A stretch of 62,999 nucleotides of DNA, filler included, from Folioceros fuciformis (GCA_049999805.1; 14 parts of 14 records of this genome joined end to end with filler, not necessarily neighbours in it), one strand, 5' to 3'. Shown: positions 1 through 62,999, counted from the first letter of the whole stretch. Translations and numbers: made by a program. The notes: generated by a model from the sequence alone, not told the origin.

Positions 1-265
1 ACCTGTAGAGCTCCAGGTGTCTACAGCCCATAGGTCTATTCCCTCCACGTCCACCTGTAGAGCTCCAGGTGTCTACAGCCCATAGGTCTATTCCCTCCAC
101 GTCCACCTGTAGAGCTCCAGGTGTCTACAGCCCATAGGTCTATTCCCTCCATTCCCACCTGTAGAGCTTCAGGTGTCTACAGCCCATAGGTCTATTCCCT
201 CCACATCCACCTGTAGAGCTCCAGGTGTCTAAAGCCCATAGGTTTATTCCCTCCACGTCCACCTG
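1..265. repeat. 52-bp tandem repeat (5 copies plus a partial, truncated by window start), upstream of Copia-A gag
   Basis: Unit ACCTGTAGAGCTCCAGGTGTCTACAGCCCATAGGTCTATTCCCTCCACGTCC starts at 1, 53, 105, 157, 209 and 261 with few substitutions. Each unit has the internal inverted repeat CTGTAGA/TCTACAG. Confidence 0.95.
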
Positions 266-444
266 CAAATTTGTAACAAGTAGTTATGTCAGTTATTGTC
301 ATGGGACACAGTTTTTAGGGTTAAGTCAGTTTATTTTATTTTGAGACTCCTTTTGACCTAACTTCCACTTTTGGCTTACCGCTTCAGTTCTGGGTTGGTC
401 TCCTCCTGAGTGTACATTTTTGGTCCTCGTTTGTAGTCCAGGCT

Positions 445-3400
445 ATGCTAAAGTCCCCTGCTGACAGTGATAGTGATTCAAAGGAAGACGTCTTCTCCTG
501 GTTATACACCAACCCACCCATATCATCTGTGAGCAACATCAAAACTATGGCGACTAATCCTGCAATAGGGTATAGTTACTCAGGAGAGTTTAAGGAGAAG
601 GATCGATTTGATGGAAAGCAATCACGATTTGAGAGCTGGAGAGCTCGGATGAAAGCTAACCTCAATGCTCGTGATGTCTGGGAGTATGTAGATGGCTCCC
701 TTCCTGATCCTGCAAAAATGAATCCACGAAGATCAGCTGATGAGATTGAGAAGTGGAAGAAGGGGAACAAAGTCGCATTTGCTATCTTACTGTCTGGACT
801 TGATGAAGTGACAGTAATTGAAGTGGACTTTCTAGAGACCGCTGCTGAAGTTTGGGATCAGCTCACGAAGACTTACCAAGTTAACAACAAACTTACCTTG
901 GTTTCTATACGAAATGAATTCCATGGTTTGAGGATGAAAGAAGGGGACTCTATTGGGGCACACGTCACTCGGATGCGCACCCTGTGGTCACAACTGGCCA
1001 TGCAAGGGAGCAAGATGTCTGATTTGGACGCGATTGCCCAACTGCTGTCCAGCTTGCCTTCATCCTACCAGAATTTTGTTTCCAGTCAAAATTCAGCTCT
1101 TTGTGACTCCTACAAAGCTATAGCTGCTGGTCAACCCTTCCCCTTGAACATCAATGAAGTTATTGGGGCACTTCTGCAAGAGAAGTAAAGCCAAAGCCGG
1201 AGCAAGTCAGGCACTCGCTTCAGAGGTGACAAGGTCCTATATACTAAAGCCAAAGGACCTTGGAAGGGGAAAGATAATAAAGGAGGCAAGAAACAATCCA
1301 ATGATTTTACCTCATCTCCATCCTCTTTGACAAAAAGACAAGGCAACTGTAATTGGTGTCAGATCCCAGGGCACTGGGAACGTGACTGCCGCAAAAAGAA
1401 GGCTGGTGAACCTAAGTGTGAAGTCAAGCAGGAGGCTCATACCACTTTTAAGGAGAAAAAGTCTGCTATTTCTAATCACAGCTCACAGCAAAAGAGTGGC
1501 AGTTCAGCTACAGCCCTGACAGTCTGCCTGACACTTTCCAAATGGAATTCCTCACAATGGTTTGTCGACTCAGGAGCCACGACGCACATTTGCAACAAAT
1601 TTGGGCTCTTCTCGACCTTTCACAAGCAGACATCACCACAGTCAATATTTGTGGGCGACTCACGAGGTGTTCAGGTCAAGGGGTTTGGCTCTATGAACAT
1701 ACCTCTTCTTGATGGGTCTTCCTTGTTGCTGGAGGATGTGCTGTTTGTTCCAGACATTAGTAAAAACCTTCTGTCGATTAGGGCCATTGCTCGCAGTCGT
1801 AAGTATGGGTTTAGGTTTGAAGACAAAACCTGCTATGTCTATCATCTCACAGATCAAAAGAGTCATGTTGCTAGAGCAGTTCTAGTAGGTGATCTCTACC
1901 AACTTGTCACAGTACATAAGTCAAAGGTCAGAGCTTTGCTTACTGCTTTTCATGTTCAGGCTAATCTGTGGCATGCTAGGTTGGGCCATGTTAATCTTTC
2001 TAAACTTGATTTGATGGCTAACTCTTCTTGCTACCGTGAGTGATTACCTCCTTGTTTCAAGCATCTTAAAGCTTGCAGCTCTTGTATCCTATCCAAGCAA
2101 AAAGAACTGCCCTTTAAGAACAAACAAGCAACTCAAGCAAAGCAAGTTCTGGAGCTCATACATGCTGACATTGGTGGAAAGCTGCCTGTGAAGTCACTTG
2201 GAGGAGCGGAATACTATCTTACCTTGACGGACGACTACTCTCGGTACACATGGACCTTTCCCCTCAAGTTGAAGAGCGATGTGTTCGAGACTATCTCCAC
2301 TTGGATACAGATGGTGCAACGTCAGACTGGTCAGTTGGTGAAGTGCTTTCGTACTGATAACGGAGGGGAGTTTACTGGCAGACATTTTGATGATCTCTTT
2401 ACTACACATGGCATAGTTAGGCAACTTTCAATCCCTTACACGCAGCAACAGAACGGAGTTGCAGAGCGTAAAAATCAGACTCTAATGGGCATGGTAAGGA
2501 GCATGCTGTCATGGTCTACTCTCCCCAAGTCTTTATGGGCAGAAGTAGTTGTGTGTGCCACTTACATCTTAAATAGGGTGGTCACGTCAGCTCTTCCAGG
2601 TAGAACTCCATATGAGGCATTTTGCGGAAGAAAACCGAGTCTTCTCCACTTGAAAGTCTTTGGTTCACCTACCTTTGCTCTTGTTCCTGAACATAAAAGA
2701 AAGAAGTTAGATGATAGGTCTAAACCTCTTCTTTTTGTAGGTTATTCTGAAGAGTCTGAGGCTTATAAACTTCTGAATCCTGTGACGTCAAGGATTACCT
2801 TATCCAAAAGTGCTACCTTAACTGAATTCACCTCTCCTCGTTCAGATTCCTATGTAGAGCAGCTTTATCCAATAGATCTTACTAGTATTAGTGATGCTGT
2901 GCTTTCTGGTTTAAACTTAGCACCAACACAAGTGTTTCACAACTACCCTGAGTCTAACGGTGAGGAACAGCTTGATGCTTCTGTAGCAGCAGAGTTAGAC
3001 CCTGTTCAAGATGAGGATAATGAGGTAGTTCAGGATGAAGGAGATGATCAGTCCGTCCAGTCGATTAACTCACATGTTTCACACGAACTTGCTGTGGGTG
3101 GTGCTACTTCAAATGCAGGAGATGATGCTTCTGTAGATCATAATGCTGTTGAGGAGCCCCCTTCATCTCGCTATCCTACGAGAGAATGCAGAGCACGTGA
3201 AAATTGGGTTGAGACACCGTATCAGTCCATTGATTTTAGAAGACAATCAGCTCATGTTACAGATGTGCACGTACCTGAGGTTAGGCTTATGAAGAAGCGC
3301 TTAATGGTTCTGACAACAAGCATTGGTGTGTCTCCATTGATGATGAGTTCAACTCCCTAATGAAGAACAACACTTGGGAGTTAGCTGACTTACCACTTGG

Positions 3401-4869
3401 CCGCAAGCCTATCTCGTGTAAATGGCAAATTGAAAACCAAATTGAATGCTCATGGCACCATCTCAAGATATAAGTCCAGGTTGGTTGCGAGGGGGTTTAG
3501 CCAGATTCTTGGCATTGACTATGGAGATACTTTCTCGCCAGTTGTGAAGTCCCCCTTAGTAAGGATCCTGCTAGCTATGGCAGTTGAGTTTGATCTTGAG
3601 TTGCATCAGATGGATGTGTGCACCGCGTTTCTTCATGGTGAGCTTGAGGAAGAGCTCTACATGCACCAGCCAGAGGGGTTCGTTAGTAAACAATCGCCTC
3701 ATAAAGTGTGCAAACTGCTGAAAACACTGTATGGGCTTAAACAATCACCTCAAGCCTAGTATAAACACATAATGAAGTTTCTGCGCAAGTCTGGCTTTGT
3801 TCAGTCCTCGGCTGACTCTAATGTCTTTTATCTTGTTGATGCTGGACTATTTGTGGTGCTTGCTCTCTATGTTGATGATGCAATCCTCTTGAGCAATAGC
3901 ACCTCGCAACTCAACAAGATCAAGGACTTGCTTAGGTCAGAATTTGAAACGACTGATCAAGGGCCATTGCAATATTGTTTGGGTATCCAGATTCTCAGAG
4001 ATAGATCTCAAGGAACAGTCATTCTGCACCAGACTAAGTATCTCAAGGAAATTTTAAAACGATTCAACTTACATGAGGCTCGTCCAGTGGCCACGCCTTC
4101 AGCAATGGGGGAAAAGCTGACCTTTTAGCAGTCACCTCAAACTGCTGAGGAGGAGTCGGATATGCTTGGAGTGCCTTATGCTGAAGCCGTGGGTTGCCTA
4201 ATTTTTCTTTCTAACTGGACAAGGCCTGATATCAGCTATTATGTGAGTATGGTCTCTCAGTTCCTGAAGAATCCTGGCAGATCCCACTGGGCAGCAGTTA
4301 AGCGTGTGTATTGTTACCTGCGTGGAACTTTGAGATATGGGTTACATTACACAAGCAGTGGCAGGAGAGAATTTTCACTTACTTCTTTTGCTGACGCAGA
4401 CTGGGCCTCAGATGCATATTCTCGTAAGAGCTTGTCCGCTTATGCATGCCTACTAGCCTCAGGTTCTGTCAATTGGTCTTGCAAAAAGCAAACGTCCTTA
4501 GCTCTTTCGTCCACAGAGGTTGAGTACAAGGCCTAAACAGAGGTCTGTAAGGAAATAGAGTGGGAGCGTCAGTTTCTTGAGTCTCTTCACTTACCTCAGC
4601 CTGAACCAACTGATTTGTTTTGTGACAACATGTCTGCTATTGCCTTGGTCTCCAACCCCCGTTTCCATGCCCGTACCAAACACATTGAATTGTACCACCA
4701 TTACATTAGGGATGTGGCTGAACGAGGACTTGTGAAGGTGCCGTATGTTAGCACGGATGAGAATACAACTAATCTATTTACTAAAGGTCTGTCCAGACAG
4801 AAACACTTTAAACACTTAGCAGCCTTGGGGCTGAGGGAGTTTGTCTCACCTACTCCTACCAGATCCTAG
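445..4869 (+). pseudogene. Ty1/Copia element A gag-pol (gag, CCHC, protease, integrase, RT, RNase H), disrupted
   Basis: Copia domain order: gag (WRARMKANL..WEYVDG), CNWCQIPGHWERDC knuckle, WFVDSGAT protease, GAG-pre-int LWHARLGH, integrase (DDYSRY, RTDNGGEF, QNGVAER), RT (RLVARGF, QMDV, LYGLKQSP, LYVDD), RNase H (ADADWA, ALSSTEVEY, CDN, TKHI). Multiple stops and frameshifts. Confidence 0.97.
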
Positions 4870-5047
4870 AAGCCTGCCTACTGTAGTCTAAGGACAACAC
4901 AGGGTGAGTACTCCCAAGCTGCAGTTGTGTTCGCTGTCTCTATGCTGTGTTCTTCCCTACAGGTGTACAACAGCGTGTTAGCTTGAAGACAGTTCAGTGG
5001 ATGAAGCTTATCGACAACAACTCAGTTGTGAGCTGTCTTTAGCAGAC

Positions 5048-5581
5048 CTACCTCTCCACAACGTGGAGCTGACTGTGTGCCTCTTCCTCGTCGACTTGAC
5101 CGACATAGCCGAGCCTCCTCAGCTCGCTAACGAGGACTCTGATCTCAACATCTGATAGTGAGGGCGAGCGTGTGTCTCTGGCTGGAATAGATGCAACCAA
5201 GTTCCGCACTTCCAGAGTTTTGGCCTTGGTAGACTTCAACATTTCCTCCAGCTCCTCGCATGCTGTCTCGGTTTGAAGGAGGTGCTCGATTAGGGCTCTA
5301 GTCGCTTGTGATGGCTAACAGTTCCTCCTCAGCTTCTCCTCGTCGGTGATGGCACTCCTTTCCACAAACTCTTCTCTTGGTCGTCTCTGGCTTCTGAGGG
5401 CTCCGTTGATCAACTGAGCCATGGTAGCAGCAGCACAACTCCAATAACCCCTGTGATGCTCAGAGTGACCAGCCCAATGGGGATAGATATCTCCATGCTT
5501 CATAGTCTCCTCGTGTCCTGCCTGAGAAGCCCAAGCGCCGAACACAGCCTCCGCGTGTGTGTTCAATAACTCCTCCTGTCT
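5048..5581 (-). pseudogene. Antisense extra ORF in the 3' spacer of Copia-A (about 175 codons, one in-frame TAG)
   Basis: ORFs 5315..5566 and 5048..5242 share a frame, and the intervening codons (PSQATRALIEHLLQTETACEELEE) are open. Only the TAG at 5315-5317 interrupts. No family recognised. Confidence 0.55.
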
Positions 5582-5596
5582 TTAACCTGTTTGGTT

Positions 5597-5690
5597 AAGA
5601 GGGGGTGTTAGGGTTTAGTTAACCCTTGGTTAGTTAACCTCACAGGTTAGGCTAGTTAGTTTAACCTAGGGTTTACTTAAGACTATTGTT
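5597..5690 (+). mobile_element. Polypurine tract and start of the 3' LTR of Copia-A (apparently truncated)
   Basis: AAGAGGGGG (5597-5605) is followed directly by TGTTAGGG at 5606. The LTR end is not identifiable and the sequence passes into a Harbinger fragment. Confidence 0.7.
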
Positions 5691-5769
5691 TATTGAACAT
5701 TTTTACTTTTGATATACAACATTCTTTTTGTGTTCTATGTCAGAAGGTTTAGTATCAATTCTTGCAGTG

Positions 5770-6171
5770 ATGGACTTGGATAGCCATGAGGACACGGAAT
5801 TGGCAACGCTGCAGAATGGCTGTTGAGAGAAGATTTTATTAGCTCTGAGTGTGTTGTGTGCTCTCGAGATTTGTTCCTCTTCCCTAAGGACATTCATATC
5901 TACTGCAGCAGTGGCTTTGCATCAGGAATTGCTGGAGTCTAGTGGGAGACAAAGAAAACGACGGTCAACATGGTGTGTAAAACGAAACCATGGTTTCACA
6001 GATCAATCCTTTCTTGGGTCTTACACAGATGAAATGTTCTGGCAGCGTTGTCGAGTGAGCAAAGCCACTTTCCAGTATTTGTGTGCTGAAATTGGCCCTT
6101 TGCTGCACAAAAAAGACACCACATTTCGGAAAGCCATTCCTGTGGATGCAAGAATTGCCATGGCACTGTGG
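5770..6171 (+). pseudogene. PIF/Harbinger transposase (HARBI1/ALP1-like) N-terminal fragment
   Basis: FWQRCRVSKATFQYLCAEIGPLLHKKDTTFRKAIPVDARIAMALW matches the F..FRMS..TF.YLC..L...L....T.FR.AIP...R.A.AL pattern of Harbinger transposases. In-frame TGA at about 5824; similarity ends after ALW. Confidence 0.85.
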
Positions 6172-6229
6172 GCAAGCGGATGTGGTATCCCTACCAGGCA
6201 CCCGCTCACATGTATCGTGGCCACATCAA

Positions 6230-6329
6230 NNNNNNNNNNNNNNNNNNNNNNNNNNNNNNNNNNNNNNNNNNNNTTAATTAATTAANNNNNNNNNNNNNNN
6301 NNNNNNNNNNNNNNNNNNNNNNNNNNNNN
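6230..6329. other. Artificial contig linker (44 N + TTAATTAATTAA + 44 N), first of 13
   Basis: Identical 100-bp linkers at 6230, 12824, 18557, 20650, 27073, 29557, 34452, 35778, 36908, 42668, 46391, 48136 and 54581. TTAATTAATTAA gives stops in all six frames. Confidence 0.98.
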
Positions 6330-6502
6330 CTCGTAGTTATCTATCACCTAAGTGTTATCAGGATATACTAGGATATAGCACCCTTGAGATTAAGGCTTAC
6401 CTTATCGAGGGTTGCCCCGCCTGAAGGCTATATATGTAGCATCTTGTGCACCATAAGTAAGGAACTATGGAGTCCTTCTAGGCCTGTGGTGCTATTTCAA
6501 CA

Positions 6503-6514
6503 TGGTATCAGAGC
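6503..6514 (+). promoter_or_regulatory. Primer-binding site (tRNA-iMet) of Copia-B
   Basis: TGGTATCAGAGC directly after the LTR-terminal CA. Confidence 0.95.
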
Positions 6515-6706
6515 TAGAGAGAGAGCCGGCGGCCATTGTGGCTATGGCGGGGGTTTGAGGCTATGGCCGTGAGCGTGAAGGTGGCTGGCAACGCAAGCCA
6601 TTGAGAGGCGCAGCGGCGTAGGCGGCGTAAGAAGCCGCAACAGGCGCTACAGGCGCAAGAGTGCGCGAGAGGGGCGAGAGTGTTGGTGCGTAAAGGAGCC
6701 TGAGTC

Positions 6707-9700
6707 ATGGCTAATGTGCAGGGATCAGACAATATCTCTCAGGTCGTGGGAGAGAAGTTGGATAACAAAAATTTTGCTTTGTGGAAGTTCAGGATGAAGA
6801 ACTTCTTGGTAGGTAGAGGCTATTGGGACCTCTGCACAGATGATGAGAGTGAACCAGAGATGAATCGTACTCCATCACAGGAGCAAAAGAATGCTCACAA
6901 GCATTGGACTGAGAGAGCATGTAAAGTGTTACACTGGCTCTCCTTAAGCATTTCAGATGCTATGGTCATACAGATCACGGGATGTGAGTCTCCGAAGGAT
7001 GCATGGGACATACTCATGAGGAACTATGGAAATGTCACACATGCTAGGAAAATCTAGTTGAAGCAGCAGTTCAACAACTTGTCACGAGGTAGCAGATCCA
7101 TACTCGTGTATACAACAGAGGTGAAGACCATAGCTGATCAACTTGCTACAATCGGTGCAAGTGTGACGAAAGATGACATGGTTGCAGTTACTCTGAACGG
7201 ACTTGGCAAGGAGTACAAGTCCTTTGACACATCAATCTCTGTGAGAGTTGAGTTCCCAAGTTGGGATGAATTGGTTGCTTTGTTGCTGCATGAGGAAGTT
7301 AAGCTTGGTCTGAACACAAGTTCAGGTATATCTCAAGGAAGAGACTGTTTTGTTTTCTAACCAGCGTGGGAGAGGCCACAGAGGTCGTGGTTCATTCCGG
7401 ACGGGGTGATGCTCGGAACACGCAAAATCAGCAAGACAATTGGCATGGAGGAAATGTGCAAGGCCAGAGAGAATCTGGAAGTTTTAAAGGCACAGGTAGA
7501 GCCACAAGAGGAAGAGATGGTTCTTTTCAATCTCATGACCATTCCAATAGAGACAAGGAGTGTTACTACTGTGGTAAGGTTGGTCATATTGCTAAGGACT
7601 GCTATAAGCAGCAAGCAGACATGAGAGGAAAAGAAAGGCAGCATGGGAACTATGCCTCCTCTAGTAATGCTGGAAATGACCAGGATAGGTTGTTTGCCAT
7701 GCAACATCTTTCTGAACAGGATGGGCAGAATGATGAGAGATGGTACATTGATTCAGGAGCATCAAACCACATGACTCCGCATGGTGAGTGGTTTAACAAG
7801 ATGGATGCAGGTCCCCATGGTCATGTGTGTACAGGAGATGACACACAACATGACATAAAGCACAGAGGAATTGTTCCTCTTAGGATGCCGAATGGTCAGC
7901 AGAAGAGTCTGCAAGATGTGTTGCATGTTCCAACCATTACGAAGAACCTGTTGTCTGTTGGACAGATGGCTGAACAAAATCTGCAGGTTCGATTCAATAA
8001 AGATGGATGCTTTATTGAAGAATATGACAAAGGGCGCAAACTAATTGCTAAAGGTAGTAGGAATGGACGGATGTTCACTCTGGATGCATCCATTCTAGAG
8101 CTAAATGCATCAATGTTTGCAAATGATGCAGGTGCCATACGTGATGTTGAAATATGGCATAAGAGGATTGGGCATGTGAACATAGAGAAGCTGAAATCTA
8201 TGCGACAGAAAAGCGTGGTGGAAGGATTGCCCAAGTTCAAGTATGCTGATCTTGGTCATGTGTGTTCTGCATGTCAATTTGGAAAACAGTCAAGGTTTCC
8301 ATTTGTGCAACACGTGCAGAACAGCTCGAGATGTTTGCAATTGATACACTCTGATGTATGGGGTCCTTCACATAATGCATCGTTTGGAGGAGCCCACTAC
8401 TATGTCTCCTTCATTAATGATTTCAGCAGGTACACGTGGCTGTACATACTGAAGCATTAGGATGAAGTGTTTGAGTCTTTCAAGGACTTCAAAAAGCATG
8501 CTGAAAATGAATTCAACTGCTCCATTTCTTGTCTAAGATCAGATGGAGGGGAAGAATATGTCTCAAATGAGTTTAACAGGTATCTTGCAAATCATGGTAT
8601 ACGAAGACAGTTGACTTGCAGATACACACCACAACAGAATGGTGTTGCAGAGAGGAAGAACAGGGTAGTCATGGAAACAGCAAGGGCAATGCTGAATGGG
8701 AAGTGCTTACCTAATGATTATTGGGCAGAAGCAATGATGACAGCAGTGTATGTACTGAATCGAACTCCTACGACAGGAATTCATGATGCTACACCAATTG
8801 AGAGACTGTATGGCTATAAGCCGGATATTAGGCACTTGAAAGTGTTTGGGTGCATTGCATATGTGCATGTACCTGATGAGAAGCGTAGGAAGCTAGATCC
8901 TAAAGTAGTGAAGAGTGTTTTTCTAGGGTATGCACGAAATAGGAAGGCATATAAGTGTTATGTGCCATCCACACATGAGATCCTGATAAGCAGGGATGTG
9001 GTATTTGATGAGTTAGCCTCCTAGTATAGCAACTCAGTTGCACTACCCTATGACGAACCCACAGGGGAGAGTACTGTTAAGAGTACTCCAGCAAAGAGTG
9101 AGGATGTGACCAATGGTGGATCACCAACGATGAATCCATGGTCTGGAAGACTGCGGAATGGTAAACAGAAGACCATTGACCTGGATATGTCAATGAGGGG
9201 GAGAGTAGAAAGCAGCAAAACTGGAAATGAGGGATATGAATCCTCAAGTAGTGAGAGCATTGACAGTGAGTTTGGCATTCCGTCTGTGGAAACGCCAGGT
9301 GCTAAGGAGCAACAATATGCAAGGCAGGTTCAAAATGAACCAAGACCAAGGAGATCTGAGAGGGTTAGGAAACCCATTGACAGGTACACCTATACAAGCT
9401 ACAATGCGCAACATTGTGCGTATATGACAAGAGTCACAGCTTGTAAGGAGCCAACCAAGTTTGCTGAGGCAGTGACAGATGATAAGTGGTGTCAAGCCAT
9501 GGATGAAGAATACTCAGCATTAGTTGAGAACGGAACGTGGGATTTGGTTCAATTGCCTGATGGCAAGGTTCCTATTGGTTCTAAGTGGGTGTACAAGCTG
9601 AAGTTCAAGTGAAATGGAACGCTGGAGCGTTACAAGGCCAGGTTGGTTGCAAAGGGATATGCACAACAGTATGGTCTTGATTATGAGGAAACCTTTAGTC

Positions 9701-10977
9701 CAGTAGCCAAGATGACAACTATAAGGATAGTTATAGCATTAGCAGCAGCTAAAGGATGGAAGTTATGGCAAATGGATGTCAAGAATGCCTTCTTGAATGG
9801 TGAGTTGCAGGAGGAAGTGTACGTGGAACAGCCTGAAGGCTATGTTCATCCTAAGTTTCCAACATACGTCTGCAAACTGAAGAAGGCATTGTATGGACTC
9901 AAACAGGCACCTAGAGCATGGAATGCTCGTATCACAAGCTATTTGAAGGAGAAAGGGTTTGTGATTGGAGACGCAGATCACAGTTTGTTTGTAAAACAGA
10001 CCAAGGTAGGACAAGTGTGTCTTGTCATTTATGTTGACGACTTGATCATCACAGGAGATGATGCAGATGGTATTGCAGATGTCAAGGCGAATCTGCAAAA
10101 AGAGTTCAAGGTGAAGGATCTTGGTGAACTCATATACTTCTTAGGAATTGAGGTTGTGTCTACACCTCAAGGAATCTGGCTATTCCAAAAACAATATGCT
10201 AAGGATATGTTGCAGAAGTATGGCATGGCAGATTGCAAAGTGATGGATACACCATTGGAGCAGAACGTCAAGCTGCACATGGATGTAGGAGCTGAGTTGG
10301 AAAATGTGACTATGTATCGACAGATGGTCGGAAGTTTGATCTACTTGACTATCACACGTCCTAACTTAAGTTATGCAGTGGGACTGATTAGTCAATTCAT
10401 GCAGAACCCAAGGAAACCGCACTTGGATGCAGGTAGAAGAATCATGAGATATGTGAAAGGAACTACTGAGTTTGGATTGCTCTATGAGCATAGGAAGCAT
10501 CCTGAACTGACATGATATACAGATGTTGATTGGGCTGGTTGTGCGTATGACAGAAGATCAACCAGTGGATATGCATTCGGTCTGGGAAGTAGTATGATCA
10601 GCTGGCAAAGCAAGAAACAACCGACAGTTGCTTTGTCAAGCACAAAAGCAGAGTATCGAGGAGCTGCAATGGCAGCCTGTGAAGCAGCTTGGTTGGAGAA
10701 GTTGCTACATGATCTTGGAAATATAGTGAACAGCAAGGTTACAATCTACTGTGACAACATGAGTAGCATGAGGTTGGCTACTAATCCTGTGTTTCATGCT
10801 CGTTCGAAGCACATAGAAGTACATTATCATTTCATCAGGGAAGCGGTATTATCTGAGAAGATAGATCTTCGGCACGTGAAGACCGAAGACCAGGTAGCAG
10901 ATATCTTTACTAAGTCGCTAGGTAGAGATAAGTTCTTACACTTTCGTGAACTACTTGGAGTGTTACAAATAGTCTGA
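6707..10977 (+). pseudogene. Copia-B gag-pol polyprotein, disrupted
   Basis: EKLDNKNFALWKFRM gag, [70 protein letters not shown]. One frameshift (about 7340) and in-frame stops at 7055, 8458, 9022, 9610 and 10513. Confidence 0.97.
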
Positions 10978-10990
10978 GCTTGAGGGGGAG

Positions 10991-11250
10991 TGTTAAAAAT
11001 CAAGCTCTAACTGAATTGTTATTAAGAGCATACAACACTTAGGATAGTGTAGATTATTCCATATTGAACTCGTAGTTATCTATCACCTAAGTGTTATCAG
11101 GATATATCAGGATATACTAGGATATTGCACCCTTGAGACTAAGGCTTACCTTATCGAGGGTTGCCCCACCTAAAGGCTATATATGTAGCATCTGTGCACC
11201 ATAAGTAAGGAACTGTGGAGTCCTTCTAGGACTGTGGTGCTATTTCAACA
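10991..11250 (+). repeat. 3' LTR of Copia-B
   Basis: TG..CA ends; 11069-11250 matches 6330-6502. Confidence 0.95.
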
Positions 11251-11809
11251 GGTCCCACCCAAACCCCTAACTATTATTTTTCGGCGCATGCGCCGCCTCA
11301 GGTTTCCACCACACGTTTCTGCCCTAAGAGGTTCCAGACTCAAAGATCTGGTCTTATTTGATGCTCCTTACACATGCAAATGCTAATTCTTGGGGAATAA
11401 GACCCCGAGGATCAGCCACACCCCCACACACACACATGCAAAACACACCAGAACTTTGGTGTATGCTTATTCCTCACAGGTCTATCCCCAAATGTCTCCA
11501 ATCGTCCAGCAATTCCTCAACAATCCTTCACAACACTTCACATGCTTCAACAATCTTCAACAGCCCTCTACACACTTACAGGATTTCCTCATAATTTCTC
11601 TAGTAATCACGTCCAAGCCTTAAGAATCTTTCTCAACCTCCAAGCAGTTTCTCAACGATTCTCTTCAGTTCTCCAACAGTCTTGCAGCAATCTTCCAAGA
11701 TCCTCCTCAGTCTCTCAACAAGGCTCTTCAGTTAGTTGAAGTCAGCTCATCTCCTCTTCTCTCCTCAGCTCACTCACTTCTTCTCTTCTGAACTCACTCA
11801 CTTCGACAC

Positions 11810-12264
11810 CAGATTCGCGACGCAGCCAATGGGTCAGGGAATAAGGGAAGGAGCAGTCCTCCCTCCACTCTGGGCAATTGGCAGATTCGTCCCCGTCACC
11901 ACTCCTTCTCTTATTCTTCTCACACATGCTCTTCAACACCATATCCAAAACGCAGCCAACGGTTCATGGAATAGGAGAAAGAGAAATTCTCCTTCCACTT
12001 TGTGCAGCTAGCGGATTCATCCCCCTCTCCTCAGCTATCGACCACAGTCAGTCTTCACTCACTCCTTATCTTCACTCACTCCTTCAGTCTTCTTCTTCTT
12101 CTCACACACTCACTCCTTCCACACCTCGTCTTCTCACACACTCGCTTCAACTCCTGATTCGAAACGCAGCCAACGGTTCAAGGAATAAGGGAAGGAGAAG
12201 CTCCTCTTCCACTCTGCGTAGCTAGTGGATCGTCCCCCTCTCCTCAGCTACGGACCACAATCAG
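11810..12264. repeat. Three diverged 80-100 bp direct repeats separated by CT-rich spacers
   Basis: CGCAGCCAA(T/C)GG..CA.GGAATA.G.GAA.GAG...TCC..CCACT.TG at about 11821, 11951 and 12166. The third copy is cut by the LTR at 12265. Confidence 0.8.
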
Positions 12265-12823
12265 TGTTGGAGATAAAGCCAACCTCTAGTTAAGTAACGA
12301 TCGTTAGGGTTAAGTGAAGCGTTATCTAGTCAATTATAAAAGACACAACTCAAACACTTTTTGCATTCATTTTTTTTTTTTTTATGAAAGTTTATCTTGT
12401 ACGCTCGTCAGATTACAAAAGAAACATGGTATCAGAGCTATGCTTGATCTACCATTTACATTTATAGAAAATGCCGAGATCAGGTAATCGCCGTATGAGG
12501 AGCAACCGTAGAAGTGTTCGTGGACGCGTTGAGGGCACCTACCCACAAAATCCACAATACCTACCTACGGAGACAGTGCTAGATCTCTACGAGCAGGATT
12601 ACTCGCATCTCTAGCTCAAAAACCTAGCCAATAGGCATTCTGGTCCAAACCACTCTCAACAGCGTAGATTTCCCTTTCCAAATCAGCGTACAGACGCTTT
12701 GTTCAAGGCACGCTATATACAGAGAGGACAAAATCCAGAACTGTTCTACAGGAGGCCGGAAATTCCTGGAGTCAAATCAATTCTTCAGGCTTCCAAATCT
12801 GTAGACAACAGGGAAAAGCGATC
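12265..12823 (+). mobile_element. 5' end of an LTR element: 162-bp LTR, iMet PBS, unclassified ORF
   Basis: TGTT at 12265 to AACA at 12426 with TATAAA and a T-tract; TGGTATCAGAGC at 12427-12438. An ORF runs from ATG 12471 (MPRSGNRRMRSNRR...) to the contig end with one TAG. Confidence 0.75.
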
Positions 12824-13612
12824 NNNNNNNNNNNNNNNNNNNNNNNNNNNNNNNNNNNNNNNNNNNNTTAATTAATTAANNNNNNNNNNNNNNNNNNNNN
12901 NNNNNNNNNNNNNNNNNNNNNNNGATTCTTCTTGGTGGCAAGTACCATTGTTCCCCTAACAAGAAGACGAAGAAGAAGAAGAAGGATAAGAAGAAGAAGA
13001 ATTGTATGATCGTGCACTTGAGGGCAGTTAGCTATGTGGGACTAGGTACTTCACAACTTTGTAGCTAGCCTAGCATGTTTTCCCTGCACCCCTGCACACT
13101 CTTCATGATGAGCACGTTGTACACGTGCTTTGCAGGGTCTCCTCAACGCCTTCTCCTTACTAATACTGCCGTATGTATATGATGCTGTACAGTGCAGGTG
13201 AAAGGACATTGGTAGCCAGTATGCCGAGGAGTATCAAGGCACAAGAGCTTGGCAGTTCCCAGGAAGCAGGTGAAACTAGCAACCCCAATCACAATCCAGG
13301 CAGTGCGACGCACATATCTAGACTTTTACTTAACGGCAATTCCTCGTCTAGTCACATCCAGGACCGTGTTGCCGTTTCGGCCTTCAAGATACCAACTGAC
13401 CCAACTGCGTGATGAGAAACAGAGACCGTGATACCATGGCTCGGTTAAAATGTCTTGGGGTATGTAGGTTGGCATGCACTTATCGTTGACAAGCCTTAGA
13501 TGAAATTCTTGTTGTTCTCATGGTGATTACCAAAATAATGGTACAAGTGAAATAAAGCGAAAGTTTAAAATTAAAAAAAAAAGTAAAAATTAAATCTAGA
13601 GCTGAAGCAAGT

Positions 13613-13687
13613 ATGCTTCTTGCTGCCTTTAGATTGGATGCTTCTTGCTGCCTTTAGATTGGATGCTTCTTGCTTCCTTTGGATTGG
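13613..13687. repeat. 25-bp tandem repeat x3
   Basis: ATGCTTCTTGCTGCCTTTAGATTGG at 13613, 13638 and 13663. Confidence 0.9.
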
Positions 13688-13748
13688 AAAGAAATGTTTG
13701 TTCCAGGTAATGTGTGTTTCAGGCAAAACCTCCTAAAAAGAATGGAGT

Positions 13749-14184
13749 TGTAATGACTACTAGTATTCTGAGATGAGTGGCGTGTATCATTCCCAGCTTT
13801 AGTAGTGGCTTAGCTGTGGAGTATAAATAGGCCAGTGTTAAGGTCTTAAGTACAGACACTGATACACAAAGAGAGAGAGGCAGACAGTGAGAAGTCTAGC
13901 CTTGAGACATAGCTGTGGAGGGCTTGAAGAGCAAGCTTGTCAGATTGAGTCTAAGGTAGTAGCCAGTGGGGCGTAGATCGCTAGACTCTTTTGTAAGTAT
14001 CTGGAATAAAGAGCAGCACTTAAAGGAGGTGGTCTGCGAGTCGTCAGTGGACAGCAGGCTACTTGGAGCCTAGTGCTGAGTCGTGTGAGAGGGAGTGAGT
14101 GATTTCTAAGTGGAGCGCTGCGGAGTGAATAGACGAGATTTGAGGCCGTTGCTTCTTTTTATGCTGCGTAAGGAATAGGTGTTG
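13749..14184 (+). mobile_element. Probable 3' LTR of an unassigned element, cut at its end by the next insertion
   Basis: Purine-rich AAAAAGAATGGAG precedes TGTAATG; TATAAATA at about 13822; AATAAA at about 14005; ends GGTGTTG, resembling an LTR terminus. Confidence 0.5.
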
Positions 14185-14833
14185 TGTTGTGCCGCTAAAC
14201 ATTGCACTCATGCATGGTTCATTAGTTAACAATACTCACATCACACCACATTACACACAAATGAAACACTGCATGATGGTGCTACAGCTCTATAAGAATG
14301 AAGCGTTTGCTTCCTTTAGACGCCACAAAATCTCCTCCACCTGCATCCACACTTCTCAGGGCTGTAACTTGGCTTCTTAAATCCTCGATGGGGTCACATG
14401 ATCTTGCACACTATGCACACGCACACCTCAACCGGATTTCCAACAAGAGAATGCTCCCTTAAGAGAAAGCCTATTCCCAAAAAGCAAGAGAATACAAGCT
14501 TACAGCTGTAGTGGACATCGCTGAGCTAGGCTTTTATGCCTGCTACCTCAGACCTGCTGCAGCCACATCCACACATCTAGTTGACTTTATATTATATTAT
14601 ATTTTCTCATAATATCCACTAAATAATTATTAATTACCACTAATGCCATTTATTAGCATCACTTAATTATTGACTAATTACTCTTTGCATGCATCTAAGC
14701 GATAGCACACAATCATGCTTGACAGCTGACGTGTTGTGCCGCTAAACATCGCACTCATGCATGGTTCAATAGTTAACAATACTCACACCACACCACATTA
14801 TACACAGATTAAACACTGCATGATGGTGCTGCA
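14185..14833 (-). repeat. 3' LTR of the PHD-Gypsy element, with a 102-bp direct repeat at both ends
   Basis: 14185-14286 matches 14732-14833. Minus-strand PPT GGGGGGATAGAGG abuts TG at 14833, and the minus strand ends CA at 14185. Confidence 0.75.
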
Positions 14834-14958
14834 CCTCTATCCCCCCTGCTGGTTAGTACTCTGTCATCACATATATGCTGCAGCACTACTACAACATATT
14901 AAGAATTCAAACATACATATAACTCCTAAACACAACATCAATCATCCATCAACTTGTA

Positions 14959-15974
14959 TCACATGTTAATGAAGATTAGGTTGCTAGCTCGTGGCTTTAG
15001 CAACTTTGCACAGTCTGGGCAAAACCAATCTTCTTGCGGTACTTCTTCTAAGGCTAGCTGTAGACAAAACAAGTGATACCCTTGATTGCAACGGTCGCAC
15101 AAGAGTATGGCATCTTCTTCATCTTTGACCACAAATGCGGCATTCCAAGTCCTTGGGTGGTATCCAAGTGTTAGGTCGTAGCTCTGGATCCAGATCTAGC
15201 AAATGACAAGGAGCTAGGTTCTTCAAATGATCTTGCCACCTTCGTCCATCAGATCCCTTTAGCTCCACCACCCCAGTGTCCTTGACAACAACCACACGTA
15301 GAATTGTGCGCCCAACACTACTATCAAGTGTATCCGAAGGTTGTTGAGCCAAGTATACGTAATCACCAGATTCAAATCGACGCTCTTTGGGCTTCCAACT
15401 TCCTCCTTTTGTATAAGCATAGGGCAGTCTATCCCTATGTTGTGCAATGGTCAAATTTTCCATTGCCACTGGCATTATATGCTGAAACAATATTGCCCAT
15501 CTTTGCAATTATCTCATGCAACCATCCACATCTTGCCAGGTTATTAGTCTTTCCATAGCGGCTTGCTGCACATCAGGCAATTGTGGATGTCTCCCAAACA
15601 ATAGAAAATACGGAGAAAAGTTGGCAAGCGCGGCTTGAGTGCTTACCTGATAGCCTAGCAACATGTATGGCACCACTTCATCCCAATCTTTTGTGCTATT
15701 TTGCAAGCAATACTTCTGTAAGGCACGCTTGATAGTTTGCACTCCCCTTTCAACCAAACCATCTGCTTGCGGATGATCCCTGCTTGTGCGACGATGATCA
15801 ATGAGCGCCTTGTCCATAAGCTGTTGAAATTCCCCTCTAAACTCCGATCCTTGACCCGTCACAACTTTAGCACATGCACCAAACCTTGACAACACACATT
15901 GCAAAAATGCCTGGCTTGTGTTATACGACGTCTTCTCATGAAAAACAGCAACTTCAATCCATTTGGAGAAGTAC
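14959..15974 (-). pseudogene. Ty3/Gypsy integrase with C-terminal PHD finger
   Basis: rve core (YFSKWIEV, GQGSEFRGEF, HPQADGLVER, SPYFLLFGRHP) and an SH3-like segment (FESGDYVYL). Then, across a frameshift at about 15121: CRICGQ-DEEDAILLCDRCNQGYHLFCLQLALEEVPQEDWFCPDC (C4HC3). Confidence 0.9.
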
Positions 15975-16206
15975 TGGGCACTTAGAGAGGTGCAGTTGAC
16001 TGCTGGACAGCGAGGACTGTCCTACGCATGATCGAAGCTGGAGGGGAGCCCTCAAATCCGTCATCAAGTCGATTGAGTCCGAAGCAGCTAGGAACCTCAT
16101 CGCTCCTTCGTGGGAACGAAACCCAATGTCTCAACGACAGTGGGATAAGTGTGGCCGCTAAAGGTTGAACCCGTTGGCAAACAGTGCCCGGGGTTTTGCC
16201 ACCACA
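15975..16206 (-). mobile_element. Truncated LTR of high-copy family G (subfamily A)
   Basis: Reverse complement of TGTGGTGGCAAAACCCCGGGCAC..., matching 25603 onward. Terminus abuts Tork-like coding sequence at 16207. Confidence 0.9.
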
Positions 16207-17350
16207 AGAACCTTTGGAGATCTTCCAAGAACGATCTCCAAACCAACAGTGGTAGCCAGCGTCATCCAACTGCCCTGCGCTAATCATGCTTTTGGTCAAC
16301 TTCGGAACATGCCAAACATCCTTCAGTACAAATGAAGATCCATTGTCGAATGTCAGCTGCACATCTCGCAAGCGTAGTTATTTTCAAGCCGAACACATGC
16401 TTTCCTAGTAGCATCATAAGTGCTAAACCACTCCCTATGCGGAGGAACATAGAAAGATGTTCCAGAGTCAATTATCCAATTAGAGAATAAGTGACTCTCC
16501 ACGGCTGTCAGTTGTGCAGAATCGAAGGAAGAAGAGGTAAGAACATCTCCATCATCAACAGAGTTCACCTCGTCATGCTTGACACTCAGACTTTCCTTGT
16601 TGTCGCTCTGCTTCTTCTCCTTTCCTTTGTCCTTCTTGAACTTCTCGCAATCCCTTCTGATGTGACCCTTCTTGTGACAATAGTAACACTCAACATTATT
16701 ACGACTACGAGACTTACTACGGGAACGACTTTGCTCCTTGTACTTCCCCTTTGAAGTGGACCTTCCTCTCACCATGAGGGCATTGGAACCTTTCAAAGGT
16801 TCCATGTTCTTCCTGTTCACCTCTTTGTTAACACGCTACCTTCTACATTTACAACGGTAAGACCACTAGCAGGAGCGGAATTACTCAGAGCTGTGCGAAA
16901 CGTGTCCTAACTCTCTGGTAATGTGACCAACAGGAACATAACTCTCACGGCATCTGGGAACGAGATACCTTGAGATGAGAGCTGGCTGAAAATGGTATTG
17001 AACTCATTAACATGATTAGACATCCTCGTCCCTTCCTTCATCTTCAAGTCCACCAGGTGTTCCAACCAATACACCTGAGAAGCCGCACTTTGCTTCTCGT
17101 ACAGGTCACACAACTTCTGCCATAGCTCATAACTTATGGTCTTGTCTTTCATGTTGAAGTAGACCAACTTTGACAATGTTAGCATGATGGTAGACCTAGC
17201 AAGCTCATCTCGATCCTGCCACTCATCCTGAGTCATGCTAACGAGTTTCACTCCTAGCAACTTGATGGGCCTGATCCCGCGTATGCTTACGATACCCGCG
17301 CCGCGACTGGCCCTACTGGCCCAGCTGGCCTCGTCCACGTCGTCCACTGG
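16207..17350 (-). mobile_element. Tnt1/Tork-like Copia fragment (5' UTR, gag, protease), internally deleted
   Basis: Homologous to about 52930-54380 (ELWQKLCDLYEKQ, CYYCHKKGHIRRDC, WIIDSGTS). About 300 bp deleted at about 17275. Confidence 0.92.
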
Positions 17351-18480
17351 TGTGGAGGCAAAACCCCGGGCACTGATTGCCGACGGGTTCCACCTTTAGT
17401 GGCCACACTTATCCCACTGTCGTTGAGACATTCAGTTTCGTTCCCACGAAGGAGCGATGGGGTTCCTTGCTGCTGTGGATGGAGGGTCGGACTTGATCAA
17501 CTCAATGATGGATTCGAGGGCTCCCCTCCAGCTCCGATCAGGCGTAGGACAGGCCTCGCTGTCCAACGGTCAGCTGCACCTCTCTCGGTGCCCACAAACT
17601 CACTCCAGCCACTACAACGACTCTAACCTCTCAGATCTGCGACTTCCTTCACTCACTTCACTCACTCTCTCGTTCCAGCACCAACACCAACAACTACCAG
17701 CAACCAGCAACGACACCACTACCTTCTACACTTCCCTACGGACTCCTCCTACCCGGCAAGAGTCACTAGACTAACCCCAAACAAAAGGACGAAGGGAACA
17801 CACTCCCCTCTTGGGTATCTCCTCCCCACAACCTTACCAGACGCCATGAGACATGGCCGGCCTACAGCACTTGACCAAGCAAGGAACAAGAGTGGACAGG
17901 TTGAGAGAAAGACACACCCTTTACAATCAAGAGCTAGGGGCAAGCCCCTACACCCTGGTCATTACACCTTGTGATCCTACCAGACACTATACAACCGGCA
18001 ACACGCTGCCCGCGATCCTACCAGACACTGTACAGCCGGCAACACACGGCTTGCGATCCTACCAGACGTTGCACAGTCGGCAACACACTGCAGGCCCTAA
18101 ACCAAGCAGGGACAGACCACAAGAGCTCAAGAAGAGGGGACCTCCAAGAGCTCACAAAGAGATAGACTGACTCCCAAAGTGAATGACTCCCTCCTCCTAC
18201 AGGCTCACCTGATCTTATAGGAGCCTCTCTCTCTCTCTGACTTCACCTCTCTCTAACTTGAGAAATATTATTTTAATAGCCTAGCCGGCTGTCACCAGCC
18301 ACTTATTTAGACTTCTAGCACAACCTGCCACCAATGAGCCCCTGGCCCTACCACCACAAGGATCTACCACCTCTTAGACTATCTAGAGACTTTGGAGGAT
18401 GTCTGATCTTCAAAGGTTTGCGGACGCCGCCTCTTCCTTGCTGGATGGTTGCCAGCTAAGTCTTCCCCTGCAATTGTTCA
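17351..18480. mobile_element. LTR of family G (subfamily B), about 1.1 kb; far end approximate
   Basis: Starts TGTGGAGGCAAAACC; very similar to 26145-27072; contains three ~41-bp internal repeats (GATCCTACCAGAC...). Confidence 0.85.
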
Positions 18481-18656
18481 CCCTTGGTGGCTGAGCCAGC
18501 CTCTAGGGAAGAAGCATGAGCAATGGGAAAGATAGAGAAGAGGTGGGAAGGAGTGGNNNNNNNNNNNNNNNNNNNNNNNNNNNNNNNNNNNNNNNNNNNN
18601 TTAATTAATTAANNNNNNNNNNNNNNNNNNNNNNNNNNNNNNNNNNNNNNNNNNNN

Positions 18657-19355
18657 GCTGTCATGAGGGCCTCAGCCCAATAGCGAAGGGGCAGAGAAGC
18701 TTGATGAAGCATAGAGGAAGTCATTTCCTGCAAGGTCATATTCAAGTGTTCTGCCACACCATTTTGCTGTGGTGTATATACAATTGTGAGTTGCCTTCCT
18801 ATTCCCTCTGCTGTACGAAAAGATTGGAATTCACTAGAAGTAAATTCACCTCCATTATCTGATTTGAGGGTTTTTAACTGCTTGCCAGTCCAGCGTTCTG
18901 TGTACTTCATATATCCTTTGAAAAGAGAAAAGCATTCACTTTTGGCTTTGAGGATATAAGCAATGACAAACCTTGTTTTGTCATCTGTGAATGTCAGGAA
19001 ATATTTGCCTCCACCAATTGAAGGCAGTGAGAGAGGTCCACAGATGTCTGTGTGAACCAGCTCAAGAACTTATGAAGCCCTGTAGGGAGCTTTATTCTTA
19101 AAAGCTGCCTGATGACGTTTGGAGAAAACACAGGCTTCACAAAGAGGTAAGGGTGGCAATGTGCCAATTTTTCCATCAGCATACAGGTCACTGTGTGCAA
19201 GTTTCTGTAACTTAGCACTATGTGGGTGACCTAGGCGAGCATGCCATAATTTAGCTTTGTCTTCTAACTTACTAGTAGATTCTGTAGACTTAGAAGCTAA
19301 ATGTGTTTGTGCTGTATGGTTGTCTGTATGCAGACGGAAGAGGTCATGTGAGGAT
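18657..19355 (-). pseudogene. Copia integrase fragment (GAG-pre-int + rve)
   Basis: LWHARLGHP, CEACVFSK, LKSDNGGEF, PQQNGVAE, YWAEA. Confidence 0.9.
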
Positions 19356-19356
19356 G

Positions 19357-20649
19357 ACCCACTTCGATCCACGAGCTACCACAAGAGAACCTTTGGAGAT
19401 CTTCCAAGAACGATCTCCAAACCAACAATGGTAGTCAGCGTCATCTAAGTGCCCTGCACTAATCATGCTTTTGGTCAACTTCGGAACATGCCTAACATCC
19501 TTCAGTATGAATGAAGATCCATTGTCAAACTTCATCTGCACATCACCAACGCCTGCAATCTCGCATGCGTAGTTATTTCCAAGCCGAACACATCCTTTCC
19601 TAATAGCATCATAAGTGCTAAACCACTCCCTATGCGGAGTAACATGGAAAGATGCTCCAGAGTCAATTATCCAATTAGAGAATAAGTGACTCTCCACGGC
19701 TGTCAGTTGTGCAGAATCGAAGGAAGAAGAGATAAGAACAAGTCCATCGTCAAAAAAATTCACCTCGTTAGGCTTGATACTTGGACTTGCCTTGTTGTTG
19801 CTCTACTTCTTCTCCTTTCCTTTGTCCTTCTTGATCTTCTCGCAATCCTTCCTGATGTGACCCTTCTTGTGGCAATGATAACACTCAACATTGTTACGAT
19901 TACGAGGTTTGCTACGGGAAGAACTTCACTCCTTGTTCTTCCCCTTTAAAGTGGACCTTCCTCTCACCATGAGGGTATTGGAACCTTTCAAAGGTTCCAT
20001 ATTCTTCCTGTTCACCTCCTCTGTTAACAGGCTACCTTCTACATTTACAATGGTAAGACCACTGGCAGGAGCGAAATTACTCATAGCTGTACGAAAGGTG
20101 TCCTAGCTCTCTGGTAATGTGACCAACAAAAACATAGCTCTCACCGAATCTGGGAACGAGATACCTTGAGATGAGAGCTGGCTGAAAATTGTATTGAACT
20201 CGTTCAGATGATCGGACATCCTCGTCTCTTCCTTCATCTTCAAGTCCACCAGCTGTTTCAACCAGTACACTTGAGAAGCTGCACTTTGCTTCTCATACAG
20301 GTCACACAGCTTCAGCCATAGCTCGTAACTTGTGGTCTTGTCTTTAACATTGAAGTAGACCGACTTTGACCATATTAGCATGATGATAGACCTAGCAAGC
20401 TCATCTAGATCCTACTACTCATCCTGAGTCATGCTAACAGGTTTCACTCCTAGCAACTTTATCGGATTGATTTGCTTCTTGTGGACTAGAACATTATACA
20501 CTTGTTCTTTCCAGAACGGGAAGTTAGTACCATCTAACTTCTCGATATTGAACATGACATTTTCTGAGGACGCCATGTTTCAAAATCAATGCAAATGTCA
20601 GAGCAAAGTAAAATGCTTTGTTCATATGGAAGTGTCTTACAACAACAAT
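19357..20649 (-). mobile_element. Tnt1/Tork-like Copia fragment (gag-protease)
   Basis: Homologous to about 52900-54130; gag begins MASSENVMFNIEKLDGTNFPFWK; WIIDSGASFHV. Confidence 0.92.
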
Positions 20650-20749
20650 NNNNNNNNNNNNNNNNNNNNNNNNNNNNNNNNNNNNNNNNNNNNTTAATTA
20701 ATTAANNNNNNNNNNNNNNNNNNNNNNNNNNNNNNNNNNNNNNNNNNNN

Positions 20750-23700
20750 CTAGCTTTGCAACATCTCAATTTGGTCTTATAAACTAGAGCAAGGCTACCG
20801 TCGCCCTTGGAATGGGTAGGGAAGTAACCCTTACTGACGTAATAGCAAGCTTACTCGCTGAAGAAGTGCATCGTGATGCACATAAGAAGTCTTCGGCAGG
20901 CTCTTACGCCAGCGGACCCAAAGCTTTGTTTGCCTCCAAAGGCAAGTTCAAGAAACCCAAAAGATCTACAAGCGTTAACTATAATGGTCAGGTCTCAAAC
21001 AATAATCCTCGAAAGAATCAAAAGGGACCCTGCAATTGGTCCAGGATCCCTGCACACTGGGAAAAGGAATGTCGCAAAAAACAAACTGGCGAGCTCCGAA
21101 AGCCCCAACAACCAGAATCTTATATGGCCTCAACCTCGAAACTGACGGTTCTGGTCAGCAGCCTACCAGCCTCTGCAACTCTTTGCAAAACTGGTGCCTG
21201 GTTTCTGGATAGTGGTGCCACTCACCATGTATGTAACTGCGAGCAAGCCTTTGACTCCCTTCAAAGATTCGACCAAGGACACGATTTAGTGGCTAGCAAC
21301 AAATCTTCCTGCAAAAATGTAGGCGTAGGCTCTATGACTCTCATAAATTCTTCTGGACGACTGTTTGCTTTCAAACAAGTCCTTTACGTGCCAACCATGA
21401 TCAAAAACCTGGTCAGTGTCTCCAAGTTGCTACATATTGGAGACTATTTGATTCATTTCACCAAAGGAGGATGTAGAGTTTTAAACAAGCCTGACCGCAA
21501 ACCCCTATTATCAGGACAACTTATGGAGGACCTATACAAGCTCGATTTGTATTTTTACTTACCTCCACAGCAATGCTAATCACTTCACAAGCAAGTCAGG
21601 GTCTTGTAGACCCTTCCGCGCTCTGGCATGCCAAGCTCGGCCATGAGAGTTATAAACGACTTGCTGAACTATCCAACAAGGACCTCTACCGGCATAAGAT
21701 GCCCACCTTGACAGATATTCTGTTATGTGATGCTTGTGCAAAAGGCAAGATTAAGCAAACACCTTATTCTAAGATGTTCTCATACAGAGCCTCAGCGCCG
21801 CTAGAACTTGTACACGCAGATCTATGCGGACCTATCTGAACACCTTCCTTTGGAGGCTCCATCTAGTTTATGCTGTTTGTTGATGACTACTTGCAAATGA
21901 CATTCACTTATTTTCTACAAAAGAAAAGCCAAGCGCTTTAGACCTTTCAAGAGTATCTGTCAATGGCAGATAGAACATTCCCTCAAACAGTTACGCACAA
22001 ATGGCGCTAGCGAATTAAACTCCAACGCATTCATTGCATTCTGCTCAGAGCGTGGTATTGTCAAACAGGTTATAGTTCCACACTCCTCTACCATGAACGG
22101 GGTGGCTGAAAATAAATATCAAGTCCTACAGTATTTCACATGCACAATGCTACTGCAGGCTGGTTTGAGCAAACACTACTGGGCAGAGGCAGTTGATACA
22201 GCCAATTACATTCTCAATCGGTTACCCTCTGTGGCTATCGGCGATCAAATTCCATTTACCTTATGGACTGGCCCTAAGCCTTCCTTAGCAGACATACGTG
22301 TGTTTGGATCACCCAACTATGTGTATGTCCCATCCGCTTTGCGTACAAAGTTTGACGCTAGATTTGAGCAGTATATACTTGTTGGATACATGGAAGGCAT
22401 GAAGGCTTATAAGTTGCTACATCCTACCACACACACTCCTCGGTTCGCACATAGTGTGCTCATCAACGAAGCCGCAGTACTTCAGCCCCATCAGGCTTCG
22501 TCTACGGAATCAACCTATGTACATTTTGAACCTGCTGATGTGCACGAGCCTAGGGGAGAATTATTGCAGTCGCTATCTACTAACATATTACCTTTTTCAA
22601 ACTCAATGGGAGTACAATCTTCAGCTGCCGCTTCAACGACCTCTACAATACCTACGACAGTTTCACCCACTGTCAATACACCATTCGCGACTATACCATT
22701 AGCTGCACCCCCCAAAATTGACACGGATTCTGAGACTACTGAGTTTATGAATGAAAGAGACTATTCAGCTCAACAAACTAACCACGAAGATTCACCTGAT
22801 GATGATGTCACTGATGCTACACCTGCTGATAAGGAGTCTCAAGTACTTGAACTCGAATTACTTCCTCTAAGGAGGTCTTCCAGACACCACACTAGAAATA
22901 GGCAAGAATGGGTACAGCCCCGTTTAGTCCTACAAATTGTTGGAACAATAATGAACCAAGTACTGCAATCGCAACTGTGTCGGCTCTTAGCTCTCATCAG
23001 GACAGTGACTCCACAATGAAGACTGATTCGGGACATTTAGCACAAATTCTTATAGAAGCATCAGAAGTCTCAGGGACCCTCAATTGGGATGAGGCTATGA
23101 ACAGTCCAGAGAAGGACAACTGGATCAAAGCTGCAGACAAAGAATATGCTTCCCTCATGGAAAACAAAACCTGGATACTTGAAGAGCCTCCACCGGGCCG
23201 CAGAGCAATCGACTCCAAATGGGTTTTTAAAAAGAAGTTCAAAGCATATGGAACTATCAAAAGATTCAAAGCCAGATTTGTTGCTAGGGGGTTTCGACAA
23301 CAGAATGGAATTGACTACCTTGAACATGAATTGTACTCTCTAGTGGTTTGAACTTCAACAGTAAGATTTCTACTTGCTCTGACTGCTAAGCTTAATCTAG
23401 AGCTCGAGCACATGGATGTCACCAAAGCATTCCTCTATGGCGACCTGGAAGAGACAATCTATGTTACCCAACCTCAAGGGTACGTGCAAAAGAAGCAGGA
23501 ACAGAAAGCTTGCAAATTACTCAAGGCCCTTTACGGTTTCAAACAGGCTCCGAGAGTGTGGTATAACAGAATCAATGCTTACCTACTGTCTCTTGGGTTT
23601 GTCAATGCAGACTCCGATCCTAACATGTACGTCTTACTGAATGACTGTGGCATGGTCATAATTGCGTTATACATAGATGATCTAATGGTTGTTGCAACCA

Positions 23701-25300
23701 GCAAACCACTCATGGCAAACATTAAACAGAAGCTCGCAGAGGAATATAAAATGAAGCAGCTTGGTGACCTAAGTTACTGCTTAGGTGTTCAGGTGGATAG
23801 GAACAGAAATTGCAGGCACAATCACCCTACACCAAGCAAAATATATACATGACATTTCAGTTCGCTTTAATCTTGAGAATGCGAAACCCGTGAGCACGCC
23901 CCTGGCAGTGGGAGCTAAGCTCAAGTCAGATGATCAGCCCACAACAGAACAGGACAAGAAAGACATGAAATCTATCCCCTATAAAGCCGCTGTAGGTTGC
24001 TTGATCTACCTGAGCGTTTGGACTCGGTTCGACATCAGTAAAGCTACTCAGGAAGTAGCCCAATTTTCGCAAAATCCTGGCAGAGTCCACTGGTCAGCCG
24101 TGAAGCGTATCTACAGATACTTGCTAGGAACAAAGAACCTCGATCTTACGTACAAATCTTTAGGCTCCTCAAGTCCTAAACTGCTGGGGTGGTCAGATGT
24201 AGACTGGGCTGCTAATCCCGATTCCCGAAGAAGTGTAGCAGCATTCGTCTTCACCCTTGCTGGAGCGGCTGTTTCGTGGTCTTGTAAACTCCTACCAACC
24301 ATTTGTCTGAGCTCAACCGAGAGCGAGTACAGGGCGCTCACAAGAGCAGGCAAGGAGGCGGTCTCTGGGGCGTGCTACACTGGCAAGACTACACCAGCCC
24401 CAAACAGGTCCAACTAAACTATATTGTGATAATTATTCTACAATAGCTCTGACCTTAAACGCTAGGTTCCATGCTCGTACTCGTCACATCAAAGTAGCCC
24501 ATCAATTCATACGTCACCTTGTCTTGACAAGACAAGTAGAGGTTGAATACACACCTAGCGAGGATAATCTGGCAGACCTACTCACCAAAGGGCTACCTAG
24601 AGATAAACATCATGAACTCACGAGCAAGCTAGGTCTAGTAAAAATGATTCGTGCATAGTCAACATGGTCTCGGTTCTCACAACTAGTGGGAGTATCAAAA
24701 CATAATGGCACATATTCATCGTGTAGACGTCGTTCTTTCTTACAGAAGCCTGTGCAGCGTCAGACGAAGGCTACCACAACCTCCAAATTGCAAGGATCTC
24801 AGCGAAATACAATCGTTGTGGTGTCAAGGGGTTAACCAGATCCATCGGCAGTTGAATTTTTGAAGACAACCGAAACTAGGATCGGCTGAGTGGGAGTGTT
24901 AGATTAGGTCTTGAGCAGCCTCCTCCAAGTTATTTAGTTAAGGTTTGTTTGTTTCACACTCTAGATAATATCTCAATGGTCACGTCTTTAGGAAATGCCT
25001 GTTCGAGTCACATCGGTTTGCACGGGCACCGTGCCCCTAGTTCTCACCATGGGATCCTTTCTTAATCATCGTTGTTTTCATCTCTATCGAACTTCCTATG
25101 TTCATAGCATGTTCACTGAATGAGGGATGCTGGGGACATTAGCCAGAGGAGGGGGTAGCTAGCCCCTATGCCCTGCTCGTGCTAAACTCCTCAACGTTCC
25201 TTCCTCGCTATTATGAACGGTTGCCCACTGTGGGCAAACCCTAAAAATAATGCCTTTTCATTTTTTTTATGACGTTTCACTTAGGTCAAATCAACCGACA
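20750..25300 (+). mobile_element. Ty1/Copia element C (gag C-terminus to 3' LTR), disrupted
   Basis: WFLDSGAT, LVHADLCGP, YWAEA, RFVARGF, YIDD, SDVDWA, CLSSTESEY; pol ends about 24658. PPT GAGTGGGAG then TGTTAG at 24897; LTR end near 25300 is tentative. Confidence 0.92.
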
Positions 25301-25602
25301 TGTCCCAATCCTATGAAGTGGCACCTAGAGGTGGACCAATGTGGTTGTGTGCAGGAAGATTCAGTAAAAAAAGGTGCAATGAAAAATGCATCGATTCAGA
25401 TCGGGGCAGGAATTCCTCCTGCGCCTGGATATCTCCACTTTGGAGTAGCGGAAGGCTTCACAGGACATGGGCACTGGAATCCGATCCATCAAGCAAGCTA
25501 CTCTATTTAAGGTTCTGCAATTTGAGGTCCATGTGTTGAAGGAGATCAGTAATGTGGCTGATATCCTCTTAGAGCTCGTCTTTGCAGATTAGAGTTGCTC
25601 GC

Positions 25603-26144
25603 TGTGGTGGCAAAACCCCGGGCACTGTTTGCCAACGGGTTCAACCTTTAGCAGCCACACTTATCCCACTGTCGTTAAGACATTGGGTTTCGTTCCCAGG
25701 AAGGAGCGATGGGGTTCCTAGCTGCTTTGGATGGAGGGTAGGACTCAACCAACTCGATGACGGATTCGAGGGCTCCCCTCTAGCTCTGATTAGGCGTAGG
25801 ACAGTCCTCGCTGTTCAGCAGTCAACTACACCTCTCTCAGTGCCCACAAACTCACTCCAGTCTCTACAACGACCCTAACTTTTCAAATCTGCGACTTCCC
25901 TCGCTTCACTTCACTCACTCACTTACTCACTTACTCACTTACTCACTCACTCACTACAGCACCAGCACCAGCAACGACACCACTACCTTCTACGGTTCCC
26001 TATGGACTTCCCCTACCTGGCAAGAGTCACTAGACTAACCTCGAAGAAAAGCATGCCACTACCCACGATCCTACCAGACACTATGCAAGCACGGTCGGCA
26101 CTCACTCCAGCCCTGCAAGGAAACGAAAGTGACAGATTATGGGG
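25603..26144. mobile_element. LTR family G subfamily A, interrupted
   Basis: Starts TGTGGTGGCAAAACC and shares diagnostic variants with 15975-16206. Confidence 0.88.
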
Positions 26145-27072
26145 TGTGGAGGCAAAACCCCGGGCACTGATTGCCGACGGGTTCCACCTTTAGTGGCCAC
26201 ACTTATCCCACTATCGCTGAGACATTGGGTTTCGTTCCCACGAAGGAGCGATGGGGTTCCTTGCTGCTGTGGATGGAGGGTCGGACTTGATCGACTCGAT
26301 GTTGGATTCGAGGGCTCCCCTCCAGCTCCGATCAGGCGTAGGACAGGCCTCGCTGTCCAGCGGTCAGCTGCACCTCTCTCGGTGCCCACAAACTCACTCC
26401 AGTCACTACAACGACTTTAACCTCTCAGATCTGCGACTTCCCTCACTCACTTCACTCACTCTCTCACTCTAGTACCAACACCTGCAGCTAATTACGACAC
26501 CACTACCTTCTACACTTCCCTACTGACTCCTCCTACCCGGCAAGAGTCACTAGACTAACCCCAAAGAAAAGAAAGAAAGAAAGGAACACACTCCCCTCTT
26601 GGGTATCTCCTCCCCACAACCTTACCAGACGCCATGAGACATGGTCGGCCTACAGCACTTGCCCAAACAGGGAACAAGAGTGGATAGGTCGAGAGGAAGA
26701 CATCCTTTACAATCAAGAGCTAGGGGCAAGCCCCTTCAACTTGGTCATTACACCTCGTGATCCTACCAGACACTATACAACTGGCAACACACTGCCCGCA
26801 CTCCTACCAGACGCTGTACAGTCGGCAACACGCTGCCTGCGATCCTACCAGACACTGTACAGCCAACAACACGCGGCTTGCGATCCTACCAGACATTGCA
26901 CAGCCGGCAACACACTGCAGGTCCTAAACCAAGCAGGAACAGACCATAAGAGCTCATGAAGAGAGGACTTCCAAGAGCTCACAAAGTGACAGACTGACTC
27001 CCAAAGTGAATGACTCCTTCCTCCTACAGGCTCACCTGATCTTATAGGAGCCTCTCTCTCTCTCTGACTTCA
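26145..27072. mobile_element. LTR family G subfamily B, truncated by gap
   Basis: Starts TGTGGAGGCAAAACC; collinear with 17351-18244. Confidence 0.9.
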
Positions 27073-27172
27073 NNNNNNNNNNNNNNNNNNNNNNNNNNNN
27101 NNNNNNNNNNNNNNNNTTAATTAATTAANNNNNNNNNNNNNNNNNNNNNNNNNNNNNNNNNNNNNNNNNNNN

Positions 27173-29556
27173 GACATGTTTCTTCCCCGCTCGAGTTTCC
27201 ACTTCGAAGTCGTATTCCTCGAGGAGTAGGACCCACTTGGCGATTCTTCTCAAAAGGTCCGGCTTGTTGACCAGGTATTTCAATGCAAAGTGATCCACAT
27301 GGAACACTACCTTGCACGCCAAGAGGTAATGTCGAAATTTCTTGCAGGCATATATGATGCCCAACGGTTCTCTTTCAGTCGTTGAATAATTCCGTTTTGC
27401 ATTAGTCAGCTGCCTGCCAGAGTAAAAGATGGGATGGTCGCGACTCTATGTGTCCCGCTGGTTGAGAATAGCTCCGATGGCGTAAGCGGACACATCCACG
27501 TCCACATGGAACGTCTTCTCCCAGTTCGGAGGTTGTAGCGTTGGTGCCCGAACCAGGCCTGCCTTCAATTGTTGGAATGCTGCCTGCCTCTCAGCGGTCC
27601 ACTCGAAAGGGACGTCTTTCTTGGTGAGCTGGGTAAGAGGAGCAGCCTTCTTGGCAAAGTTGCAGACGAAGCGGCGGTAGTACCCTACCAAACCGACAAA
27701 GGCGCGCACCTGTCTCATGTTTTGCGGGGCGTCCATCTCAGCGATTACTTTGACCTTCTCGTGGTCCACCTATAGTCCCCATGCTGACACTCGATGAGCT
27801 AGCAGGATGCCTTCCGTCATCCTGAAGTAGCACTTGCCAGGGTGGAGCTTGAGATTTGTTTCCCGGCACCTCTGCAGACACTTGCGTAGGTGATCCAGGT
27901 GCAGTTCCCGCTTCCCAAATACGCAAAAGTCATCTAAGACGACTTCCATGATCTTTCGGAGCAAGTCCTTGAAAATGGTATTCACCACTCTCTGAAAGGT
28001 CGCGGGGGCATTGGAGAGACCGAAAGGAAGCTTAGAGTACGCAAAGGTTCCCCAATCCGTCGTGAAGGTGGTCTTCTCCTGATCTTCTTTTCGCAGAGAA
28101 ATCTGATTGTAGCCAGAATACCCATCCAGGAAGCTGTACATCTCGTGGCCCGCGACGGTATCCAGCATGCTGTCCAGGAAGGGCAAAGGGTGATGATCCT
28201 TCTTGGTGGCCTCATTCAGTTTACGGAAGTCCTGGCAGACCCTGACCTTCCCGGGCTGTTTCTTGGGCACTACCACGATGGGAGCCACCCAATCACTGGT
28301 GCAGACGGGGTAAATTACTCCCGCCTCCAGATACTGGTCTAGTTGCTCTTTCACCACCATCGAATACTTGGGAGTCAACCGATATTGCTTCACCCTCACC
28401 GGAGTGCTTCCTTCCTTCAGGTCGATACAATGAATTCCCAACTCTTCTGGTATTCCAGTCATATCGATTACTTTGAACGCAAATACATCAATGTATTCCT
28501 GTAGGAGGGCCTTCAGTCCCTCTCGCTCCTCGGGCCACAAATGTTTGGACACTTTGACACTCTTACCAGGCTCAAGTTCCATTTCTTCCACCGCATCGGG
28601 GTCGACATAGACCCCTTCGGGACTGCTGCCTACACTCATCCCGGATTCCCACTCGGGAAAATCCTGATCAAAAGCTCGCCCCTTCCAAAAAGCCGAGCCT
28701 TCCCTCCGACCCTCGTCTTCCTCCCCGGGGGACTCCTTCCAGGTGATGGGTGTTTCCGCGAGCGGAGGCAGGCCCTCCTCCGGTCTGTCCTCCACGATTG
28801 CATCCACCCGATAGCCCGCGGGTCGTCAGCGTGTCTCTCCTCCCCGTAGAGCCCTTGATATGCCCCCGAGGAGCTGTCCCCCGTTCCTCCGGAAGTGTAA
28901 CCTGCTGTGGGCAGTTCAGTCTCCCCTCCGTAGGGCGCTCTGCTCCAGGAGACGAAAGCGGTCCCCTTGGCCCCTGCTTGTCGAGTTGTAAAGGTGATGC
29001 CTCACCTCCCGAAATCGAAGACACAAGCGGTGCCGTACAGCCATGGCCTTCCCAAGAGAACCTTATACCCCAAATCAGACACAGGTCGCATAACGATGTA
29101 GGTCAGATAGAAGGTGACTTCTCCAATCATTGTGGGCACATTCCAAAGTACTCCCAAGGGTTTCCTCTTGGTTTGATCAGCCATGCGTAGATAAACTCGG
29201 GCTGGTGTGAACTCCGTAAAACCCAGACGATGTGCTGTTTCTTCAATCATCAAGTTGACCCCAGACCCGGTATCTAGTGGTACCTCCAAGATTAGGCAGC
29301 CTGCCACCTCAATCTCGATTTCAGGTGCTCCGCGATCCACCAACTCCACCAGATTGACCTCCACGAACGGGTTCTTCACAGTTAAGGGTTTCGGAATTCC
29401 GCGAATTGTCTCCTTCACGATCTTGCGAGATCTTGGGCTGACTGCCAATAGTTGCCGCAGGCTAATCACGAACTCATGGTCGAGAAGGGCGTCTGCGAAG
29501 TTCGCGATTTGGTCCGAGAGGGTTGGTCGCCCTGACCTGCCGTCGTCGTTTCCTGG
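27173..29556 (-). pseudogene. Ty3/Gypsy pol fragment (protease, RT, RNase H), probably non-chromovirus
   Basis: LDTGSGVNL protease; WVAPIVVVPKK, CQDFRKLN, FLDGYSGYNQI, PFGLSNAPATFQR, VLDDF RT; DVSAYAIGA, KFRHYLL, DHFALKYL RNase H. In-frame TAG stops. Confidence 0.95.
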
Positions 29557-29656
29557 NNNNNNNNNNNNNNNNNNNNNNNNNNNNNNNNNNNNNNNNNNNN
29601 TTAATTAATTAANNNNNNNNNNNNNNNNNNNNNNNNNNNNNNNNNNNNNNNNNNNN

Positions 29657-29998
29657 TGTGAACAAGGCCGAGAGGTGCAGTAGCTCGTGTTGGTGGATCA
29701 GTCAGGAACGAATCCCGCTTGTGCTTGCCAAGAATGCACGCTTCACGCATGCTAAAGTCTTTGTGTTCATCTAAGGTAAGTCCTTCTACCATTTTCTTTT
29801 GATGCATTTCAACTAACTTCTTGAAATTAACATGGCCAAGGCGGAGATGCCACAGGAAGGTTTTGGACGGCCGTACAAAAGAGTTCACTGTATTAGCTTG
29901 TGTTGACTGGAGGTCCAGATGGTAGAGGTCATCTGACTCCAGGTGTCCAGTGGCCAAGAGGTTGCCATCCTCTGTCTCAACTACTGTGGACTCCACAT
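29657..29998 (-). pseudogene. Copia GAG-pre-integrase fragment
   Basis: LYHL..LWHLRLGHVN..EACILGK..PLGLVH. Confidence 0.88.
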
Positions 29999-29999
29999 G

Positions 30000-32900
30000 T
30001 TGAACAGACCCCTGGGAATTGATAGGTTTTCTTTTTTTTTCTGGATTTGTGAGTGAGTGTTGTAGAGGAAAGGTTGGGAGATTAGGTTAGAATAGTAGCT
30101 AGATTGATGGTGAGTCGATAGGGTAGGTAGGTTGTGTGGGTAGGTAGGTTGTGTGGTAGATAGGACGTGGACTCTGGTTCCTCAGGGTAAGGTGACGGAG
30201 GAATAGTAAACCCTAGGATGTCGTGGAAGGCGAGCGGGGCTCTCTCTGGTCGATGCTGGTGGAAGCGGGAGACGGGGATAGCAGTGCCTGGGACCGAGGG
30301 TCCGAGAGCAAGCGGTCACACAAGGAGGGCCTAAGGTTGTGAGAGCATCAGGTTCGGGCAAAGTTAGCCAGCCAGATGGCCGGGTAGGGGGATCGTCGAC
30401 TCAGGGTCAGTAGGCTAGAGGGTAGCCGGGTGAGTAATGGACCGGCTGTTCGGCTAGCCACACTGGTCGGCTAACTTGGCCTGGGCGAGGCCAGGCAGCC
30501 GGCTGGCCGAGGGAGGGGTAGGCAGCAGCCAGGTAGGCGACCTGGCTGCTGGCAGGCCGCATGGCCAGACCCAGGCCGAGGGCTTGGCCGGATTGGACAG
30601 GTTGCCTAGCAGGCAGTCGTGTAGGCTAGGCGGGCGGCTGCTGAGGCAACGGCGGCGGAGCACAAGCAAGTAGCAGCCGTATGACGTGTAGACGAGAGCG
30701 AGATAGGAGGATGGCTGGTTGGGGGCTGCCCGACCAGTCGGCCTGGCGAGCTGCAAACAGGTCGGCATAGCCAGTTTGGCCTGGCTGCTCGGCCAGTCGG
30801 GCTGGTGGGATACAAGCTCAGGCAGCCAGGCTTACGGGCTGCCTGCAAGCCGGGGGTAGCCTGGCCAGGTAGGCAACCGTGCTGATGAGAGGCGGTCCTG
30901 CAGGTTGGTGGATCCAACCGGGCTGGACCATAGACCAGGCTGAGCTCAGAACAGGCCGGGGAGGCTAGGGAGCTAGCTGGCTAGCCAAGTTTGGACCAGT
31001 AGGCCGACGACCAGGAGCGGCCTGGCAGGCCGGGTTGGCTGGCGGGCCAGATGACAAACGGATTCGGCCACCAACGCCAGGCTAGGACGGGCTGACCGAG
31101 CGGTTTGGCTGGTCACAGTTGAGGGCAGGTGCCGGATCGGCGGCTACTATGGAGGGGACAACCAGGCTAGGCCGTGGCGACTGTGGAGCTGGCCGTCGGT
31201 GGCCGATCCAGGTCGGTGTAGGCCGCGAACGGGCAGCTAGCAAGGGATCGGCAGCAACTGGGGACCAGGCCGCACCAAGCGGGCCGGGGCGACGATGGAT
31301 CCAGGTTCCAGGTAAGCGCCGCCATCGGCTGGTATCGATTAGATGGTGCTGGGATAGATCTGGGCAGCCAGCGTGGGTCGGTGGAAGCTGCGGGGCCGCC
31401 TGTGGTGTAGTCAGTTTCGTGGTTCTTGCGAAAAGCTGCAGCATGTTTTCTGTGCTCACCATAGGGGAAAGAGTTGGGCCATGGCGAGAAGCCACCAGAC
31501 AGGACGTGGGCTGATCCAGCTCGGTGTGGGTTAGACAGGCAGGGTGGCGCTGGATCCGCTGGCCTTGCTGGCCGATCTAAAGCAAGCCAAGCTGCTGCAA
31601 GTGAACAGGGCAGGCCGGCTTGGAACCGACTGGTGATGGCGGGCTGTTGGAGCGCGGGCTGGAGCCGAGCTGGGCAGCTGAGTTGGTCGGCTGGCTACTG
31701 AGGAGCCTGGCCGCAGCCCAACCTGGCCTAGCTACAGGCAGGCTGCAGGCGGATCTGTTGGGCTAGCTTCTGGCCAGGTTCAGGAGGGTAGGAGGCCGGG
31801 CATGTCGGTGGCAGGCCAGCTGAAGGGTAGGCGGCCCAGCTCGGCGTCCGGGCTAGCTGTGGCTGCTCACAACTGGTGCCAGGCAGCCTGGAGCGCAAAG
31901 GAGCAGCCAGCTGACGGGCAGGCTAGCTGGCCTGGCTGGGCGGATCCAAGCTGGTCGAGACCGGGGCTGGATCTGGAGGCTGGCAAGCGGTCAGCAGCAG
32001 CCGGGTCCTGGTCGGCAGGCCGCTCCGAGGCTGCGGCAGTATCAGATCCAGGAGGCAGACCATGACGGCTAGCAACTGGCTAGGTGGGTTCTAGCAGGAA
32101 GGCACGTGGCTTGATCGCCAGGTGACGGTGGGCTGGCTGCAGAGGCAGACCAGCCAGGCGCGGGCAATGGCATAAGGTCCTGGACAGGCTGGGTGGCGGC
32201 ACCTCTCCAATGGCTGTAAAATCAACAACTGCGGGCATCCAAGCAGGGATGCAGCAAGGCGTTGCGCTGCAAGTAGCTAGATCCAGGCAGTGGCTTCAGT
32301 CGGCCTGGCCGGATAGGCGATTGGCGGCAGCTGGTAGCTGGCGGATCCAGCCAGCTAGGAGGCCGTATCGATAGGCGGCATGACAACGGATCTAAGCCGG
32401 CGGGTGGCTAGCTACGCAGGATCTGGGAGGGGGGGGGCCTACCCGGCCAAATCCTTGAAGATGGGAGGCCGATGTGCAGCCCATGGCGGCTGGCCAGGTT
32501 GGGCTGCTAGCAGGCAAGCCGCCTGGCTTGCAAGAGCTGGTCGGGGTGGACTTGGGCCAGGCACTAGAGGCTGAGCTGGCCATCAGCGGCCAGCCAGCGG
32601 ATCAGGCTGCAAGCGGCCAGTCCGACAGCCCTGTATGGCAAGCGGCCTGGTAGGGTGCTTGGGGGCAGATCCCGAAGCCAGGCCGGCGCCCGGCCTGCTG
32701 GTAGACGGGACTGGATCTGGAGTTTAGCAGGAAGGTTGGTAGCACAGGCACACCCAAGCCAGGGGCGGTGCTGGACCCAAGCCAGGCAGGCCTAGGGCTG
32801 ATCCTAGTCGGGCTGGCTGCGGCTGATCGAGGCCAGGGTGCAGGTGGCTAATCAAGGCCAGTTGGCAGGCGGCTGAGCGAGGAGGCAGCCAGGCATATAG

Positions 32901-33235
32901 CCCGAGGACTAGCAGAGATCGGGCAGACTTCTGGCTGGTCGATGAGCAGGCGGGTTGTTGGCGGATCTGGGAAGCCTGGCTGACCGTCTAGCCGGTTTGA
33001 CGGGAGCAGATCGGGGCCGAGCCCTGGCGGCGTGGATAGGGTTGGTTGTGGCTGCTCACGACTGGAGCCAGGCAACCTGGAGCACACAGGAGTAGCCAGC
33101 CTGTAGGTCGGCTGGCTGATAGGGGAGGCTGGCTGGTCGAGCTAGCCGAGCTGGCTGGTGGAACGGCGGCAAACAGACTTGGCTCGCCAGCAAGCAGTCA
33201 GGCAGCCGCCTAGCGATTGGCTAGGATGGATTTGG
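30000..33235. repeat. G-rich, GC-rich low-complexity tract built from degenerate GGCTGGC/GGCAGCC/GGATC motifs
   Basis: Strong G skew, no credible ORF, an internal duplication (about 31860 vs 33050) and a block shared with 47545-47595. Confidence 0.7.
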
Positions 33236-34451
33236 TGTCAATAGGATCGACTCCAGTCTACGTGCAAGTGTAGGAGAGGAGAGGAGAGAAGAGAGGGTGG
33301 TATTGGTGATCACAACCATGAAAACAATACACATCACCACTATCTTACTATGGAGGTCCGAGGTCTCCATTTAAGTAGTACATTTAGGGCTACACAACTT
33401 CCAGGTTCAATATGGGATAATCTACACTATCCTAAGTTCACTAATAACTAGAACTAGTCTAGTATGAACCCAACTGGGATAACTAACACCACATGAGTTT
33501 AGCTCATATAGAGCTCGATAACTCAACACTCCCCCTCGAGCTCAACATAGCATCTGTACGCCTAATATATCGGCTATCTGCTCGTCTGTGTTGACATACA
33601 CAAGATCAATAGCTCCAGATAAAATCCTTTCGCGAAGAAAATGATAATGTATTTCAATGTGTTTTGTCCTGGCATGAAACACTGGGTTTCGCGCCAACTG
33701 TATGCTGCTAAGATTGTCACAGTAGATAACAACCTTGTCGTTGACCTGCAATCCAAAATCTCCGAGTAACTTACAAATCCAAGTCACTTCACACGCTGCC
33801 ATTGCTGCGCCTCTGTATTCAGCTTCTGTACTAGACAAAGCCACTATAGGCTACTTCTTGCTACTCCATGTAATTGCTGCACTCCCAAGTGAAAAAATGA
33901 ATCCACTTGTAGCCTGCCCAATCTGCATCTGTGTACCCACACAGGTTTATTTCTAAATCTGCAACATAAAAGAGAGCATGATCCATAGTTGCCTTCACAT
34001 AGCGCAACGTTCGCCTTACTGCATCCAAATGTGGCTTTCTTGGCGCCTGCATAAACTGACTTTGCAATCCCACTGTATAGTTCAAATCTGGTCGGGATAG
34101 AGTGAGATATATCAAGCTACCCACAATCTTCCTGTACATTGTTGGATCTTCAAGTGCTTCACCATCATGAGCACTGAGCTTTAGATTTTGATCCAAAGGA
34201 ATCGAGATTGGCTTGCACTCAACCATACCATACTTAGTTAGTACATCCGACGCATACTTCCGCTATGACAGCCAAATGCCTGTGTTGGTTCGTATAATTT
34301 CAATGCCCAAAAAGAACCTCAGTTCACCTAGGTCCGCCATCTTGAACTCTTGTTGTAGAAGTTCCTTGATCTGCTCCACTTGATCCGACTGATTACCTCC
34401 AATCATTAGATCATCCACATAAATGGTCACAAAGACCAGTCGTTTTGTACT
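33236..34451 (-). mobile_element. Copia element D 3' half (RT/RNase H, PPT, 293-bp 3' LTR)
   Basis: LTR 33236-33528; PPT (plus-strand CTCCCCCTC) 33529-33537; YRKIVGSLIYL, YTDADWAG, ALSSTEAEY, RTKHIEIHYH with small deletions. Confidence 0.93.
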
Positions 34452-34551
34452 NNNNNNNNNNNNNNNNNNNNNNNNNNNNNNNNNNNNNNNNNNNNTTAAT
34501 TAATTAANNNNNNNNNNNNNNNNNNNNNNNNNNNNNNNNNNNNNNNNNNNN

Positions 34552-35777
34552 TCTCCTCTCCTACACTTGCACGTAGATTGGAGTCGATCCTATTGACATG
34601 GTATTAGAGCCCGGTGCAGGCGGTGCAAGATCGGCGTAGGAGGTGCTGCAAGAGTGCACACCAGAAGCTAGAGCAGCTACGAGAAGTTGGAGCAGCTTGG
34701 AGGGAGATCGGCAGCAAGCGTCCCGGCAGCTAACTCTCATATCGGTGTGTGCAGGAAGTGAGGAGAAGGGCAACAAGGCCCTGTCAGCTTACTGGACTAG
34801 CTGTTGATCCCCAGAGCTCTGTGGAAGGGCTGACAAGTGGAGGCAACAGCTGCAATAGCCTCAGCAGCTGCAAGAAAGTGTGCTAACCCTAGCTTGGCAG
34901 CAGGGAAGGAATTGACAGGAAATCTCACGGGAGCTTTGTGGGCAGACAGTCAAGAGTCTGTAAGGACACGGAGCATGAGACAATCTGGTTCACGCAAGGC
35001 AGCGTGATTCCGCACCAGATTGCTCTTAGGAAGAAGAGACTTAAGGTCTTGTGAGTAAAACTCCAGTCAGAAGCAGTTTGGTTCTTTCAGACATTTATCA
35101 AGTGTGAGTACTCAAGAAAGGATTGAGTGTCAACCTTGAGTGGTGGTAAGAATGGCCAGTGATAGTATTAACCAGATCGTACAGGAGAAGCTGGACAAAA
35201 ACAACTTCCATGCCTGGAAGTTTCGTTTTACAAACTTTCTTATGGGAAAGGGTTATTGGGACTACATTGAGGGGGAGCATGAAAAACCCCCTGTGGTACT
35301 TGAACGGAATGCAACAGCGGAGCAGATTAAGGCGCTGAAGGATTGGAGTCAAGGATCTCGGAAGGTCATGTATTGGCTGTCAATCAGCATTCATGACACC
35401 ATGATTGGGCACATACAGGATGCAGAGTCGCCCAAAGAAGCATGGGATGAGTTGGCAAAACTCTATGAGACTAACACGAAGGCGAGAAAACTGCAGTTGA
35501 AGAATGACTTCAACACAGTTATGAAGAAGAACTTATCAATCAATGAGTACGCGTTAAAGATCAAAGGGATAGTGGAATCCCTTGCGTCCATTGGTGTCAG
35601 TGTGGAAGATGATGACAAGGTCGAAGTTTGCTTGCACGGGTTAACACCTGCCTACAAGCAGTTCAAGACTTCCATACAGACTCGGGAAAACATTCCCAAT
35701 TTCTCAGACCTGATTTCTATGTTGATCATAGAGGAGAAAAACCTAGGCGAGGAATCATCCTCTAAGCCTAAGGAAAA
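34552..35777 (+). mobile_element. Copia element D 5' half (LTR end, PBS, UTR, gag)
   Basis: 34552-34598 is the reverse complement of the LTR end at 33236; PBS TGGTATTAGAGC 34599-34610; gag from ATG 35152 (EKLDKNNFHAWKFRF). Confidence 0.93.
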
Positions 35778-35877
35778 NNNNNNNNNNNNNNNNNNNNNNN
35801 NNNNNNNNNNNNNNNNNNNNNTTAATTAATTAANNNNNNNNNNNNNNNNNNNNNNNNNNNNNNNNNNNNNNNNNNNN

Positions 35878-36183
35878 CTCCCCTCACATTTGGAGGAAAT
35901 TCCAGGTTTCCCCCCTTGCTGGAGCTGCTCCCTCTCCAGCCCCTGATTTTTCCTCTTTAGGTGTTTGCCCTTCTTGGTCTCCCTCCTCTTGACTTGATTC
36001 CTCCCCATCCGGAGTACTCTTCTCCTCCTCCTCTGATCCTGTAGCTGATTCCACTTCATTCCCTTTCTTCTTATCAGCCCGCTGCCTCCCTCTTCTCTTC
36101 CCACTGCGGGTACATACAGCCATGGCTGTATCTTCCCCATAGTACCCCTCCTTGGTGCTGTCCAGCCCCTCCAGCTGTTGAGA
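35878..36183 (-). pseudogene. Probable Gypsy gag-protease linker fragment
   Basis: AMAVCTRSGK resembles the A(V/I)xTRSGK motif of Gypsy polyproteins, followed by an E/K-rich linker. Confidence 0.5.
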
Positions 36184-36907
36184 TGTCACCCCCGCCATGC
36201 TCAAAGGAGGTTAAAACAAGTTAGTTGAAGCAAGATGCAGAATCCCAAAACTAAGAGCACTATAACAAGGCTCTTAAACTAAAATAAAAAGGAGAATTAC
36301 AAAAACAACACAATACAAGTGAAGAGGGAGTTAGACTACCTCTACTAAGTGGGTTCATCCCTTCTTTTATGGACCTATGGGTGGCACTCTCATTTTGTGC
36401 CCAATATGGGATAAATGACCCCAACCAAACCCTACAATACTTCTTTTGCCCAACATAGCAAAGTCTAATAAGCTATATATATTTATATATATTAATCATA
36501 ACCTTAATCACTCTTACCACTAATTAGTACAAACTCAATAAGCTGGATTAGCACTAATTAATCTCAACATTAATCATGCTTAACACCAGCCCCCTAAGAA
36601 CCTTGGCTTCAGCCTCCTCTCAAACAGCCATGAGGGCATCTTCTACGTGCATGGCTGTTGCGGTCCCTTGAGGTGCTGCTTGCTGCACCCTTGTCACCTC
36701 CGGCTGAGCTATTCTCACGCTCTTCCTAGGGTTCTGGCAAAGCACGCTGCCCGCCACGTGCCCCTATTGTTTGCAGTCTTGGCACAACCTATCAAAATCC
36801 CTACTGGCCTGCCAAGTTGTTGATGGACATCTGTTAGCATAGTGTCTAAATCCACGACAATTGTAGCACTGGACAACTGTTAAGAGTGAAACCCCGTTAG
36901 GGTTCTT
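36184..36907 (-). mobile_element. 402-bp LTR + PPT directly downstream of gag zinc knuckles (TR-GAG-like)
   Basis: Minus strand: CYNCRGFRHYANRC and CQDCKQ*GHVAGSVLC, then TTAGGGGGCTGG|TGTTAAG at 36585, ending GGGGGTGACA at 36184. Confidence 0.65.
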
Positions 36908-37007
36908 NNNNNNNNNNNNNNNNNNNNNNNNNNNNNNNNNNNNNNNNNNNNTTAATTAATTAANNNNNNNNNNNNNNNNNNNNNNNNNNNNNNNNNNNNN
37001 NNNNNNN

Positions 37008-40000
37008 CTCTGGTCCATCTATAGATAGTGTCGTAAGTATTCCTCTTGGATTCTGTTTACCCTTTTTGTAGATCCATCTATATCAGGGTGATATGTTGTG
37101 CTTAAACATAGTTGCACTCCTAAGCTCTTCATAAGCTGTTGCCAAAATTTTGCTGTGAATTTGGGATCTCTGTTACTCACAATTTGCATAGGCAATCCAG
37201 GTAACACATAGATATGCTTCTTAAACAATTGAGAATTTCTAAAGCCTTCACTTGCTTCTTCGTGGGGATAAAGTGTGCTTGCTTGCTGAACCTATCAACA
37301 ATTGTCATGATAGCTGTGTATCCAATATTGGGTGGCAATAACATAACAAAATCCATTGATATACTCTTCAAAGGCCCACTTGGAATAGGCAAGGGTTGCA
37401 ACAAACCTTGCGGATTTGTCTGCTCTACCTTATCCTGCTGATAGTCTACACAGGACTTCACATATTCTACAGTATGTTTGTACATTCTAGGCTAGTAAAA
37501 CAGCTTCTTCAACTTCTCATAAGTTGTGTTAATTCCCCGATGACCAACATTTGGCACATCGTGACATTCTGCAAGCAACTTCCTTCTCAACTCTTGAGAA
37601 TCAGGAATCACAATCCTGTTTTGCTTGAACATTAACAAGCCATTTCTAAGCTTAAACTTAGACCCGGGTTGCTCCACCTCATTGATCCAATCTTGCACTA
37701 ATGGATCACGCAGATAAGCCTCCTTAATTTGCGTGTGAGTGTCCTTTGGCTCAATCACCATCTGTGTTGCAGCTAGCTTAGGACCCTTTAGCTTAAAAAC
37801 AGGTATTGAACTTAACTCATGCTTGCGACTAAGAGCATCTGCCACGAGATTCTCCTTCCCTAGCTTGTACTTAATCTCCACATCATACATCGCTAAGAAA
37901 TCTTGCCATCTAGCTTGTCTTGCATTTAGTTGCAGCTGATTAGAAAAGAAGCTTGTACTTACGTTATCTGTGTATAGCACAAAAGATCTTCCAAGAAGAT
38001 AGTGTCTCCAAATCTTGAGACAATTGATGACGGCAGTCATCTCCTTCTTATATGTGGGGTATTTCCTCTCATGTTCATGCAACTTTCTTGATTCGTAAGC
38101 CACTGGCCTACCTTCTTGCATAAACACTCCTCCTACAGTTGTATTTGATGCATCAGTATACACTTCTATATCTTTCTTTGGATCATAGATTGCTAATACT
38201 GGGGTAGTGTTGAGTTTCAACTTGAGAAACTCGACTGCCCTTTAACATTCCTCATCCCACTTCCAAGCCTTCGCCTTCTTCAAGAGATCAGTTAATGGGG
38301 CAGCAATTTTGGCAAACATCGATACAAATCTTCTGTACCCGCTAGCCAATCCTAAAAACATATGCACTTTGTGCACATTGCTTGGCGGTAGCCAACTCTG
38401 TATGGCCTTTACCTTATCAGGATCCATCCTGATTCCATCAGCAGAGACAATGAATCCAAGGAAGTCTATCTCTTCCTTAACAAAGTCACACTTTGTTATA
38501 GCTAAGAACAAAGAATTTGCCCTTAACCTTTCTTTCTTTCGCGAAGAAAAGGTCTGATTATCCGTAGCTCAAGCTACATCCAGAGTACACCACTTGCACA
38601 CACAACTGCAAAGGCATTAGTCTAACCGCAAATTCCAAGACTGCAAACATAAACAAATATGATCTATCGTGCCAACGAGAGAACCCTCTTCAATGGGTGG
38701 CTCACCTCCCCCACGGGCAGGAGTGGTTCCACTGGTCATTATGCTCGAGGAATCCGGCTATCTTCCACTCACTTCGTCTGAGCTTGTTGTGGGCGGAAGT
38801 ACGAATGCTCTCCGCAGTCACCAGGACCTGTTCCCAGATACGCCAAAGTAGAGCTTTCCTTGATATCGGGTCATTACCGCCATAGACCATTGTTGTCTAA
38901 TTTTGCCACAGGGCGAAGAGAGATAGAGACCAAACCACTCCCCACCACTGCTTCTGGACAAGAGGCTCTCCTGTCCGCTCATCAAGCTCGAATAGGGCGG
39001 TTTGTTCTGTAACCAAAATGGTTCTCTCTGGGAGAAGGTTTTGAAGCCACCTGCCAACTTCAATCCAAACAGCTTGCGCATAGTCGCACTGAAAGAAGAT
39101 ATGTTGGCTTTTGTGAGAGGCTCCCACACTACAAAGCCAACACCACTCCTCCCCTGTGGCTGCCAGCAACCCGTCCTAGCCATCTGCGTTAGGCAAACAA
39201 GCTTGAAAGAAACACCAGATGGTAACCCGCACCTTGGGGGGAACCTCAATGGTTGACCACAGGAGTTTAATTGTTGCCTTCTGGCGACGTTAGGAGATCC
39301 TCAATCTAGGAGCCAGTCAACTTCGCTGAAGCGATTTCTGTGCGCGCACCAATCGAAGGTAGATGGCTGCCGAAGGAAAGTTGAAGAGTGATCTCGCGTC
39401 CGCTTGCATCCATTCGGAGCTCCCATGCCACGTATACAGGTCAGGTCTCATCACTAATTCCCAATTCTCCTTCAATCAAAACCAACATCTTACAGGACTT
39501 TGGTGCAGAGGTTGCTTCTTGCTGTCATGTTCTTCTTGGGTGAGCCAATGCCCCGCACCTTAACCTTTAACCCTTAACCTTACGCCCTTAACCTTTCCAA
39601 CACTTTCCTCAAGTGTTGGACATGCTCCTCTAAGGTCGAACTGAATATCAAAATGTCATCCAAGTAGATCACAACACACTCATCCAACAGATCTCTGAAT
39701 ATAGCATTCATGAGAGTCTGAAATGTGGTTGGTGCGTTAGTAAGTCCAAATGGCATGACTAGAAATTCAAAAGATCCATACCTTGTGCTACAAGCAGTTT
39801 TGTATTCATGTCCTTCTGCGATGTGAATTTGGTAATAACTAGCCATCAAATCTAGTCAGGTAAAATACTTAGCACCGTTCAACTTGTCAAACATATGATC
39901 CATCCTTGGCAAAGGATAGGAATTCTTGACTGTTATCTGGTTGAGTGCTCTGTAATCCAAGCATAACCTTAATCCTCCATTCTTCTTTCGCGTAAACAAT

Positions 40001-42067
40001 ATTGGCGCACCAAATGGGGATTTTGAGACTCTAACATAGCCCTTGTCTAACAAGTTAGACATTTGTCTCTTCAACTCTTGAAGCTCATCTAGCGACAATC
40101 TGTATGGCGTTCTTGAAGGAGGTACACTTCCTGCCTTTAGATCAATCTCATGATCTACAACTCTCCTCTGAGGTAAAGGAGGTAACTCATTAGGCATCAA
40201 GTCTTTAAACTCATCTAAGACAGGTTGTATCTCCTTTGGAATCTTTGGTTGCTTTTGAGACTCCATCTCAAGACCATCTTCTAGTCCTTGCAACATCAAC
40301 AAATAGAGTTCCTCTCCATTTTTAACACAACGCTTGAGCTCTTTCTTAGAGATGATTTCATCAATCTTGTATCCAAGCTGATGCTCAAGAACTGCACAAC
40401 TCACTTTGTGCTTTTCATCTCCTAAGATCTATATGGTGCGTGAGTCTACATCTACACATACCTTATTGGCCTTCATCCATTCTATGCCCAAGATTATTTC
40501 ATGATCATCCATATCTACAACTGTGAAGCTTGCTTGTCCTGTCCAATTGCCTATCTGCAAAGGGACTTTTTGCAGCTGCCCTAACAACTGCACCTTTCCT
40601 TTTGCTTGTTTCACTGTACATGGCTCTGAAGTACTAGCCCATGTCAAACTAAGCTTACTTGCTATGCCAGGAGAAATGAAATTATGTCTTGCTGCTACAT
40701 CAAGCAACATCTTCGCTTCTTCACGATTCACACATCCTTCTATATACATGAGCTCTCCACCCGCCCTATGAATAATGCTGTCCTCAGCATCTTGCGACTC
40801 ACCACATGTAGCCTGTGCAACATGTGGCCAATCCCGTCACTTGGGATTGTCAGATCCGGATACTTTTATAATCCTGAGTCTTTGGGGCAGTGGGTTGTCT
40901 TGAACAACATTCAAAGTTTGTTGAGCATTGGGGCATTCATTTGCATAATGTCCCGGCTCTCCATAAGAAAAACAAACTCCTTTCCGAGAACCCATTGTCA
41001 CTGTTCTCTTAGCTCCGCGCGCCCTGTGCACTCCTCAATTTCCCCCACGGAAGCTCCCACTAGAGTTGCCTCTTACAACTATACTTCTTTCATTATCCTT
41101 GGGAGTTCCTCTGCCAACACTGTTGGAAGAAACCCTAGTCTGCATATACCGTCCACGGGTATTACCTCGAAATCTTCGTGAGGAGTTGGATGTGCTGGAA
41201 TGAAAGGTATCTGGGATAGCATCTGCTGCTGTTATGGCCTCTGCCGAAGTCATTGGACTATACAACTCAATTCTGTTAGTAGTCCAGTCCTTCAAACCAA
41301 CCATGAGGCGATGTAGTTTGTCAACTTCACTCATTGAAGTACAATGCATAAGAACTTCACTAAAGGCACTTACATATTCCCGTACAGTACCTGTCTGCTT
41401 TATATTATCAAGCAGCTGCCGCCTCAAACGAGAAGCATTCGCAAGTTGGAACTGCTTCTTCAATGCCTCTTTAAAAGATGCCCAATTTGTGATGGTATGT
41501 GCTCGATTTCCTTGGGCTACATTAGCACAATAACTTCGCCAGCACACCAAAGCATACCCTTTTAGAAAGTTGCCCATAGTACCTAAGTAATGCTTAGGCT
41601 CTAGGCCAGATGAAGCAAGATATCTTTCAATAGAGTAAATCCAGGAATCAATAGCTTGTAGATCCCTTACTCCCTCATACTTATCTGGCACGGCCAACTT
41701 CAGATTTGCCCTCAGAACTGCTTCAAAGATATGAAAAGGATCTTGATTGTCTTCCACTTTCTCATTCTGTAGAGCTATAGGCTGTGGATTCTTCCTTGCC
41801 TTTTTCCCAGATGCTGTTAAATCTTGAAGAACTTCAGGCAATACTTTAGGAAGAATTTGTCGTAAGGCGACCATCATCTGCGACTTCCAATCTTCAAATT
41901 TTTCTCTGGATGGTCCTGCTAAGTCGGTAGGCAGCATCTCCTTGTCTTGATTCTCTTCAAGTTGTTGAGGTGGGGGATTAGGAGAAACCTCTCATATCTA
42001 CATCCTCTGGCGCTTAGCCATCTTGGAGGAATAGATTGTGCTTTGATACCAACTAAGTAACACCCCC
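37008..42067 (-). mobile_element. Chromovirus-type Ty3/Gypsy (Galadriel-like) PBS-gag-PR-RT-RH-INT, disrupted
   Basis: PBS TGGTATCAAAGC 42040-42051; gag 41035-41937; degenerate protease LLDVAARHNFIS; RT ([26 protein letters not shown]); RH (DAS, ESRKL, WRHYLLG, NLVADALSR); INT (ISMDFV, VDRFSKQAHFIP). Lineage name inferred from motifs. Confidence 0.93.
38533..39583 (-). mobile_element. 5'-truncated L1-like LINE inserted in the Gypsy RT
   Basis: 14-bp TSD GCCCTTAACCTTTC at 38519-38532 and 39584-39597; removing the insert restores LERLRANSLFLAITK. zf-RVT-like CWLC..HIFFQC..AQAVW; (GAAA)n 3' tail. Confidence 0.92.
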
Positions 42068-42667
42068 TGTAGGGTTATTAAAGCCCAATGTGCTTAGATT
42101 AATGTGTTTAGTCTAAGATTAGTGTCTAGTTAAATATCATTAGTTTAGATTAGCTTAAGCTAATCTGTAGGAAGCTTCTTGTGAAGCTTCCTAGGGAGCT
42201 CTTCTAAAGGGTATAAATACCCCCTTGAGCTCCCTTGGATATTGAGACTTTGTGTGAGAGGGTGACCTCGCCTTTTTCCTCCTCCTTGCCTCTCCTCCTC
42301 TCCTCCTTCACCATGTAGCTCCTGTAGCGATCCTACAAGTGGTATCAGAGCTAGAATTGTGGAGCAAGGGTGATGGCTCTCGCTACAGCGGACACAGTGT
42401 GCAAGGCCCTAAGGATGGACATTTAGGAGGAGCATTGGGAGCTCATGGTGCTTGGAGCGCAAGGCACCGGGAGCTCAAGGAGCTAGGGTGTAGGTGCTGG
42501 CGCCTCGAGCGCCAACCCATCTGCGGTCGCAGGCGCTGGCGCCTCGAGCACCAGGCCCGGCCGCCGGGGTGCGGACAGGCCGTGGAGGCTACCAGGTCCG
42601 CGGGGGCGCCTGAACCCCGGGCTGGGCGCCAGCCCTCGGACACAGGGGGCGGGCAGTCCATGGCCGC
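42068..42667 (+). mobile_element. Tork-like family 5' LTR (42068-42337), PBS and GC-rich 5' UTR, inserted in the Gypsy 5' LTR
   Basis: TGTAGG..CCTACA, homologous to 49866-50128 in reverse; TGGTATCAGAGC 42340-42351. Confidence 0.92.
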
Positions 42668-42767
42668 NNNNNNNNNNNNNNNNNNNNNNNNNNNNNNNNN
42701 NNNNNNNNNNNTTAATTAATTAANNNNNNNNNNNNNNNNNNNNNNNNNNNNNNNNNNNNNNNNNNNN

Positions 42768-43259
42768 GCCTTGTGCTCGCTGTTAATCAATTTATCGATC
42801 TATAAAAACATGACTATTCAGAGGGAGAGGCATGTTGTCGCGATGGACATTGATATACGATGCACGACATACATGATGCAGAGAGTGAATGGCCTTGGTT
42901 CTTTGCAAGACGCTGATGAAGAAATCAGCACAGACCCGTTCTCTCATGTGCCCATAAAGTTTTGGGCTAAAAAAGTTTGCGCCGACGGAAGCGTGGATCG
43001 GCGGATGCAGGTGTACAGTTTGCTGGGGAAGAAAGGTGAAGTTATTACTCACTCAGACGACAGACCAGTGGAAGATCTGTATGCAATGACCATTTGGGAT
43101 GAGAATGGCACGCTTCTGCCTCAGACAGTGGATGATCCTCATTTCTTGGTTCTTGAGGTGGAAGGAGACGAAGGAGGCGACATAGAGGGCCAGCGCTTGA
43201 AGGACGTAGAGATAGTTGTCGATTCTGAGGCCATCCAAGATGTACATGACTTGATATAG
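42768..43259 (+). CDS. 3' part of an unidentified ORF (acidic C-terminus), possibly DNA-transposon encoded
   Basis: Open from the contig start for 163 codons with protein-like composition. No family recognised. Confidence 0.4.
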   Translation, partial: ALCSLLINLSIYKNMTIQRERHVVAMDIDIRCTTYMMQRVNGLGSLQDADEEISTDPFSHVPIKFWAKKVCADGSVDRRMQVYSLLGKKGEVITHSDDRPVEDLYAMTIWDENGTLLPQTVDDPHFLVLEVEGDEGGDIEGQRLKDVEIVVDSEAIQDVHDLI

Positions 43260-43577
43260 ACAAGATTTGAAAATACTTGCAGTTTGTGGTAAAGGTTTTT
43301 TATTCATAACAGGCACATAGCCAGGTTCTTTTTAGTGAACCACATTGTCTACCGGCGCACTCGAAGGAGGATTCGGCAAAATTTAATCGGTCTTCTACTT
43401 TATGTCTCAGTTGGATTGAGTTGGTTTAGACATTTTTGATTATGTGTGGTATCCATGACATGTCCTAACAAAATGTTTTTAAAAATATAGCTTAAATGTG
43501 GATATGTGACTAGGATGGTGTACATTCAAAAGTGCGCCAAACGGGCTTTATGGAATACGACCGTTAGGCGTAGACCG

Positions 43578-46000
43578 CTCCAGGAGCGAATCCATCTACG
43601 ACTGCATTGCCTTCTCCCTCTTGTCCTTGTTAGTCACTCACATGGCCTCTTAGTAACGAGAGGGCTCCCCACAATCCGTCAGCATGACATAATCCAGAGA
43701 TGCAACATACCTGTCAGGAGGGCGTGAGACCCTTCCTGACCTACGAAGCACTGGCGCCTAGACCGGAGCTGGTTGCACTCTCTCCTCTTCTACAAGTGGA
43801 GGAACTTGTTCCTGCACATCACGACGTTCAACCTTTCGCGGGACGGTCAAGTCCATTTTCTTGGAAGACCACCCATCGCACCTCCACAGTTGGAGTAGGC
43901 TTCTTGTGCATCTTGGTCTCATTGAAGAACACGTCATTGCTACGAACCACCCTCTTGGCCTCTGGATCCCATAGACGGTATCCCATCTCACCAGATTCAC
44001 CTTAGCTAAGAAAAATACATTTTCTTGACTTGGGAGCCAACTTGTCCCGAAACTCCTTCGGAACGTGGTAGTATGCCTTGTAGATTAACAGTCGTAGATG
44101 CTTGTATGACAGCTTCCTTCCAAACCACGTCTCCTCTGGAACCTAGTCATCCACAGCCCTATTAGGAGATCTGTTAATAAGATGCACTGCAGTAGCACTA
44201 CTTCTGCCCAAAATCCGTTATGCAATCTAGAGTTTGACAACAAACTACGCATCCTCTCCTGGATGGTCCTATTCATCCGTTCAGCCACACCATTCTGAGG
44301 AGGAGTATACGGCGCAATCAATTCTCTCTTGATTCCCTTGGAATCATAGAATGACTAGAAAGCCTTCGAAACATACTCTCCCCCATTGTCTGTCCTTAGA
44401 CACTTCAGTCGGAGGCCAGACTGATTCTCCACAAGGGTGACGAATTTCTAACAGACTGTCAAAGCATCATCCTTTTTCCTCAAACGATAAACCCACACCT
44501 TGCATGAGAAATCATCAATGAAAGTGACAAAATACAATGCACCGCCTAACGATATAGTGAGCATAGGTCCACAAACGTCACTGTGAACCAATTCAAGAGG
44601 TTTACTTTTGTGTTTACCTCTTGCTCCATGTGGTGACTTTGTGTGTTTCCCGTACCAACAATGCTCACACATGGAGAAATCGGAGAAGTCAAAAGCAGGG
44701 ATGTAACCAAAACCAGATAGTATCTTCATTCCTTTTTTAGACATATGTTCTAACCGACTATGCTACAAGGAAATACTTGGTTGTTCCGTTACACAAATCA
44801 CATGATCCTTGACAGTGGTTACCTAAATTGAGTACAAAGTGCCACACTTTGATCCACGAGCTAACACAAGAGAACCTTTGGAGATCTTCCAAGAACGATC
44901 TCCAAACCAACAATGGTAGCCAGCGTCATCCAACTGCCCTGTGCTAATCATGCTTTTTGTCAACTTCGGAACATGCCTAACATCCTTCAATGTGAATGAA
45001 GATCTGTTGTCGAACTTCAGCTGCACATCACCAACGCCTACAATCTCGCACGCATAGTTATTTCCAAGCCGAACACATCCTTTCCTAGTAGCATCATAAG
45101 TGCTAAACCACTCCCTATGCGGATTAACATGAAAAGATGCTCCAGAGTCAATTATCCAATTAGAAAATAAGTGACTCTCCACGGCTATCAGTTGTGCAGA
45201 ATCGAAGGAAGAAGAGATAAGAACATCTCCATTGTCAACAAAGTTCACCTCATCATGCTTGTTACTCGGACTTGCCTTGTTGTCGCTCTGCTTCTTCTCC
45301 TTGCCTCTATCCTTCTTGAACTTCTCGCAGTCCCTTCTGATGTGTCCCTTTTTGTGACAATGGTAACACTCAACATTGTTACGACTACAAGACTTACTCC
45401 GGGAACGACTTCGCTCCTTGTACTTCCCCTTTGAAGTGGACCTTCCTCTCATCATGAGGGTTTTGGAACCTTTCGAAGGTTCCATATTCTTCCTGTTCAC
45501 CTCCTCTATTAACAGGCTACCTTCTACATGTACAACGGTAAGACCACTGGCAGGAGCGAAATTACTTAGAGCTGTACGAAAGGTGTCCCAACTCTCTAGT
45601 AATGTGACCAATAGAAACATAGCTCTCACTGAATCTAGGAACGAGATACCTTGAGATGAGAGCTGGCTAAAAATGGTATTGAACTCGTTTAGATGATCGG
45701 ACATCCTCGTCCCTTCCTTCATCTTCAAGTCCACTAGCTGTTTCAACCAGTACACCTAAGAAGCCGCACTTTGCTTCTCATACAGGTCACACAACTTCTG
45801 CCATAGCTCGTAACTTGTGGTCTTGTCTTTCACGTTGAAGTAGACCGACTTCGACAATGTTAGCATCATGGTAGACCTAGGAAGCTCATCTACATCCTGC
45901 CACTCATCCTGAGTCATGCTAACAAGTTTCACTCCTAGCAACTTTATCGGCTTGATTTGCTTCTTCTGCACTAGAACATTGTACACTTGTTCTTTCTAGA
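43578..46000 (-). mobile_element. Tnt1/Tork-like Copia fragment (gag to start of RT)
   Basis: Collinear with about 51640-54058; LVHSDVCGP, PQNGVAERMNRT. Confidence 0.93.
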
Positions 46001-46346
46001 AGAGAAAATTAAGTGGCGTGAGAAGCATAATCCTTATTGTGACCGAGTGCCTTATGAAGGCACTAAAACCGTTATTACAGTTAGGGTTTCGATTCACTTG
46101 TAACTTAAATTAAACCCGCTAATATCTAGAGAATTACTAAACTGTATTTTATATATAATAATAAATATAAATGCAATATGCCACTGCTAGACTATACTAC
46201 AATTACACTTCTAATTTCTTTTTCTCCCACTTAGGCTAGTATGTGGCATATCGTTTCACTTCGCGTTCGTTCGTCTTGACCAAATCCTGAATCATGCACC
46301 TCAACGAGACTCGTCAGCGCTTCGCGATGCTTAAATGATTGAATTC

Positions 46347-46745
46347 TGTGGAGGCAAAACCCCGGGCACTGATTGCCGACGGATTCCACCNNNNNNNNNN
46401 NNNNNNNNNNNNNNNNNNNNNNNNNNNNNNNNNNTTAATTAATTAANNNNNNNNNNNNNNNNNNNNNNNNNNNNNNNNNNNNNNNNNNNNAGGAGTCAGT
46501 AGGGAAGTGTAGAAGGTAGTGGTGTCATTGTTAGTTGTTGGTGCTAGTGCTGGAGTGAAAGAGTGAGTCAAGTGTGTGAGGGAAGTCGCAGATCTAAGAG
46601 GTTAGGGTCGTTGTAGTGACTGGAGTGAGTTTGTGGGCACCGAGAGAGGTGCAGCTGACCGCCGGACAGTGAGGCCTGTCCTACGCCTGATCGGAGCTGG
46701 AGGGGAGCCCTCGAATCCATCATCGAGTTGATCAAGTCCGACCCT
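46347..46745. mobile_element. Two LTR family G subfamily B fragments in opposite orientation on either side of a gap
   Basis: 46347-46390 begins TGTGGAGGCAAAACC; 46491-46745 is the reverse complement of about 26278-26532. Confidence 0.88.
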
Positions 46746-46910
46746 GGTGTATGCACTAAATCCAGCACTTGCGTTTGTCTCCTAGGCTTACTAGATCCAA
46801 AATGAGATTTAAATTGTTTGCCGTGCACACAAGCAACACAAAGATCTAGATCCGGTAAGTCTGACTCAGAGAAACCTGTCACCATCTTTTCTTTGAGCAA
46901 AGAAAAGATG
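46746..46910 (-). pseudogene. Copia GAG-pre-integrase fragment
   Basis: KEKMVTG..CVACVHGKQ..VLDLVHT. Confidence 0.8.
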
Positions 46911-47880
46911 GTGACAGCGCAAGGGGCAGCCTGAGAGTAGTAGCCGGGCGACGCAGGGTTCAGGCAGCCATGGCCGGCTGTCATGGATCGAATCCGTCAG
47001 GACGGCTGACTAAAGGCTCCACACAACCGGGGCCGGATCCAAAAGCCAGGCAGCGGCCCAGCTGCAGGCTCTCAAGCAGGCTCTCGGCCAGCCGGATCTG
47101 GTCAGACAGGTTGGCAGATCGGACTGGCGGCCTGCCTGGGCAAATCGGCCAGCCGGAGTGCAAGAGGCCCGGCTCGACCCCAGGGCTGGCTGTGGTTGGT
47201 CATGGCTGCAGGCAGCTTGGTACCGGCCAGGCGGGCGCTATCGGCCGGGCGGGATGCTGGAGGTGGGCTGTCGGCAGGGTGCTTTGGGCATGGCAGGCCG
47301 GGGCCGAATTCGTAAGCCGGTTGGTGGCCTGGCTGCAGGAGCCGAGCAAGGGTCGGTAGTGAGGGATAGCGGGATCCAAGCAGCCAGGCAGGCTGGCCTG
47401 GATCGTGGTGGGCAAGCAACCTGGCCGCTAGGCAACCGGGGCCGGATCGAGAAGCCTGCATGTGGCTCAGTGGCTGCTGGATTCAGTAGGCCAGGCGAGC
47501 AGCTGCTAGGGTCGAAGGCAGGGCACTCCAGGCTGAGGCAAACAGGCGGCAGGAGCCGGATCAGGGGCTACTATGGAGGGGTTAGCTAGGCCGGCTAGTT
47601 GGCCGGGCCATAGCGGCAGGGTGGAGCACGGTTTGGCCGGATCCTGGTGGCTTGGCTGTTTGCCCAGGCGGGTTTGGACAGCCAAGCCTAGCGGGTCGGG
47701 GTCGGACCCGGCTGCGGTCCTAGGGGCGAGCATGTAGGCAGGCGGGCTGATGGGGTGCCAAGCTTGCTGGCTGGTTGGCCGGCCAAATCGACAGAAGGTG
47801 GGCAAGCCAGGGCGGCTGGCTGGCTGGTAGTGGCAGCTACGAGGCAAGCACAGGTCGATTGCCCGATCTGAAACCAGGTG
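46911..47880. repeat. GC-rich low-complexity tract related to 30000-33235
   Basis: Same motif vocabulary; shared block GCCGGATC.G.GGCTACTATGGAGGGG. Confidence 0.7.
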
Positions 47881-48235
47881 ATAGCAAAGGCCTCTATCAA
47901 TGATAGCGTTGTAGGGAGGTGTCGAATTGAGGGCGAGTGGACGAGTGCGACTCAAGGGCTGGTGTTCCAGGTTTTGTTGCTAAAGGCATTTGTGCAGGAG
48001 GGGATGTTGGGGGTCCGAGTTCCAGAACCTGCTGGGGTTGGAAGGGGGAGGATGGATTGGGAATTGGCACAAGATTCATACGAAGGAACAATGGTTATGT
48101 GGGGCGTGGAATAGTCAACCTTGGCAGATCCCAATNNNNNNNNNNNNNNNNNNNNNNNNNNNNNNNNNNNNNNNNNNNNTTAATTAATTAANNNNNNNNN
48201 NNNNNNNNNNNNNNNNNNNNNNNNNNNNNNNNNNN

Positions 48236-49865
48236 CTAGCTTTGCAACATCTCAATTTGGTCTTATAAACTAGAGCAAGGCTGCCGTCGCCCTTGGAATG
48301 GGCAGGGAAGTAACCCTTACTGATGTAACAGCAAGTTTACTTGCTGAAGAAGTGCATCGTGATGCACATAAGAAGTCTTCGGCAGGCTCTTACGCCAGCG
48401 GACCCAAAGCTCTGTTTGCCTCCAAAGGCAAGTTCAAGAAACCCAAAAGATCTGCAGGCTTTAACTACAATGGTCAGGTCTCAAACAACAATCCTCGAAA
48501 GAATCAAAAGGGACTGGTGCAGGATCCCTCGACACTGGGAAAGGGAATGTCGCAAAAAACAAGTTGGCGAGCCCCGAAAGCCCCAGCAACCAGAATCTTA
48601 TATGGCCTCAACCTTGAAACCGACGGTTCTAGTTAGCAGCCTACCAGCCTCCGCAACTCTTTGCAAAAATGGTGCCTGGTTTTTGGATAGTGGTGCAACT
48701 CACCATGTATGTAACTGTGAGCAAGCCTTTGACTCCCTTCAAAGATTCGACCAAGGACACAATTTAGTGGTTGGCAACAAGTCTTCCTACAAAATTGTAG
48801 GCGTAGGCTCTGTGACTCTCACAGATTCTTCTGGACAACTGTTTGCTTTCAAACAAGTCCTTTACGTACCCACCATGATCAAAAACCTGGTCAGTGTCTC
48901 CAAGTTGCTACATACTGGAGACTATTTGATTCATTTCACCAAAGGAGGATGCAGAGTTTTAAACAAGCCTAATCGCAAACCCCTATTATCAGGTGAACTT
49001 ATGGAGGACCTATACAAGCTCGATTTGTATTCTCACTTACCTCCACTAGCAATGCTAGTCACTTCACAAGCAAGTCAGGGTCTCGTAGACCCCTCCGTGC
49101 TCTAGCATGCCAGGCTTGGCCACGGGAGTAATAAACGACTTGCTGAACTGTCCAACAAGGACCTCTATCGGCATAAGATGCCCACCTTGACAGATATTCC
49201 GTTCTGTGATGCTTGTGCAAAAGGCAAGATTAAGCAAACACCTTATTCTAGGATGTCCTCATACAGAGCCTCAGCGCCGTTAGATCTTGTACACACAGAT
49301 CTATGCTGACCTATCTCGACACCTTCTTTCAGAGGCTCCATTTATTTTATGCCGTTTGTCGATGACTACTCGTGAATGACCTTCACTTACTTTCTACAAA
49401 AGAAAAGCCAAGCGCTTCAGACTTTTCAAGAGTATATGTCAATGGCAGAAAGACAAACAGAGCGTTCACTCAAACAGTTACGCTCACATGGCGCTAGTGA
49501 ACTAAACTCCAACGCATTCATTGCTTTCTGCTCAGAGCGTGGTATCGTCAAATAGGTTACAATTCCACACTCCTCTACCATGAACGGGGTGGCTGAAAAT
49601 AAACATCAAGTCCTATAGTATTTCGCACGCACAATGCTACTGCAGGCTGGTTTGAGCAAACACTACTAAGCAGAGGCAATTGATACAGCCAATTACATCC
49701 TCAATCGGTTACCCTCTGTGGCTATCGGCGGTCAAATTCCATTTACCTTATGGACTGGCCTTAAGCCTTCCTTAGCACACATACGTGTGTTCGGGTCACC
49801 CAGCTATGTGTATATACCATCCACTTTCCATTCAAAGTTTGACGCTAGATCTGAGCAGTATATAC
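48236..49865 (+). mobile_element. Second copy of Copia element C (gag end to integrase), interrupted by a Tork-like insertion
   Basis: Collinear with 20750-22378 and starts at the identical base. Confidence 0.95.
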
Positions 49866-52800
49866 TGAAGGATTGCTCTATGAGCTACATGAAGGAGGAA
49901 AGGAGGAGGCAAGGAGGAGAGGAGAAAGAGAGGTCACACTCTCACAATGAGTCTTTAGCAAGGGAGCTCAAAGGGGTATTTATACCCTCTAGAAGAGCTC
50001 CCTAGGAAGCTGCGCAAGAAGCTTTCTACAAATTAGCTTAAGCTAATCTAATCTAATGATACTTAACTAGACACTAATCTTAGACTAAACACATTAGTCT
50101 AAGCACATTGGGCTTTAATAACCCTACAACCTCCCCCTTAAAGGCCAATTTACCTTCATAGGAGAGCGGTCTACCTCATGCCCATGAGTGTCCGAGCTTG
50201 TGCGAATTGCTCCGAAGAGAGCCCCTTTGTAAGAATATCTGCAGGGTTCTGACTGGTGTGAACTTTGACAAGCTATACCTTCTTGTCTTCCAACACCTCT
50301 CGAATGAAGTGATACTTCACCTCCACATGTTTGGTCTTCGCATGAAACATTGGATTTTTCGCCAATTGGATAGCACTCTGTCTATCACAATGCAACATTG
50401 GCAGCTCAACCTTGATCCCAAAATCTCCCACTAAATGAGCAAGCTAAATGGCTTCCTTGCACGCCTCAGTCGCTGCAACATACTCGGCCTTCGTGGTAGA
50501 TAGCGTTATGCACAATTGCAAACGAGATCGCTATGAGACTGCCTCTCTAGTGCACATGAAAACATAACCTGATGTGGACCTCCTTTTGTCCATATCCTCT
50601 GCATAATCAGCATCCGTATATCCCACTACAGATGCATCTTCACTACCAAAACATAAACACAAAGCTTTCGTACCATTCAAATACCTCATAACTCCTTTTA
50701 CTACCTCCCAATGCTTCCTGCCATGGTTTGACATAACCTGCTAACAACTCCCACTGCAAAAGCATTGTCAGGATGTGTAGCAATTATTGCATACATCAAA
50801 CTCCCTACCGCTGATGAGTATGGAACCTTCTCCATTTCAACTTTGTCCTCCGTAGAGCTTGGGCAATCCTTGCTCGAAAGTTTCACATATGGAGGCGATG
50901 GAGTACTCAATACCTTCCCCTTCTCCATATTGAAACTTTGAAGCACCTTGTTAATGTATTCTGTCTGGGACAAGTAAAGCAAATGCTTATGCCTGACTCG
51001 ACGAATACGCATGCCAAGAATATGGCTTGCCTCTCCCAAGTCTGTCATGTCAAAGCGAGCATTCAACTTTGACTTCAACCCTGAAATCTTATCACTGCTA
51101 TTCCTAGCAATTAACATATCATCCACATAGAGGACCCGATTGAGCAAGCTTCCATCCTTAGCTTGCTTCGTATAGAGGCAATGATCCTCATCGCTACGTT
51201 TGTAGCCTTGAGAAAGCATAAATGAGTGGAATTTGAAATACCACTCCTTGAGTGCATGCTTCAAACCATAAAGACTCTTCTTTAACCTGCACACCAAACT
51301 CTCTCTACCCTCCTCAATGAAACCCTCTGGTTGCTGCATGTATACCTCTTCCTGGAGATCACCATGTAGAAATGCCGACTTCACATCTGTCTGGACAAGT
51401 TCCATGTCGTGCCTCGCAACCAGACCAAGAACACATCGCAAGGTGGTCATTTTGACAACTGGTGAGAAAATCTCATGAAAGTCAATACCTTGCTGTTGCT
51501 TAAAACCCTTAGCAACCAAACGCGCCTTGTCCTTGGGGTTGACATAATGGGGTATGTCCTTCATCTTATACACCCATTTGCATGGCAACACCTTCTTGCC
51601 CCTAGGCAATCGAACCAACTCCCAAGTTTGGTTCTTATGGAGCGATTCCATCTGCGACTGCATCACCTTCTCCCATTTGCCCTTGTCAGTCACTGACATG
51701 GTCTCTTGATAACAAGAGGGCTCCCCACAATCCATCATCATGACATAATCAAGAGATGCGACATACATGTTAGGAGGATGTGAGATCCTTCCTGACCTAC
51801 GAAGCACTGGCGCCTCGACCGGAGCTGGTTGCACTCTCTCCTCTTCTACAAGTGGAGGAACTTGTTCCTGCACATCACGACGTTCAACCTACGCGGGACG
51901 GTCAAGTCCATCTTCTTGGAAGACCACCCATCGCACCTCCACAGTTGGAGTAGGCTTCTTGTGCATCTTGGTCTCATTGAAAAACACGTCATTGCTGCGA
52001 ACCATCCTCTTGGCCTTTGGATCCCATAAACGGTATCCCATCTCACCAGATTCACCATAGCCAAGAAAAATACATTTTCTTGACTTAAGAGCCAATTTGT
52101 CTCGAAACTCCTTCGGAACATGATAGTATGCCTCGCAGCCAAACACTCGTAGATGCTTGTATGACGGCTTCTTTCTAGATCACATCTCCTCTGGAACCTG
52201 TTCATCCACAGCCCTATTAGGAGATCTGTTAATAAGATGCACCGTAGTAACCACTGCTTCTGCCCTAAATCCGTTAGGCAATCCAGAGTTTGACAACAAA
52301 CTACGCATCCACTCTTAGATGGTCCTGTTCATCTATTCAGCCACACCATTCTGGGGAGGAGTATACGGCGTAGTCAATTCTCTCTTGATTCCCTTGGAAT
52401 CACAGAATGACTGGAAAGCCTTCAAAACATACTCTCCCCCATTGTCTGTCCTTAGACACTTCAGTCGGAGGCCAGACTGATTCTCCACAAGGGTGACGAA
52501 CTTCTGAAACACTTTCAGAACATCATTCTTTTTCCTCAAAGGATAAATCCACACCTTGCGTGAGAAATCATCTATGAAAGTGACAAAAATAAGATGCATC
52601 GCCTAACGATACAGTGGGCATAGGTCCACAAACTTTACTGTGAACCAATTCAAGAGGTTTACTTTTGTGTTTACCTCTTGCTCCATGTGGTGACTTCGTC
52701 TGTTTCCCAGACAAACAATGCTCACACACGGAGAAATCGGAGAAGTCAAAAGCAGGGACGTAACCAAAATGAGATAGTATCTTCATTCCTTTTAGAGACA

Positions 52801-54580
52801 TATGTCCTAACCGACTATGCCACAAGGAAACACTTGGCTGTTGTGTTACACAAATCACATGATCCTTGACAGTGGTTACCTGACGTGAGTACAAAGTGCC
52901 ACACTTCGATCCACGAGCTAACACAAGAGAACCTTTGGAGATCTTCCAAGAACCATCTCCAAACCAACAGTGGTAGCCTGCGTCATCCAACTGCCCTGCG
53001 CTAATCATGATTTTGGTCAACTTCGGAACATGCCTAACATCCTTTAGTACGAATGAAGATCCATTGTCGAACTTCAGCTGCACATCACCAACGCCTGCAA
53101 TCTCGTATGCGTAGTTATTTCCAAGCCGAACACATCCTTTCCTAGTAACATCATAGGTGTTAAACCACTCCCTATGCGGAGGAACATGGAAAGATGCTCC
53201 AGAGTCAATTATCCAATTAGAGAATAAGTGACTCTCCACGGCTGTCAGTTGTGCATAATCGAAGTAAGAAGAGGTAAGAACATCTCCATCATCAACAGAG
53301 TTCACCTCGTCACGCTTGACACTCGGACTTGTCTTGTTGTCGCTCTGCTTCTTCTCCTTTTCTTTGTCCTTCTTGAACTTATCACGGTCCCTTCTAATGT
53401 GACCCTTCTTGTGACAATGGTAACACTCAACATTATTACGACCACGAGACTTACTGTGGGAACGACTTCGTTCCTTGTACTTTCCCTTTGAAGTGGACCT
53501 TCCTCTCACCATGAGGGCGTTGGAACCTTTTGAGGGTTCCATATTCTTGATGTTCACCTCCTCTGTTAATAGGCTACCTTCTACATTTACAACGGTAAGA
53601 CCATTAGCAGAAGCGGAATTACTCAGAGCTGTACGAAAGGTGTCCCAGCTCTCTAGTAATGTGACCAACAGAAACATAGCTCTCACGGAATCTAGGAACG
53701 AGATACCTTGAGATGAGAGCTGGCTGAAAATGGTATTGAACTTGTTCAGATGATCGGACATCCTCGTCCCTTCCTTCATCTTCAAGTCCACCAGCTGTTT
53801 CAACCAATACACCTGAGAAGCCGCACTTTGCTTCTCGTACAGGTCACACAACTTCTGCCATAGCTCGTAACTTGTGGTCTTGTCTTTCACGTTGAAGTAG
53901 ACCGACTTCGACAATGTTAGCATGATGGTAGACCTAGCAAGCTCATCTAGATCCTGCCACTCATCCTAAGTCATGCTAACGGGTTTCACTCCTAGCAACT
54001 TGATGGGCTTGATCTGCTTCTTCTGTACTAGAATATTATACACTTGTTCTTTCCAGAACGGGAAGTTAGTACCATCTAACTTGTCGATATTGAACATGAC
54101 GTTTTCTGAGGACGTCATGATTCAAAATCGATGCAAATCAAGCAAAAGGCTAGTTAGAAAATGTCGGAATGTAATGTAGCTTGTAAAAGTTACCCTCACA
54201 ACTTGTTCCGAATCGGCTATCCACAATTCAGGCCTCTGTTGCTCACGGCTGCAGTCTTTTCGTCTGATTCAAGGTCCCCTGCCTCTCGGCGTCAGCGTTC
54301 CAGCGCCCGCAATCCCGCGTATGCTTACGATACCCGTGCCGCGACTGGCCCGACTGGCCTCGTTCATGTCGTCCACTGGCCCGACGGCCGTGCCCTCTGT
54401 GGCGATTGTGGTGCCTGGCACGACCTGGTGTCCTACGCCCGTGTGCCCGCCGGTGCCTGGCGCCCGGGCTTCTGCGCCTGGCGTTGCTGGGTTGGCGCCC
54501 GCATCAGGCGGGCGGTCGTGGCCGGGCCATCGCCCCTGGCCAGCGGGGCTGGCGGCCCGGCTGGGGGCCTGGCACCGCCC
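49866..54580 (-). mobile_element. Near full-length Tnt1/Tork-like Copia element (5' LTR lost in gap)
   Basis: 3' LTR 49866-50128; PPT at about 50130-50139; RNase H, RT (RLVAKGF, LYVDD), integrase and protease; gag from ATG 54118; GC-rich UTR to 54580. Many stops and frameshifts. Confidence 0.96.
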
Positions 54581-54680
54581 NNNNNNNNNNNNNNNNNNNN
54601 NNNNNNNNNNNNNNNNNNNNNNNNTTAATTAATTAANNNNNNNNNNNNNNNNNNNNNNNNNNNNNNNNNNNNNNNNNNNN

Positions 54681-54936
54681 CCCCCGGTTTTCTGAACGGT
54701 CTGCATTGAGGGGTCTGACTGTACTGGAATATTGACGTTGTGTGGTACTCGTCCGCCCCCCGGTTTTCTGAACGGTCTGCATTGAGGGGTCTGACTGTAC
54801 TGGAATATTGACGTTGTGTGGTACTCGTCCGCCCCCCGGTTTTCTGAACGGTCTGCATTGAGGGGTCTGACTGTACTGGAATATTGACGTTGTGTGGTAC
54901 TCGTCCGCCCCCCGGTTTTCTGAACGGTCTGCATTG
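54681..54936. repeat. 76-bp tandem repeat, about 3.4 identical copies, truncated by gap
   Basis: Unit CCCCCGGTTTTCTGAACGGTCTGCATTGAGGGG...GTACTCGTCCGC at 54681, 54757, 54833 and 54909. Confidence 0.95.
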
Positions 54937-55346
54937 TTGACCGATACCCACCAGTTTGGTTTGGAGTTGCCGGATGTGGAATATCCTCCGCTCTCCGTGG
55001 TCCGCATAGGCAAATCGGGAAACAAGCAGGACGAGATTGTTGGATATGATGACTAACATCCAGATGTAGTGATGTGGACAAGTAAGCAGGTAGCACCTCT
55101 GAGAAAGAGGTCATGTCTGGCTCTTGGTAAGTAAACTACGACGCTAGTTATTCACAGCAGTCACATTTACACGAACGCAATATTAAACAGAGCGGACAAG
55201 AAGGTAGTCGAGGGCTCTAGAGGGATTATACAGACTGTCTAGGAGAGATTCCATAGCTTAGGTCAAGAGACGAGCGGATCCTTTCAGGGATATCACTCTG
55301 AAATGGCTTTGCTTTATGGACTTATCCAGACGTCACGGCAAGTAAT

Positions 55347-57339
55347 TCAATTTGCAGCTCGTTCGGATCCTGTTAAGAAAGTATTCCTCCTGTAGGATGT
55401 CCCGTTCAGATCTTCAATGACCCATTTTAGTTCAGTCATATCACCTACGCTAAAATGGACATTGCTTCCTCCCATTGCCCTTGCAGTCTCGTCTACATGT
55501 AATGTCCCTTCCGCAAGCCTGTTGAACCATGAGACGAGACCTGCTTTGCCGTCTTTCATCCAACCAAGGTCAAGATTTCCTTCCGACAGGAAAAATGTTT
55601 GCTGTTTCCTGAGGCCATATTGATCATCGGAAGAATCAGACATTGATGCTTGCGTATCAGCTTCACGTGGCGGTCTACTCAACCTGCACACGAAAAACCC
55701 TGAGTCTGCCACAACTTCCAATACTGCATCGCTCTGCGGGCCTTCACCAATCACCTGACAGAAATAGACGAGGACAAGGTGCCAGCGTGTTCACAAATTA
55801 GGGGCTTAAAGGCGCAAACCAAGAGGACACGAGGAAAAGGAATTGATGAACACACCATCATAACTTGTTTTGCTGGAAGGCCTAAATTGCGGCATACTGA
55901 CTTCAATAGTCCATTGCTGTCATTTACCGAAGAGACAATAAGAAGAGGCCCCTGTGTGCTACCCTCGGACACAATTGCTCTCCACTTCAACAGTCAGCGA
56001 AGATCATTCTGTACCTCAGCAGTTCGCCACCTCCAGGATCCTCTTGGTTCACACGCACCTCGGTAACTTGCTGAAACTTATGATTACCCAGCTGATCTAG
56101 TAGATAGGGCAGATCACCTTTCTCACCCCGTGCCAGCAAAGCTCTTGAAACCCCTCGTTCCTGTCAAAAAATTGGAGAGAGCACATCTGAGAATGAGATG
56201 ACCATCGTTGCCAACAGATGCAATACCTGGGAAAACAAGACGAAGATGCAGTGGGAAATGCATGAAAACCGAGACTTCAAATCACATGATAGATGGACAT
56301 GATGACAAGATTAGATGAAGCAACCCAAATAAAAGAACCACAGACCTCAAGGTAACGAACAAGTCCAAATGACCCTGGAGCTGCTTGCCAAGTCCTGCCT
56401 CCTGCTGCCATTCTGGGACCTGCAGCAGGCGTGATTTCAAGGTTTCCCTGCTCTCTCCGAGCATCTGCTGCTAGCTTCTTGGCTTGAATTTTCAACATAT
56501 ATTTTGCTCGAATGCTGTCACCAGTTCCGAGTACTTCCTCCATGGCCTGCTTCTCCTCCAGCTTCGTCTGAGCCTCCTTCCGCTCTGCTTTCTTAGCTGC
56601 TGTCAAGCGACTTTCCAGGCTCGCTACTCCTTTCAGCCCCAGCTTTTCTATAACCTCGGTGGCATCGACTTTCAGCTCATCAGGCTTCATCTTGTCTGTG
56701 GTATTGAAATCTAAGTTGGTCGTCCAATCCTCCCACCTCTTCGGAATTGAAGTTACATCACCTACGTAGGTCGCGACGGCACACCCACAGTCAGTAACCA
56801 TATCCATATCTAATTGTTCTCCTTCGCTGCTACGTACTATCACACCTGCCTGCTTGTCACATCAACAGAAACCCTGCCTAGCTGCTTGTGCAGTGTGCAC
56901 ATCTCCAGCTTCTGCTAACCCACGCGCTTAAACAGCAACAACCTGGCAACTACAGGAATGAAAAAAAGAGGTCCTCACGTGATGCCTCAATCAAGGCAGG
57001 CATGTCAAAGATCACTCCACGCACCAGAAATCCAGTCTCCACTCCCTCAATGAAATGCCTCTGGAAGTAGATATCCTCAATATTCAACTTCCTTCCCCAC
57101 ATCTGGTGCCCATCCAGAGCGTAGAAACCCTTGTGCAGGTCCGCCGGCGGAGGCGCTCCCAGAAGATGCGCCAGGAGCTCCTTGAATAGCATGCCAAGAC
57201 CCCCAGGAGAGATCACAGACCAATCCACTTCAAATGTAACCCCTCTCGACTCCGGCACTCCGTGCAGAACCGAAGGCCGGAGCAACCGCTTCCACAAAGA
57301 CGCCGCCATGTGCAGTAATTCAAACTCTGGTTCGATCAA
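55347..57339 (-). CDS. Unidentified multi-exon gene or pseudogene with a central coiled-coil-like region; ends uncertain
   Basis: GT-AG intron 56846-56978 joins ...IEAS and RVIVRSSEG in frame. Further pyrimidine-tract/AG acceptors near 56228, 56162 and 55756; exon-like ORFs 56277-56843 and 55347-55754. Confidence 0.5.
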
Positions 57340-57613
57340 ACAACCCGACAGGCCCTTTGGGCATCAGAGCGCGCACAGCAAACCGCGAATCTTTCCGCTC
57401 ATGGCCTCAGCTGCCTGATACACTGGACTGATTCTGTGAAAGATTCCATGAAGCTTACATTTATGAACAAAGTTGGACAATTATAAGGACCAACGTTTGC
57501 GCAATAGCGCATAAAACGTAGGTTACGATGACGGCACCTTCTCAGCTAGATTCGGCGTTTGTACCTTCTAAATCTGCCTACTTGGACACACAAAACTAAG
57601 ATGATACTACAAT

Positions 57614-59629
57614 TCAGGCTTCTCGGGCATCTGCCAAGCTGTCGATGGATCTGAAGAAGCTGACCATAGGGTCATACAAATCCGCCTTGGCACGGGTGCT
57701 GAGAATGAAGTCGATGTGACCATAGTCTTCCACGTAAACCAGCCTTGGTTTGGACTGCAACTCATTGATGGTGCGGAGGAGGTCAACGGGGTCAGCCAGA
57801 GCATCGTTCCCGCCATAAGCCATCCACATCGGGAAGAACTTCGGGATGAGGGACAAGTCATATTCAGGAGGAGTCAGTCTGTAGTAGTGCTTCAGGTTGC
57901 CAACCCAACCGTAGTCGTATTTGGCGAATGTGCCCTTTCGGATCACTGGCAACGAGAGTTTGGAAGCGCGTTACAGCAGAAGGATAAGACCCAACAGAAT
58001 TGCATGATACCAGGAAGCTAGTGGGATGCAAAGCTAGTTCAATCTTGTAAAAGGCAGCCCGAAACAGAAGAAACGTACTCTGAGCTAAGTGTTGCATGTT
58101 TTTCAAGGACGTAGCGTGTGGCTCGTACTGCAGATAATACGGCACCCTACTGCTATTGAAGCAGCAATTTGGCCCTACAACGTTGAAGCACTTAAACTAG
58201 GTTAGAGAGTGCCGGTTTCTACAGAACCTCAGATTGGTTGCACCACGCAGACTCGTACCAGTTATTGCTGTCAGGTAGTCCCCACACTCCCCTTCCATGC
58301 TCATGCACACCATATTTACAAACTGGACACCAAGATCGCTGCCAAAGGAGCCAGGGTCGGAGAGAAAGAGAGAGAGGGTAAGAGCCTTGTAAGAAACACC
58401 ACGAATTAGACTAGACAAAGGCCTTAACGACTGTTAGAACTTACCTGCGAAGGTTGAATTCAGCGAACCCCATGGCCTTCACTAGCTGCAGGCAGATATG
58501 GGATCAGCCGCCAGGCCTCGCTTCACGAAGGTGCATGAACAGCGAACACGCAAATCAGCAACTTAGCTAGCAAAAGAATTCAACCCCACCTTATCAATGT
58601 ACAGGTGAGCAGCGTTGCTGCAGAACTTGGAAGTTATGTGGTCCAAGTAAGAGATGGGACTTAGTAAAGCTGCCGCTGCCACAAACTCTGCGATCTTGGT
58701 CTGTGACAGAGCAGCTAGCGCCATAATTGTACCCTAGTGGATCCACACACAAGGTTTTCAGCAAACAAATGACATGAAAAAAACGAGTGACAAAGAGCAG
58801 CACCCCTTACCTGAGAGTGCCCAACATAGTAAACAGGAAAACCTGTGGTCTTGTACACAAAACCCAGCATTGTAGCGAGATCGAACTCAGCCAGCTCATC
58901 CCACGTCCAGTCCCAAAACTCCTGAAGCCCAATGGGTTGACGAGCTGATCAATGTCAGACTCAGAGAAACGAGGAGTTACAAACAGAAGACAAAATTTGT
59001 AAGCTGGTAGACATGCCTGCTCGCCTGAGGACAAGGAGATGTGACCATGGCTCCACCGAGTACCCCGAACACTGCCGATCCAGACATCAAATCCCTCGTC
59101 GGCCAGGATAAAACCTAAAGATTGATCCGGTTCATTGAGAAGCCATGTATCACCAGCCTGTCATTCCAGTATCCCAAGGAATTCAGTGATTTGCAGGAAA
59201 CAAGCGGGAGGATACATACTGAAGATGAAAAAAATTGGCCAACCTGAAGCAAGCCGTGTTGCAAAAACACAGGTTTCCTGACCTCGCCTTTGAGGCCGAA
59301 CCCAGCACGACCGTAGGGTATGCGTTGGACACCAAGCAGGAACCCATCCTCCGTGAGAACCTGGGAAAAATCTTCCACCAGAATCAGGACACCATGATCT
59401 GTCTCCCATCGGCAGGCAGAGAAAGAAATGAGGAGCTACCCTCGCCCTTGCCCAAAAACGAACTGCGTACCGTATACTCCTGGCAAGGGTAGCCATAGCC
59501 AAGCACTATAGCCGAACACAAATCCACCGGCTCATCACCATAGACCAGTGCCAACTGTTCTCCAGCCACGACACAGGCACAAAACACGACCAGGAGAGCG
59601 CGAACCCCGTGCCAGTATCCAGCAGCCAT
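57614..59629 (-). CDS. LIP1: Acid triacylglycerol lipase (alpha/beta hydrolase, LIP1-like), 9 exons, 406 aa, signal peptide
   Basis: Exons 59629-59471, 59360-59244, 59157-59017, 58921-58811, 58733-58590, 58485-58445, 58338-58259, 58174-58079, 57945-57614 splice in frame (1221 nt). Motifs TEDGFLLGVQRI, PVFLQHGLL, GFDVW, FWDWTWDELA, GHSQG (Ser), GGNDALAD (Asp), YGHIDF (His). Confidence 0.93.
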
Positions 59630-60720
59630 GTCTCGAACCTCGGTGGCCGCGTTACCCGAGACGTGAGCTTTGCACCAGATGTTCCGTGACCCCACTCCAG
59701 TCACATGCAACCAACATCAACTACCAATTCGACCACGCAGACTCAGCATCCCCGACGTCAAGCAGTCCGACCACCTCCTTCGGCACTTGGCCTTCATCCC
59801 GCCGGGTCAGGGGCTCACATATATACAGTCTTTTGCCCATCCCCAACAACAATCGAGCCCATCTCTATCCCAAACCGGCCACCGAGCCGTCTCACGGCCG
59901 TTCCATTCCTAGGCTGGGAGAGCAATCTCGGTCCAGGCCATCAAAGCCACCACCCCGTGCGGACGCCTGCTGAAGGCAAAAGCAACATGGCTGCAGCCCA
60001 GGTGCCCAGACGTGGCTGTGTTTGCGCTATAAAGAAGGAAAAAGAGCCTGAGGGAGCAGGATCGAGCCCAGGCTCGACCATGAGGTCGGGACGCAGGCCG
60101 TTTGTGGGAAATCTGCTGAGCTGGGCGGCGCTGATTTGCTCCAGAAACCCGGACAAAAGAAGTTGGCAAGCGGCATCACCTGGGGAGGCTGAGCTTCCTT
60201 CTCCCGGCACGCAATCTATGTGTCCACAGCCCATTACAAGACTGCATCTATGAAACTGCGGTTGCATGAAAAGACTGGCAACCTCCTCATTGTGTATCGG
60301 AATCCACTCTCTTCCAGGATCCAAGTACAGTAACGGCTCCGCATTCCAGGCGCTGATTCCTGTACTTTCTCCGAGCCCAAGTAAATTACACCTTTTTCAA
60401 CCCAGACGGTAAAAAAACAATTTTGCATTCAAAGGTGAATGTGTAGCACAATGAAAGAAACGGAAGATTGATGGAAAGCTTTTGAATTTGTATTGTTTAG
60501 ATGAAAGTGAAAAATTGTAGACAAGACAACCTATTGCGCGGGGTAGAGATAACACTTGGACTTTGCCTACCACCATTTCAAAATTATAAACTTAAGCATT
60601 AAGTGAAGGTCAATTAAATAATAAAAAAAATTTACATCTTGTTAAAAAAGCTACTTGTATACACATTTTATATATGTTCTTGTAAGTCCAACTTAAATTA
60701 TTATGAAAAGGTATGTCTAT

Positions 60721-60854
60721 TGATAAAACCACGTAACCCTAATGAAAGGGTAACCTGCTGACTTTAAACATTAATTGCTGACTTTAAACATTAATTAAAC
60801 TATTTCTTAATATGCTGATAACACACCTAACCTAACCACACTTAGGTTTTATCA
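60721..60854 (-). repeat. 134-bp 3' LTR of Copia element E
   Basis: Perfect 10-bp terminal inverted repeat TGATAAAACC/GGTTTTATCA; adjacent minus-strand PPT AGTGGGAG (60855-60862); internal tandem duplication TGCTGACTTTAAACATTAAT. Confidence 0.82.
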
Positions 60855-61005
60855 CTCCCACTTGTTGAAGCATGTTAAGAACAGGACAAGTCTCATGAAG
60901 GTCTTCTCGTGACAATCTCTTCAACTCCTGTCTTGAAGGCGGCGCACATGTAACACTCAACTACGCCTCACGTCCATTACGCTCCATTCCAATCCTTGAT
61001 AAGCA

Positions 61006-62037
61006 ATGGACTTTGCCGGCATGGAGCCGTATCCTGTGAGGTGCACCCCGTTTGTAAGTATCTTATATGCCTTCATTCTTGTGATAAGGCTCAAGATTAA
61101 ACGCCGCTTGCTGGAGCTCACCATGTCGCCCTCTACATACGAAAATTCTCCCAGGCGGCGGCTTAGAGCCTATGTGCGGGATAGCTAAGGCCGATTCACC
61201 AGAAGAGCTCGGACACCTGTCAGCGATGCTAACAATGAGATTGTGCAGGCTGCTATAGCGCGCGGTGCTGGATTGGTGAGGCACCCAAGAGGAAGGCCGC
61301 GAGGCAGAGGGAGAAGGAGAAGAGCAGTTGCGCTGTCTGCTCCAGTCATGCCCAGCCCTTCTCGCCCGGCTGCACCAACTCTAAAAACCACCAGCATCCA
61401 TCACAGTCGCGAGCCTGAGTATGAATACCAGGATCATGAGGCTCTACTAAGTAAACCCTCGATGTTTCCAGACACTGAAGACTATCTGGAGGAGACTAGA
61501 ATTGTCACCCTTGGCAGCATCACTAATCTTGGATCACCTGTTTGGTACATATGCACAAACAGCCGCCTTTTGATGAAGAGGTTTTGTGTCTAGGCTTGCC
61601 AAGAATATCCAAATCATGTTGTCAGCCACTATCGTAAGTTGATCACACCCTTTGATTTATGCTGCCACCATTTGTAGCAGATTGCTGCCCTAACTCCCAC
61701 TTACTACTGAAACTGTGAATGTTGTGTTGACATAGGTTCTAAAATAAGGCTGCGTGAGGAAGAGAGGTTGAGAACTGAGGCACGCATCAGAGAGGAAGAG
61801 CAACTGTCCTATGAGGACAGGAAGAAACGAAACAGTTCAGGTTCCTTTGAAGATGCCTCCAACTCACAGTCCTTTGAATCTAGGTTGCTTGGTTCTGACA
61901 ACGAAGAAGTGTCCTCCCATGAGTTAGAATCACAGCACTCTGATTCTGAAAGTGAAGAAATGAATTCCCCAAGGACTCCAGATTCCATCAACTATCCAAC
62001 AAGCAACCATTCAAACTCCAACTGTAGCTGGGATTAG
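61006..62037 (+). pseudogene. Antisense extra ORF in the 3' spacer of Copia-E (343 codons, four internal stops)
   Basis: ORFs 61006..61188, 61243..61593 and 61768..62037 share one frame with no frameshift. Internal stops TAA, TAG, TAG, TGA. Contains PRGRPR, a Cys/His cluster and an acidic Ser-rich tail. Confidence 0.7.
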
Positions 62038-62060
62038 GCATAGCTTGTTGTTTCCTTTTG

Positions 62061-62999
62061 TTACTGTGACTGTAGAAAGTCTTCAGACTTCCCCATACCA
62101 AGACTTTTAACATGCCTCGCATGCAGATCCCTTCCAAGGGATTTAGTAAGTATGTTAGCTGGATTATCAGCTGTTGGGATATATTGTAGTGTGATTTTTC
62201 CAGCTTGCACTAGCTCTCTGATAAAGTGGTATTTCACTTCAACATGCTTGGTTCTTGAGTGAAACACTAGATTTTTGGCTAATGCAATTGAGCCTTGGTT
62301 GTCTGTGTTTATACCTGTACAAGTTGGTAAGCTTATGCCCTTTTCTTTAAACAATATCTTGAGCCATACAACTTCTTTAGCAGCAACAGTTAGGACTCTA
62401 TATTCAGCCTCTGTACTGGACAGGGCTACTGTTGGCTGCTTTTTGCTGCTCCAACAGATAGGGCCTCCATCAAAACAAATAACATACCCTGATACTGACT
62501 TCCTTGTGTGTATGTCCCCTGCATAGTCAGAGTCAGTATATACCTCTAGGTCTAGGGCATCCTTTTGATGATGATACTTCAGCCCTAAGTCTGTTGTACC
62601 CTTTAGGTATCTAAACACTCGTTTAAGACTTTGCCAGTGTTCTTGACCAGGGTTTTCTAAGTACTGGGATAGCACACTTGTAGAATATGCTATCTCTAGT
62701 CTAGTTGTATTGGAGGCATAGATTAATTTCCCTACACCCTTCCCGTAAGGTATGTTAGCCATAGCATCCTTCTCATTTTGTGTTTCAGGACTCATGTCTG
62801 TGCTGAGTTTAAGTCCATTAGGAAGTGGGGTTGCTGCAGGTTTAGCATCCTTAAGCCCCATTTGTTCAGCACTATCTAGGATGTACCTAGGCTGAGTTAG
62901 AGTGATAAGTCTTCTACTCCTATCTTGCTGAACATGTATTCCTAGATAGCCGTGAAGTGGTCCTAGGTTTGTCATCTCAAATTTAACTGCTAACAGTCC
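62061..62999 (-). CDS. Copia element E pol C-terminus (RT end + RNase H), runs off the window
   Basis: MTNLGPLHGYLGI, YTDSDYAGD, ALSSTEAEY, DNQG, RTKHVEVKYHFIRE; open throughout. Confidence 0.96.
   Translation of the reverse strand, partial: GLLAVKFEMTNLGPLHGYLGIHVQQDRSRRLITLTQPRYILDSAEQMGLKDAKPAATPLPNGLKLSTDMSPETQNEKDAMANIPYGKGVGKLIYASNTTRLEIAYSTSVLSQYLENPGQEHWQSLKRVFRYLKGTTDLGLKYHHQKDALDLEVYTDSDYAGDIHTRKSVSGYVICFDGGPICWSSKKQPTVALSSTEAEYRVLTVAAKEVVWLKILFKEKGISLPTCTGINTDNQGSIALAKNLVFHSRTKHVEVKYHFIRELVQAGKITLQYIPTADNPANILTKSLGRDLHARHVKSLGMGKSEDFLQSQ

Follow-up and report, generated by a model that had tools for sequence, protein, structure and literature searches.

Integration targeting by plant Gypsy retrotransposons is usually credited to chromodomains, next to which a clade of elements equipped with PHD fingers would provide a second, independent reader module. 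The locus described here was originally predicted to encode a Gypsy integrase that ends in a PHD finger and has no chromodomain, which raises the question of whether such a clade exists. We asked whether the integrase is of the Gypsy type, whether the finger was inherited with it or captured on a single occasion, in which host the family resides, and what the finger may bind.

A split PHD finger at the end of a truncated integrase

The window, i.e. the whole stretch of DNA that was analysed (62,999 nucleotides), consists of 14 contigs of 1.0-8.3 kb with a G+C content of 43-60%. These contigs are joined by 13 spacers (44 N + TTAATTAATTAA + 44 N, located at 6230-6329, 12824-12923, 18557-18656 and ten more sites), so that features on different contigs cannot be read as neighbours. 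The locus of interest sits in the contig piece 12924-18556, and its genuine context is just those 5.6 kb. At gathering scores, Rfam gave no match across the whole window. The last two thirds of a Ty3/Gypsy-type integrase, with a C4HC3 PHD finger at the C-terminal end, are encoded on the minus strand at 15974-14959. This stretch comprises the following features.

15512..15974, minus strand: C-terminal part of the integrase catalytic core, starting abruptly within the core, with everything upstream missing
15509..15511, minus strand: in-frame premature TAA
15143..15508, minus strand: integrase C-terminal region followed by a linker, with an AMENL-IAQHRD motif, an SH3-like GDYVYL...LRV...G block and an ..APCHL motif
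15010..15142, minus strand: C4HC3 PHD finger (Pfam PF00628) split by a frameshift
14959..14961, minus strand: natural stop TGA, 16 amino acids past the last Cys

The catalytic core obtains 23.7 bits with Pfam rve (E = 5.7e-5), which is under the cut-off of 32.6 because just profile positions 33-102 are present in the fragment; the same stretch is collinear with the related protein P0003 from residue 708 of the latter on. No Pfam family matches 15143-15508. In agreement with the predicted extent of the finger, its zinc ligands run from C1 at 15142-15140 to C8 at 15012-15010. When an X is placed at the frame break, Pfam PHD matches the finger at E = 9.4e-12, with a score of 45.2 bits where 24 is required, and the half downstream of the break alone gives E = 2.4e-11.

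The reading frame is interrupted twice. A stop followed by continuation in a shifted frame had been noticed near 15121, and the translations bear this out: minus-strand frame A reads ...PPKDLECRICGQR and then meets a TGA at 15121-15119, and the frame starting at 15123 reads DEEDAILLCDRCNQGYHLFCLQLALEEVPQEDWFCPDCAKLLKPRASNLIFINM (its opening being quoted as DEEDAILLCDRCNQGYHLFCLQLALEEVPQEDWFCPDC...) up to the TGA at 14961-14959. The break falls within 15130-15124, leaving C1 and C2 in one frame and C3-C8 in another. The premature TAA, apparent from both the ORF list and the translation, is a second defect beside the frameshift. The TAA is peculiar to the window copy, since at 15509 and 15511 other letters are found in every covering contig of three DNA runs from the same organism (8, 7 and 5-6 contigs). 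With one premature stop and one frameshift, this copy is dead as well as truncated.

A Pfam Chromo match, the criterion for a chromovirus, was not found in the fragment at E ≤ 0.1. The PHD finger, after which the protein ends within 4-16 amino acids, occupies the position of a chromodomain, with none of the latter, as had been proposed.

Assignment of the integrase to Gypsy elements

On the coding strand, the fragment is preceded by two repeats that lie outside the element.

15975..16206, no strand assigned: inverted, truncated piece of a very abundant repeat (self-comparison and contig depth)
16207..17395, minus strand: Copia gag / zinc knuckle / Pol_BBD fragment (Retrotran_gag_2, E = 1.1e-25, and Pol_BBD)

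The succession of gag, Pol_BBD and rve was considered as a single element in Copia order and rejected, as self-comparison resolves it into separate repeats with junctions at 16206/16207 and 15974/15975. By the same method, 16207-17276 has counterparts in three further Copia copies, located on three other contigs, with which it shares 89-92% identity.

In a tblastn comparison, residues 708-992 of P0003 match 15976-15122 with 48.6% identity over 286 amino acids (E = 2.6e-80), and residues 992-1032 align to 15126-15004; P0003 and the window tail are 47% identical over 88% of the tail. As sequence matches, the P0003 alignment and the PHD score far exceed chance. Relatives of the integrase hold RVT_1, RT_RNaseH, Integrase_H2C2, rve, and PHD in a single ORF, in which RVT_1 stands upstream, and no RVT_2 stands downstream as it does in Ty1/Copia. 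Judged by these relatives, the integrase is of the Gypsy type rather than the Copia type, in line with the original prediction. Since RT, RNaseH, and the integrase N-terminus are missing from the window copy, its own domain order is deduced from relatives, which are at most 53% identical to it, and its membership of the Gypsy elements is argued from 42-50% identity to relatives together with the tree described below.

An RT/RNaseH sequence at 28558-27185 was examined as the possible missing half of the element. We kept it apart because its contig is a different one and its identity to P0003 is no more than 36%. Together with 37213-38532 and 39577-40122, it belongs to a set of other Gypsy-type RT/RNaseH/integrase fragments in the window (27185-28558 and the two others, all on the minus strand; 26-36% identical to P0003) that are located on other contigs and probably represent different lineages. 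Much of the window consists of Copia copies about 90% alike, at 8461-10977 (plus strand), 18605-20411 (minus strand), 20788-23019 (plus strand), 43583-46001, and 51639-54058, whose domains are Retrotran_gag_2, Pol_BBD, gag_pre-integrs, rve, SH3_retrovirus, and RVT_2.

Flanking sequences of the copy

Three features lie beyond the stop codon.

14840..14850, minus strand: purine-rich run (AGGGGGGA at 14847-14840), candidate polypurine tract, read from the sequence
14731..14840, minus strand: 110-base unit that would open the terminal repeat region (self-comparison and contig depth)
14184..14293, minus strand: second copy of the 110-base unit, 92.7% identical to the first

The stop, polypurine tract, and LTR expected downstream of the finger were recovered in part: the stop, a candidate purine run, and a repeat from 14840 are present. 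The stop and the first repeated unit are separated by 119 bases. Over the 110-base unit, the contigs add up to a depth of 390-1750, compared with about 100-200 outside it, a roughly tenfold increase, and loose contig ends mark its edges at 14840 and 14724-14731. The sequence before the copy at 14184-14293 matches the loose-end consensus of most other contigs before the unit. The region at 14731-14840 fits the start of a terminal repeat, and the unit at 14184-14293 may belong either to a single long LTR or to a different element. The arrangement of 110, 437 and 110 bases was also considered as a DIRS-like split repeat, which it may be by analogy with KnitGypsy-Dnmt3 as described in the main text of PMC5890265.

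At the other end, the copy had been placed inside another LTR. It does abut an abundant repeat, but the 5' junction is an internal breakpoint and not a clean LTR insertion. The 232 bases at 15975-16206 match 17594-17351, 25846-25603, and 26388-26145 at 85-88% and have a summed contig depth of 4e3 to 1.3e5. This abundant repeat normally runs on where the integrase begins, so that two truncated repeats are joined at 15974/15975. The junction could be due to rearrangement or to an assembly error (chimera), and among the records listed no contig bridges it. As the contig passes into a different repeat at 15975, no second LTR can be seen to pair with the first. Copies of the abundant repeat occur in several orientations in the window (15975-16206, 17349-18245, 25603-26051, and 26143-27072), with a depth of up to ~1.3e5 in one run.

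The PHD finger in related proteins

Word-indexed searches yielded 2 longer relatives among 388 candidates and 5 relatives of similar length among 41. All seven contain both rve and Pfam PHD, five of them have RT and/or RNaseH domains in the same ORF, and a chromodomain was found in none of the seven by Pfam scanning. When the window tail was aligned with these seven relatives, 38 columns were invariant, including the eight zinc ligands in 8/8 sequences, and the order was collinear in all eight: integrase motifs, SH3-like block, ...CAPCHL, a linker of ~20 residues, and the PHD finger.

A profile of the integrase and PHD region was then searched against 1.84 billion cluster representatives, retrieving 1,152 proteins at E ≤ 1e-30. 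The best 150 of these all have E ≤ 7e-107, nearly all are aligned through the PHD positions, and 138 of the 150 possess the strict C4HC3 motif. From the best 150, we took every third representative and dropped the four longest; in the resulting sample of 46, Pfam detected rve in 46, PHD in 44, Integrase_H2C2 in 42, RT_RNaseH in 12, RVT_1 in 11, DNA_methylase in 5, and Chromo in none.

Among the 138 motif-bearing representatives, 80 (P0029-P0175) extend for 200-500 amino acids more after the PHD finger, in a region to which no Pfam family corresponds. As an Atlas lead, one such tail falls near phage/bacterial clusters, some of which have MTS (26%) or N6_Mtase (14%); the tail may be an adenine methyltransferase like those reported in passages of the preprint 10.64898/2026.05.21.726589. 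Further Atlas leads, at scores below 0.9 and to be taken as leads only, are Chlorophyta and Mollusca clusters with rve and PHD. Among these eukaryotic retrotransposon proteins and those related to the gag fragment, P0012, a member of the P0003 cluster, is filed under an uncultured cyanobacterium and P0179 under Enterobacter, labels that probably reflect contamination or mis-binning.

A FastTree phylogeny of the integrase-to-PHD region (153 rows, 7 short-match rows being dropped) places the window copy on a long branch in a 15-row set with an SH-like support of 98. This set includes P0003, P0025, P0027, and P0028, and 12 of its rows end at most 40 amino acids after the PHD finger. The tree gives sub-clade placement only, because its root is arbitrary and all rows were chosen for having the region.

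These data bear on a possible one-off event, in which the exon of a host PHD protein was captured by the element or the contig is a chimera of integrase and host gene fragments. Such an origin would suit the frame break inside the finger and the mosaic of truncated repeats that makes up the contig. However, collinearity with the relatives extends from the core all the way to the last Cys, the two halves of the finger find their match in the same relatives, the motif is kept in 138 of the best 150 of the 1,152 representatives, and many host contigs cover the finger region. A single capture is already refuted because relatives carry the PHD finger, and we regard this origin as a whole as extremely improbable. 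The PF00628 match and the in-frame relatives are the opposite of the two outcomes named beforehand as speaking against the prediction, i.e. no PHD profile match, or a finger never in frame elsewhere. On the strength of the alignments, we consider the PHD finger to be an inherited feature of the family and not a one-off capture.

Structure of related elements and association with a DNA methyltransferase

A scan of metagenome contigs gave 153 stretches encoding relatives, 80 of which were kept. Among 23 loci examined, the motif is in frame in 13, with the stop located 4 amino acids (11 loci) or 13 amino acids (2 loci) past the finger. Direct repeats of 320-342 bases with 86-92% identity flank four of the 23 loci (L008, L035, L038, and L068), where the 3' repeat begins ~280 bases past the stop, and weaker flanking repeats are seen in two more. 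The intact element L001 (976-8229) is made of two abutting ORFs. Its ORF1 encodes a C5 DNA_methylase (PF00145, E = 1.8e-13) and shows weak aspartyl-protease matches below the Pfam cut-offs; its ORF2 encodes RVT_1, RNaseH, Integrase_H2C2, rve, and PHD.

Of the best 150 of the 1,152 representatives, 72 contain a stretch that resembles a DNA methyltransferase (DNMT) and is homologous to the one in L001. Where at least 400 amino acids are available upstream of the integrase, the proportion is 54 of 64 representatives, with the stretch directly upstream of the integrase in 48. It is likewise present in 42 of the 80 metagenome loci, and 28 of the 32 loci with upstream room have it at most 2.5 kb before RT. 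The position of the DNMT varies within the clade, either between protease and RT (L001 and the 28 loci) or between RNaseH and integrase. In the sub-clade of the window copy, the protein ends just after the PHD finger and the C5 DNMT is usually located between protease and RT. The clade thus consists in large part of Gypsy elements equipped with both a DNMT and a PHD finger. No match to DNMT-like sequence was found anywhere in the window, and the region of the copy where it would be expected is missing.

The family in its host

Contigs of four sequencing runs were compared with the stretch at ≥80% likeness. Three are DNA runs, which are not independent because they come from one sample; of the words of the stretch, 53% occur in two DNA runs of one sample. 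At this threshold, the three DNA runs contain 414, 502, and 251 contig pieces of the family. The commonest differences among these pieces are C>T and G>A, an excess that fits the decay of methylated repeats. An insertion of 2 letters is present at the frame break in one contig. Of the listed records spanning this site, five exceed the window by a net 2 letters and one aligns through it without a gap. Because the crossing records are net 2 letters longer, the PHD finger is apparently unbroken in at least some other host copies. The family is thus multi-copy and decayed in the host. No RNA run is listed among the sequencing runs that contain the stretch, and the run guessed to be RNA yielded 5 pieces, which are all less than 90% alike and fit in part only. 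Over 14600-16100, nearly all differences listed for run X3 are G>A, at full depth and absent from X1 and X2 there, a pattern that looks like a bisulfite or enzymatic-conversion library.

The Copia gag fragment of the same contig provides a clue to the identity of the host. It has 22 relatives among 318 candidates; 11 of them are named, ten being from the fern Adiantum nelumboides (57-67% identity) and one bearing a bacterial label that surely reflects contamination. By this likeness, a land-plant host is plausible for the contig, as originally suggested, and the host is probably fern-like or another non-seed land plant. Alternatively, the contig may originate in an alga or some other associate of the plant-like host, in which case the element would be an ordinary green-algal Gypsy with a PHD finger. 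The chlorophytes Haematococcus lacustris and Scenedesmus sp. are the only relatives of the element named as eukaryotes, and the window is made of short contigs whose G+C content ranges from 43% to 60%, both of which would agree with an algal source. Against it, ten of the eleven named relatives of the same-contig gag fragment are from the fern, copies with 89-92% identity to this fragment exist on three more contigs of the window, the runs of the host contain diverged contig pieces of the family by the hundreds, and the G+C content of the fragment is 45%, versus a median of 42% (33-51%) for the metagenome loci of the relatives. We consider an algal or other associated source improbable.

It is conceivable, and we propose it tentatively, that a Gypsy clade of the green lineage in which a PHD finger fused to the integrase is combined with an element-encoded C5 DNMT has a multi-copy branch in a vascular, fern-like land plant. 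If true, algae would not be the only hosts of retrotransposons able both to read histone tails and to write DNA methylation, and Gypsy elements with PHD and DNMT would have entered land plants, or persisted in them, outside the clades presented in the main text of the REXdb survey.

Type and possible role of the PHD finger

The finger displays a Gly at the second position ahead of the His with an aromatic neighbour, an LLCD-x-C strand, and a CL...P-x-x-W-x-CP-x-C tail. In PHD fingers, the position two residues before the His is that of the aromatic-cage Trp. Its replacement by Gly, which had been pointed out for the window copy, extends to the family: Gly is found in 7 of the 8 aligned sequences and Asp in the eighth, and the consensus of the 46 sampled representatives reads GWH. 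The lack of a cage Trp at this position, as seen in the window copy, is a trait of unmethylated-H3K4 readers. Some H3K4me0 readers also use an acidic residue before Cys1 to contact K4. The Asp noted before Cys1 fares less well in this regard: the window copy does have acidic residues (D and E at most 3 residues before Cys1), but they are absent from the relatives in the 8-sequence alignment.

Using phmmer against the PDB, we found the nearest solved PHD fingers to be those of MLL3/KMT2C, WSTF, ATXR5, KMT2D, CHD4 PHD2, DPF2/3, BAZ2A/B, KDM5A/B PHD1, UHRF1, PHF21A, and AIRE, with E-values of 2.9e-14 to 4.6e-6 (2.9e-14 to 1e-10 for the best). The PHD fingers of MLL3, WSTF, ATXR5, CHD4, DPF, BAZ2, KDM5 (PHD1), UHRF1, PHF21A, and AIRE read unmodified H3, not H3K4me3. 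For the intact tail closest to that of the window copy (P0005), AlphaFold gave a model with a mean pLDDT of 48 and a pTM of 0.30, values too low for it to be of use.

Because the nearest solved PHD fingers are unmodified-H3 readers, we infer a role in tethering to nucleosomes free of H3K4me3. Placed directly after the SH3-like C-terminal domain, the finger takes the place of the chromovirus chromodomain. In active members of the family, to judge from sequence resemblance, it would bind the N-terminal tail of histone H3, most likely without K4 trimethylation. By analogy with the chromodomain, this binding may tie the integration complex to nucleosomes lacking H3K4me3, away from active promoters. 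Taken as a whole, the most satisfactory explanation, which we hold to be very probable, is that the window copy is a dead Ty3/Gypsy remnant with an inherited PHD finger at the integrase C-terminus that would have mediated tethering to H3.

The frequent association with a DNMT suggests another role, in which the finger would serve the DNMT of the element as a reader that guides or gates methylation, integration targeting being secondary or absent. The ADD domain of DNMT3 is a reader of this type. The co-occurrence of DNMT and PHD in 54 of 64 representatives and 28 of 32 metagenome loci, and the PF00145 match in ORF1 of L001, would be in keeping with it. Nevertheless, the PHD finger is always right behind the integrase C-terminal domain and the DNMT changes place, the two are encoded by different ORFs in L001, and the window is devoid of DNMT-like sequence. 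Because the finger keeps its place behind the integrase while the DNMT moves, we judge service to the DNMT to be the less likely role, with a small chance of being correct, and we favour tethering of the integrase to H3. The binding preference of the PHD reader is measurable and comparable with insertion maps. In this respect, the value of the window copy, which is dead, is that of a pointer to the family.

Comparison with known systems

PHD fingers in retrotransposons have been published already and are known from green-algal elements. According to passages of PMC6673714, many retrotransposons encode PHD fingers, which are widespread in eukaryotic retrotransposons like chromodomains. PHD is described as a common accessory domain of C. 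reinhardtii transposons (PMC8557442), as part of Gypsy-7a_cRei (PMC9940879), and as present in some Ginger1 transposases (PMC2836005). Among 823 chromatin-TE fusion gene models, most involve PHD or Chromo, as stated in a portion of the preprint 10.1101/2021.11.30.470311. Section 9 of PMC5890265 describes Gypsy elements with Dnmt3 in Klebsormidium, and the term "Gypsy-DNMT3" already occurs in the literature. Outside supplements, we found no paper that joins a PHD domain, Gypsy, polyprotein, and DNMT. The likely fern-like host, together with the DNMT-carrying relatives, suggests that classifications of land-plant transposons miss a lineage, one that may interact with both histone marks and DNA methylation.

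The Chlamydomonas elements REM1 and Gypsy-7a_cRei resemble the window family, by description only, in being Gypsy-type elements with an accessory PHD finger; taken together, passages of PMC6673714, PMC8557442, and PMC9940879 mention PHD fingers in REM1, as the original prediction had it, in Gypsy-7a_cRei, and as an accessory domain frequent in C. reinhardtii transposons. In Gypsy-7a_cRei, the PHD finger precedes INT according to a figure legend of PMC9940879, whereas it follows the integrase in the window family. The Chlamydomonas elements are algal, whereas the host of the window copy is probably a fern-like land plant. REM1 reportedly also has a chromodomain.

KnitGypsy-Dnmt3 of Klebsormidium nitens, as described in the main text of PMC5890265, is a Gypsy element of a streptophyte whose pol polyprotein includes a C5 DNMT, and most relatives of the window copy are similarly equipped with a DNMT-like sequence. 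By description only, the window copy differs from it in having no DNMT, as that region is missing, and the main text of PMC5890265 does not mention PHD.

The solved PHD fingers and that of the family have the C4HC3 spacing and the LLCD-x-C strand in common, and both show a small residue at the second position ahead of the His as well as the tail CL-x-P-x-L...P-x-G-x-W-x-CP-x-C. Unlike the finger of the window family, which lacks a conserved acidic residue at its N-terminal edge, they belong to host chromatin proteins.

Chromoviruses (Tekay, Reina, CRM, Galadriel, Tcn1, and Chlamyvir) are alike in placing a chromatin reader at the integrase C-terminus. The presumed role of their chromodomain is to tether integration to a chromatin state, as given in passages of PMC6317226 and PMC6673714, and PHD does not occur in the main text of PMC6317226, the REXdb survey of LTR elements in plants. 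The reader of chromoviruses is a chromodomain, whereas that of the window copy is a PHD finger; neither this copy nor any of the 46 sampled relatives has a Chromo match.

Follow-up and report, generated by a model that had tools for sequence, protein, structure and literature searches.

The Copia element at the end of the window

The locus lies at the end of a 62,999-nt stretch of DNA from Folioceros fuciformis (GCA_049999805.1), the whole of which was analyzed and is referred to here as the window. It comprises the 3′ part of a minus-strand Copia retrotransposon and, between the end of pol and the putative polypurine tract (PPT) of that element, a long stop-poor reading frame on the opposite strand. 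The features are as follows:

60721..60854, minus strand: putative 3′ LTR, 134 bp, with TG..CA ends and perfect 10-nt terminal inverted repeats
60855..60863, minus strand: putative polypurine tract, AAGTGGGAG on the element strand, adjoining the LTR
61006..62037, plus strand: stop-poor frame antisense to the element, 343 codons interrupted by four internal stops and followed by a terminal TAG
61186..61188, plus strand: stop 1, in-frame TAA
61591..61593, plus strand: stop 2, in-frame TAG, kept by both GTAAGT intron candidates
61675..61710, plus strand: stops 3 and 4, in-frame TAG at 61675 and TGA at 61708
62038..62060, no strand: converging-stop gap of 23 nt between the frame stop and the pol stop
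62061..62063, minus strand: pol stop codon
62061..62999, minus strand: C-terminus of Copia pol, 312 codons (end of RT plus the RNase H region), from the RVT_2 tail and protein matches

The pol ORF leaves the window at its end, and its 312 visible codons hold no internal stop. In Pfam its RVT_2 tail was matched at E 3.9e-5, under the gathering score, and a protein search with pol retrieved 2464 proteins at E<=1e-20, the best 120 of which are 33-48% identical to it and mostly carry rve, RVT_2 or Copia gag domains. Among those best 120 of the 2464 matches, no close relative of the focal Copia family was found in the public protein sets. Judged by the sequence of its RVT_2-type pol C-terminus and RNase H, the host element is a Ty1/copia-type LTR retrotransposon. 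The window stops inside its RT, and the 5′ LTR, PBS and second TSD lie beyond.

The segment at 60721-60854 is read as a putative 3′ LTR, the second LTR being beyond the window. Its inverted repeat (TGATAAAACC/GGTTTTATCA, at 60721-60730 and 60845-60854) is perfect over 10 nt. Supporting this reading were the depth of aligned contigs, which has a local maximum in the bin 60742-60875, the X1 contig of a related copy, which leaves the window at 60851 as at a structural boundary, and another Copia element in the window, which also has short LTRs. The LTRs of that other element, at 6356 and 11105, are at least ~90 nt long and its pol-to-LTR spacer is <=150 bp, so that the extra kilobase in the focal element, whose pol-to-PPT spacer takes up ~1.2 kb 3′ of pol on the element strand, calls for explanation. 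The putative LTR also contains a perfect 20-nt tandem duplication (TGCTGACTTTAAACATTAAT x2, 60756-60795). Its edge at 60721 is ~420 bp past the end, at 60300, of a spliced X5 contig that marks a minus-strand host gene at 59016-60300 (GT-AG introns 59158-59243 and 59361-59470), and lies upstream of that gene if this contig end is the 5′ end.

The remainder of the window is dense in retroelements between 445 and 53923. ORFs with Copia gag, Pol_BBD, rve or RVT_2 domains are located at 445-3360(+), 7366-10515(+), 20812-23019(+), 35140-35829(+), 44823-45755(-), 48341-49105(+) and 50701-53923(-), and Gypsy-type ORFs (RVT_1, RT_RNaseH, Ty3-capsid) at 27770-28807(-), 37492-38220(-) and 41035-41937(-). 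The pol C-termini of the other elements are only 40-47% identical to that of the focal element. Neither a second copy of 60200-62999 (blastn) nor a further copy of the frame (tblastn) was found elsewhere in the window.

Stops, codon usage and composition of the antisense frame

A sequence-only reading of this DNA had proposed a hidden antisense gene in the spacer, and its description of the anatomy stood up well. Translation gave the 343-codon frame with the four stops at the positions listed above, three separately called ORFs (61006-61188, 61243-61593 and 61768-62037) fall into that one frame, and all of the peptide strings quoted earlier were found in the translation. The frame indeed runs antisense to a Ty1/copia-type element, in the interval from pol to the PPT/3′ LTR; it starts near the PPT, which lies ~143-151 nt before the ATG, and it runs tail to tail with pol, its end at 62037 being separated by the 23 nt from the pol stop. 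It is closed directly upstream of the ATG by in-frame stops at 60997 and 61000 and occupies ~86% of the ~1.2-kb spacer. The remark that each internal stop is one C>T step from a Gln or Arg codon proved uninformative, as by the genetic code this is true of every TAA, TAG and TGA.

The distribution of stops was found to be coding-like in comparisons with Markov nulls, with pol and with five control regions in the window. Over the frame region the plus-strand frames hold 5, 17 and 29 stops and the minus-strand frames 12, 13 and 21, relative to a random expectation of 17.7 +/- 4.0, and the plus-strand counts have the same ordering as the 1/25/31 of pol. The probability of five or fewer stops in any of six frames was 0.008-0.011 under first-order, second-order and block-wise Markov nulls, and that of a three-frame asymmetry at least as great as the one observed was 0.0005 or less, also when composition was kept block by block. 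All five of the other 1030-nt regions downstream of a Copia pol in the window had a six-frame minimum of 10-13 stops, the corresponding figure for the focal region being 6. The signal is strongest in the last third of the frame (61678-62037, 2/6/15) and points in the same direction, more weakly, in the first two thirds (3/11/14). The window as a whole holds too much genuine TE coding sequence for sliding-window empirical nulls drawn from it to be informative. Even allowing for the screening of 63 kb, chance seems to us the less likely explanation of the signal.

The four stops nevertheless set the frame against the visible pol, which is intact. If equal decay is assumed, the probability that all four would fall in the frame and none in pol is ~0.075. 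Unless some of the stops are intronic, the contrast suggests that constraint on the frame in the recent lineage was weaker than that on pol.

Codon usage gave a weaker picture. With a model trained on 17 TE ORFs of the window, the log-likelihood of the frame was the best of the six, at 0.06 bits per codon, real TE ORFs scoring mostly 0.08-0.27. This value fell short of significance (P = 0.06 when the frame is taken alone, 0.18 when taken as the best of six), and among 47 stop-rich control windows 64% matched or exceeded it. The heterogeneity of nucleotides by codon position reached p = 0.035 for the frame versus 3e-6 for pol.

The base composition of the frame is not uniform, as is apparent from the following segments:

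59600-60300, host-gene 5′ region: GC 0.58, CpG o/e 0.73
60900..61450, no strand: GC- and CpG-rich block of host-gene-like composition
61100-61420, GC/CpG-rich core: GC 0.58, CpG o/e 0.73
61680-62060, CpG-poor element-like part: GC 0.44, CpG o/e 0.21
62061-62999, pol: GC 0.42, CpG o/e 0.10

GC declines 5′ to 3′ along the frame, and likewise in the adjacent host gene, and the GC-rich center of the frame also has ORFs of 70 and 73 codons on the opposite strand. Given a CpG o/e of 0.73 versus 0.21 within one frame, a single old gene is not the simplest reading. Two readings fit the 5′ half, namely a more recent, host-derived acquisition or the unmethylated 5′ end of a plus-strand gene.

Predicted product, candidate introns and related copies

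Protein searches with the frame, in which stops were read as X, covered about 5.8 billion protein clusters and 1.84 billion representatives. No homologue of near length was identified at E<=0.01 among 8000 scored candidates, and no shorter homologue among 667. The sole match among the 1.84 billion representatives was a 1661-aa bacterial repeat protein (P0001), matched through 8 weak repeats, which was rejected as a summed-repeat artefact; its best single BLASTP match had 33% identity over 48 residues and spanned a stop. The ESM Atlas yielded no usable match for two segments of the frame, the best E in a PDB search was 0.57, and scans of viral and prokaryote-genome contigs with the frame found none. 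In Pfam, no family was matched by the frame at E<=1, including the AT-hook, zinc-finger, TRP28 (PF04195) and SMC-type families, and Rfam returned no family for the spacer. Over all six frames of the spacer the only Pfam match was DUF7392 in a minus frame, which was discarded with 18.2 bits against a 27-bit cut-off. A metagenome scan with pol located 14 loci, the two longest matches being 44% and 41% identical and the other long ones 31-33%, together with five short fragments of 30-42 residues at 48-50% identity; these loci are too distant from the focal pol to hold the same spacer.

Single-sequence AlphaFold2 modeling, with no alignment, yielded no confident fold for the frame product: mean pLDDT was 48.6, and 248 of the 343 residues were below 50. 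Only two confident helices were present, a hydrophobic one at residues 15-40 and a charged one at residues 238-277, and both the Arg-rich segment and the Cys/His cluster lay wholly at pLDDT < 50. The predicted product is mostly disordered, with an Arg-rich basic region, a single long helix of charged residues and an acidic tail rich in Ser. The functional claims of the sequence-only reading were not supported by these results. The RGRP core of the AT-hook motif is literally present in RHPRGRPRGR, but the proposed AT-hook had no Pfam match at E<=1 and fell below a pLDDT of 50. Similarly, the supposed zinc-binding Cys/His domain had no Pfam or PDB match, a pLDDT of 32-40 and three stops inside the cluster; the cluster sits at the site of three of the four stops and may be intronic. 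A nuclear location is poorly matched by the TM-like N-terminal helix, and for the proposed DNA- or Zn-binding regulator or anti-silencing factor, which would be transcribed from the 3′ LTR, no homologue, domain or confident fold was found.

The plus strand of the frame contains two GTAAGT hexamers, where about 0.28 were expected, and each begins a candidate intron:

61054..61248, plus strand: hypothetical in-frame GT-AG intron, 195 nt, GTAAGT...TGCAG
61634..61735, plus strand: hypothetical in-frame GT-AG intron, 102 nt, GTAAGT...CATAG

Removal of the first candidate would take out stop 1 together with the hydrophobic stretch, and removal of the second would take out stops 3 and 4 along with some of the Cys/His cluster. 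The TAG at 61591 would stay unless a weaker donor were used (61586-61735). In size the candidates are similar to the host introns of the spliced contig, which measure 86 and 110 nt. Since 68, 74 and 127 in-frame GT-AG pairs were enumerated for the three cases, we regard the two antisense introns as hypothetical candidates and not as a finding. In the RNA-like run X5, contigs left 60340-62215 without cover.

To compare copies of the element, contigs of four coded runs were aligned to the window at 80% identity or more. The unique flanks had a depth of about 7-10, and depth over the element was distributed as follows:

60742-60875: 44-47, the highest local depth
60876-61009: 24-33
61010-61679: 12-16 (X1) and 18-30 (X2)
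61680-62215: 38-70
pol: 60-164

The middle of the frame (61010-61679) is thus near single-copy, and in diverged copies it is mostly unaligned at >=80% while both flanks align, a pattern contrary to that expected of a conserved gene. In the other-letter table, the best-supported 40 of the 286 rows were all in pol. A 222-nt contig from another sample (X3) matched 61322-61456 exactly (135 bases) and continued leftwards into 87 unlike letters; its junction is not GT-AG, and its loose end, as well as that of the X1 contig, was not found elsewhere in the window. The X3 contig may represent a second genomic context or a donor locus.

The 3′ part of the frame behaves differently from this middle. At 61680-62060, where depth is about 40, several diverged copies share ~83% identity with the window and show no net length change within the frame. 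In records 6 and 11, 61738-61869 aligned with 23 differences and no gaps and was followed by 132 diverged letters, equal in length to those of the window, before the alignment resumed at 62002; the gaps listed for these records were confined to the 23-nt interval between the stop codons, in which the diverged copies have three letters deleted (at 62048, 62054 and 62060). Record 10 aligned at 61453-61555 (12 differences) and at 62014-62282, and between these, over 61556-62013, it had 459 letters to the 458 of the window at < 80% identity. Equal or near-equal lengths at a divergence of ~17-20% or more hint at a length constraint inside the frame, although, given the net +1 in record 10, the frame must be shifted in one of the two copies at least.

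Origin of the frame, related antisense ORFs and other features of the window

We tentatively favor the reading of the frame as an antisense extra ORF, specific to this family and possibly chimeric, which in the present copy is interrupted or possibly spliced. This reading builds on the demonstrated anatomy, the coding-like periodicity of the stops and the hints of length conservation between copies. According to this reading, the frame would be, or would recently have been, a protein-coding antisense extra ORF in the long spacer of a low-copy, short-LTR Ty1/copia family. Up to three of its four stops could lie within two antisense GT-AG introns, and the TAG at 61591 would be a real break unless the weaker donor served. 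The frame would be a composite, with a 5′ half of host-like GC and CpG content that was perhaps captured and a 3′ third that is element-like and common to more copies. We speculate that transcription would start from an internal or LTR-proximal antisense promoter, that any introns would persist through retrotransposition, the sense RNA being unspliced over this region, and that either a small charged accessory protein would be made or the antisense RNA would itself modulate the element.

Somewhat unlikely, in our judgment, is the alternative that the spacer is non-coding, i.e., 3′ untranslated element DNA, and the stop-poor frame fortuitous, helped by the GC-rich center, with its two ORFs on the other strand as well, and by a purine-rich, Glu/Ser-like low-complexity 3′ part. 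The lack of any homologue, domain or fold, the non-significant codon usage, the four stops beside an intact pol and the poor conservation of the central part among copies would all be accounted for, and with perhaps 30-60 one-kilobase opportunities in the window an event of P ~0.01 would not be rare. Less easily accommodated are the 5/17/29 asymmetry, which remains at P 0.0005 or less with block-wise composition kept, and the in-window control spacers, five of five of which have at least 10 stops in every frame. Fortuity would also have to explain why copies diverged by ~17-20% have no net indel within the frame and indels just outside it, and why the spacer is spanned almost end to end.

It is more doubtful that the spacer is a piece of a host gene, captured in antisense by transduction or template switching, which would have inherited its coding signal, would have no role in the element and would be present in few copies. 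The host-like composition of the block at ~60900-61450 (GC 0.58 and CpG o/e 0.73, versus a CpG o/e of 0.10 in pol) is consistent with such an origin, as are the near single-copy depth of 61010-61679 and the X3 contig, which by leaving 61322-61456 for unlike sequence at a non-GT-AG junction suggests a second genomic context; transduced additional ORFs are found in one or a few copies of an element according to the part of PMC7264820 available. However, no host or other protein resembles the translation in any frame, and the frame runs on across the composition boundary. In addition, its strongest signal (2/6/15 at 61678-62037) is in the CpG-poor, element-like third that several copies have in common, and a homologue of 61453-61555 is already linked to pol in record 10, so at least that part must be old.

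Very improbable is a still-functional, intron-containing antisense gene in this Ty1/copia element, with introns at ~61054-61248 and at 61634-61735 or 61586-61735, the CpG-rich 5′ end as an unmethylated antisense promoter, and a small, charged, largely disordered product; it would be the first accessory gene of the aORF-3R type outside Ty3/gypsy. The explanation of the spacer by an unrelated nested insertion was rejected, as no terminal repeats bound the central block and the sole 10-nt direct repeat (60854/61693) is at the level of chance.

Antisense ORFs in a comparable position (aORF-3R) belong to Ty3/gypsy elements of the Tat/Retand type, and the maize Grande gene23, rice RIRE2, Silene Retand TRP28 and common-bean ORF2 were used for comparison. 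The available text of PMC7264820 lists antisense ORFs at this location, from pol to the 3′ LTR, for Grande, RIRE2, Retand, bean PvRetro13 and the fungal Boty, and states that clear database similarity has never been described for their products. From the portions at hand of PMC11963269, TRP28-domain antisense ORFs are present in 97% of Retand clusters, in spacers of 2.9-6.6 kb, and from those of PMC4093653 an antisense ORF2 occurs in 15 Gypsy families of the common bean. The focal frame resembles these, as they appear in the sections seen of the three papers, in its location between pol and the 3′ LTR, its antisense orientation and its tail-to-tail arrangement with pol, and also in that the known products have no clear database similarity and a function that is unknown. 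It differs from them in that its host element is Ty1/copia and not Ty3/gypsy, its family is low-copy and the frame is interrupted by four stops; its spacer is 1.2 kb and not the 2.9-6.6 kb given for Retand in the text seen, and it carries neither the TRP28 nor the SMC domain of the Retand and bean ORFs. The Copia antisense frame fits the aORF-3R class by position and orientation and fails on an uninterrupted ORF and on known domains.

Among Copia elements, the extra ORF known between pol and the 3′ LTR is the env-like ORF of Sireviruses (SIRE1-type). It is in sense orientation in the excerpts of PMC4093653 and PMC7264820, whereas the sense frames of the focal spacer hold 12, 13 and 21 stops, and the bean env-like families have 1.7-kb LTRs there, unlike the 134 bp of the focal one. 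In the same part of PMC4093653, 63 of the 65 Copia families of the common bean have only retrotransposase ORFs and the other two have a sense env-like ORF, which gives an antisense ORF in a Copia element a low prior. Transduction of host genes by LTR retrotransposons (e.g., maize Bs1) is a third point of comparison, sharing with the focal 5′ half a host-like GC and CpG content, as foreign DNA present in one or few copies; unlike in such cases, the searches found neither a donor gene nor a homologous host protein for the frame, and its 3′ third is element-like and in more copies. Antisense genes of the HTLV-1 HBZ type are driven from the 3′ LTR and spliced. These retroviral genes, which are mentioned in the accessible part of PMC7264820, resemble the frame by analogy only, in being antisense near the 3′ LTR and possibly spliced, and the frame has no sequence or domain similarity to them.

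In the literature consulted, as far as the texts available extend, ORFs lying antisense in the interval from pol to the 3′ LTR are described for Ty3/gypsy only, and the extra ORFs of Copia elements are sense and env-like. Literature searches retrieved no report of a Copia element with an antisense ORF, a result that does not prove its absence from print. A confirmed example in Copia would imply that this gene arrangement arose independently in both superfamilies and would provide a compact (~1 kb) system for the role of such genes or antisense RNAs. If instead the frame is a captured fragment or the result of chance, it would be an ordinary feature of a decaying element and a useful warning against taking stop-poor frames in GC-rich or low-complexity spacers for genes.

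Several repeats were observed elsewhere in the window. Direct repeats at 16207-20318 and 17349-27072 (86-96% identity, spacings of ~3.2 kb and ~8.3-8.8 kb) flank the Copia ORFs at 20812-24643, which suggests long-LTR or nested elements; in that Copia, roughly 950 bp separate the pol end from the next repeat, without a stop-poor frame. A repeat of ~1.25 kb with 91% identity (43583-44828 and 51639-52885, 8.06 kb apart) overlaps Copia gag/Pol_BBD ORFs and looks like a single Copia family present twice in the same orientation. Thirteen pairs of 44-N runs, with 12 bases between the members of each pair, are spread across 6230-54680 and may be gaps or stretches that were masked or withheld. Tandem arrays are present at 1-265, with a 52-nt unit (four overlapping copies in a 109-nt register, 95-97% identical), and at 54681-54936, where a 76-nt unit is repeated three times at 100% identity beside an N-run.
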